Below the pieces are notes generated by a model, which saw nothing but the letters and a program-made list of their open reading frames with translations, was not told the origin of the DNA and did no database searches. Positions 1-64,000 of a stretch of 64,000 nucleotides of DNA are shown piece by piece. Source of the stretch: Selaginella moellendorffii (lineage: Eukaryota > Plantae > Lycopodiophyta); NCBI RefSeq assembly GCF_000143415.4, contig NW_003314333.1, positions 248,001 through 312,000 on the forward strand. Direction: 5' to 3'. Within the stretch, counting starts at the first letter, position 1; every line of letters starts with the position of its first letter. A program made the translations under genes and the position numbers.

Positions 1-11703: not shown

Positions 11704-11830
11704 TCTCGCAGGGTACTTGTTATGGTTGTAGAAAATGAGCAAGATAGCATCCGCAATGGTCAGCTTGGCCAAAGTTCTCGCAGGGTACTTGTTATGGTTG
11801 TAGAAAATGAGAAAGATAGTGGTCAGCAAC
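11704..11830. repeat. Two direct copies of a ~45-bp core at 72-bp spacing in the PPD6-CPR intergenic region
   Basis: tctcgcagggtacttgttatggttgtagaaaatgag(c/a)aagatag at about 11704 and 11776. Confidence 0.85.
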
Positions 11831-12235
11831 AACTTGTCCATAACTCCATCTCCCGGTTGAAAATATCTCGAAAACGCGCTCACACAGAAAGAATCAGGAG
11901 CGATCTCGGCCGTTGAACGCTTGAAGAATCCACGGCGAGGTGGTTACGCCTTTATATTGCTGACTTGGCACTACTGTGGTGGCGCCACGTGTCAGTCAAA
12001 GGCGCCAGGTCTGGTAGGTGTGAACGGTGGCTGGCCGCGTGGACTGGTTGCAGTAGTGTTGTGGAATTGTGGGCAGCGCAAATCCCCCATTCTTTTTGTG
12101 GAGGGCTCGCGGGGCTGGGAAGCGAATTGGAGGAACAAGAGATCAATCCCTCCTCCCTCCTCTGCTATTTCCGGCCCAGCGATAGCTTCATTCTCATCGA
12201 TTTTTAGGTCTTCCTTTTAAGCGCGCTCGCAGCAA

Positions 12236-15200
12236 ATGGAGCAGATGGGCGGAGGAATGGAGTCGTCGAGCCTGGATTTCGTGCTGGCGCTCTTGGGCGT
12301 CAAGGGGATGGCGTCCACCAACATCTCCCCGCTCACCCTGCTGCTGTCGGCGCTGCTCCTCGTGGCCGGGGCGCTCTTCCTCTGGTGGAAGGCAGCTGAT
12401 GCCGGCAAGCGCGTGGCGGAGCCGCCCAGAGTGGTGACGCCAATTGTGGAAGCCGAGGAGGAGGAGGCCGATGATCTAGCAGGCTACACGAGCAAAGTGA
12501 CCGTCTTCTTTGGCACCCAAACCGGAACCGCGGAAGGGTTTGCAAAGGTGTGGTTTTTGTTTGTATTTCTCGCTCCCTCTTTTTGGCGTCTTCGCTCCAG
12601 CCAGCTTCCGGGATTGATTTTTCGTGTTCTTCTAGGCCCTGGTCGAGGAAGCAAAGTCTCGATACGACAGGGTTCTCTTCAAGGCCGTCGACTTGGTAAA
12701 CTTCTTTTCTTCGTTCTTTCCAGTCTTTCTAAAGGCTACTCTTTGTTCCAGGACAACTACGCAGCGGACGACGACCACTATCGCCTCAGGCTCAAGAAGG
12801 AGAAGCTGGCCATCTTTATGCTCGCAACGTGAGAATCTCGTGTGGAGTTTAATAATCTCTGCCAAGCAGCGTTTTGTGAACTGTGCATCTTTGTGTTCTT
12901 TGCAGGTATGGTGACGGAGAACCGACGGACAATGCGGCCAGGTTCTACAAATTCCTTACGGAGGTAGAAGACTCTTTTTCTTTTCCTTGGAATCTTTAAG
13001 TAAGATCGATCGACTTGCAGGGTGGTGACGAAAGAGGCTTGTGGCTGAACGAGATGACTTACGCGGTGTTTGGTCTGGGCAACCGCCAGTACGAGTACTT
13101 CAACAAGGTAGACCGACCGTTCATCCTTTTGCGATTGCTGATAGTTAAAACTTGATCTCGTCACAAGGTTGGAAAGGTCGTGGACGAGGAATTGGAGAAG
13201 CAAGGTGCCAAAAGGCTTGTTCCCTGTGGAGTTGGCGATGACGACCAATGCATCGAAGACGATTTCTCCGCCTGGTACGACTCTCTAAGTGCTAGTGCTT
13301 AAAGGCTTCCGCGTGTTTCTACACACAGGCGCGAGCAGCTATGGCCGGAGCTTGACACTTTGCTTCGGAACGAGGACGACGTTGCCATTCCTTCCACTAC
13401 CACTTACACGGCAGCTGTCAGCGAATACCGAGTTGTAATTCATGAGAAGCTAGCAAAACTCGTCGAAGGGAGCTTTCTCCCGGTGGAAAACGGTGGGCCT
13501 GTCGTTATGGATATGAACCATCCTTGTCGGTGAGAGCCTCTTTTCATCTTGTTGCTTTTAGTTCTCCTCTCATTTATTGTGCCCGGGATTCCAGAGCCAT
13601 CGTGGCCGCTCGGAAAGAGCTCCATACGCCCTTGTCCGACAGATCGTGCACCCACTTGGAGTTCGACATAGCTGCGACTGGCATCAGGTACGCTAAAGCC
13701 CTCTCTTTTATCTCCAGCTCAAACATATAAGTCTTGTGATTTGATTTAGTTACGAGACTGGAGACCATGTTGGTGTGTACGCTGAGAATTGTCACGACGT
13801 TGTGGAGGAGGCTGCCAATCTTCTAGATTATTCGCTGGACACAGTCTTTTCCCTTCACACAGACACGGAAGATGGCACTCCGTTGCCTGGTAGCCTTCTT
13901 CCGCCATTTCCCACACCCTGCACTCTAAGAACTGCCTTGGCTCGTTATGCCGACTTGCAAACTCCTCCTCGCAAGGTAATGCACATCGGCCACCCCAAGT
14001 TTTTGTTCTCCTAACCTTTGCTTCTGGTCTGTGTAGGCTGTGCTTGCTGTCCTTGCGGCATATACATCAGAGACTAGCCATGCAGACCGTTTGAGGCACC
14101 TAGCATCGCTGCAAGGAAAGGTTGGTTGTGATCGTTTGTTTATATTTTCCAGCCTGTGTTGACTTTGGTGTTTTTTTTCTGCAGGATGACTATTCGCAAT
14201 ACATTTCTTCGTGTCAAAGGACCCTGCTGGAGGTTTTGGCTGACTTTTCCTCTGTCAAGCTGCCCCTCGGGGTCTTCTTCGCTTCAGTGGCTCCACGTTT
14301 GATGCCAAGATATTATTCCATCTCGTCCTCTCCAAAGTACGTCCTTTCTCGCCTACTTCTGTGCTCACTGTCATTGCTGCGCAGGTTTGCGCCCACTAGG
14401 ATTCACGTCACTTGCGCGTTGGTTCATGGACCAAGTCCAACTGGCCGCCTGTTTAGAGGAGTTTGCTCTACATGGATGAAGGTTTGAAGTTTTTTTTTCA
14501 AGTGTTTCCGAGCCGTCGCTAACTAGGAAACGCTTGCGTGACAGAATGCTCGCTCCGCCGAAGAGGCCGGCGATGACTGCAGCTGGGCTCCTATATTTGT
14601 GCGACAATCAAACTTCAAGCTTCCTGCTGACCCGAAAATTCCCATCGTGATGATAGGACCTGGCACGGGCCTGGCACCTTTCAGAGGATTCCTCCAGGTG
14701 TTTTTTTCGTGTGTGATTTATTTTATTCCTGGGAGCTCATTTCTGTTACTTTCTCAGGAAAGAGCTGCTCTACAAGATTCGGGTGAACAACTGGGGCCCT
14801 CGGTTCTTTTCTTTGGATGCCGCAATCGGAATCAGGTAAATGTGTTTCTCGTTTTTTGTGTTGTTTTGTCCGCAACGCCCAGTCTTGTGAGCAGGATTTC
14901 ATTTACGAGCGCGAACTGAACGGGTATGTGAGCAGAGGAACTTTGACAAACCTGTACGTGGCCTTTTCGCGAGAGGGCGCCACCAAGGAATACGTCCAAC
15001 ACAAGATGCAAGACAAGGTGCGTTTGTTATCTCCTGTATCTCTCGTCTCATACTGCTTGTTTTTCTTGTCCCTTCTCTCAGGCTAGTGACTTGTGGAGGC
15101 TTTTGTCTAACGGGGCCTACTTGTATGTCTGCGGCGATGCCAAAGGAATGGCTCGCGACGTTCACAAGATGCTGATTACCATTGTCCAAACCGAGGTGAG

Positions 15201-15321
15201 TTTTTGTGCTTATCACCGATGCAAAAGTCAATTCTTTGCTTGGCAGGGCAACGTCAAGGAAGCTGAGGCTTTTGTCAAGCAACTGCAAAACGATGGTCGA
15301 TATTTGAGAGACGTCTGGTGA
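12236..15321 (+). CDS. CPR: NADPH-cytochrome P450 reductase (many short introns)
   Basis: N-terminal membrane anchor; [14 protein letters not shown]; [10 protein letters not shown]; [12 protein letters not shown]; [10 protein letters not shown]; [14 protein letters not shown]; LFFGCRNR; [14 protein letters not shown]; GRYLRDVW*. Confidence 0.97.
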
Positions 15322-15527
15322 TTGCTTTACCTGCGAAGTGATTGAAACAAGCATACACTACGAATTTTGTAGTTAGCATTCATTGAGAGACAAATTGTCT
15401 CTTGCTGTACCCAACCGACTCCAAAGGAAAGAAACCATTTCACCCATTAATTAACGCAACTTCATACTTTGTGCTTGCGAAGTAAACGTGAATCAATCTC
15501 AATGCAATAACACTGTGTTCACTTGAG

Positions 15528-18500
15528 CTACTTGTGCTCATGGTATACGAGAAACTCCAGCTCGAAGATCCGTTCCTGGTGCTTCTTGTTCAGCTCTCGC
15601 AGCTCCGCCATGGCCTTGTGAAGATCTGCGTTGGCAAGCTGGAGTTGCTCCAGCTTCGCATTGCACTGCTCCAGCTGCTTTTCCAACTCCGCCTTACCAT
15701 TCTTTGTCTCCGCCTCCAGCTTGGCCATGCGATCCATCACTTCATCTTGCTTCGCCGCCAAGAGGCCTTCCGCATGGACCTTTTTCTCCTTCGCATCTTT
15801 GACCTCGGCCTGCAAACTAAGCTTTTGCTCCCTGGTTTCTTTCACCTCGGCCTGCAAACTAAGCTTTTGCTCCCTGGTTTCTTTCACCTCGGCCTGCAAA
15901 CTAAGCTTTTGCTCCCTGGTTTCTTTCACCTCGGCCTGCAAACTAAGCTTTTGCTCCCGGGCGTCTCTCACCTGGGCCTCCAACTCTTTAACCTCCCCCG
16001 ACAAGGCAGTATACTTGGCCACCAATCCCTTCCCCGCATCCGTGGACACGTTCACCGTGGGTGGCAAACCTGGTGTCAGCTGCGCCCACTCCGCAACCGT
16101 GAGCCCCTCGAGACCATCTGTATGTAACAGGTTAGTTCACGGTCGAAGAAGACTCTCGGCACCTATGACATAGTGAACGAAGTCTTTGGGATCAAGCACG
16201 CTCCTAGTGGGGAGAAGCTTCTGTGCACTCCTCAGGCATTCCTCGACCGTGGCTTTGGCTGGCGCTGCCAACTTTGCGACCTTTGTGAAGGCTAGGTCCG
16301 GCTCCATAAACTCGACACATATCCTCACCTGTGCATCGTGTGTTACGTGGGAAAGTATATGAGAATTCCAAGCGTTACCTCATCAGGGCCAATAGAAGGG
16401 TCCACAGTAGCCTTCGCTTTACCTTTGTGCTTCTCCCGCTTCTTGTTGCCACCCATACTACCTCGTCAAAAACCCTACCCCCGACCCTCTTTATGGCGGA
16501 GAATCACTCCACAATGGGTTCCAGACCGCCACTGTCCTCCACATCATCTTGAACGTCTGGTACTGACTTTGGTTCTCCCAGTGTGTCACCTTCCTCCTGA
16601 AGAAGGGCCTCCTCGTCACCTTCTTGCATCTGCTGTGACGCTGGCTGCTCTTCCTCGTCTTGTCCACAGAAGCGAAGCACAAACTGCCTGAACGTCTGCA
16701 CCGCGGAGTTGACGTCCACCTTCTGCTGCATTAAGTCTTGCAGCACCTCCTTTGAGAAATCATACTCGTCTTTGCTTGCGTTCACTTTTTCTGGGTCGAT
16801 ATCATCTTGGACCTGTGGACACGATGAGTTGATAGTAGTGAATAAATTTCCATAGATTTCTAGTTACCTGTGACCAGGTCTTCTTGAGAAGGTCGAATAC
16901 AGTGCTGGCAGGTGCTTCAATGCCGTGGTTATAGGCTATTTGAGCAAAGGCCTGTGGACTGATGCTGTCTCCTCCATCCGGCATCATCAGCAGTGTCTCC
17001 CTGAACATCCTGATTGCACTTTGCTGCGAGATCGATGAATCTGCGGTAGTGACAATCTCTCGGAACTCGCTGAACGTCAAAACTCCATCTTGATTTGCGT
17101 CTCCGGCAATGAACAGATTCTCCAGCTCGGTTGCCTGAGATACTTTAACATCAGAACCACGTAAAATCAAAAGGCTTTACTACCTTATCCTTGGGAACTG
17201 GCTTGCTGACTTGAATGCTCTTTCTCCGTTCGTCTTGTATGGTGTCCTGGATAAACAAGAACAAGCGAGGACTCTCAGAAGCTGTATCTCCTTTTCTTTT
17301 CCTGTTCTTACCATCTTATGTGGATAGACCGCTAGTATCGCCTCCACAAGCAGGTCCCAATCAACTTTTCGTACTTCACTTTCCTTCACAAGCTTCCTGA
17401 TCTGCAAAGTTTCACAACTTTTACTTTGAAAGGAAAACAGCAAAGACAAGACTTACCTCTGGTGACGCCTTTTCAGTCACTGCATTCTTTGCAACGTACT
17501 TCTCCACGAACGACAATGCTGCTCCCTGGCTTCCAAAGTAGGCAACGAGATTGGGCTCGTCGGCAATGAAAGCGTACTGGGATGCATTCAAGAATATAAG
17601 ACCGTCGTCTTGGTCAGATGGAAGCAGCACTCCTGTTTTGCTTGAAGCTCGCTGAAGGATTTTAAGGTAGAGATAGAGATCGGGCTCGCTGTAGTTGTTG
17701 GTTTCGTCCATGCCGACAAACCGGCTGAAGACTCTGATCTGCCAGGACGTAGAAAAGCATATTAGAAACTTCTCCATTACGGCTTTAATGCCTGCCTACT
17801 TTATGATGCTTCTCAATCTCCTTGTTGGTGATGAGTGTCTTGACCGTCTTAAAAACACCAAAGATCGCTGACTCGCTGAGACCTTTGAGTCCATACTGAT
17901 TAAGCATGAAATCATAGACAAACTCGCAACAAGTTTGCCGCTCATTATTGCACGAGTCATCGACAGAATCTGCGACAATTTTGCTCACGTACACCGACGC
18001 AATTAGCTTTGTTAGCTGCAGAACCGGGAGAGTATCTATAGATCAGGCCGAAGAAACAAAATAACAGAAAGAAGACGATGCTTTACCTGCCGAACGTTGA
18101 AAAATTTTACAGTCTTGGGCGGGTTGTAAATCTTCATCATCTTTGCAAACCCGAGAGGCACGTAAGACTTGAGCTGGGAACCAAATTTGCTTCCTTTGGA
18201 TTTCCTGCTCTTCCTCATCTCACTGGGCCTGCCGCTGCTTGGTCCGCCCTCTATGAAAGAAACTTTTGCGCTCTCTACGGCAACAGAACCCCGCTTCCCT
18301 TGCATCAAGCTCTTGTGCCGCTGCATAAACTTCTCCCTGAACTTGTCGCCCAAAACTGTTCCAGTCATCTCGCAATACTTCTTGAGAAGGACCTCAATCT
18401 TCTCTGCCAATGCACCCTCCATCGGGAGCCTGTCGAGCAAGCCTATAGTGTCCACCGCAAGTGTCTCGAACTCTTTCAAGCGTTCGACGATTGGGGGGCC

Positions 18501-21232
18501 TTCGGCTTTGTCCTTGCCAGCAGCTTCGGGATCAACCCATCCCCCAGCTAGAGCTTTCAAGTCGTCAGCACTCAGCTCAGCTTGTGGAGCTGCTCCTCCT
18601 GCTTCTGCTTCTGCTCCAGCTCCCTCTGCCTCTGCCTTGACCTCTTTTTCCACCTCCTCGCCACCTTTTTCTTTGGCCTCGACTATCTTCTTTGGTGGAA
18701 ATATACTTGGCGGCGCGCTTTGGCATCTTCTCAGTCCCTTGCTGGGATCGGTCTGTGTGTAATCGTCTCGTCGATTTGTCTCTGAAACAGGCGCCGCTGT
18801 CTGCTGCTTTTCACCTTCCTCAAGTTGCTGGAGCTCTTCTTCTGTCAGCTGTTCAGTAGATTCATCGGCTCCTGCTTTCTTGCCAGCTTCTGCTCCCTCG
18901 GCTTGTGCACCTTCGGCAGTAGCTCCTCCGGCCTCAAGTTTCTTGCGCTCCTCCTCCTGTCTCTTCAGCTCGAGTTGCTTTTTAAGTTCCTCCTCCTGCT
19001 GCTTCAGTTCCTCTTCCGTGGGTTCGTGCGTGTATCTGAACGATATCGACCGCTTTTTCAGGTTGACGAGATACTCGTTCCGAGATCTGGGTGACATGTT
19101 CTCCGTGCGACACAGCCGACACCTCTTGATCTTCCTCATCTCAATATCCTTGTCTTTGAGTTTGGCCCGTATAACGTCATACTGGTCCCTGTAAAAGTCA
19201 TGATCGGAAAGCATCCGTGACAGGTGATCTTTCGCCCCTTCTAGATCATCTCGTAGCCGCTTCATTTCATCTTCTGTAGCATTGAGCTTTGGTTCCGCTC
19301 GCACAAGAACCTGAGCGTGCATGCAAATAGACTAGTTAAGGTTTGTAAAGTTAGCACGCTTTCGACTAGTACCTGATTGAAAATACGTAGCAATTGCCTC
19401 CAAAGATGGAGAAGGAGGTTTCCACGCTCTTCGCAATGGATATCCACCTGCCATGTTTATCTAACTCCAAGAGTAGAGCCATGAAAGAAGAATATTTGCA
19501 CACATACCTGACGAACGATTTCTAGGAAGGCAATAGAATGAAGAACAAACGCGGCTTCCACGTTCTCAAAACGTCCATCCACTTTCTCACAATGGTTCTT
19601 TTGCATTGCATGCTGCAGCCAATCTCCGAGCAGTTGCACGTCCTCTCTTTTACCTGGCTGTTTGAATACAAATAATCACACCCGAGGTTTTTCGACTACT
19701 GCAAAGTGTTACCTGAAGAGCAGGAAAGACAACCGTATACCATCTCTTATCGAATGGACTGTAGGTGAACTTGCAGTCGGGTCTTCCCAGAAGTTCTGGC
19801 TGCCAGACAAAAACGTATCAACCGGTATGACTGACAGTGCGAAGAGTACCTGGACGACATACTTGTTCACAACATAGTCCTCGACGGGAATGTAAGAAGG
19901 AAGAGAAGAAGGAGGTGGAGCAGCGCTCTTGTGTGGTTCCAGGGACTGCTGCTGATCCTGTGGAGGGTTGTCCTTTGCCTGTTTTTCAACAGCTACAGGC
20001 TCGTTGTCGACTTCAGTGAGATGAGCAGCAGCAGGAGCAGCAGGCTCAGCGTCCTTGGCGCTAATATCTTCGTGCTTGCTTCCTTCGACCTCGTCAACAT
20101 TCTTAGAGAGCTCGGTACCTTGGTCACCAGGGATTGGAGAGACGACTGGATTAGTGCACTCGACAAAACGGATTATGAGCTCCCTGACTTTCTCGAGTAG
20201 AAGCCGGTCCTTGACTAAGAAACCAGCCTCCGGCGGAACCCTGTTCACCCTGGCTTCCATGGCTTCCCACTCGGCTCTTATCTCGCGGACGTGCTCGCCT
20301 GCAAGTTGAGGGATGGATTCCATCTGCGTCAGACGAGTGCTGTGTGAAGCTGCTATAAACGAGGAGTCCAGTTAACGGTTCATCGATGCCACGAGCACAC
20401 AAGAACGAAAACGAAAAGTTACCTGGATGAACATCTCGCGGATTTCCGTGTCTTTGAGACCAATCGCTTGGAGCAGCCACTGCTTTGCACTGATTGGAAC
20501 AGTCGCCGAGGCCACAGTCCCGGACTTGGTCTTCCGTATAGCATGAGGAACGTTCGACTTTCTCCCGGCGCCATAGTCCGGAGGTCTCAAGTGAGGAACT
20601 GCTCGAACTCCTTCTCTAGAAGCCCCGGTGAGCTTGGTGAGATAGTCGGGAACTTTCATCAGGAGTCCTCTCTTGCAGAAGGTGTCCACCACCTCCTCTC
20701 TCTCCACGACTTTGTCGCGCGGCCTGCTTCCAGAGGAGTAGCCGCCGGGGATCCTCGGCGTCCTCACCGCAGCACACGCCTGGAGCCTCTCGCTCACAAG
20801 CTCGGCCATGTCCGCCGCCTTGGAGCTCCCGCAAGTGGAGCTCGCAACCTCCCTAGCGGCGGCAGCTCCCACCCTCCGCCCCCTCCTCTCCTCCTGGACG
20901 TGCTCCTTCCTCTGGAACCCCGTGTGCTCGTGGCTGGACAGGCGAGTGGGAGTGGTGGACGGACCCCTGTGCGATGCAATGCGGCCCAAATCCACCGACG
21001 CCGATCGCTTGAACACATCGTGGGAGAAGGCCGAGCGAGACGACGCCTGACCCACCTCGAATGCTCGCCTGCTGGGCGACGGCGATCGATGCGACACGGT
21101 CGCCCTTGCCAATGCCGCCCCTTCCTCGCCGCTTGGGAGGCATCGCTTGAGCTTCAGCACGGATCCGCGCAGCCACGACGAGTTGATGCCGCTGCCCTTG
21201 TCCTGCGGCGCCGGAAACTTGTCCAGCAGCAT
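15528..21232 (-). CDS. Large coiled-coil protein with axonemal dynein light-chain-like domain and EF-hands, probably flagellar-associated (multi-exon; single-gene model tentative)
   Basis: In-frame exon chain from ORF 20372-21232 (e.g. intron ending 20324, before MESIPQL). FLEIVRQV..IHCEERGNLLLHLW resembles the Ax_dynein_light motif; EF-hand LFIAGDANQDGVLTFSEFREIV; C-terminal coiled coil. Confidence 0.6.
15802..15958. repeat. Perfect 42-bp coding minisatellite (about 3.7 copies; 14 aa, LSLQAEVKETREQK)
   Basis: acctcggcctgcaaactaagcttttgctccctggtttctttc at 15802, 15844, 15886 and partially at 15928. Confidence 0.95.
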
Positions 21233-21260
21233 CGCGCATTCTCCTCCTCCTCCTCCACGC

Positions 21261-21288
21261 TAGGGTTTAATCCCTCCAAAACCCTAAA
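21261..21288. promoter_or_regulatory. Two oppositely oriented telo-boxes in a 138-bp bidirectional promoter
   Basis: tagggttt (21261) and aaaccctaaa (21279) between divergent ATGs at 21232 and 21371. Confidence 0.55.
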
Positions 21289-21370
21289 TAACGACCGTAT
21301 TGCCGGCTGAAGTGTCATCTTGCGGTTTGAACCCTGGACCTCCTTTTTGGTTTTCGCCCTAATCGTGGCC

Positions 21371-22410
21371 ATGGCCGTCTTGATTTGTGTGCGTCATGGT
21401 GAGACGACATGGAACGCCAGCGGGAAGCTCCAGGTATGTGTGTGTCGATCGATCGATCGGCTACCATGGCATTGACGATTATGGATCCTATTTTTTTTCT
21501 TTTTCTTTTTTGTTGTTTTTTTTCTTCTTGTCAGGGACAATTGGAGACCGATCTAAACGACGCTGGAAGGAAGCAAGCATCCGCTGTATGTTGAAAAGAC
21601 TAGAATGCAGCCAAGAGTCTGTGGAGGTCAGGATGATCAAAGCGATCTCTCTCATTTTTGTCTTTTGGTTTTCGTCTTCTCAGCTTGCGGAACATTTGGC
21701 TAAACAAAGCTCGCAGAAGATCACAGCGGTTTACTCGTCGGATCTTCGCCGTGCATCAGACACGGCCCAGACAATCGCCGAAAAGCTGGGATTGTCACAG
21801 GTAGAGCATGCTTCTCCCATGTGTTCTTGAGAATGTCAAACGTTTTCTTATGGCTTTTGCAGGTGAGCACGACACCACTGCTTCGAGAGCGGCATTTGGG
21901 CAGGCTCCAAGGCTTGACGCCAAAGCAAGCTCGCGAGAGAGAAGCCCACGCGTTCAAGATACTCGCCTCTTCGTCCGGCGACGAACCCATCCCGGTGAGA
22001 ACTAAGGCTCAGTGTTGTGAGTGAGCTCACAGATGGTTTTCTCAGGGTGGAGGGGAGAGCTTCGGTGAGATGCGCGATCGCGCGGCAAGAGCGGCTCAAG
22101 ACATTGCTCGGCAGCACGAAGGTATTCCCAGATCTTCTCCGATCGACACACCCGTTTGATGAGTGTGTGGTCTCTTCTCTTTCTTCAAGGCGAGAGAGTG
22201 GTGGTGGTGACGCACGGTGGTGTTCTTCAGTCCATGCATGTCACCGCGACGGGCAAGCCAGCGCCGGGCCGTGTCCCCAACGCGTCGATCAATGTCTTGA
22301 GCATCTCTAGCGACAACCAGTGGAAGTTCCAGTCGTGGTGCGACGTGGAGCATCTCAAGGGCGTTGGCTTCTTGTCCTCGGCATTTGGAGGTGGCGCCAA
22401 GTCGGGCTGA
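21371..22410 (+). CDS. Histidine phosphatase / phosphoglycerate-mutase-like protein (iPSP-like; multi-exon)
   Basis: VRHGETTWNASGKLQ|GQLETDLNDAG; VYSSDLRRA; LRERHLGRLQG; GGGES; VVVTHGG; SWCDVEHL...AFGGG. Confidence 0.92.
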
Positions 22411-22429
22411 CCCTCTCTTCTTTCTAATT

Positions 22430-22620
22430 GAGACTCTCCATTCTTTAGCAGCCTACGGTCCTGTGCTTGCACTGTCCATGCTCAAATCCTCTGCGTCTTT
22501 CTCGTCAATCTCTTGATCCCGGAAAAGGCAGAGATCCGAACATCACGATCCAGGCGTATGCCCGGAATGCGTATACTGCTCAAGCCATGAATTTCTTTCA
22601 CCAAACAAGGTCACTTGGAC
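22430..22620 (+). pseudogene. Deletion-riddled relic of the 5' end of PPR 25506-27257
   Basis: gcagcct.cggtcctgtgcttgc, tttctcgtcaatctcttgatcc and gatccaggc.tatgcccggaatg.gtatactgc are shared with 25519-25790. Confidence 0.85.
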
Positions 22621-22709
22621 TCCTGAAACGTTATCACTCGCAAATGAGTATGTGTATGGAAATCAACATCAGCATAAATTCTAAGAATATTCACTATCTT
22701 TGTTGGGTG

Positions 22710-24859
22710 ATGGAATCTGTCGATGTTGATACGCTCGGCTTCACCGAGCTGGGTAAGGCTCTGGACAAGGAGTATCCAGTTTTCAATGGCGAACTCGGAG
22801 CTGCCATCACGAAGCACCAAATCACTGGGCGAGTGTTTCTTTCTCTCGACCGCAACCACTGGACAGCCTGTGGTTTGACATTCGAGGCTGCCCTGCAGCT
22901 CGAGCTGCTGAGAGATCTTTTTCTAAAAGGCAGCCGTGTTTTAATAGTTTTTCTGAAGCACAGCACAAATCAACATCTTTATCAATGGCAGCCAAGCAAG
23001 ATTTTGTGGGTCGTGCAGAGTCGGTGAAACTCTCCATGAGAGGCTTGGTGATATGAACTTTTTCACTGTTCTGACTCGTCCCATCTAACTTCCACTTCAG
23101 GCCAGCAATCTGTTTGTTTAACCATCATTCGAGTATATGGGCCGTGACATCGCGCCGAGAGTGGAAAGCTTCATCATGAACAGCCTCCTTGCCGAAGATG
23201 GGCGATCAGTAGATGCACCAGCTTTCGCCGTGATCACTGGCACAGCGGGCTCCGGAAAGACAACTTGCGTAATGGCTGCTGTTGTGAACATGAACATGCA
23301 TCGGAGGTTTGCAAAGGCTCGTGAGAAGAGCCCCGTTCCTCCTTTCTGGGAAGCTGTTAGACAAGTACCAAAGGAAGATGGAGAGGCTGATGGAGACGAG
23401 ATGGAAGCGGAAGAGGAAGCACAGGACAGCTACTGTACGTGGATTGCTCACAGTTTGTCAATGATCCTTTCAAGACGCTGAGAAACAGTCTGCTCCTGGC
23501 TTACATAGACGACAAGCAGGATATGTAAGACTGAAGACTACAGAAACTTGGATGAATTTATTCGACTCGGGACATCTCGGGATCGCTGTAGTTGACGATG
23601 CCAACGCCACTGATGTGGACAAGGACGGTGGAAGTCAAACAGGAATTAGGAAGCCTTCAGTGGCGAAACGTACAGATGCCAGGGATAAGGTCGTGGCTCT
23701 GCTATCTCGTTGTCTGCTTTTCTGTGACGAGTGGGATCAGGAAGGGCCTTGAGCACGATAAACGGCCAGCGGACTTTTTATATGTGGAGGATACGAGCTA
23801 AGTGCACAATGATATGTGTGATCTCATGGCTGCGTTTGTTTCCTACTGTAGGCTCGTGAATTGTGCAAGTATCTAGACCACCAAAAGTTACAAGTTTCAG
23901 TCAAGGAGCTTGCGGACTTGATGTGGTGGACTGGTTTCGTGCCGAGTCTGGTCTACCGGTATCTCTTTGGAGACATGGAACAGGTGGTAGGGGTTATGTC
24001 ATGGCGTTGCTGGCTAAGACGTTGAAGGAGAAAAAAGATACTGACGCTCGCACTGAGATTGAAAAGTGGGTCATGTTCGACAGGCTCGAATAGGATGGAA
24101 CGCTGAGATGGCTACGATATTAGCTGCTGCGTTATACAGACCGCATCTCACGTTGAATAACGGGGCGCAGCTCGTTATAGATCCGGAGGTCGTTGTGACT
24201 GGGGAGGACATTTGTGAGGAGTACCCGAACAAGAGAGTTCTGATTATTCCCAAGGAGTTCAACCACCTCGGGGCGCGTATGTTTTATGTAGCTGGGGGAC
24301 TCGTGGTTGTGATCCAGGTATCGATCAGGATCCACGCCAAGGCGAGGGAACTGGCTGGACAAATTTTCTGCGAATTGGCTGAAAAGTCCGCAGGTCGCAA
24401 GTGCTTCTGGCATGTGGTGAGACATGGGGATATGAAAAAAGGTGGGGATGTGTACGACGAAGTTGTGTCTACGTTCGGTGGTTTTAGTAGCGCTCTCAAG
24501 GCCGTCGATGGACATTGCGATGTTCTGAAAGGGAGGGTTCCAAGAAGAGAGGAGGTTTGCTTTGTTTGATTTCATGTAGATTGAAGACTGATTTGTTATT
24601 GTTTCAGGATTCGTGCGTCGATTGTTCTGAGTACCAGTGTTACTTTGGTGAAGAAGAGCTTCATGACTGGTTCCAGTGCAGTGTTTGCAAGTGCTGGGTT
24701 CACAGACGTTGTGCTGGTGAGAGGTACACTGGGCCCGAAAATATTTTCCAGTGCCTTTTCTGTGATGCGACACCAGTCGAAGAAAAGGGGTCCAGTCACG
24801 TCGAAGAAGAGGAAGGTGTCCGTCTTAGAGGGAGATGTTGGCAACAACGTCCGCATTAA
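22710..24859 (+). pseudogene. SAM - P-loop NTPase - REase-like - PHD gene (Crinkler/RHS-like architecture), disrupted
   Basis: SAM-like KHQITGRVFLSLDRNHWTACGL; FVGRAE; Walker A AVITGTAGSGKT; Walker B LLFCDEWD; LIIPKEFNHLGARMFY...VVVIQVSIRIH; PHD CVDC...WFQCSVCKCWVHRRC...FQCLFC. In-frame TAA at 23119-23121 and frame breaks near 23752 and 24093. Confidence 0.6.
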
Positions 24860-25203
24860 AACCTGATGCGCATCACTGATCCACTTGTGATGGAAGGATC
24901 GGATCGCTGGCGACTCTGGCGACTCTGCAAAAAGTGCTTCATGTCTCAATCAAATTCTCTCATGCCTAGTTCATTCATTGTGCATTTGTCAAGTGTGCCC
25001 TGCAAACATTTCTCCAGGTGGTCCTCGCGACGAAAGACCTTCAAGGCATCCGTGAACAAGAGAGGATGCTGTGAGCAACATTCGTCGGAAAACAACTCGT
25101 AGAGCTTTTTTTACGAGCCCTGGGATCTCCTAATCCACATGCTCAAGAGGGAATCTTTGTCAATGGTACTTAGCGATCTCATCCCTCGAAGAAGCAATCT
25201 ATG

Positions 25204-25455
25204 AAGGCTTAGCTTGCGTGAGAGAAGCACACGCGTTTCGGGTGAGAACTGCCTCTAAGTAGAGATATCTGTCACTGTGAGTGAGCTGCAAGAGCACAAA
25301 TGCCCTACACCGAGTGTGGTATGTGTCTGTTCTTTAGTGGTGGTGACGCACGGTCACGGGCCAGGCAGCCGTGTGCCCAACGCTTCGTTCAATGTCTTGA
25401 GCATCTCTAGCGACAACCAGTCGTGGTGCGACGTGGAGCATTTCCTTGTCCTCGG
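25204..25455 (+). pseudogene. Relic of the 3' half of the histidine-phosphatase gene (copy of about 21910-22380)
   Basis: gagagaagc.cacgcgtt; gtggtggtgacgcacggt; cccaacgc.tcg.tcaatgtcttgagcatctctagcgacaaccag; tcgtggtgcgacgtggagcat. Confidence 0.9.
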
Positions 25456-25505
25456 GACCCCTCCATTCCATCCAAAGAATCCACACTCACAATTCCTTAG
25501 AATGA

Positions 25506-27257
25506 ATGAGCATTGCCCGCAGCCTCCGGTCCTGTGCTTGCCTTGCGGAGGCACGGCAGCTCCACGCTCGAATCATCGGCAGTGGAAGCGGCTTCTTTCT
25601 CGTCAATCTCTTGATCCAGGCGTACGGCAGATGTGGCAGCCCGGAAGAGGCAAGGATGGTGTTCGACCACGAGATCCAAGAGCCCAACATCTTCTCGTTG
25701 AATTTCATGATCCAGGCATATGCCCGGAATGGGTATACTGCGGAGGCCATGGATTTCTTTCACCAGATGCCGCGGAGGGACGTGGTTACCTGGACGTCAA
25801 TGGTTGCGCTTTTTATGCGTGCAAGGCACAAGCAAGAAGCTCAGACATTCTTCTTGAAAATGCCACAGCGGAATGCGATCACTTGGAATGTGCTACTCGC
25901 AGCAAATGCCCAGAATGGAGATGAGAGGTCTCTTGCAAAGGCTACGTTTGATGCGATGCCTGCTCGGACCATCATCTCTTGGAATACAATGCTACAGGCG
26001 GGGTCGGATCCGTCCGCAGTGAGTGATGTGTTTCACAAGATGCCGGCGCGTGATGGTGTTTCCTGGGACCTGGCAGCCTACCACAACCGCGATGCCAAAC
26101 ACTGGTTTGACAACAACCCGGAGAAATCCCATGTCTCGTGGAACATCCTCCATGCACGAACGGATGATTTGGAGCACTGCAAACTTGTCTACGAGAGAAT
26201 GCCCGCACACGGGGTCCTGTCGTCCACTGCCATGATCCAAGAATTCTCTTTGAAAGGGGAGATCAGTAGAGCACAAGGTGTGTTTCATGCAATGCATGCG
26301 CGCAGCCTCGTCACATGGAACACGATGATCTCAGCGTACTCGCAAGCGTTTCAGGTACGTCATGCACAAGATCTGTTTGATCGAGCTCCGCAGCGAGATG
26401 TCATCTCTTGGACTTCCATGTTTCAGGCTCTTGCGACCTTTGGGAAACTTTCGGATGCCAAGGCGGCATTCGACGATATGCCGGAGAAGAATGTAGTTTC
26501 CTGGACGGGGTTACTACTTCTATACTCTCGTGCCGAGAGCCTCGACCGTTCCAAAGCAGCGTTTGATCGAATGCCCAGGCACGACCTTCCTGGATGGAAC
26601 GCCATTATAGCAGCGTATGCTCGAAACGGGCATCTCAAGGAAGCGAGGCAGCTCTTTGAAGAGCTGATGCCGGAGAGAGGAACTTGGTCTTGCAGTTGCT
26701 TGATCGATGCCTACGCGCGACACGGCCAGCTGCAAGACGCGAAGAAACTCTTTGATGATCCTTTGAACACCAGAGACGTTGCCTCGTGGAACTCCATGAT
26801 GGAGGCGTATGCCCTCGACGAGCACAGCACGGAGACCATCCAGCTCTTCCGTGAGATGCAGCTCGACGGTACCACCCCGGACGGCATATCGTTTACCACC
26901 ATTCTGGCGGCATGCAGCCACCTTGGGCGTCCACAGGACGCGCAGCGCTACTTGGAGTCCATGGCCGGTGACTATGGACTAGAGCCGGAGCGAGATCACT
27001 ACATCTGCGTTATAGACAACCTGGGACGAGTGGGAAGGCTCGAACACGCCGAGGAGCTCGTTACTTACATGCCATCTCTGGAGCTGGATGGTGGCCATTT
27101 TGCCTGGAAAACATTGCTAGGAGCTTGTAGGAACCATGGCGATCTGGGACGGGGATGTTACGTGGCCAAGCACGCTCTAGAGCTGGATCCGCAATGGGCA
27201 TCGCTTTACTCTCTCCTATCAAACATTGTCGTTGAATCATTGAATGCTCAAGAATGA
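25506..27257 (+). CDS. PLS-class PPR protein ending in E domain (no DYW)
   Basis: Intronless 583-aa ORF with short-repeat array; HYICVIDNLGRVGRLEHAEEL...AWKTLLGACRNHG...YSLLSNI. Confidence 0.95.
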   Translation: MSIARSLRSCACLAEARQLHARIIGSGSGFFLVNLLIQAYGRCGSPEEARMVFDHEIQEPNIFSLNFMIQAYARNGYTAEAMDFFHQMPRRDVVTWTSMVALFMRARHKQEAQTFFLKMPQRNAITWNVLLAANAQNGDERSLAKATFDAMPARTIISWNTMLQAGSDPSAVSDVFHKMPARDGVSWDLAAYHNRDAKHWFDNNPEKSHVSWNILHARTDDLEHCKLVYERMPAHGVLSSTAMIQEFSLKGEISRAQGVFHAMHARSLVTWNTMISAYSQAFQVRHAQDLFDRAPQRDVISWTSMFQALATFGKLSDAKAAFDDMPEKNVVSWTGLLLLYSRAESLDRSKAAFDRMPRHDLPGWNAIIAAYARNGHLKEARQLFEELMPERGTWSCSCLIDAYARHGQLQDAKKLFDDPLNTRDVASWNSMMEAYALDEHSTETIQLFREMQLDGTTPDGISFTTILAACSHLGRPQDAQRYLESMAGDYGLEPERDHYICVIDNLGRVGRLEHAEELVTYMPSLELDGGHFAWKTLLGACRNHGDLGRGCYVAKHALELDPQWASLYSLLSNIVVESLNAQE

Positions 27258-27267
27258 GAGAGATACA

Positions 27268-27864
27268 CTACTTGTCAAAATCATCATCGTTATGATCGAG
27301 CTCCAAGACATCATCATCACTGTCGCTGTAAACTTCAATGTGATCAAGAGCTCCGTCGTCCCTGAGCTTCCGGAGTTCTCCTCTCACGTCTTTGGAAACC
27401 GCAAGCTTCCGGAGGATCTCGGCCACGTTAGAGAGCTGGCAGTCATCATCGTTATCGCCCTCATAGCTTTCGATCACAATGGCGTTATCCACAACATGAT
27501 CTGGTACCAAATCCCGGTCGTCGTCCACCAGCACCACCTTGCTCAAATCCCGACCAAGCTTGGTCACGTCCTTGGTTAGATCCGCTCCAAAGTCCATGTT
27601 TGATAGTAAGTGCGAGAACTCGGATCCTTTGCACTGGAGCTGCCGCAACGCGTTGGCTGCGTAGTCACTAGGAGCGCTAGTCCACAACACAAGCTCGTAG
27701 ATGTCCGCCATATCCTTTAGAAACTGATCCACTCCTGGCCGCTTGGATATATGCAATCGATCGCTAGTCAAGGGCCATAACAACGTCCCATCCATGTCCA
27801 GGACCAACGTCGCGGGCTTGGAACTTGGTGGAAGAAGAGGACTAGCTCGCCATTCACTCGCCAT
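27268..27864 (-). CDS. FCP1/SCP-like (NIF) HAD phosphatase, intronless, about 198 aa
   Basis: TLVLDMDGTL (DxDxT); KRPGVDQFL; YELVLWTS; KDVTKLGRDLSKVVLVDD; acidic tail. The upstream part of ORF 27268-28251 is antisense to the PPR and not coding. Confidence 0.85.
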   Translation of the reverse strand: MASEWRASPLLPPSSKPATLVLDMDGTLLWPLTSDRLHISKRPGVDQFLKDMADIYELVLWTSAPSDYAANALRQLQCKGSEFSHLLSNMDFGADLTKDVTKLGRDLSKVVLVDDDRDLVPDHVVDNAIVIESYEGDNDDDCQLSNVAEILRKLAVSKDVRGELRKLRDDGALDHIEVYSDSDDDVLELDHNDDDFDK

Positions 27865-27913
27865 CGAATAAAACTCCTCCAACCTAGATTTCTCTCGCGG
27901 GGGCCTTATTTGT

Positions 27914-30604
27914 ATGAGGCCGTGGCAACTGGTGCGCACGAGATCCATCCATGCTTTGAGCGCTCTCCAGGAGCAAGACGCGTTTGCGCAGCTCGTGCGA
28001 TCCTGCCGAGACATATCCCAGGCGAAACATCTCCACTCTAGCATCCTCTCCAGCGCGCACGCTACCAACACCTTTCTCGTGAACCTCATCGTCCAAATGT
28101 ATGGCCGATGCGGCGATGTAAACAGCGCTAGGCAGGTTTTCGATTCGCTTCGGCAGCCCAATCTCTTCTCCTGGAACATCATGATCCAGGCATATGCCCA
28201 AAACGGGCAACTCCACGATGCCAAGCTCGTTTTCGATGCGGTTCCTTGCAAGGATGTTGTCTCCTGGAACGCGATGATAGCGATTTTTGTTCTAGCTGGA
28301 GATGTCGAGGGAGCTCATTATGTCTTTGATTGCATGGACCACCGAAATGTGGTTTCGTGGAACACGATATTAGCAGCATATACCGAGTTTGGGCATATTG
28401 AAACTGTTCTTCTTCTCTTTGAAAGAATGCCTCAAACAAACGCGATATCGACGAATACTCTTATTCAAGCTCTTGCTTGCTCCCACCGTCTTGATGAATC
28501 CAAGTCCCTTTTTGATTTGATGCCCGTTAGAACGGTTGTTTCATGGAACACACTCCTGCAGGCTTATACCTACAGCGGGCAGCCGGAGCTAGTGATCATC
28601 ATCTATCTCCGGATGCCTCATTGGGACGTCGTCTCGTGCTCGTCGTTGATCGCTGTGTCGGACAAAGACGATCGCTTGGGTTATGGCAAGCAGTCCTTTG
28701 ATCAAATGCCTCACCGAAACATCATCTCCTGGACCGCCATGTTTCAGGCGTATGCCCAAACGGGACATCTCCATTCTGCTACAGAGGTGTTTTGCAAGAT
28801 GCCCGAGTGGAATCTAGTGTCCATGAACGCACTGCTCCAAGCGTCCGCAGATCTAGATAGTTTAGAAGTTTCCCAGGAAGTGTTTGCATGGATGCCCGAC
28901 AGGGATGCAGTGTCGTGGACAGTGATGCTCCAGGCAAATGCTCAAGCCGGAGACTTATCCACAGCAGCAACCATCTTCAACGAAATGCCGTGCCGGAGCA
29001 TGGTCTCCTGGAACTCCATGCTGCAAATCTTAAGCCAGAGGGTCGACTCCATCACCTATGCTAAGCTCCTGTTTGATCTCATCCCCCAGCACGACACCAT
29101 CTCCTGGACAACGATGATTGCGGCATTCGCCCAGGCCGGATGCGTGGACGAGGCCTGGGACGTGTTCGCCAGCATACCACAGCACAGCTCCATCTCCTGG
29201 ACCGCCATGATCGCGGCTTTCACTCACAACGGATTCACGAGCGAGGCACTGCGACACTTCGAGTCGATGCCCGAGCAAGGGCTGGCAGCCAAGAACACCA
29301 TCATCTCTTGCCATGCCGAGGCCACGGGCGAGATGAGCTCGAGCAAGCGCGTCTTCGATGAGATGAGCCAACGAGACGTGGTTACTTGGACGGCCATGAT
29401 TGGGGGATACGGTCAGGTTGACGCTCCAGATGAAGCCACGGCGGTGTTTGAGCGAATGCCACAGTGGGATCTCGTTGCCTGGAACGCGCTCATCCAGGCC
29501 TACGCGCAAAACGGCGGGGTCGATGGTAGCAAGAGGCTGTTCGATGCGATGCCGAAGAGGAATCGAGTGTCGTGGAGCACGATGGTGCAACTGGTTGCCG
29601 GGGAGGATCCGGCGGCCGGGCGATTGATGCTGGAGAAGATGCCCCGCCAGGACGCCGTCGCCTGGACTGCCGTCGTCGCGGCATACGCGCAGCTGGGCCG
29701 ACTGTTAGAGATCGGTGATCTCTTCGACAGCGTGCATTGCGTGGATGTGGTGGCGTGGAATGCGATGATCCAAGCCAACTGCAAGGACTCCAACCTCGAG
29801 GGCGCCAAGGCTGTGTTTGATCGAATGCCCAAAAGGAATGTTGTGTCTTGGAATTCAGTTTTGTCAGCAAATGCCCAGAGAGGGTATCTTGAGACTGCGA
29901 AACTGGTGTTTGACTCTATGCCCAGCCGAGATGTGGTGTCTTGGAACGTTATGGTTGCGGGCTATGCTCAGAAAGGGTTTCTAGAGGAAGCTCGGTTCTT
30001 GCTGGAGCAGCTTCCACAGGGCGATGCAACGTCGTGGAACACCATGTTTGATGCATATGCCTTGAATGGGCAATGCTCAAAGGCGCTGGAGCTCTTTCCA
30101 CTCATGAACTTGGAAGGAGTTGTGGCCAACGAGGTGAGCTTTGTTAGTATTCTCGCCGCTTGCAGCCACTTGGGACTTGTCAAGGAAGGATGGCACCACT
30201 TCACTTGCATGACCGACGATGTGGGACTATCGCCCACTCGCGAGCACTACCTTTGTATGGTGGACATGCTCGCTCGCTCCGGGCGGCTTTGGGACGCGGA
30301 GAACTTGATAGGAACAATGCCATTCCCTCCTGATGGTGTGGCCTGGGGGACTTTACTAGCGGCTTGCCGAAACAATGTCGATGTGGAGCGCGGAGCTCGA
30401 GCAGCCGAGGAGGCACTCCAGCACGAGTACGACGTCTCCGGCCCCTACATGCTACTCTGCAGCATGCAGGCGGTAGCGGCTCACTGCACAGGCTCTGAGA
30501 CAAGCGCTCATCGGCAAACTGGCTTAGTTTATCATGAGTTAGAGAGCTCGAGCTTTTACAACGAAGAACGATCAAGCACGAAAGTTACGAGCGTTCGATC
30601 ATGA
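27914..30604 (+). CDS. PLS-class PPR protein ending in E domain, with a non-conserved tail (no DYW)
   Basis: Intronless 896-aa ORF with more than 20 short repeats; HYLCMVDMLARSGRLWDAENLIGTMPFPPDGVAWGTLLAACR. Confidence 0.95.
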   Translation: MRPWQLVRTRSIHALSALQEQDAFAQLVRSCRDISQAKHLHSSILSSAHATNTFLVNLIVQMYGRCGDVNSARQVFDSLRQPNLFSWNIMIQAYAQNGQLHDAKLVFDAVPCKDVVSWNAMIAIFVLAGDVEGAHYVFDCMDHRNVVSWNTILAAYTEFGHIETVLLLFERMPQTNAISTNTLIQALACSHRLDESKSLFDLMPVRTVVSWNTLLQAYTYSGQPELVIIIYLRMPHWDVVSCSSLIAVSDKDDRLGYGKQSFDQMPHRNIISWTAMFQAYAQTGHLHSATEVFCKMPEWNLVSMNALLQASADLDSLEVSQEVFAWMPDRDAVSWTVMLQANAQAGDLSTAATIFNEMPCRSMVSWNSMLQILSQRVDSITYAKLLFDLIPQHDTISWTTMIAAFAQAGCVDEAWDVFASIPQHSSISWTAMIAAFTHNGFTSEALRHFESMPEQGLAAKNTIISCHAEATGEMSSSKRVFDEMSQRDVVTWTAMIGGYGQVDAPDEATAVFERMPQWDLVAWNALIQAYAQNGGVDGSKRLFDAMPKRNRVSWSTMVQLVAGEDPAAGRLMLEKMPRQDAVAWTAVVAAYAQLGRLLEIGDLFDSVHCVDVVAWNAMIQANCKDSNLEGAKAVFDRMPKRNVVSWNSVLSANAQRGYLETAKLVFDSMPSRDVVSWNVMVAGYAQKGFLEEARFLLEQLPQGDATSWNTMFDAYALNGQCSKALELFPLMNLEGVVANEVSFVSILAACSHLGLVKEGWHHFTCMTDDVGLSPTREHYLCMVDMLARSGRLWDAENLIGTMPFPPDGVAWGTLLAACRNNVDVERGARAAEEALQHEYDVSGPYMLLCSMQAVAAHCTGSETSAHRQTGLVYHELESSSFYNEERSSTKVTSVRS

Positions 30605-31033
30605 CGACGACGAGGAGCTCAGCCCCTGCAAGCAATTGAAGTTGAAGCTGTATGCCTCGTAGCGCATGTAGCACACGTCGGTGCTCGTCTTCATGCACAG
30701 CCTAGCTCCCTTGGAGAGTGGCGCTGCTCGATCGAGATTCGCCTTGATAGTCTGCAAGCATCCCTTGCAGTTGCTGCCTTTGATGCAGAGGGCGAAGCCA
30801 CTGACAGTGTTGGGCGACTGGCCGTGGCTAAACTCCGAAGAGACAGCCTGGGGAGCATGATCCAGCAGGACTTGATACACATCTAGCCAGTTCTGCTGGA
30901 ACGGACTTCCCAAGCTCGTGTTACCTGTGTTGTAGTACATGAGGTTTGTTCCAATGTCGTCGGGACAACCGTCGGAGGCGTCTCCGAAGCTCATGGCGTG
31001 GATCAGCAGCAAGATGATGGCGAGGAGAGCCAT
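30599..31033 (-). CDS. Secreted single-domain Gnk2-homologous (DUF26/stress-antifungal) protein
   Basis: Signal peptide; GSPFQQN; GFALC..C..CL; GAR; CYMRYEAYSF. Overlaps the PPR stop by 6 bp. Confidence 0.85.
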   Translation of the reverse strand: MALLAIILLLIHAMSFGDASDGCPDDIGTNLMYYNTGNTSLGSPFQQNWLDVYQVLLDHAPQAVSSEFSHGQSPNTVSGFALCIKGSNCKGCLQTIKANLDRAAPLSKGARLCMKTSTDVCYMRYEAYSFNFNCLQGLSSSSSS

Positions 31034-31339
31034 CCTCAGATTTTACTAAGTACCACTTACTCGCTCGCTCTTCACAACGAAACTAGGCGAGCACCAATCT
31101 TTTATATCCACAAGGAAGCTTGACTTAGTCCCAAGTTGGAGCGAGCACCACTGAAAATGACTCGATGCAATAGCTTAATGCAAGCACATCCTTTTCTCCA
31201 TTGCTAGAATCGTGCTTCTCATTCAGGTAGTTAGCAGTGGAATCGTGAAAAGAGCAAGCCTCCGACTGGAAACTTTTCGACTAGAGCTCCACCGCGACGC
31301 TGGGACTGTCCGGCTTGATCCATTCCACTTCAAGGTAGG

Positions 31340-31664
31340 CCAGTGCCTTGTCAACTGGGCCGGCATATGGCGGCAAGCAACGACGATGGAAGCGAGTACG
31401 GCACTGTCTCGGCCTTGTTCGTCATCCCGCATTTCATGGAAGAATTGAGCTCCATTGTCGGCTCTAGCCAGACACCAACGAACTCCGTGTAACCAAAATC
31501 TGCCGGGCATCAGCCATACAAACACACTTGGTGAGCGCTTCGATGATCCTGGAGCGGCAGACACGAGCGTGGTGGAGGGATATGAGAGACGAGGAATCCA
31601 TGACAAGTTTGCCGCCCCTGATAGCGGCAACGAATGCGGCGGACACGACGCCAAATCCGTGCAT
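31340..31664 (-). pseudogene. Degenerate PPR fragment
   Basis: Frameshifted pieces SAAFVAAIR...IIEALTKCVCMADARQI..SLVS and AQFFHEMRDDEQGRDSAVLASIVVACRH. Confidence 0.55.
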
Positions 31665-31767
31665 GCCTGGAGGCTCGCCACCTTTCTCTTCCTCTTGGGA
31701 TCGTTCGAGTAAACCGTCACGCTGGGACTCGATTGAAACTTGCCAAGAACACGAACTTACTTTTCTC

Positions 31768-33195
31768 CTAGTTCCGCCTGTGCTTGCGACTGAGATCGAG
31801 CGCCAGTGGCCTTCCAATGCTCCGGCGCATCCACAGGCACGCCCTGGGCGACGGATCCGAAGCCCCCAACGAATCCAATCGCTTGAGCGTCAAGGCGGCC
31901 GCTTTCTTGACACACACATCCACCGCCGCGGGCCGTAGGTGTTGCTCTTCGTGATATGATCGATCCTGCTCGTCGCCGTGATGGCGACGATCCGGTGCCA
32001 AATTGCTGGAATTGCTAGCGGCAGCCAGCGCCTGGCACACCTCGATTGCGAGCTGGCGGTGTTGGGCGATAACATCCGCGGCAGCAGCTGTACCGGTGGA
32101 TCCCCTGCCGGTGGGACTGTTACTCCTTGAATCCGAGTGCTCCTCTTGATCTTCCTCCTCGGATTCCTCGTCCTTAGCTGCTGCAACTTGTTCTCGATCG
32201 TGATTTCCATCTTGGTCTTCTTTATCTTGGTGACTTGCAGCAACGTCGGAGCTCACAGGCGGAGGATCTTCTTCATGAATAGAATCCCTGGCAAAGTCCG
32301 TCAGATCGATCTCATAGCTGGTGTCTGGATCTTGGTCCTTGCAAGTGCTCGTCACCACAGATTCCTGGACTGCCCGCACGGCGGCATCAAACAGCTCGCC
32401 CCCTTTCCTACTCGAGTTGGATCTGGCGAAGCGAGCAGGGGATGCCAAGGGCGACGAGATGGACGACCTCTTGCTCTTGCTGCGCAGCAGCAATCCACCA
32501 GAGCTCCGGCCATTGCAGTAGATGGAAGAAGGGGCCGGCTGCGTTGCGGGTAGCGTTTTGCTGTTCTTGAGCTTCTTCTTCTTCTTGGAGGAGGAAGACG
32601 ATGATCTCACCTTTACCTGTCCAATGCAAGTCACCTGTGGAGACGTTGGTTCGCTGTAGCTCCCTCGAGCAGAATCCGCCGGAACTCTCGAGAAAGTTGG
32701 CCCGCCTTTGGTACTGCCGCATCTCATGCTCCCTCCGCCGCCACCGCCGCCACCTCCTCCTCCGGATGCCACCATCATCATCTCCGCCACAGCGGCAGCA
32801 CCATGGCCGGGATGATCCGCGAGAACCAGCTTGGGAATGAGGCCCAGCGAGCTCCTCGTCTTGCTACTCCGGCTCCCGGGGAAGCAACCCAGGAAGTGGT
32901 GGCCAAAGTAGCTCCGCTTGCTGGGCGCGGCATACCTGGCGCTCGACCCACCGTTTCGGATGCTTCCCTGCCTCTCCATCATCATCATCCCGCTGCCATT
33001 CATCGCCTTGGAGCTCAGCCCCCGCTGCTGCTGCTGCTGGCCGCCACTGCTGTAAGTGAGCGTTTCACACATGACCCGCGAGTAGTCCCGGCTAGACGAT
33101 TTCTTGAGCACAATATGTGGATCATGGTCGCTGTGATTCACGACCTCTTCGTCCCCTCCGCCTTCGGATGCTCCGCCCGACGATCCTGCCGCCAT
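31768..33195 (-). CDS. Intronless low-complexity plant protein with EPTSPxVTCIGQV motif
   Basis: Motif SEPTSPQVTCIGQVKV and C-terminal CLWMRRS..LALDL, typical of an uncharacterised land-plant family. First in-frame ATG at 33195. Confidence 0.7.
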   Translation of the reverse strand: MAAGSSGGASEGGGDEEVVNHSDHDPHIVLKKSSSRDYSRVMCETLTYSSGGQQQQQRGLSSKAMNGSGMMMMERQGSIRNGGSSARYAAPSKRSYFGHHFLGCFPGSRSSKTRSSLGLIPKLVLADHPGHGAAAVAEMMMVASGGGGGGGGGGGSMRCGSTKGGPTFSRVPADSARGSYSEPTSPQVTCIGQVKVRSSSSSSKKKKKLKNSKTLPATQPAPSSIYCNGRSSGGLLLRSKSKRSSISSPLASPARFARSNSSRKGGELFDAAVRAVQESVVTSTCKDQDPDTSYEIDLTDFARDSIHEEDPPPVSSDVAASHQDKEDQDGNHDREQVAAAKDEESEEEDQEEHSDSRSNSPTGRGSTGTAAAADVIAQHRQLAIEVCQALAAASNSSNLAPDRRHHGDEQDRSYHEEQHLRPAAVDVCVKKAAALTLKRLDSLGASDPSPRACLWMRRSIGRPLALDLSRKHRRN

Positions 33196-33359
33196 GATAG
33201 CTTGTGCGAGTGACGGCTTCCCCGGCTTCTTGGGCAATGCGAGGGGGAGAGAGATAGAATCCAATGCTAGCTAGGGTAGGATCCACACCTCTCCAGCCTC
33301 CAGGCCTTCCTTCCAGCTATAGCTACTTAGCTATCTAACAACAAGTGAGTGATAGACTC

Positions 33360-33363
<4 letters not shown>

Positions 33364-33398
<35 letters not shown>
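33364..33398. repeat. (CT)n/(GA)n microsatellite upstream of the EPTSP-motif gene
   Basis: About 17 CT units. Confidence 0.9.
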
Positions 33399-33401
<3 letters not shown>

Positions 33402-34400
33402 CTCAGCTCACACTCACACTAAAGCATGCTTGGCCTCTTTGTTTTTGCTCGCTCATCACTGATCAGGGCTTTCATCGTCCGAGTTAGTTGGAGCCAGTTC
33501 ATAAACAGGCATCTCTCTACCTAAAAAACACTCGCTCTCGATCTCGATCGACGCCATCACTAAACAATTGGTAACCAGGCGTCGGGGATTGAGTAGGACA
33601 TTAGATATTGATATTTCTATCTCTCCTCCATGTTGATGGTGGGGTGGAAGGAATTAGCGGCGAGGTTTGCTCAGGGAAAATCCCCCCGGCCACCTCCATC
33701 TCCATCCAAACACCAAAAAGCAAACAAGCGCAAACAAGGCACACAGCAGTGATCTTGTTTTGTCAGGCCAGGGGACCGACGTTGACACGCTGCATACACC
33801 CCCCTGTAGCCATATACAATACAATACAATATACACCTGTGTAAATATGCGTATAAAAAAGGTGACTGACTGCTCCTGGGCTTCGCTTTTGCTCTCGGTC
33901 CAACGATCGATTCCCTCCACCAGCAAAGAAATGCTTGCCTTGTGGACAAGTCGATCACACGGGTTAGGGAAGCCAGACTTGACCGGGGAAAAGGTGGCGC
34001 AACTCCTTCAAGTTGGTGACCTTGGCCTTCGGTCAAATCATTCGCGTTTCGGAGGAAGAGATTTGAAGAGAAAGAATATCAAATGCTGTGCCATGCTGGT
34101 GTTTGTCCAATGGTGGCGTACGCATGAGCGTAAATAATGTGGGTGGTGGTCAGACCCCGGCCTGGATGCGATCATGCGATGCGATGCCATGAGAAATTGT
34201 TTTGGACGTACAAGAAGAAACAAACAAACGAGAGGAGCTCTGCCAGATTTTACTTCACATAACATGGCCAGCTCAGTCTAAGCAGCGACTTTGACACGGT
34301 CTTCCACGTTTCGCCCTCGAATATTTTCAAACTTCAAATAAACCCCGCGAAGATAACTCTGTTCTTGATTGTCAAAGAGAGAAAGTGATCCGATCCATCG

Positions 34401-36374
34401 CTACGTTACCAGGAACATGATGCCGGTGATTTCTCGGTCGCGATCAAGCCCGAGCTTCTCTCCCTCTCGATCTCCCTGCCAGATCAACTCGGACAGCAGC
34501 GAATACACCGCGGTGTCCTCGTCGTCGAGCTCCACCACACGCGCCGCCGCGCGGCCGCCGCGATCGCTGTCACCGTGGTTCCTGCAAGCTCCCAGCAAGC
34601 TCCTCCATGAGACCGCATCGGGAGGCACCGGCATGGCGGCGATCACCTCCTCCGCCGCCGCCAGTTCCCCCGTCCGGCCCAGCAGATCCACGATGCAATT
34701 GTAGTGTCCCCTCGCGGGGCGGAGGTCCGAGTACTCGTTCATCAGTCGCAAGTAGCCGCAGGCCTCGGACACAACTCCGATGTGAGCACACGCGGCCAAG
34801 ATGGACGTGAAGCTCGCCTCGTCCGGAACCATGCCCTCAAGATTCATGGCGTGGAAGAGCGCCAGCGCCTCTCTGCAGCCCCAGACGTTCCGGGCATACG
34901 CCTCGAGGACGACGTTCCACGACACGAGGTTCTTCCACGGCATGGCCTCGAACGCTTGCCTCGCCTCGGACAGGATCCCGTGGTGGGCATACGCCGACAC
35001 CATGCCCGTCCACGAGATGACGGTCCTCCACGGCATGAGCAGGAACGTTCTCTTGGCCTCTTCCAGGAGCTTGCTCTGGGCGTAGATCATGAGCAGCGCC
35101 GTCCACGACACCACATCCCGCTCAGGCATTCCGTGGAATGTGTCCACTGCCTCGCTCAGTTGCCTGCGCTCGGCGTACGCTTGTAAGATCACGTTGCACG
35201 AAGGGACGCTCCACTTAGGGATTCTTGAAAAGGCCTGGATTCCCAGCTCCAGCTCCTCGTTCTGGGTATACGCGGCCACCACCGCATTCCACGAGACGAT
35301 GTTCTTCTCTGGCATCTCGTCAAACACGAGCTTCATGTCCGGGGTATGCCCCTTTTGGGCATACGCCGTCAGCATTGCGGTCCACGCCACCACGTCTTTG
35401 TAGGCCATGCTGTCAAACGCCGTCTTGGCCTTGTCAAGATGCCCGTTCAGGGCATACGCGTGGAACATGGCGTTTGTGAGCGATCGCTCCTGCCGGGCAG
35501 ACGCAAACGCCAGCTCCGCCCGTCTCACGTCCCCGCACTCGCCGTAGGCCTGTATCATCACCTGCCACGTACGCCAGTCCCGCTGGGGCATCCGCCACGC
35601 GACCCCCATTGACCGCTCGTATTGACCGTTGACGGCATAGCCGTGGATGAGCGCGTTCCACGTCACCACATTTCGCTGCGGCATGGCGTCAAACATGGCC
35701 TTCGCCTCATCAAGCCGGTCCTCCTCCACGTACGCCGCCAGGAGGGACGTCCACGAGACCACGTCCCACTCGGGCGCCAGGTGGAACGCCACGCTGGCCT
35801 CGTTAAGATGCCCAAACTGGGCAAGCCCGTGCATGATCACATTCCACGACTGGATGTTCCTCTCGGGCATGACTTGGAAGAGCCACGAAGCCTCCTCTAC
35901 GAGGCCAGCGTTAGCTTTCGCCGACACAAGGCAGTTCCAGGCGCTTAGATCCCATTGCGGGGTCTTGTGAAAGATTTCTGTAGCTTTCTCCAAATGCCCA
36001 TATTGGTGAAATGCGGTAACCATAGTATTCCATGAGATAACGTCCCTCTCCGGCATACCCTGGAAGCTCGCGAGCGCTTCGCCCAGATGTCTATTCTGTG
36101 CAAGGAGGTGGATCATCGTATTCCATGCACAGACGCTTGGATTGTCTAGTTGCTGGAAGAGCGAGCGTGCATCGTCCACACTGCCGCATCGCCCGTACAT
36201 GTGGAGAAGGAGATTGCTCAGCTGCTTGTCCTGCGCAAACCGGCTGGCCAGAATTTGCTCGTGAATTCGTCTTCCCTCGGCGATATCCCTGGTTCGCGTG
36301 CATGATCTCACAGCTCCCACCATGCACATCCATTCCTTCTTGGTCGCTGTCTCAGCCGCGAGCCATCGTAGCAT
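34401..36374 (-). CDS. PLS-class PPR protein ending in E domain (no DYW)
   Basis: Intronless 657-aa ORF; HYNCIVDLLGRTGEL...MPVPPDAVSWRSLLGACRNHG. Confidence 0.95.
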   Translation of the reverse strand: MLRWLAAETATKKEWMCMVGAVRSCTRTRDIAEGRRIHEQILASRFAQDKQLSNLLLHMYGRCGSVDDARSLFQQLDNPSVCAWNTMIHLLAQNRHLGEALASFQGMPERDVISWNTMVTAFHQYGHLEKATEIFHKTPQWDLSAWNCLVSAKANAGLVEEASWLFQVMPERNIQSWNVIMHGLAQFGHLNEASVAFHLAPEWDVVSWTSLLAAYVEEDRLDEAKAMFDAMPQRNVVTWNALIHGYAVNGQYERSMGVAWRMPQRDWRTWQVMIQAYGECGDVRRAELAFASARQERSLTNAMFHAYALNGHLDKAKTAFDSMAYKDVVAWTAMLTAYAQKGHTPDMKLVFDEMPEKNIVSWNAVVAAYTQNEELELGIQAFSRIPKWSVPSCNVILQAYAERRQLSEAVDTFHGMPERDVVSWTALLMIYAQSKLLEEAKRTFLLMPWRTVISWTGMVSAYAHHGILSEARQAFEAMPWKNLVSWNVVLEAYARNVWGCREALALFHAMNLEGMVPDEASFTSILAACAHIGVVSEACGYLRLMNEYSDLRPARGHYNCIVDLLGRTGELAAAEEVIAAMPVPPDAVSWRSLLGACRNHGDSDRGGRAAARVVELDDEDTAVYSLLSELIWQGDREGEKLGLDRDREITGIMFLVT

Positions 36375-36406
36375 GAATCACTCCTTCCTCCGTGATCGAT
36401 CGCTCA

Positions 36407-38797
36407 CTAGCCACATTGGCTGGAGATCGTCGAGAGCAGCAAATAGTGAGATGGGTTACTGGAATCTATCTCCATGGCGCGGCCAGCGGCAAATCTCGCC
36501 CTCTCCATGTCCTGGTGGATCCGGCAAGCCCCCAAGAGAGCTCCCCATGCTATAGTGCTCGGGGAGATGGGCATGCTCGTCACTATCTCCTCGGCCAGCT
36601 CCATCTTGCCGGCTCGTCCAAGCATATCGATCACGCAGGAATAGTGTTCCTTGGACGGAGCCACTCGAAAGTCATCCACCATCGACACGAAAACCTGGCG
36701 AGCTCGGCTCATCGATCCGACATGACTACAAGCGGACAAGACCGTCATCAGCGTGATCTCGTCGGGTGGAGCGCCCTCCAAGTTCATCGTCTGGAACGCA
36801 TCCAGAGCCTCGGTGTGGAATCCATTCGAGTCGTAGGCCTTGATCATCGCGTTCCACGACACGGCATTCCTCTCGGGCATCTCCTCGAAGAGACTCCTCG
36901 CCTCGTCCATATACCCCTTTTGGGCATACACGGAAACAATGGCCGTCCACGTTATCACACTCCTCTCCGGCATCTCCTCAAAGAGAGCTCGAGCTCGATC
37001 CAAATGCCCATGCTGGGCATTGCCTACAATCACCACCGTGACCGTCACGGTGCTCCACTCGGGCATTCGCTGGAATCCAGCCTCGGCCTCCTGGAGCCGA
37101 TCGTTCTGTGAGAGCGCTGCAATTAGCGCAGTCCAGGAGACACCATCTCGCTCCTCGGCGGCATCAAAGAGCTCCTTAGCTTGCTGGGGGCATTCAAACC
37201 GAGCGTAAGCGGAGATCATCGTGTTCCAAGACAGAAGCGCGTTGCTGGGCAATCGATCAAACACGAGCTTCGTCTCGGCGAGCTCTCCGGACTGGGACAA
37301 GGAGTGGAGCAGCCACGTCCAGTGGCTTCTCCCGCGCTCGGGCATGGAATCAAAAACTTGCCTGGCTCTTGCAGTGTCGGATCTCCTCACCAACGCATTG
37401 AAGAGCGCGTTCCAAGTCGCCACCCTGTGCTGTGGCATCCGCTGGAACATGAGCTCCGCTTGATCCGCGTGACCGGCCTCGGCGTGAGCTTGCATCATGC
37501 ACGTCCACGACACCACGTCCCTGTGAGGCATCGAATCGAACAAGCTCTTGCAGTGGGCTTCGTGGTGCTCTTGGCCATCGCTGCTGATATTCTTGGCATC
37601 TGCTGCGAGGAGAGAATTCAGCGTCACCAGGTTCATAGCCGGCATTCGATCGTATAGCGTCTTGGCCTCGTCGGTCTGCCCGGCTTCGACGTAAGCTTGC
37701 ATCATCGCGTTCCAAGACAAGAGGTCGCGCTTGGCCATCCTCTCGAAGAAGAGGCTCTCGGCCTCTCTCACCATGGTGCCAGTGTGAGCGTACGCTGCGA
37801 TCATTCCATTCCACGAGGATAGATCTTTCACTGGCGCTTGGTGGAACAGGCTCTCGGCTTCGTCGATCATCCCATTCTGCGCGTAGGCCTGGATCATGGC
37901 GTTCCACGACACAACGTCCCGGTAGGGGATCTTGAGAAAGAAACTCTCGGCGCCCTCGACGCAGCCATCGTTCGCAAAGGCCGCTATCATCGTTCCCCAC
38001 GAGACCTCGGTCCGGCAGGGCATGCTGTCGAACCCGGCCTTTGCTCCCTCGGGATCGCCCTTGAAAGCGTGAGCGGCCAGCAAGACATTCCACGACACCA
38101 CGCTTCGATCAGGCATTACATCGAAGATCTCTTTGGCCTTGTCGTAATGCTCGCTGTGAACGTAAGCAGTCATCATAGTCGTGCTTGCAATCGGGCTCCA
38201 AACTGGGATCTTCTCAAACACTTCGCGAGCGTTGTGCACAAGCCCGTTCTGGGCAAATGCTTGTATCATCCCGTTCCACGACACAATATTCCTCTCCAAC
38301 GAAGAATCAAACATTCTCTTTGAAGTATCAACTTCGCCATTCGATGCATACGCAGATATCATAGCATTGCACGACACCAAATTCCACTGAGGTGTCAGAA
38401 AGAAAGCTCTTTCACAAAATCCCAAATGCCCACCTTGGGCAACTGCTGCGATGATGGCATTCCAAGAAACCACGTCTCGCACGGGCATCCGATCGAAAAT
38501 CTTCTGCACATACTGGACGGCGCCATTGTCGGCGTAGGCCTGGATCATGATATTCCAGGAGAAGACATTGGGCTCCTGGGTCGCTGCAAACACGGCCTCG
38601 GCATCTTGAGGGCGGCCGCATTTTCCATACATCTGGACGAGGAGATTGCGGAGGAAAGTGTTGTGGGCGTGATCGCTGGCTTGGATCTGAGCGTGGATGC
38701 GCTTTCCCTCTGCCAAATCCTTGGCCGCCGCGCAATGCTTGAGGCTCCTGGCAAAAAGATCTTGCTGTTGCTTCCGCTGCAACAAAGCTAGGCTCAT
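36407..38797 (-). CDS. PLS-class PPR protein ending in E domain (no DYW)
   Basis: Intronless 796-aa ORF; HYSCVIDMLGRAG...AWGALLGACRIH...HYLLLSTI. Confidence 0.95.
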   Translation of the reverse strand: MSLALLQRKQQQDLFARSLKHCAAAKDLAEGKRIHAQIQASDHAHNTFLRNLLVQMYGKCGRPQDAEAVFAATQEPNVFSWNIMIQAYADNGAVQYVQKIFDRMPVRDVVSWNAIIAAVAQGGHLGFCERAFFLTPQWNLVSCNAMISAYASNGEVDTSKRMFDSSLERNIVSWNGMIQAFAQNGLVHNAREVFEKIPVWSPIASTTMMTAYVHSEHYDKAKEIFDVMPDRSVVSWNVLLAAHAFKGDPEGAKAGFDSMPCRTEVSWGTMIAAFANDGCVEGAESFFLKIPYRDVVSWNAMIQAYAQNGMIDEAESLFHQAPVKDLSSWNGMIAAYAHTGTMVREAESLFFERMAKRDLLSWNAMMQAYVEAGQTDEAKTLYDRMPAMNLVTLNSLLAADAKNISSDGQEHHEAHCKSLFDSMPHRDVVSWTCMMQAHAEAGHADQAELMFQRMPQHRVATWNALFNALVRRSDTARARQVFDSMPERGRSHWTWLLHSLSQSGELAETKLVFDRLPSNALLSWNTMISAYARFECPQQAKELFDAAEERDGVSWTALIAALSQNDRLQEAEAGFQRMPEWSTVTVTVVIVGNAQHGHLDRARALFEEMPERSVITWTAIVSVYAQKGYMDEARSLFEEMPERNAVSWNAMIKAYDSNGFHTEALDAFQTMNLEGAPPDEITLMTVLSACSHVGSMSRARQVFVSMVDDFRVAPSKEHYSCVIDMLGRAGKMELAEEIVTSMPISPSTIAWGALLGACRIHQDMERARFAAGRAMEIDSSNPSHYLLLSTISSQCG

Positions 38798-38932
38798 ATC
38801 CTTCCCGGGCCATGGGCGCGGCTACAGGTGTGCCGTGGGACGTCGCAGACCCATGGCGCGATCAACACACCGTGTGCGCGGGAATAAAGGCCATAATTTG
38901 AAAAGGGGCCCTAGGGTTCGTGGTCAGTGGCG

Positions 38933-40878
38933 ATGGCGAAAGACGTGGGAATTCTCGCAATGGAGGTCTACTTTCCGGGCGTGTGCGTCAACCAGGTACT
39001 GTGATCTTTCATGTCGATCCATGATCCATGATTGACGATCGATCGAGCGATCGCTTTTCAGGTAGACTTGGCGAAGTTTGACAAAGTGCCGCCAAAGTAC
39101 TACACCGAAGGCTTGGGACAGGAGCGCCTGGCTTTCTGCGAGGACACCGAAGATGTGATCTCCATGAGGTGCTACGATCGCACAAGTTCTCTCAGGGAAC
39201 GCAAGCCTCTTCACTAGAATTCTCGTTCTAAGTTTGTTTGATAGCTTGACAGTGGTCAAATCGCTCTTGGAGAATTATAACATATCTCCTTCAAGCATTG
39301 GACGGCTCGAGGTTGGAAGCGAGACCGTGATTGACAAGAGCAAGTCCATCAAAAGCTACCTCATGCCTTTGTTCGAGGTGAGATGAGACTGAGATCGTCA
39401 TTCGTCTTTGGTCTATGTAACGTTGGTTAAAAACCTGGACAGGAGAACAGTGGCATTGAAGGCGTTGACTCCACCAATGCTTGCTATGGAGGAACCGCAG
39501 CGCTCTTCAACTGTGTCAACTGGATCGAAAGTCGCTCATGGGACGGAAGGCTTGCGATCGTTGTAGCCGCAGACATTGCGGTAAGTTTTCGATCATGGAG
39601 CTAAACCGGTGACCTGCATGTCAATTGCAGGTTTATGCTGAAGGCGCTGCTCGTCCCAGCGGCGGTGCTGGTGCAGTTGCCATGCTTGTAGGACCGAACG
39701 CGCCGCTTGTTCTTGATCGAAGCTATACCGGAACGTACATGGCTCACGTCTATGATTTCTACAAGCCTGACTTAAGCAGTGAATATCCGGTACATTGCTA
39801 CGTCTCCGTTGTTTTTCTTTTTCTTTTCTCACTTGGAATTGTGCTGTCGTCCAGGTGGTTGACTCCAAACTATCCCAAAAGTGCTACCTCAAGGCACTAG
39901 ATGTGTGCTACAAGAGATACTGCGAAAGGTGTGAATCGTGTTTCGTTAAAGCGCATGCTTCTTAAATATGGATGCAGATACGAGAGCATGGAGGCGAGAC
40001 CGTTCACTGTCCAGGAAGCACACTTTCTAGTCTTCCATGCACCTTTTAACAAGGTTTGGATCCTTTGGCGATTTCCGATGTATTCATTTAGTCTATTCCA
40101 GCTCGTTCGGAGAAGTTTTGAGCGGCTGCTGTGGAATGACTACCAGCGGGACTGCAGGTATCTCTTTACAAAACCTTGTTCTTGACTATGGCGTATTCAC
40201 CGTAGGACCTTGTGTACAGTTCTCTGGGAGAAGATGGAGAAAAACTCAAACCGTTTCAAGGATTGACGGCAGACGACATCGTCAGCAATGCAAGTCTCAA
40301 AGAGGTGAATTACAAATCTGTGGAGTTTTTTCTCACAGGCCGAATATCTCTTACAGGTCATGAAAGCTGTAGCGGAGCCTGGATATGATGCAAAGGTTTC
40401 CCCTTCGACGCTGATTCCGAGACGAGTCGGCAATATGTATTGCGCATCACTGTATGCTGGCCTAGCTTCCCTGGTCCACAACAAGGCCAGCTTACTCGAC
40501 GATGGCCAAAGCATTCTCATGTTCTCGTATGGAAGCGGGCTGGCATCGTCTCTCTTTTCCATCCGCGTCAGAAGAGTGGAAGGTGTTCACAGCTTGGAGA
40601 ACGTGGCCAAGACAATGGCAATCTCAGAGAAACTCGATTCTTGTGTTGCGGTACGCTGTCTTTCTTCGTTCTTATCACATATAAATTGTAATCTATGTTT
40701 TGCACGGCAGGTTTCTCCAGAAAAGTTTGTGGAGACGATGAAGCTAATGGAGAGTCGATATGGTTCCAAAGACTTCGTCCCATTGGGCGATTTGGCACCT
40801 GTTAGGCCGGGAGCATTCTACTTGGCTCGAGTAGACTCTCTATATCGCAGAACCTACGAACGACGAGCTCTAACTTGA
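38933..40878 (+). CDS. HMGS: Hydroxymethylglutaryl-CoA synthase (multi-exon)
   Basis: [15 protein letters not shown]; [18 protein letters not shown]; [12 protein letters not shown]; [18 protein letters not shown]; HVYDFYKP; FHAPFNK; GNMYCASLY; MFSYGSG. Confidence 0.95.
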
Positions 40879-41019
40879 GTTAGAACTTCGAAGAGATTTT
40901 GTCACCGAAAACTTCGTATTAAAAGATCTCAGAAATGGTAGTCCGATAACACCAGTAACGAGGATTCTCACGCTCGAATTCTCATCTGTTCTAGCCGGAT
41001 CACGGCGCCATAAAAAAAT

Positions 41020-41920
41020 CGTGTCAAACAAGTCTCTAGCGCCAGGCATTGCATCTATGATCTTTCGCCTCTCAGGCAGTCCAAACTGGGATCTTCTAGC
41101 CTTGTGCACGAGCCCGTTGCGGACGTATGCTTGAATAGTCCCATTCCACAATACGATTTTCCGTTCCAACACCGAATCAAAACACAGAGATCGCAGCTTT
41201 ACTACTTGATGCGTTGGCAGAGATCATTTGTGACACGACACCAAGTTCCATTTCGGTGTCAACCCGCTCTTAAGAACACAAATGCCCCTATTGGGCAGCT
41301 GCTGCAACGATAGCGTTTCAAGAGACCACGTCTCGCACGGGCATTCGATTATACTTCGCAAATGTCTGGAGACATGCAGAAAACACGCCCTCGGCACCTT
41401 GAGGGCAAGAAGCGCTACTGGCGACGTTTAGGCGGTTTACTCACTTGATCTAGACTCGGCGTTGCCTGTGCAATCAGGACAATAATCGCCACTAGAAACA
41501 CAAAACACTATGTGAGATCTGGTTGGAATTGCAGGGATCATGTAAAGGCTTTAAAAGGCCAGGAAACACAGCTAGAATTGCGAAATCAGTCTGTCGCGTC
41601 CCCTGGTAAGAAAGGGCCCAATTGTTGGCACCACCTTGCCGGCCACTGGAGTATATTCTTCTGCATATACCAGCTGATTCCAACTCCAACACTAAATTTC
41701 ATTGCAATGATGTTTAAAGACAAACCCTAAGAAGCATACAAACGCCCGCTCTATAAAGGTGGCCAGTGCGTTAACATTGGGCTCGCGGATTGTAGCAAAC
41801 AAGCCCTGGGCAATGTTGAGGGCACTTGCCATACGAGATTGGCAAAGGAGCCGGCGAATCCTTGGCCGCCGCGCAACGCCTGTCAAAAAGATCTTCCTGT
41901 TAAAGTATCGCATATCCTGT
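41020..41920 (-). pseudogene. Two relic pieces of the 5' part of PPR 36407-38797 (about 41020-41420 and 41740-41920)
   Basis: 41095-41405 aligns by eye with 38222-38615 (e.g. accacgtctcgcacgggcat). 41858-41918 aligns with 38717-38801 (atccttggccgccgcgcaa...caaaaagatctt). Confidence 0.85.
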
Positions 41921-42102
41921 CATGGTCATCGTTGTCACGAAACCAGAGGAGGAGATCCGGGCCATCCGATCCTGATCTAACGGCTCTAACTGACTGCTTC
42001 TTCATTTACAAAATTGTACAAGCCACTCCTTTGTCTCTGTAACAAAAGATAGCGCCCCTTTTCCAGGCCAAGCGAGCGAGCTAGCTGCCTATAGCCTTCT
42101 AC

Positions 42103-42608
42103 CTAGAACTGGCACGAAGTTCCCAGTCTCATCTGCTGTAGCCGGATCATCGCGCTCCCCTTCTCCGCGTTGTGTCGCTCCAAAACTTGGCCACAAACGC
42201 CGTGGAAGCATCGCATGAAAGCGTTCCATTCCCTGTCGCACAGGCTCGACAGGGCCAAGGACGTCTCCGCCGGCCGGGCAGTGCTGCGCTTGTGCGCGGA
42301 CGCCGATGCAAACCCCTTGGAGGAGGCTCGCTTCTTCTTGGCTTTCTTCTTTTTAGAGTTCATCCGACCGATGCTGCTGCTGGGTGTGGTGACGCAGCTG
42401 GAGCAGCAGCCTCTGGATCGATCCAGGCCGAGATCGAGATCGTCATCGTCATCCCCTTCGTCGTCGTCATCACCGTCCTCCTCCTCCTCCTCCTCCTCCT
42501 CCTCTCTGACTGGCTGCATCTCGGACACCGACCGGAAGAGCTGCTTCTTCACCGGCGAAGTTCGTGGCGAGCTCTTCGCGTCGCTAGCAGCTCGCGATGG
42601 AGAGATTA

Positions 42609-42639
<31 letters not shown>

Positions 42640-44166
42640 CTCGTCCATGTCGATCTCAAACACCTGTTCCTCGTCGTCGTCATCTTCTTCATGTCCGCCA
42701 CCCTTCTCGTTCTCGGACTCGTCCGTCACCAATTGCGATCCGGCTAGCGCTGACTCCTGTGCCGCCTGATCTCTGGCCACTGTACACATCTTCTCCAGCT
42801 CGCTGCTGCACGTCTCGCCACTGTCGTCCAGCTCCCTGCTCATCATCGACCCGACTTCCGCCAGGCACAGCCCGGCCTCGGCCGCTCGCTTCAGGAAGCT
42901 CGTGCACAGGATCATCATCCGGATGCACGCTTCCTTGAGCATGGGGAGCTGCTTCCTCAGCATGTCCGCGTCCTTGGCCGGATCCAACACCCGGATGTAG
43001 TCGAGCTCCTCCTCGGAGAACGGGAAGGAAGCCTGCGGCCAATGCAGCCACTCAAAGTATGGATCTTCGATGCTCTCCGGGAGGCACAGGCCGTGATCGA
43101 TGGGGATGAGCTCCACCGAGTTACACATGTTGGTGGTGGCGGCGGTGGTGGTGTTGTGGCGGACGAGGATGTTCCCGGCATGGCGATCCGTGTTGAAGAG
43201 CCGGACGTCGAGGATTCCCACGCGGTGGACTGCCGAGGCCGGGAAGCGCGAGCAGCCGCATTCGCTGGCCTCGTAGTCGTGCTCCACGAACTCCTGGAAC
43301 GATCCAATCTTGGCGGGCTTGCTCCCGGACCGACTCCACGCCGAGTTGATGTGGAAGATGGGATGCACGGCCTTGACAAGAACAGTGGCCGGCACCTGGG
43401 CGAAGTGGCCGTGATCCAGGAGATACGCGGCCACCTCGCGAATGCCAGTCTCGCCGACGCGGATGGATCGACTGAGCCCGGCCTGTCCGAGGCGGCGGCC
43501 CACGAATCCTCGCGGATTGTTGGGCGCCAGTGGCTCCTCGTCCGCTGGCTTGACGATGGCGATCTTCTTGCCGTGGCGATCTCGGAAGTAGTAGGCTCCT
43601 CCCAGTCCTCCCTGCGCTGGGAGCGGCTCCACGCCACGCTCGATCCCGGCACAGCTCTCCTGGATGAGGCGCTTGATCCTGGCGCAGCAGCTCCATCCGC
43701 CCACGATCTCGAACGGGCCGCGGCTGTCCTCCTCCTCCTCCTCCCCCCCGAGAAAGATTGCCGCATTGCTCTCTTTCTTGGACGGGCAGAGGCACGGCGT
43801 GGAGAAGCTCCGGTGGATGGTGCTGCTGCGCGCCAGCAGCACGGGCGAGTCGCAGCGCAGCTCGCTCACGTCGTCCTCGAGGACGTGATCCCCGAAAGAA
43901 AGATCGCTGTTCTCCGTGGAGATGCGCAGCACCGCCTGGATCTTCTTCTTGATCGACTGGACCTTGTCGCTGCGGTGGACCTCCATCCCCAGCACGCTGC
44001 CGTTGTCCGTCTGGACAAAGATCCGCCGCCTCCATCCCTGCTGCTTCTTCCACTGCTGCTTACCTTGCCCATCGCCCCCGCCGCAGCCGCCCCCTCCATG
44101 CAGCAGCCGCGCCTCTTGCTCGAGCTCGGGCATCGCCATAGCCAGGGATGGAGCTTCCGGCGGCAT
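42103..44166 (-). CDS. PI4KG: Type II phosphatidylinositol 4-kinase gamma with ubiquitin-like domain
   Basis: RRRIFVQTDNGSVLGM (UBL); GGLGGAYYF; IVKPADEEPLAPNNPRG; REVAAYLLDH; LDVRLFNTDRHAGNIL; PIDHGLCLPE; FEWLHWPQAS; LGTSCQF*. The ORF extends to 44502, so the start is uncertain. Confidence 0.92.
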
Positions 44167-44705
44167 TCTCGATCGATCTCTCCGCGCCGGGAGCTGGGAG
44201 GCGAGGGAGGAGGATTGAAAGAGAGAAACAAGAAGAACGCTCTCCTCCGCCTCTCTCTTTCTCTCTCTCTCCTTTTCTTTCTCGCGTCCTCCTCTCTGCA
44301 GCGTAGCAGAGGTAGGTTGGCTGGCTGCGTTGGCCGGTCGGGGGTTCGAGTCTCGCCGGCTACGCCCGACGTTAGAGCTGCCGCCATGCATCTCGGGATC
44401 GATTCCTCTCCCACTCGCAAATCTCTCCTCTCTCTCTCTTTGTTTGCATGAGAGAGAACGAATTTTGGATGAGGAGGATGGGTCCAATGTCGCTGTCACC
44501 ATTACGACAAAGTACGCTCTTACGATGTGATTGCATTTGCCAATTTTTTTGTATGGTGCATTGGTCCATCTGTCTAAATGCCAAAGTGCCCTTCCCTCAT
44601 CTTTAGGAAAGGGGGAATATCTTTCGAATTACTACCGGGTCAAACCTTCTAGCTAGCGGGGACGCGTTCGATTCCCGGGACTGGCAATTCTCAAGAAGCT
44701 TGGCT

Positions 44706-45992
44706 ATGGCGTTTGCCCTCGCAGCGTCCCCTCTTCCCTCCAGGCCCGGCAGTCTGCCGCGGCTGAGGAGCAATCGCAATGTCGTCGTGGTGCCAGTGCG
44801 ATGTCGGTCGCAATTGCAACCGCAGCATCGCCGCCTGGTGCTGCGGCTGTGCGCCACCACAGACACGAAAGAAGCTGAGAAAGAAGAAGAGGACGCGCTC
44901 GCTGCTGATGAATCCGGAGGAGTCAGTGGCGGCATTGGCGATGGCAATGGAGATTCCGGCGATGGCGGCGGGGGTGGATTGAGCTGGCTGTTCAATGCGC
45001 CAGTGTATGTTCTATGGGCGGGATTGATTGGGTACGCTTTCACCATGGCTCCAAATCAAACGCCGGTAAGAGGATAGCTTAGAGGATTGGAGTTTTCCTT
45101 CCCTTCTCGATGGTTTCCACCACCAATTCCATTCAGTACAGGGATCAATTGTTCGTGGAGAAGCTGCTGCTCTTGCGAGGCGACGAAGGTTTCTCGATCA
45201 ACCCGGTGCTTGTCACGGTCTGGTTTAGCATGGGCCTTCTTCCACTCATCTATGCGATGCTTCTCATCCCCACTGGAAGAAGGTAGGTACTTGAAGTTTC
45301 GATTTGGAAGAACAAAGCTCACGAAACTTTTCTACTTCCAGTGCGAAAGGTGGCGTTCCTGTGTGGCCGTTTTCTCTCGTTTCTTTCTTCACGGGGGTTT
45401 TTGCCTTGTTGCCGTACTTTGGGCTGTGGAATCCACCGCCACCCCGCGTAACCAAGCAAGAGCTCAGCACCTGGCCTCTCGTGGTGCTGGAATCAAAAAT
45501 CTTGTCTTTTGTAAGTTTGTCTCGATTTCTTCCTCAAGTGTGATTTTGATTTTTTTTTTTCCTTCTCGATCGATGTGTATCCAGTTTGTAGCCGCTTGCG
45601 CGCTTGGACTGGCCGCGAAAGCAGCGCTTTCCAACAGTGAGAGCTGGAGTCAGTACTTCGGATTTTTCCGAGAGAGCCGATTTGTAAGGATTTCAAGTTG
45701 CCGAGTTTGGCGTGACTTGGATCACCGGTTTTTTGTGCAGATTCACGTGATGAGCATCGACTTTGTCTTGCTTAATCTGCTCGTGGTCTTCTGGGTGTTC
45801 AACGATATCACGTTTCGGAGGTAACTCGAGTCGAGTCGAGCTTGTGATCACTGATAGGATCTTCATCTTCATTGGTGCTTTTCCAGGTCCAATAACTCAT
45901 GGCTGATTCCAGTGTCCATCATTCCACTCGTTGGTCCTGCATTATATCTCCTCTTGAGACCCGGCTTGCCGCCGCAAATGGTCGACGAGTAA
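44706..45992 (+). CDS. Plastid multi-pass membrane protein, DUF2834-like (multi-exon)
   Basis: Transit peptide; WAGLIGYAFTMAPNQTP; VPVWPF...ALLPYFGLW; ESRFIHVMSIDF; VFND; IPLVGPALYLLLRP...QMVDE*. Confidence 0.8.
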
Positions 45993-46699
45993 TGTTTTGT
46001 GTCCAGGCAATCAATCTTTTTCTGGTCGGTCGAGATTTCCGGGAATTCGTTGGGCTTGCCGCTTTTGCATTCGTTGTCGGCACTGTCATGTCAAAGTGCA
46101 CGTCTTCAATCGCCAATCAAGCTTCGAGTTGATCGCGTCCACGATCACGGGACACTTGCAGCTCACACGTATTGGTTTTGGTCTTTTGCTTTGCTTCAAG
46201 ACAAACTTGGTTTACCTGTGCTCTCGTCAATCCGGAGTTCCTGCAATGAGTTTCGATCGAATTTTACTCCCAGTTGAAAGTTCTGAGATCGTGCCGTGAT
46301 CTCTGGCATATGGCCCCCCTGGGAGCAAACTTTCTCAATCTTTCGTAAGTGCTATGACAGGGTCCACCTAGAGGAAATTTTTCAAGGGGGAGAATTTTTA
46401 ACCTCTTGTTCCAGAATCTATAATTTATAAATTATTCCCATGGTCTCAATAAGGTGAATTTTATAACAGCTTATAAAAAGTCTATAGTGTCCATTAACTT
46501 TCTCTTCGGATACCAGCGTGGGCACTCCACACTGACGGAGCTCTTCACCCCCGCAGTTCATCGATTTCATCGATTCTCTCCTTCAGTAAAACTTCCTTCG
46601 CTTTGTCTAGCAGTCTCCGCCAGGAAATCCTGACCGTCCGTTTGTCATTTGTATACCGTATAAAGTCCCGAAGAACCCTAATTCCTTTTCCGTAGGGCA

Positions 46700-47777
46700 A
46701 TGAAGCAACTCGTGGGCAGGGAGAGGGAGCTGCGCGACTTGCTAGGCTACGTGGAACGGCGCATAGATAAGATTGTGCTTCTGCAGGGGCCGGAGCTCTC
46801 CGGCAAGACGGCTCTTCTGCGGGAGCTTCGGGCAGTCATGGCTTCCAAGTATGGCAGAACGATCCCCGTCTACCACCTCGATCTCACTTGTTTCAGAATG
46901 ACGGATGTTCTCGAGTGGATCCAAGGTAACGACAATTTTCTCATGGAAGAGTCCAAAGACTTGACAATCCTAGAGGTGATAGAGGAGATACTAGCTAGTG
47001 AGCATCAACTCCAGCCAGTGTTTATCATCGACCAGGCTGAAAGGATCCCCGAGATCTTTCCGCAGCCACGGGCACTGATAGAAGTCCTTGCGAAGATTGC
47101 ACGGGAGAGGAGAGGAGTGGTGATCCTGGCGAGTCTAGACGACTCTTTGCGGGAGGATTGGCAAGACCAAGTTCTTCCCTTTCACTTGGGATACTTCAGC
47201 GAGAAGGCCGCTAGGGCGTTTCTTCGTAAGCGAAGGGCAGCGGAGGACAGGAGATCGTGGTGGCAGCGGTGGTGGTCGAGGAGAGATCTAGTTAGTGACG
47301 AGGAATGGCGCGAGATATACCCCATTTGTGGTGGCTGCCCCAGGTTGCTTGGATTTTGCGTCTCCCCATACCCGAATCTTAGCGCAATAGTTGGCTCCGT
47401 GGTTGGGGGCGTACACACCGGACTGGAAGGCAGGGATGGCGAGTAAGTGATAGATATCTTGTTTCTAAGAAGTGCTTGGATCTAATCATTTGTGTTTTTG
47501 ATGGTGATCATCTAGGTGGGAGGGGGACAAGTACCGAAGGGTGGCGGAGCTGCTCGTGGAGAATGGAGGGAGCGTGGAGTGGTCTGTTGTTCTGGACAAG
47601 GTGTTTGGCAAGGATGTGAGCGAGGGGAGCTCTCAGCTCCGTGCCATGGCTTCTCGCAACATGATAAACGTCGAGTACTTGCCCGAGTCCAAGACCAAAG
47701 TGGTGATGGCTGGAAGTCCTGCGTATCTTTACGCCATGAGACTCGTGCTGGAAGGGAGAGATGAGCCGGATGTTTGA
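46700..47777 (+). CDS. Archaeal-ATPase-like (ATPase_2/STAND) P-loop protein with C-terminal wHTH-like region; one intron (about 47443-47515)
   Basis: LVGRERELRDL; IVLLQGPELSGKT; PVFIIDQA; VVILAS; IYPICGGCPRLL (GxP). Splicing joins DGE-WEGDKYRRVAELL in frame to ORF 47541-47777. Confidence 0.75.
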
Positions 47778-47849
47778 CAATTCCTTCGTTCTATTCTTAA
47801 GTTTGATTTGATCTGGATGAACAAAACTATTGTTATTACAAAAACAGTA

Positions 47850-48297
47850 GAAAGGTGTGGCCCTTTTCTCTCGCGAATGCTGGGTAGCCAAGCAAGAACT
47901 CAGCACCTGGGCTGCTCGTGGAGCTCGAATAAAAAATCTTGTCTCGACTGTTTTAGATCTTTGTGAACATCACGATCGATACGCGTACGCTTTATAGACA
48001 CTTGCGGGCTTGGACTGGCCGCCAAAACAGCGCTTTCCAACAGTGAGAGCACGAGCTTGTGAAAAATCCGACTCTTCTCCAGTAATCTCATCTCAGCTTG
48101 CATCTTTGGAGATTATTGTCCGGAAAGATGCCTTTTCTGCGATCGTTGTCAACACTAGTGCACGTCTTCAATTGCGAATCAAACTTCAACTTCGCCCACG
48201 ATCACACTTGATCACGGGTATTATTCTTTTACTCTTTTCGCAAAAACTGTACTGGTTATGCCTAACTTGTGCTCTCGTCGATCCGGATTCCCTGCAA
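47850..48297. repeat. Decayed direct copy of about 45345-46245 (DUF2834 3' half plus APX 3' end)
   Basis: ccaagcaaga.ctcagcacctgg; cttggactggccgc.aaa.cagcgctttccaacagtgagagc; agtgcacgtcttcaat; tgtgctctcgtc.atccgga.t.cctgca appear in both copies. Confidence 0.85.
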
Positions 48298-49944
48298 CCA
48301 CATCAGTCAGCCAACAAGGAGGAGAACAAGAGCTACAAACTTGAGGTGGATCGAATTTGGCTCCCAGTTCACTCAGCTTGGCATGCGCTTGAGCATAGTC
48401 CTTGAAGAACGCATCCTGATCCTTGGCGTAGAGCTCGGCATGCTCCTGGAGATACACATTGAGATAAGTTTTTCTAATTTTCTTAAGTTGGTCTATTCTT
48501 TACCTTGAATCCTGGATCTTCGAAAAGGACTGCGTCCGTTGGCAAGACGAGAAGATCTTCGTCTCTTTTCTCCTTGATATCCTGCATACGATACGACCAG
48601 CGTTCACTACTATCCAAATTTTCTTTTGCCGGCCTTGAAATAAAGTCTACCTTGAAATATGAATTGTCAAATTTCAGCCATTCCACAGTCCAGGACTGGC
48701 CTCCTGGAGCTCCAGGTCCGTCTTTCTATCATGTTCTCAAGCATCAAAATGTCATCGAAGATGCTGAAAGAACCACTTTCGTTACCGTGTATTTCGTTTC
48801 CTTTTTTCCCCAGCCACTCCGTTCTGGTCTAGATCGTCCCAAGGTATGAGCACCTGACAGGGCAACAATGTCCTTGGTATATCAAGGCGATGAGTAAAAG
48901 TCTGCTCAAGCCAGGAAAATTCTTCAAAGCGGAAAGCGCACCTTGTCATCCAGTCCCATCCTGTGAAACACTTTGCGAAGGTGCTCGGAAGGATTTGGGG
49001 GTCCGGCACCTGGAAAAAAAATTAATTCCAGGCGTCAGAGGAACGGACACCATTTGTCGAAGTCCAAGTTGGCTAGCGCTTGGAAAACTCATTCTTACTT
49101 GGAAGGTTACCCTCCTTCGGGCATTGCTCTGGGCCTACGGTATCAACTCTTCCATATCGCATTGGAATCCGGGGTCCTCCAGCCATCTGATTCCATCACC
49201 TTTAGAAGTTTAGGCCAGCTTCTTTGTTCTTTCTTGATAAGTTTACCTCTATGGCGGTGGCGCTTGCAAGCTGGAAAAGATCGGCATAGCTTACTGCGGT
49301 GAATTTCTCCTTCACGGGATTAAGCAGCTTGAGAGCATTTATGAGTCCTGCCGTAAGTTCGAAGGGATCGTTACAAGCTTTTCGCAAGTTGCTAAAAGTT
49401 ACCAGCATTCGCTCCATGTTCCAACTCGATAGAGAAGCGCAGGCTTCCATTGGCACCACCACACTTGGGCCACTCGCTGATGTTCTTGTCATACGTTCCA
49501 GCGTCGTGCCATCCCAATCTAATCTGTCGATTCGAAAGAGCTCACAAGGTTTGATCGTTGAAAAAAAAAGAAAACAGTTTTTTGTTACTTACTAGTATAG
49601 GATTGCAATGCATTTTCGTGATCACTTCCTTGATCGCTTCCCTCGCTCCCACTAGCTGATCGAGCTGAGACGCGATCCTCTGGGACGATTCCACGGCGGC
49701 GGCTCCACTCCCAGACATGGCAAAAGTTCTGATCCTCCGCGAGCAGGCCTGATCGGTTGCAAACACGATCCATCGACATCGAGAAAGAGAGGAGGCAAAC
49801 ACTCACCGCACGGAGCGACAAACCCGATGATGAGAGCCGCCGATGAGGCGCCGCAGCAATGCTGAGCCTGGCAGTGACAGCAGGGAGAGATTTGCAGAGA
49901 AGCGCCCCGGAGAAAACGATCGACCTCGCCGACGCCATCGCCAT
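48262..49944 (-). CDS. APX: Chloroplastic (stromal-type) ascorbate peroxidase (multi-exon)
   Basis: Transit peptide; [16 protein letters not shown]; GGANGSLRF; [15 protein letters not shown]; CPEGG.LP; [18 protein letters not shown]; WLKFDNSYF; [10 protein letters not shown]; [16 protein letters not shown]|GIRIDESTS*. Confidence 0.93.
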
Positions 49945-50053
49945 TCTTTACTACTCCTGTTTCAGAGAAGGGACTCTTTTTTCTCTAGAGATAGCAGAAT
50001 ATTCACTAAATATTCCGGCAAAGAGTTTTAAATTACACGACCGGCTAGTCCAT

Positions 50054-51941
50054 TCAACGTTGTTTGAACGCTGACTCTTCGATGAATCCCATGGCCTCCA
50101 CCGACATGTACTCCTCGTCCCTGAATCGCAGCAAGAACTGGACGAATCGATAGGCATCCTGGAAATTCGACACGGTACCCAGCGAGATTTTCACGGCCCT
50201 GAATGTGGCGAGTGGATGCGCCGACGATGATCGCTGGGAAATCGGCGCCACCAGTGGATGATTCGCGAATCCGCAAGTCCCGAGCTTGATGTTCTGCTTC
50301 TCGGCCAGGCTGCGAACAATGTGAGGCGGGAAGAGATTCCCAGTGGAATCCACTAGATTGAACACCACCATGCTCCCTCGCTCGCGCTCCTTGCTGCCGT
50401 AGACCTTGATCATGGGCCGCGAGTTCTCGCCGACGTGGTTGATCCTCTTGAGATTGGCGTGCAGCCACGCTGCCAGGCATTCGACCCTCTTCCCGATCCT
50501 GTCCATGCCGATCGATTCCAGATGATCCAATCCCGTCGCTACTGCCGCCAGCGTGAGCCCATTGATCACCATTCCACCGTCCTCGCAAGCAATGTGAACT
50601 CCCGCGGCCTCCACAAACGCTGGGCTTGTCCTGGATTTGAGCTTCTTCATCACCAGAGCCTCCACATCCCGCCTGATCGCCAGGAATCCCACGCCGGGAG
50701 GATACCCCAGCGCGTGATGCAGCGAGCCCACCACGAATTCGGGCCGCTCGATCGCGACGTCCACTACTCCAGCCGCGGGGAGGGCGATCGAGACATCCAG
50801 CAGCGCGTGCCACCCCTTGGCGTGCGTTTGTTTGATCCAATCCACACCATAGCGAGTGCCGGTGAGGCCGGATTGCGCTGGAATGACGACGACGCCGCCG
50901 CCTTGGCCGATGACCAGTCTCGACGCCATCTTGTTTAGCAGCCGTTGGATCTCGCCCCGGGGAGCGGCGAGGTCCGTCGATCGCAGCCCGGCAACGCTAA
51001 CTCGGGTGCCCGACCTCGCCGCGGCCGAGACGAGGTGGCGGATGGACTCGTGCGCGTCCTGGCACACGAGAATCTGGCTGCTCCTGTCCAGTGGGTAGAT
51101 CTCTGCGAACAATCGGAAGCTGGCCGACACCCCAGCCGTCAAGACGAGCGTCGGGTAATCGTCCTTGGATGCGTTGAGCATGCCAAGGATCCTGTTCTGG
51201 AGGCCGACTATCCGGTTTCTTAGCCGAGAGCTGGATGGGAGAATGGATGCCGAGCAGGGAGCCTCTTCCAGAAGAAACTGCGTGTGTTCCTCCACCTGAG
51301 GAGATCCCAAAGATCAGGCTATGCGCGTTCCAGCAAATGCCGTGTGAAGGCAAAATACCTGGTAGCTCGAGAAGAGTGGATTGTTGGCGTAGTCAAGGTG
51401 TACCACGCGCTGGAGGTCGAGATTGGAGTACTGCTCCTTCCTCACATTGTCCAGGGACAGGTTCTCGAAGTAGTCCTCGTAATCATCCAGGAATTGCTCC
51501 TCGGCCTCGACGTACTCGGGAAGAACAGCCGGTCCCACGTTGATCTCCTCCTCGGGCACCGACGAGGATGTCGGCCAGCTTCTCTTGGAGGCCTGATCGT
51601 TGTCATCGGACGAGGAATTGAAGGAAAGGCTCCCCAGGAACTGATCGTTGGTGGAGGCCCGAGGATCCACCGCCTGCTCGCCGCTGGAATCAAGCGGGAA
51701 CAGGCTCTCGGCGTGGAAGGCACTGTACGAGTCTAGGCTCTCCGTGTCGTCCCAGTTCGCCGGCGATGATGGGCGATTCCCATTGCGAGCAGCAGGGGGC
51801 GATGATGCTGGCCGTGAATCGATCTTCTTCTGCGAGGAGAAACAAGCGAGTGAATTCCTGCGACCCAATTCAGCCTCTCACCTTGTTGCTGTGGCCGTGA
51901 GCTCCGGAATTGCGCAGCCTAGAGCTCAAGCGATTAAACAT
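50054..51941 (-). CDS. Class-V PLP-fold protein, molybdenum cofactor sulfurase-like (no MOSC domain)
   Basis: Exon 1 MFNRLSSRL...SNK, a ~52-nt intron, then VRKEQY..LDYAN..LFS; PAQSGLTG; WHALLD; PEFVVGSLHHALGYPPGVG; AVKISLGTVSNFQDAYRF. Confidence 0.85.
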
Positions 51942-52120
51942 TCTTCTTGCCGCAAATCGATCTTATCCAGGGCGAGGCGAGAATTCCTTTTCTTCTCTGG
52001 TGCTCGTCTTATGGTCGCGGGGTTCACTCCTTTTTGTGCATTTGGCGGCTTGCCGTGTTGACGCCAACGAATTGGACAGAAGCGCATCCACGCCACTCAA
52101 ATTTGACGGTAGCGATCGCC

Positions 52121-52147
52121 TAGGGTTTGTAGGGCTTTTTAGGGTTT
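52121..52147. promoter_or_regulatory. Telo-box cluster just upstream of eIF3b
   Basis: tagggttt twice within 40 bp of the ATG; telo-boxes are typical of plant translation-machinery genes. Confidence 0.65.
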
Positions 52148-52160
52148 ACGAGCAGCAGCG

Positions 52161-54902
52161 ATGGCGGAGGTCGCCCTCCCATACCGCTACGATCCACAGC
52201 CGCCGTCGCCGCAGCAGCAGCCACCCAGGCCTGGCTTGAACATCGACTGGTCGCAGGTGAATCTCGATGAGATTCAGCTCCCTCCGGGCGAGGATTTTGG
52301 AATCAAGAGGTAGGCTTTCTTGTCGAAATCGCTCCACTTAGCGGATCTCGGTTGTGGCTAGTGAGGATGAAGAGGAGGAGGAGGAGATTGTGGAGAGCGA
52401 GTCTGGTTTCGGGAGCATAATTGTCGTAGACAATCTCCCGGTGGTGGAGCCTGCCAAGTATGAGAAGCTCGAAAACGTGGTACGCAAGATTTTTGGACAA
52501 ATGGGAATCATTAGAACGCTCTTCATGCCGAAAGACAAAGCGACTGGCAAAACGGCGGGCTTTGCTTTCATCGAGTACTCCAGTCCCCAGGTATGCAAGA
52601 TGTGGTGGAGTTTTTCTATCGTTTCTCAATCTACTTTGCAGGAGGCCCATACCGCTCGGGAACAAGCCGATGGGTATAAGCTCGACAAGTCTCACGTCTT
52701 TATGGTGAGGATGTTCGATGACATTGACAAGTACATGAAAGTTCCCGAGCAGTGGGTAGCTCCAGAGATCAAGAGCTACGTGCCAGGGGTATGTCTTACT
52801 TTGTTGCTTATGTGCTTCTTTCTTTTCTTAAACACTATTTGCTTTGCATCAGGAGAATCTTCTCGAATGGCTGATGGACGAGAAAGGACGCGATCAATTT
52901 GTGATACGATTTGGCACGGAGACAGAGGTGTGCTGGAACGATGCCCGTCTGTTGAAGGCCGAGACGGCATATCATCGATCGGTAGGCCGAGCTACTGTTA
53001 TCTCTATCTGGTCTGATTCTCTTTTAAATAGTTCTGGACGGAAAGCTTTGTTCAATGGTCTCCCCTTGGAACGTATCTCGCAACAATTCATCGGCAAGGT
53101 GCTGTCATATGGGGTGGATGCACTAACTTTAGCCGGATCACTCGATTCATTCACCAACAGGTCGGAACTTCGATCTTAAATTTTGCTTCATTTTGCTTCA
53201 TTTTGCTTCACCGTGTCAAACGTAGGTGCGGCTAATTGACTTCTCCCCATCCGAAAAGTTCCTCGTAACGTACAGCAGCCACGAACCAAGCAATCCCCGC
53301 GAAACACAAGTAAGTTCGATGTTGCAACCGGTGTTGAGCTGGTCTGAGTACTTGCTATGATTTTGCAGAAAGTAGTGCTTAACGTTTTCGACGTACGAAG
53401 TGGTAAATCGCACCGAGAATTCAAGGGCAGCGCCGACGAGTTTGCTACTGGTGGGACTGGAGGTGTTGCCGGAGTGTCTTGGCCAGTGTTCAGGTTAGTT
53501 CTGACTGGATGATTACCATCTTAACTTGGACTCAAATGCTACTTCCTACATCTAGGTGGTCTGGCGGCCGTGATGACAAGTATTTTGCGCGTATAGGAAA
53601 GCACTGTATAAGTGTTTACGAGACAGAGACCATGGGTTTACTGGACAAGAAGTCGCTGAAAGTTGACAATGTTATAGATTTTAGCTGGTCACCAACCGAT
53701 TCAATTCTGGCCCTTTTTGTTCCAGAAGGCAACGGTGGCAATCAACCTGCGAGGGTATGTATTTGTGTTTGATTTCTCTACATGTGACCTGGTTTGCTCT
53801 CAACTTCAACAGGTCAGCCTGGTTCAAATTCCTGGCAGGGAAGAACTGAGGCAGAAGAACCTTTTCAGTGTCAGTGACTGCAAGATGTACTGGCAAAGCA
53901 ACGGAGACTATCTAGCAGTCAAAGTTGACCGGTATACAAAGACGAAGAAGAGCACGTATACCGGTTTTGAGCTCTTCCGGATCAAAGAACGAGACATTCC
54001 TATCGAGGTCTTGGAGCTTGAGAACAAAAACGACAAGATTATCGCCTTCGCATGGGAACCAAAGGGCCACAGATTCGCCATCATTCATGGAGATGGTCCT
54101 CGTCCCGACGTAACGTTCTACTCGATGAAAAGCCCAAACAACGTGGACCGTGTAACCAAGCTTGCCACGCTCAAAGGAAAGCAGGCAAATGCTCTCTACT
54201 GGTCGCCTGCGGGGCGCTTCATTGTGCTGGCGGGTCTCAAGGCGTATAACGGGCAGCTCGAGTTCTACAATGTTGATGATCTCGAAACTATGGCAACGGC
54301 AGAGCATTTCATGGCAACTGATGTGGATTGGGATCCCGCTGGAAGGTAAGCTCTTCTGAAACGAACTTATCCTTACCACTGGTCGTTTGCAGATATGTGG
54401 CTACTTCTGTTACTTCCGTGCACCAAATGGAGAACGGCTTCATTATCTGGTCTTTCCATGGGAAGCTGATATACAAGGTTTCAAGGGACAGATTCTTCCA
54501 GGTCTGGAAATTGTCAGTGCCATCCACTGCCGCCGACTGACGGTTGCTTGTGTTTCCTTACAGTTCTTGTGGCGCCCCAGGCCTCCATCTCTCCTTAGTA
54601 GCGAAGAGGAAGCCGAGATTTTTAGGAACTTGAAACAGTATTCCAAGAGGTATGACCAAGAGGACATAGAATCGTCGAGGTTCCACAGCACCCAGGAGTT
54701 GGAGCAGAGGAGGAAGCTGATTGAGGAGTGGAACGGGTGGCTGTCTTCGTGGAAGCAAATGCACGAGGCGGACAAGCCTTACCGGCAGGAGCTTCGTGAT
54801 GGCGAGCCCAGCGACGACGAGCAGGAGTACGAAGACGAAGAGGTTGAGATTGAGGAGGTGATTGATGTGGAAGAGATCAAGGAAGAGGACCTTGAGGCGT
54901 AA
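52161..54902 (+). CDS. eIF3b: Eukaryotic translation initiation factor 3 subunit B (multi-exon)
   Basis: IIVVDNLPVV RRM; GYKLDKSHVF; QWSPLGTYLAT; RQKNLFSVSDCKMYWQ; FAWEPKGHRFAI; WDPAGRY; QFLWRPRPP; acidic C-terminus. Confidence 0.97.
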
Positions 54903-54956
54903 CGTATCGTTGTTGAGTGAGGAATATACCTATATCTAGGTATTTAATTTCTTGCT

Positions 54957-55931
54957 TTACAAGTGTATTGATAGGGGTGGCGGGGATGCATATACTTTGG
55001 TATCCCAGGTACCTTTATCTAAATCAAACGAAAAGGATGCTTTATCACCGTTGCCCGAGACACAAGCAAAATTCATGAAGTTCCCGGCCTGCCCAATATA
55101 ACTCAAGTCTTGACAATTTTCCATCTTGCGCAGGCCCACATCCCTCTCAAGAAATTGCCTCCACAAGGACTCCGAGATTATGATCTCGTACTGTAGACCT
55201 CCAACATTCTTGAGCACCAAGTAATAGAGCTTCCCCCTCCAAGGAGCCAGGACATACTCTACACGCGGGTTGTCGATTAAAAGCCTATGTGACACACTCT
55301 TCCTTGCCAGATCAAAAAAGGCCACCTCCATACCCTTTCTACAGAGAACAACGTCTTGTGTCACCACCAGCAGCAGCGATCCATTGCGCAAGGCCCCCGT
55401 CACACTGTGCCACTCCGCTTGTCCGCGAGTGAAGCTCCAAACCACGCCATCCGAGCGCCACACCACAAGCTTGTAATCCCAGGGAGGGGACGAAGAACGA
55501 GTGGCAATGAGGCGGACCCTGGACATGTCCCCAAATTGCAGGTAGGGGATCTCCTCCCAGCGGTTGACGAAGGGACTCCCGACGAAGAGCCGCCTCACCT
55601 GTGTGGAGCGCGCGAGGAAGAGGCGCTTGTCTTGAGACACGGCGCACAGCCAGTCGGGAACGTCCTCCTCCACGTCCTCGAAATGCCGGGGCGCCCAACG
55701 CATCGCCTTGCCGCTGCTGTCCTGGATGCAATTGGCGTCGGGGAAGAGGCAGGCGCTGTCCCTGTAACATCTCCGGAAGGTGGGCTCGTCCACCACTGAC
55801 CTCCACACGCGGCACACGCACCTGGCGCTTAGAACAGCCGAGAAGGGGAGCCTGGCGAGGATTTGAGCCACAACCTCGGGCATAATGCCCGATATCCCTG
55901 TGCCCCAGCACCCCTTCTTTGGAGACGCCAT
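54957..55931 (-). CDS. F-box protein, intronless
   Basis: MPEVVAQILARLPFSAVLSARCVCRVWRSVV; LFVGSPFVNRWEEIP; FDLDKGTW. Confidence 0.85.
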   Translation of the reverse strand: MASPKKGCWGTGISGIMPEVVAQILARLPFSAVLSARCVCRVWRSVVDEPTFRRCYRDSACLFPDANCIQDSSGKAMRWAPRHFEDVEEDVPDWLCAVSQDKRLFLARSTQVRRLFVGSPFVNRWEEIPYLQFGDMSRVRLIATRSSSPPWDYKLVVWRSDGVVWSFTRGQAEWHSVTGALRNGSLLLVVTQDVVLCRKGMEVAFFDLARKSVSHRLLIDNPRVEYVLAPWRGKLYYLVLKNVGGLQYEIIISESLWRQFLERDVGLRKMENCQDLSYIGQAGNFMNFACVSGNGDKASFSFDLDKGTWDTKVYASPPPLSIHL

Positions 55932-56477
55932 TAGCCCTTGCCTTTCCAGTCTCGATTTCTCGACTCAAAGGGCAATTTTTCTAGAACCTTTTCAAGTTCG
56001 GAAATAAACCTTTTGTCCAATACGATAGTGTTAGCACCATCATGATGTCGAGTTTAATCCGCCAGTGGCGCTTCTTCATCTGTCCCACTGCTTCCCGCCT
56101 ATCTGGCACCTCTCAATAATCTGGGTCCGGTGTTGCTCGAAAGAAATTGTATCTGTGAATGGGAATCGAATCGTGATGAGCTTCCTCGTGTTCGCGCAGC
56201 TACTGCTCTGATGCTCATGCTCTTTCCTTAAGAAAAAGCTTGAATACACTTGGAACTTTGGTCTCTCTATCGCCACTGCCGCAATGTTAGTTTCTCACGA
56301 TCGTATCCTGAACTTTGGCAGATGTGAGCTGCTGGAGCATCGACAGGCTCGAAAGCTCCGACTGCTGTATATGAGCTCGCGACTTCCAAAGCGTCTGCGG
56401 TGTTAACAAACTCACCTCTGTAGAACTGAGAAAATATTTCATATTCCGCCACGTCAGCATTAGGTCACGACGGTTGG

Positions 56478-57838
56478 GGAAGCAAGGAGGGAATAAAGAG
56501 TTACAATGCTGCCAAGAAGAATGCCGAGAAGAATGGACTTCGCTTGCGTTGAGAGGTGAGAGAGCGATAGGTGTCCACTTGCGAATAGACTCCTGGGTTC
56601 CCTGGGTTCTTCACTGGTACATTGTCCAAACCCAATTTCTCAATAAACCTACAGAGTTTGAGCGAGAGGCAAACCAAGTAGTGTCGTTGTAAAATTGGGA
56701 CTAAACAGCAGTGTAGTTTTGTTGAACCGATCCAAATATAAAGATTATCCAGACAAAGATGCTCCTGCTCGCTTTGCTCAGCCTTCTCTCGTCCCAGACT
56801 ACAGCCTTCTCTCATCCCAGACTACAGCCAAACTTCAAAATTGGCTTATCTGTGGCCAAGAGCTAGCAAAAAAAACTGGCAAGTGCAGTGGGGGCCCAAG
56901 TCTGGCCAAACAGGATCATAACAGGAGTATGCTCTAGAGGAGCTAGAAGGATGGGAGATCAATGAGAAATCCCACAATCTTCAACTCCTCTTCACCAAAA
57001 GAAGCAGAAACTGGAAGATCAGGAAGTGCCTTGTGGGGACAGCCAAGCCTGGGAAGAGCAGCATGGTGAATATAAGTGGTGGGTAAGGTGAGATCTGCCA
57101 CACAGGTGTAAAGCACAATCGTGAGGTCCAGCAGAAATGGTGGTAGAAGCTCGAAACACCAGATTGGAAGGTGGATGAGAGAGGCTCACCACACATTTCT
57201 GTTGGACCTTGGAACTCCCCTGGCTTGTCCATTTATGTGAGTGGGCACTTTTATGCCTGTGTGGCAGATCTCACTTTACCTACCAATTATATTGACCATG
57301 TTGCTCTTCCCACACTCTGTTGTCCCCTCAGGGCACTTCCTGATCCTTTGGTTTCTACTTCTTTCAGTGAAGAGGAGTTGGAGATTGTAGGATTTCTCAC
57401 TGATCTCCCATATACCCTTCTTGGCAAGTCTTAAATGGCTAACTTCTAGCTCCTCTGAAGCATGCTCCTGTTATGATCCTGTTTGGCCAGACCTAGGCCA
57501 CCATTGCACTTGCCAGTTTTTTTTGCTAGCTCTTGGCTGCAAAAAAGCCACTTTTGAAGCTTGACTGTAGTTTGGGATGTGAGAGAAGGCTGAGTAGAGC
57601 GAGCAGGAGAATCTTTGTCTAGATAATCTTCATCTTTGGATCAGTTCAACAAAACTTTAAGCGTTCACACTGCTGTATAGTCCCAATTTTATAATGACAC
57701 TACTTGCTCTCGCTCAAAATCTGTAAGTTTATTGAGAAATTGGGTTTGGGGAGAAATTGCCTCTCAACGCAAGTGAAGCCGCTCATTCTTCTCGGCATTC
57801 TTGGCAGCATTGTAACTCTTTATTCCCCTCTTGCTTCC
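56478..57838. repeat. Large diverged inverted repeat (arms about 56478-57117 and 57246-57838; loop about 130 bp), with a third partial copy at about 58020-58115
   Basis: ggaataaagagttacaatgctgccaagaa / ttcttggcagcattgtaactctttattcc; gtgagatctgccacacagg / cctgtgtggcagatctcac; acccaatttctcaataaac / gtttattgagaaattgggt. Confidence 0.9.
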
Positions 57839-58899
57839 AGATCATCAAGTTTGAGCATGTCATCCAGGACCCATTCTTCAACTGGAGGAGGAACCGTAGT
57901 GTCTTGAGAAGTCTCACTATCATGACAGATTTCCACATCACCACTCTCATCTGGAGCATCATGATCAGCTACAAAAACCTGGTGCAAAGGTGGTGGTGGC
58001 TCAGCTGCCAAAAAGCCAGGTTTGAAGCTCAGTTGTAGTCTTGGACGTGAGAAAAGGCTGAGCAGAGAGAGCAGGAGCATCTTTGTTTGGATAATCTTCA
58101 TCTTTGGATCGGTTCTACAAGCATCTTCATCTGGATCATCTTCATCCCCATTGTGGAAGATGTTTCCACTTGCAAATAGACTTCTAGGTTCTTCATTGTC
58201 AAAGTCACGAAACTGTTGCCGAATCAGGAACATTATCTATAGCATTGCATTTATTTCTTGAAGGCTACACAAAGGTTGATTTCTCAGCAAGTTATCAAGG
58301 TGGAATGGTTTGAGAACTCAAGCACATGAATTACACCCGCAACTCCAGCTTTGGCTTTGTTACGAGTCATTGTGAGAGTGAGCCTCTCCAGGAAAAACAA
58401 ACAAGGATGGAATCATTACATTCACCAGGCAACAAAGAACTCTCTAGGGAAACAAAACTTCTAAAGAAAGCTGGCCAAGCAGGTAGGGCATAGTAATCTC
58501 TTGAGCAGCCCTGGACATAGAGGTTTTGACAATCCAGCAATGGCCTTGATGCATGCACCCAAATTGCTGCTGGCAAGTGAGTCAGCCATCTGGCCCTCAC
58601 AACTGGCTTATCCTTGAGGGAAATACAATAAATGGATCATCTGAATTGCAAAAGCTTACCCCTCATTGCTGCCTATATTGCTAATGCCCATGCTTGAATA
58701 GCCAGCCATCATGAGCTCCTCCAGCCTAGAGCCAACCATCCGGCCCTCGCAATTGGCTTGTACTTGATGGGAGCTAAGAAAGAAGAAAAAAAATGGGGGA
58801 AAACTTACCCCATCAAAGCCCTCATTGGCAGCCACATTCTTGCTAGTTGGGATTGCTGGGCGTGCAAGCTAGCAATCACAAGAATTGTAGAAACCTTGG

Positions 58900-61180
58900 C
58901 AAGATCTATAATAATGTTGTATGGAAAGCCAAAAGCTCTACCAAATCTTGATCAGAATAGAATTTCTCCAACTTTGAAAGAAAACCATAAAGGTGCAAGA
59001 AAATAATACAAATATGATAATAAAATTCATTGGCTTTAGTTAAGTTCCTTTGCCAAGGCTCTTGCCTATAGTACTAGCTCCTACTTAGTTTTACTTGGTT
59101 TCAACAACTCACTACACGAACAATGGAGAGTTAGCTATTCATCCATGGATTGCCAAATCTCTCCCAATCCCCCTCCTTGGGTTAGATTGAACTTAAGGTT
59201 CGGTTATACTCCCCACAGGCACAAGCGACTAAACACACCAAGCTTCCAAGTTCTTAACATCCCTTGGTACAACAAAACTTAATCATAGTACCCTTTAAAT
59301 CCCAAGCTTTGGATGCAACACTTGTTTCAAGACACCAGGGGAAACACTGTGGCCTAACAGTCCGGTATGAGTACCTCTACTCCCCCACACCCATCCCGAA
59401 AGGAAGGCCCAAGCCCTTAGGAAGGGTGAGGACTAATGAGCCATAAAATACTTAAGTGGGGCACCACACCATATAAGCTGAGAGCACCACAGTTGGTTTC
59501 CCTTCCGGGAGTGGGAGCTACTCTTGAGCACTTCTTGGGGTGGCCCCTTCGGCACCACCCAAGTCCATGTTCACTCCCACCCAAGGCCCCTTGGCCCTAA
59601 TTTCAACCTCAAATCAATTTGGAAGCACCACTAGAAAGTTTCTTCAAGATTATTTTTTAGACCTCACTACCCCTACAACCCCCCCCTCCCCCAAGGGAGA
59701 CACACACTTTGGGCTTTCAGCCTTCGACCTGTATTAGTACTTGGACTCGGACTCGGACTCGGTCCCGGACTCGATCTCGGACCCAACCTCAGACTCGGTC
59801 TTAGATTCGATCTTGTATTCGACTTCAGACCTGATCTCAGACCCGACCTCAGACTCGACTTCGGACTTAGTCTCGAACCCGATCTCGAATCTTGGACTCT
59901 ATCTCGAACTCAGTCTTGAACTTGATCTTAGAGTCGGCCTCAGACTCGATCTCGGACTCTGTCTCAAACTCAGTCTTAGAATCGGTCTTAGACTCGATCT
60001 CAGACTTGGTCCTATTTGATGAACTCTTTATCATTTCGATCATGCTTTCGGGGATCCTTTAGCCTATGACACCTCGGGAGTTGGTTCCTTACAGCAAGGT
60101 TATCAAGGTTAGGGAGTAATTCTCACATGTTCAAAGGGATAGCTTTAAACAAAAGCTGATATTTAAAGATTTACAACTTATGTATAAAATTATATGCTGA
60201 CTAATTGATTTGCTAAGGGGGATTGGCAAGTTGGAAGAATGAAATTTCTAGCAGAAGTATTGACTTCAAAAAAGAAGCTTGGAGGAGCCCTTGCACAATC
60301 ATCAATTAATCACTTAACTTATGAAGTGAGAGGATTGGAAACTTAGATGAGCTAGAATCTGTAGTGTGTGTATATAAAAAAAAGCTAATTAATATAGATA
60401 TAAATTTAGTGCATAATGTGGGGAGTTATGCCTAGCATTCTAGGTGATAGTGTTCATAAATGCATATATGGAGGTTGAGTCTAACCCTTTAGTGCTTGTT
60501 TTAATGCAATGTATATATATATTTCTCAAGGTCCTTTAGGGACTATTACAAAAAAAAACACTCACTACTAGCCTATTTTTTGCGGTGATTTCCGCCCTTC
60601 AAGAGGGATTGTTGTGTCTATAGAATATCCCAAATCTATCATATGGCTTGCATGAGAAAGTTCCTCCATTGTAAATATTTTTCAAAAAAGAGTAAAACCT
60701 TTCTATCGTGGCCAAGCTGAGGTAGCTAGTGGGATCATTATTGCTCTAGCTTTAGCTTTGAAATTTATTAGAGAGATTTTGAAAGGATATATCTATTGAC
60801 ACAGTTTGTGTTACAATTTTTTATCTTACTCAAAATCTCTCCCAACATTGCAAAGCACTTGTTATAGCTAGGAAGACTTGTCCATGGCTGATTGATGTTA
60901 GTGGACTTGATAAGAGTTTTTCCACCTTACATTAAGAGTGTTTTGAAATTTTCGAGAGACTAGTGTGATTATAAAAGCCATGAAGCATTACTTACTTGGA
61001 TACCTTGTGTGGCTCATCAAAACTTTGTTCTAGCCATATGACTTGGTGGTGAAGGCAATAGGAGTAACCCCAAGGGTGGCCTCAAAGCTATATTAACTTT
61101 ATATTTAATCATTAAACACCCAAAAGCATGTTTATGTTATTAATAGTTTATACCCTCTCTCTAAAACCAAACCATCCAAT
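58900..61180. mobile_element. AT-rich, CpG-poor probable transposon/LTR debris (class undetermined)
   Basis: Sharp compositional shift, no genes, CpG depletion, LTR-like tracts around 59100-59700. No recognisable RT, integrase or transposase. Confidence 0.4.
59742..60010. repeat. Degenerate hexamer satellite (TCGGAC/TCAGAC/TCGATC)n
   Basis: About 45 six-bp units, purest at the left end, with many C>T/G>A variants. Confidence 0.85.
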
Positions 61181-61186
61181 TGTGAA

Positions 61187-61259
61187 TGGACATGCCTCAA
61201 TTTAACTGGGGGTCAGCTGTAGCAAGAAGGTGACCCCCAGTTAAATTGAGGCATGTCCA
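61187..61259. repeat. Perfect 29-bp inverted repeat with 15-nt loop
   Basis: tggacatgcctcaatttaactgggggtca (61187-61215) and tgacccccagttaaattgaggcatgtcca (61231-61259). Confidence 0.95.
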
Positions 61260-61740
61260 CATGGAAGGGGTGATGTGGCAATGGAAGGAAAGAAACAGCT
61301 TCTTGTAGAATAACCATGCTGGGTGAGCTAACCCTATAACATGTGTTCATCTCTTCTCTCAAAGAAACAAGTGGGGTGGTTTGGTTGCAATCCATGGCAT
61401 TCAGATCCAAGGTTGGTGACAAACAAACAAGGGATCTCGTGATCTTAATTCCACTTGTGGTAGCAAATCGCAAATTATAAGGGTCAATTGAACATTCTTC
61501 CAAGGACCATAGACTAGATGGAGTGTGACCAGGTGTGTAGGAACCATGACACCAGAAAGAAATCAAACATCGTTCGATTCCTTTCAGGCGGGGCGTACGG
61601 ATGCCCCTAAAATCTTTGACCGTGAAACTTGTTTGTTGATGACAACAAAGAACCCTAACCAAAACTTCGCTTGACGGATGCGAAATTCTCAATCGCTACT
61701 CATAGATGATCAACGCCACCCTCTCTCTCTCTCTCTCTCT

Positions 61741-61805
61741 GTGTGGCATCGATCCCCTTACCTATCGCTTGCGAAGCGATTGCTCTACATCTGAGCTACA
61801 TCCCC
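61741..61805 (-). pseudogene. tRNA-Ala(CGC)-derived pseudogene or tRNA-like element, 3' acceptor strand replaced by (GA)n
   Basis: GGGGATGTAGCTCAGATGTAGAGCA ATCGC TT CGC AA GCGAT AGGTAAGGGGATCGATGCCACAC: tRNA-Ala 5' end, D arm and intact anticodon arm; T arm damaged. Confidence 0.75.
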
Positions 61806-61841
61806 TTCCTCGCCCCAGTCGAAATGGTGGTGGTGCTCAGA

Positions 61842-63728
61842 TCAAGATATTGTGGAAAAATTGGTCGCCAAGAGAAGATAGTGGCTGGCGTCATTGGAGC
61901 TGAGCTTGGCAGCTCGGCCCCCGCGCTCCAAATCACTGTGGATCCTGCACGAGTTGAGGAAGGAGGCCCACACCACCTCGTCCGGAACAAAAGGCATGGC
62001 TTTTAAAAGCTCTTCCGCATCGCCCATCCGGCCAGCGCGGCCCAGAATGTCCACCACGCAGCAGTAGTGCTCCCTCGCAGGCACCAGGCCGTGGTCTTGG
62101 CTCATGGACTGGAATTGGAGCCGAGCTTCTGCCAGGAGCCCGAGGTGGCTACACGAGTTCAAGATGCTCACGAACGCCGCCTCATCGGGACGGATGCCTT
62201 CCATGGCCATGAGCCGGAAGAGCTCAAGAGCTTCTTCTCCCAGGCCCCGCGCCGTGTAGGCCGCGAGCATCACGTCCCAGGTTATGGTGTTGTTGCTCCC
62301 GGGAGTTTGCTCAAAGATCTCGCGAGCTTCTTCCATAAATCCACTGGATGCGTAGATGGTCACCGTGGCGTTCCAGGAAACCGTGTCTCTCATTGGCATG
62401 GTGTGGAAAACTTTGAGAGCTGCGGCGAGATCGCCATTGTTCGCATATCCAATGAGCAGGGTGTTCCACGAGACTACATCACGCCGGGGGATGAGATCGA
62501 AGATGGTTTTGGCCTCGAGCATGTAATGCCCGTGCTGGGCATAGAGGTGGACCATGGTGTTCCAGGCAACCATGTCCTTCTCGGGTATTTCGTCGAAGAG
62601 GATCTTGGCTTGCTCGATATCGCCCCGATGAGCGTAAGCCACCACCATGGTTGTCCACGAAACCACGCTTGATTCACCAATCCCATTATCATCAAACACT
62701 TGCTTAGCCTCCCCCATCTCTCCCATTTTCGCCTCGAACTCCATCACCACCGTGACACTCGACATTGTTTTGAGGGGCATCTTTTCAAACGTCATCCTCA
62801 ATTCGGTGCCATGCCCGGCCGCTCCATAGCCTTGGAGCAACGCGTTCCATGAGACATGGTTTCTCTCCGGCATAGCATCGAAGGTTTTTTTCGCCATTGC
62901 CAAGTTGTTGCTCCCGGCATATGCCACCAGCATTGCTGTCCATGAAACTACACTTCGCATTGGCATCTTGCGGAAAATATCTCTCGCTTTGGCCATATAT
63001 CCACTCTTTGCGTATCTAGGAACCATGAGAGTCCAAGATATGACATCCTTCTCGGGCATTCCAAGGAAAAAATTCTCCGCATCACAAACTTCGGAGCCTT
63101 GAATGATTGCGTTCCACACAATGAGACTCACCAAAGGCATTTTCTCTACGAGCAGCTTAGCGGCGTTGATACGTCCTTTCTGGGCATTTGCGGTCACCAT
63201 TGCGTTCCATGACACCTCGTTGCGCTCCGGCATTGCATCAAACACCAACTTTGCCTCTCCGATCTCGCCATTCTGTGCATAAACAGTAATAAGCATTGTC
63301 CAAGTCACAAAGTCCGTCTGAGGAGTCCTCTCCAACACCATCTTTGCCTCCTCAAGGTAACCATTCGCGGCATATGCTTGACACATTGCATTCCACGCAA
63401 CCAAGTTTCTGTCGGGCATGTCAAAAAACACCTTCCTGGCGTCCGCCACGAAACCCTTGAGCGCATAAGCCCCTAGCATTGTCGTCCAAGCAACAGTATC
63501 TCTCCGTGGCATGCGATCGAAAAACCCTCTCGTTTTTTCTTGATAGCCATTCTGGGCATATACTTGCATCATGTTGTTCCAAGAGAAGATATTGTGCTCT
63601 GGTAGTGCTCGAAACACCTCCAGGGCACACGCAAGGCGGCCACATCTTCCGTACACACGGATCAACTGGCTGAAAAGCTTCTTGTCGTGTCTATACTCAG
63701 AGCTCGAGAGAAGTAGAGCCTTTAGCAT
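61842..63728 (-). CDS. PLS-class PPR protein ending in E domain (no DYW)
   Basis: Intronless ORF, first ATG at 63728; HYCCVVDILGRAGRMGDAEELLKAMPFVPDEVVWASFLNSCRIH...HYLLLA. Confidence 0.95.
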   Translation of the reverse strand: MLKALLLSSSEYRHDKKLFSQLIRVYGRCGRLACALEVFRALPEHNIFSWNNMMQVYAQNGYQEKTRGFFDRMPRRDTVAWTTMLGAYALKGFVADARKVFFDMPDRNLVAWNAMCQAYAANGYLEEAKMVLERTPQTDFVTWTMLITVYAQNGEIGEAKLVFDAMPERNEVSWNAMVTANAQKGRINAAKLLVEKMPLVSLIVWNAIIQGSEVCDAENFFLGMPEKDVISWTLMVPRYAKSGYMAKARDIFRKMPMRSVVSWTAMLVAYAGSNNLAMAKKTFDAMPERNHVSWNALLQGYGAAGHGTELRMTFEKMPLKTMSSVTVVMEFEAKMGEMGEAKQVFDDNGIGESSVVSWTTMVVAYAHRGDIEQAKILFDEIPEKDMVAWNTMVHLYAQHGHYMLEAKTIFDLIPRRDVVSWNTLLIGYANNGDLAAALKVFHTMPMRDTVSWNATVTIYASSGFMEEAREIFEQTPGSNNTITWDVMLAAYTARGLGEEALELFRLMAMEGIRPDEAAFVSILNSCSHLGLLAEARLQFQSMSQDHGLVPAREHYCCVVDILGRAGRMGDAEELLKAMPFVPDEVVWASFLNSCRIHSDLERGGRAAKLSSNDASHYLLLATNFSTIS

Positions 63729-64000
63729 GAAATTGTTCCATAATTTAAATAGGCTTTTGGATGACCTATATTTCAAGCTGAAGCACTACGCCGATTTCTA
63801 GCCTGATTACTCCCTGCTCCCTCCTGCTCACGAAGCTCAAGCTCCAGTCCCTTGAAACATAGAAGAGTTTGCTCCATGGGAGAGCATCCAAAACGGGATA
63901 GCTGTCTAGGAACGGCAATCATTCAAGTTTGTGATTGTTTCCTTGGAATGCCCGAGAAGGATGTCATGATCTGTACTCTTATGGTTCCTTCATATATGGA

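Follow-up and report, generated by a model that had tools for sequence, protein, structure and literature searches.

The window analysed here, a stretch of 64 000 nucleotides, is Selaginella moellendorffii scaffold GL377637.1:248001-312000 (GCA_000143415.2), and its positions 20272–28102 are identical to that record. Between an expressed histidine-phosphatase gene and an intact PPR gene lies an insert of about 2.7 kb that carries the remains of a third gene (Table 1). A SAM-fold head exon, a P-loop NTPase region, an alpha/beta domain, and a PHD-finger exon follow one another on the same strand, and no further paralogs of this gene were found inside the 64-kb window. We compared the locus with the other haplotype, GL377630.1, which is colinear over 13.8 kb and holds the phosphatase gene, the pseudogene, and the PPR gene in the same order, although GL377630.1 might conceivably be a segmental duplicate of recent origin instead of an allele.

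Table 1. Features of the insert and of the direct repeats around it (window coordinates)
Feature	Position	Strand	Remarks
Left copy of direct duplication	22201–22620	+	last exon and 3′ end of expressed histidine-phosphatase gene (His_Phos_1), then decayed PPR-gene start with several deletions
Insert with decayed gene, ~2.7 kb	22621–25336	+	exactly between 420–460-bp direct repeats
Head exon, 73 codons from ATG, predicted SAM fold	22710–22929	+	AF2, structural matches
Candidate intron 1, 61 nt, phase 1	22930–22990	+	read from sequence; GC..AG here, GT..AG in other haplotype; zero RNA support
Candidate short exon 2, holds FVGR	22991–23047	+	21-bp in-frame gap in other haplotype
Remnant of intron 2 and exon-3 start	23048–23127	+	holds TAA 23119–23121
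NTPase, first part, frame 1	23128–23434	+	FEYMGR 23128–23145, Walker A GTAGSGKT 23239–23262; tblastn with P0005 residues 72–124
NTPase, remainder	23418–23797	+	four frames; 11-, 8-, 11-, and 1-bp gaps at ~23530, 23586, 23697, and 23774
Intron 3, 54 nt	23798–23851	+	donor CT here, GT in other haplotype; position of second intron of intact paralog
Exon ARELCKY...GDMEQ	23852–23983	+	aligns roughly with P0005 residues 343–385
Candidate intron 4, 100 nt, GT..AG	23984–24083	+	used in deposited gene model of other haplotype
C-terminal alpha/beta domain, putative restriction-endonuclease-like	24084–24554	+	phmmer, tblastn, alignment
Intron 5, 53 nt, GT..AG, pyrimidine-rich	24555–24607	+	absent from intact paralog
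PHD-finger exon including stop codon	24608–24859	+	C4HC3 within 24614–24763
Right copy of direct duplication	25337–25795	+	decayed fragment of phosphatase last exon, then start of intact 583-aa PPR gene (25506–27257)

The insert and its flanking duplication

The original prediction had placed the gene between PGM/PPR duplicates. This is borne out: the phosphatase-end/PPR-start repeats are real, their left and right copies share blocks that are 88–100% identical, and they extend for 420–460 bp on each side. The 3′ part of the insert (24860–25336) contains no recognised feature. No terminal inverted repeats and no terminal direct or long terminal repeats were found at the insert ends, an exhaustive phmmer search of annotated proteins returned no further copy above 32% identity, and the insert has no DNA similarity to the locus of its intact paralogs, where a homologue of the SAM head is likewise missing.

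The insert thus lacks the hallmarks of a DNA transposon or LTR element, having no terminal repeats and a flanking repeat made of 420–460 bp of host genes rather than a short target-site duplication. Nor does it resemble a processed retrocopy, since it keeps a GT..AG intron (intron 5) and an intron remnant (intron 3). A transposon origin finds no support in the insert: it shows no terminal repeats, no further copies in the exhaustive protein search, and retained introns. Instead, about 2.7 kb of foreign DNA would have entered as DNA, introns included, at the boundary of the phosphatase and PPR genes, and the target stretch would have become duplicated on either side of it, probably through repair of a staggered break or a replication-based event rather than through a transposase. 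We infer that insert and duplication were born in one event.

Domains of the ancestral product

The exons of the locus were searched as separate pieces. For the head exon, a SAM-like header in the original prediction agrees with the structural modelling: the AF2 model (pLDDT 85.5) has five helices, and shape matches from Foldseek, VIA-align, and ESM-Atlas are nearly all SAM domains, with SAM/PNT domains filling more than 40 of the best 50 VIA-align rows and all 10 of 10 Atlas rows. Matched SAM domains, including those of CNK2, BICC1, Scm/Ph, L3MBTL3, and Arabidopsis Tric1, share 10–28% sequence identity with the head, which differs from them in having no profile match to SAM_1, SAM_2, SAM_PNT, or any other Pfam model, even with E values of up to 10 allowed. 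A PDB sequence search with the head also gave no match.

A separate head domain thus precedes the enzymatic part as an upstream, same-strand exon, and its order, open frame, and phase-compatible splice signals suggest that it was joined to the NTPase body in one gene. It is unlikely that the SAM exon is instead a captured fragment unrelated to the gene, or an open frame that arose by chance, with an ancestral gene that ran only from NTPase to PHD finger. Such an origin would fit the different, non-SAM head of the intact paralogs P0005 and P0007 and the absence of a head homologue from their locus, the deposited gene models of both haplotypes, which leave the head out, the separate ATG and open frame of the other haplotype that run into FEYMGR, and the lack of RNA support for head-NTPase joining. 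Against it, the head is a complete SAM domain with a high-confidence predicted fold that begins at an ATG, it lies within the insert, ∼200 bp before the NTPase part and on the same strand, and in the other haplotype two GT..AG introns of compatible phases connect it to the NTPase exon.

An FVGR motif (23003–23014) had been listed as a landmark of the gene, but we rejected it as a conserved motif: it is missing from the other haplotype, the intact relatives have no equivalent of it, and the motif common to the family is F[ED]YMGR. The stop codon reported at 23119 is present and coincides with a gap of 16 bp in the alignment with the other haplotype, whose frame stays open into FEYMGR.

In the NTPase region, the predicted Walker A motif GTAGSGKT is found as described, but the proposed Walker B motif LLFCDE (23714–23731) was rejected as an out-of-frame translation, because the paralog-homologous frame there reads CYLVVCFSVTSGIRK. 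The true Walker B is IAVVDD (23582–23599), colinear with the paralog. The other haplotype reads the equivalent of 23418–23797 in a single frame. A 65-nt purine-rich intron at 23365–23429 would be a possible cause of the frame change near 23420, but was discarded because nothing supports it.

Walker A and Walker B together identify a P-loop NTPase, and its matches to Pfam, NCBIfam, and PADLOC profiles are of the generic P-loop kind. Among Pfam models, the top hit is nSTAND_NTPase5 (E 2.4e-5 and 7.7e-6), which at 24.6–26.2 bits stays below the curated cut-off of 34 and spans only positions 34–68 of the 145 in the profile, with no above-cut-off match to the core. This ranking, with AAA_16, nSTAND3, and NACHT following, raises the possibility of a STAND/NLR-like signalling ATPase in place of a Crinkler/RHS module, and of a family that serves as a plant-specific immune or chromatin sensor rather than an effector-type nuclease. 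A helical region after the NTPase in the paralog and the presence of SAM and PHD domains, which are typical adaptors, are in keeping with that role. We nevertheless regard it as doubtful, though far from negligible, given that the matches are under the cut-off and restricted to the neighbourhood of Walker A, the intact paralog shows no such Pfam match, no repeat or sensor domain follows downstream, and the language-model neighbours point towards Crinkler/RHS-like clusters.

Downstream of the NTPase, the exon that follows intron 3 ends where about 100 paralog residues (after residue 385) have no counterpart in either haplotype. The alpha/beta domain matches P0004 (phmmer E 1.6e-4; 1.84 billion representatives searched) and aligns with the intact relatives at 28% identity over 169 columns in tblastn. 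The segment first described as P-x3-N...VVVIQVSI is present as NHLGAR...VVVIQVS (24261–24323) and aligns within this domain, and the reported arginine in place of an expected aspartate is confirmed at 24276–24278 in both haplotypes, where the intact relatives carry D (NH[IL]GAD). A 15-bp in-frame gap at 24321 further deletes the stretch that reads VAKDA in the relatives. From its D...QxS..K pattern and the order of its secondary-structure elements, the domain may have a restriction-endonuclease-like fold and is described here as putatively nuclease-like. PDB searches returned no solved structure matching it by sequence, and an AF2 prediction for the paralog's version, built from a six-row alignment, had a pLDDT of 38, too low to use.

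The C4HC3 PHD finger at the C terminus was correctly recognised: the family profile matches solved PHD fingers with a best E of 5.9e-4, and the best ∼30 PDB matches are all PHD fingers. It shares the C4HC3 spacing and the CxxW[VY]H core with PHD fingers of the PHF13/PHF23/PHF2/PHF8/KDM5B type (profile E 6e-4 to 5e-3). Against the curated Pfam PHD cut-off of 24 bits, the pseudogene scores 10 bits and its relatives 17.6–19.1. The finger is a putative histone reader. The frame of the PHD exon is open in the GL377637.1 copy, whereas a 10-bp gap breaks it in the other haplotype.

Taken in order, SAM-fold head, P-loop NTPase, alpha/beta domain with D...QxS..K, and PHD finger reproduce the four-part architecture first proposed. 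We consider it highly probable that 22621–25336 carries a pseudogene, a decayed and silent copy of a gene that has to date been detected in S. moellendorffii alone. The same high probability applies to the joint explanation as a whole, in which an ancestral gene coding for a SAM-fold domain, a P-loop NTPase, a putative alpha/beta nuclease-like domain, and a PHD finger arrived as a DNA insertion of ∼2.7 kb, with introns and with target duplication, and later decayed.

Intact relatives and the Crinkler/RHS question

No relatives were found outside S. moellendorffii, whether by exhaustive phmmer with the C-terminal piece, by word-based searches with the paralogs, or by profile search. The phmmer matches were limited to the two gene models of the locus and P0004, and the word and profile searches added only P0005 and its cluster. 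Detectable relatives thus amount to one intact tandem gene pair of the same species, SELMODRAFT_410202/410204, at ∼30% identity; for comparison we used this pair together with 437668/437669 (P0005, P0007, P0009, and P0008), which carry the UniProt name “Zinc finger PHD-type domain-containing protein”. These proteins show F[ED]YMGR, Walker A, Walker B, the alpha/beta domain, and a PHD finger in the same place, colinear with the pseudogene at 28–39% identity, and their genes have an intron at the matching position after the NTPase. In contrast to the pseudogene, they are intact three-exon genes of 715–734 aa with a non-SAM head, ∼100 extra residues between NTPase and alpha/beta domain, and no intron before the PHD finger, and they keep the D and K that are replaced by R and a gap in the decayed copy. 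The expectation that intact paralogs share the four-domain order therefore holds from the NTPase onward but not for the head. In such intact relatives, the SAM domain or an alternative head would be responsible for assembly, the C-terminal domain would be under the control of the NTPase, and histone H3 tails would serve as the anchor to which the PHD finger holds the protein.

The locus had been called a plant CR-type element. Its order of head, NTPase, and alpha/beta domain agrees with that label, whereas a Pfam Crinkler/RHS match is absent: PF20147 (Crinkler), PF07999 (RHSP), and PF20445 (RHS_N) did not match the window pieces, the other-haplotype pieces, or the intact paralogs at E up to 1–10. 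Scans with Pfam, NCBIfam, and PADLOC, covering all pieces, the longer frames of the other haplotype, and the paralogs, produced generic P-loop hits and weak PHD hits and no others. For both the C-terminal piece and the intact paralog, the language-model neighbours include oomycete, euglenozoan, and Mucoromycota clusters, some of them labelled Crinkler or RHSP (scores 0.86–0.92). Because the Pfam models do not match, the case for Crinkler/RHS membership consists of the architecture and these neighbours, and we regard kinship of the NTPase and alpha/beta module with Crinkler/RHS proteins as plausible, with the chances about even.

CR proteins have been reported from land plants, according to review summaries of Zhang et al. 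2016 (PMC5289972, PMC6131194). As outlined there, they share with the Selaginella gene a variable head, then a P-loop NTPase, then a further alpha/beta domain, whereas a SAM head and a C-terminal PHD finger do not appear in those summaries. The intact relatives also carry what reads as a helix E...D...QxS..K at nuclease-like spacing. The pseudogene departs from CR proteins in having no Pfam Crinkler/RHSP/RHS_N match, in a nuclease fold that is only putative, and in being a dead, plant-encoded copy.

The locus might instead be a Crinkler/RHS-type mobile element moved by its own NTPase-nuclease, with the PHD finger guiding insertion and the flanking duplication as its target-site duplication. 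The domain order, the Crinkler/RHSP-labelled neighbours, the position of the insert exactly between direct repeats, and the link drawn between NTPase-REase modules and prokaryotic transposons (Zhang et al. 2016, as summarised in PMC5289972) all speak for this. It is nonetheless improbable, as the insert ends lack terminal repeats, the exhaustive protein search found no other copy above 32% identity, the insert and the paralog locus share no DNA similarity, and the Pfam models Crinkler, RHSP, and RHS_N give no hit at E up to 10. More improbable still is the broader scenario in which Selaginella SAM/NTPase/nuclease-like/PHD genes descend from Crinkler/RHS conflict modules, have become resident in the plant, and continue to spread as DNA, each insertion duplicating several hundred base pairs of its target where their own NTPase-nuclease cuts widely staggered sites in PHD-marked chromatin, with this locus as a fossil. 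To our knowledge, eukaryotic CR-class proteins are not known to transpose themselves. The preferred reading remains a DNA insertion that owes its duplication to repair or replication.

Decay of both alleles and significance

Divergence between the haplotypes is 0.6–1.8% in the flanks, almost without indels, and rises to 2.3–3.5% with 32 indel events over 22–25.4 kb. Within the coding span, 11 of the 18 indels are not multiples of three, and paralog residues 213–341 match a single frame in GL377630.1 and several in GL377637.1, where introns 1 and 3 also have mutated splice donors. Three RNA runs contain zero raw reads over 22648–24820. The adjoining phosphatase gene is covered in the RNA runs at a depth of 10–40 up to ∼22466, with four introns confirmed, and its read variants correspond to other-haplotype alleles at six of seven places; both haplotypes were therefore sampled by the RNA. 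Because one run of uncertain type yields three contigs within the pseudogene that are short, unspliced, and of low depth, the pseudogene may be transcribed at trace levels.

The copy is dead, as had been claimed, on the evidence of frame-shifting indels, two lost donors, and zero reads in the three runs. The frame breaks listed originally are of two kinds: several are true frame changes, and some are not lesions but short GT..AG introns. Short introns of this type (51–100 nt) are the local norm, and the deposited annotation includes a 276-aa model (P0002), both of which would suit a living gene whose apparent breaks are all introns. That reading is already contradicted, and we give it next to no credence: the 276-aa model leaves out both Walker motifs and the greater part of the conserved body, the four gaps in the NTPase remainder disrupt a stretch that the other haplotype and the paralog keep in one frame, RNA reads are absent, and indel density far exceeds that of the flanks.

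The insertion would be older than the split of the two haplotypes, after which each allele would have gathered its own frame-shifting indels under relaxed constraint. The locus is thus a dated relic, inserted before the haplotype split and decaying in both alleles, and such genes are therefore both gained and lost. It also offers independent evidence for a SAM head and a PHD tail in one gene, and a clean example of a gene-sized insertion between 0.45-kb target duplications that is relevant to the way such genes move. Being dead and single-copy, it has little direct biological importance, and its moderate interest is that of a relic from a plant family that is poorly understood and possibly Crinkler-like, for which the intact pair SELMODRAFT_410202/410204 is the better experimental object. 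The combination of SAM, NTPase-nuclease, and PHD was not found described in the literature searched, and should the kinship of the family with Crinkler/RHS proteins be real, Selaginella would have plant-encoded versions in which an effector-type NTPase-nuclease module is combined with a SAM domain for assembly and a PHD finger that reads histones.

Domain anatomy of the decayed gene

The pieces named in the original prediction are visible in the three-frame translation and raw sequence, and the anatomy it proposed was mostly right, two artefactual motifs apart. Its "SAM-like header" is borne out as a fold, because an AF2 model of the head exon (pLDDT 85.5, pTM 0.72, five helices), Foldseek and ESM-Atlas shape matches agree while sequence profiles miss the domain. 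Foldseek hits in the PDB were nearly all SAM domains (TM 0.5–0.7), with weak E-values (0.59 or higher) that are expected for a query of 73 residues, and 10 of 10 ESM-Atlas matches were SAM_1/SAM_2 families (TM 0.67–0.72). Profile and PDB sequence searches did not detect the domain.

The predicted Walker A, GTAGSGKT, is present (23239–23262), and the P-loop is preceded by a conserved F[ED]YMGR motif in both the decayed locus and its relatives (the SELMODRAFT_410202/410204 family); matches to nSTAND_NTPase5 are weak and confined to the P-loop. The artefactual motifs are LLFCDE (23714–23731), a wrong-frame reading proposed as Walker B, and FVGR (23003–23014), which lies inside a short candidate exon, has no equivalent in the relatives, and coincides with a 21-bp in-frame gap in the other haplotype. 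At the LLFCDE site, the frame homologous to the paralog model P0005 encodes CYLVVCFSVTSGIRK, for which P0005 has TTVICASVRSSLRK; the true Walker B lies elsewhere.

The C4HC3 PHD finger was correctly recognized. Its Pfam score is just 10 bits; in a single-sequence PDB search the best matches were PHD fingers (PHF23, E 0.0056), and a family profile including the relatives matches PHF13, PHF23, PHF8, PHF2, and KDM5B at E 6e-4 to 5e-3. Its CxxW[VY]H core retains the tryptophan that forms part of the methyl-lysine cage in well-studied PHD fingers.

Features of the decayed locus and their correspondence to the paralog P0005 (window positions)
Feature	Position	Size or counterpart	Basis or remark
Gene model P0002 (SELMODRAFT_425134)	scaffold GL377637.1		exhaustive protein search
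Direct duplication	22201–22620 and 25337–25795		blocks 88–100% identical, several deletions
Head exon	22710–22929	73 codons, starts at ATG	three-frame translation and raw sequence
Intron	22930–22990	61 nt, candidate	
FEYMGR to Walker A	23128–23283	P0005 72–124	tblastn
NTPase-to-PHD chain segment	23418–23513	P0005 213–244	tblastn
Segment with Walker B	23570–23653	P0005 269–296	tblastn
True Walker B, IAVVDD	23582–23599	IFIFIDD in relatives	alignment with relatives
Intron	23798–23851	54 nt	same position as paralog's second intron
Intron	23984–24083	100 nt, candidate	
C-terminal alpha/beta domain	24090–24539	P0005 496–655	tblastn
Intron	24555–24607	53 nt	
PHD finger, C4HC3	24614–24763		zinc-ligand pattern and profile similarity

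Decay in both haplotypes

The window corresponds to S. moellendorffii GL377637.1:248001–312000, as its positions 20272–28102 agree in every letter with the locus of P0002 on that scaffold. A stretch of scaffold GL377630.1, the other haplotype (L001), is colinear with window 17268–31072 and has an identical gene order. Outside the decayed gene the haplotypes differ by 0.6–1.8%, almost without indels (2.8% in one PPR kilobase, 28–29 kb, about twice the value of neighbouring kilobases); at 22–25.4 kb they differ by 2.3–3.5% plus 32 indel events. When window 22000–25400 is set against L001 5135–8190, almost all indels of the 13.8-kb stretch fall in the ~3-kb pseudogene region, where the 32 events, mostly of 5–21 bp, accompany ~110 substitutions. 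This ratio, about one indel per 3–4 substitutions, seems high for neutral decay and may reflect a local mutational process.

Within the coding span, 11 of the 18 indels between haplotypes are not multiples of three. The predicted TAA at 23119 is present and is created by a 16-bp gap relative to the other haplotype, which is open there; the same gap deletes the acceptor and the start of the NTPase exon. Gaps of 11, 8, 11, and 1 bp (~23530, 23586, 23697, and 23774) break into four frames a stretch that is a single frame in the other haplotype, the donors of introns 1 and 3 are mutated, and the C-terminal domain carries a 15-bp in-frame gap at 24321. Several of the frame breaks first described are real lesions, and others are the four short introns of the table. 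The other haplotype has different lesions, among them 10-bp gaps right after the start codon and within the PHD finger. Four changes are common to both haplotypes and therefore older: the R noted at the presumed catalytic site, which replaces the D of NH[IL]GAD, the missing lysine of the relatives' VAK, the loss of ~100 residues between NTPase and C-terminal domain, and a frame change near 23420.

Three raw RNA runs gave zero reads over 22648–24820. Both haplotypes were sampled by these data, since 6 of 7 read-variant sites over the neighbouring histidine-phosphatase gene agree with the alleles of the other haplotype. One run of uncertain type produced three short, unspliced, low-depth contigs inside the decayed gene, which may be carried-over DNA. 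With lesions in each haplotype and zero RNA reads, the verdict of a dead copy extends to both.

Insertion site and neighbouring genes

Upstream lies the histidine-phosphatase gene (His_Phos_1 match; RNA depth 10–40), with four read-confirmed GT..AG introns of 51–98 nt. Its first confirmed intron is alternatively spliced, with a major joint at 21585/21684 and a minor one at 21624/21682 present in three of three RNA runs. RNA–DNA mismatches at 21243, 21779, 21914, 21955, 22097, and 22425 involve 30–50% of reads and are GL377630.1 alleles, which rules out RNA editing at these sites; both alleles of the gene are expressed. Downstream are two PPR genes, intron-less and adjoining (583 aa, 25506–27257; 896 aa, 27914–30604), that have 53-nt repeat units in common.

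The proposed insertion between phosphatase/PPR duplicates is borne out by the flanking direct duplication, which comprises the phosphatase gene end, the spacer, and about 290 bases from the start of the PPR gene. In the left copy the phosphatase end still works and the PPR start is ruined; in the right copy it is the PPR start that works, next to a ruined phosphatase fragment. The ~2.7 kb between the two copies carries the decayed gene in both haplotypes. The kept introns rule out a retrocopy. No DNA similarity was found between the insert and the paralog locus. The simplest reading would be a single event at the DNA level: a staggered break, its ends offset by ~0.45 kb, would have been filled in and foreign DNA joined to it; alternatively, a tandem duplication may have come first, followed by insertion precisely at its joint. 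The long flanking duplication is a striking point in favour of the mobile element originally suggested, which is otherwise unsupported, as no terminal inverted or direct repeats were found at the insert ends.

Relatives and family affinity

All searches with the decayed gene used its single pieces. An exhaustive phmmer search of the C-terminal piece (24066–24566) against 1.84 billion cluster representatives returned just four proteins: P0002 and P0001, the gene models of the decayed locus in each haplotype, one low-complexity repeat protein, and P0004 (E 1.6e-4, 32% identity). P0004 belongs, with the more complete model P0005 (727 aa), to the tandem pair SELMODRAFT_410202/410204; a second pair on a different scaffold, 437668/437669, is probably allelic to it. 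The paralogs, all from S. moellendorffii, are named "uncharacterized" or "Zinc finger PHD-type domain-containing" and include an intact annotated three-exon gene with a PHD finger. Word-based searches with the paralogs and a profile search found no further relatives.

Aligned to the window by tblastn, P0005 yields a colinear chain of four segments, and the PHD finger follows the C-terminal domain at the equivalent position in both; the NTPase-to-PHD order is therefore a real shared architecture. The predicted four-domain order is shared only this far, as the paralogs have a different head and the SAM exon is absent at their locus. About 1 kb downstream of SELMODRAFT_410204 (11218–14713 of the paralog-locus DNA, L002) is a retroelement of Ty3/gypsy type with frames for gag, protease, reverse transcriptase, and integrase. 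P0009 (SELMODRAFT_437668, 836 aa) has a weak Cupin_1 match behind its PHD finger, probably a gene-predictor fusion with the adjoining gene.

Reviews of Zhang et al. 2016 (PMC5289972, PMC6131194) place Crinkler/RHS (CR) proteins in land plants, describe their head domains as variable, and assign the NTPase–REase pair to about a quarter of CR C-termini. A CR reading of the decayed gene draws on the similar domain order, on a helix E...D...(12 residues)...QxS..K pattern at nuclease-like spacing in the intact relatives, and on language-model neighbours, which serve as leads only: for the C-terminal piece, clusters of oomycetes and euglenozoans, including one with RHSP, and for P0005, Mucoromycota and red-algal clusters (0.92), a Crinkler-head cluster (0.88), and an RHSP cluster (0.86). 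Against it, P0004 has K at the Q position of the pattern, and, in a difference from CR proteins, neither the pieces of either haplotype nor the intact paralogs match Pfam Crinkler, RHSP, or RHS_N. The sole AF2 model of the C-terminal domain, made for the paralog, is unusable (pLDDT 38), so that its element order (helix, strands, helix, strand) carries no weight. Among the papers searched, none named Selaginella together with Crinkler. We regard kinship of the family with CR proteins as roughly an even call, and "Crinkler-type element" as a plausible but tentative label. The decayed locus is a genuine member, now dead, of a small family of Selaginella genes that combine domains in an unusual way.
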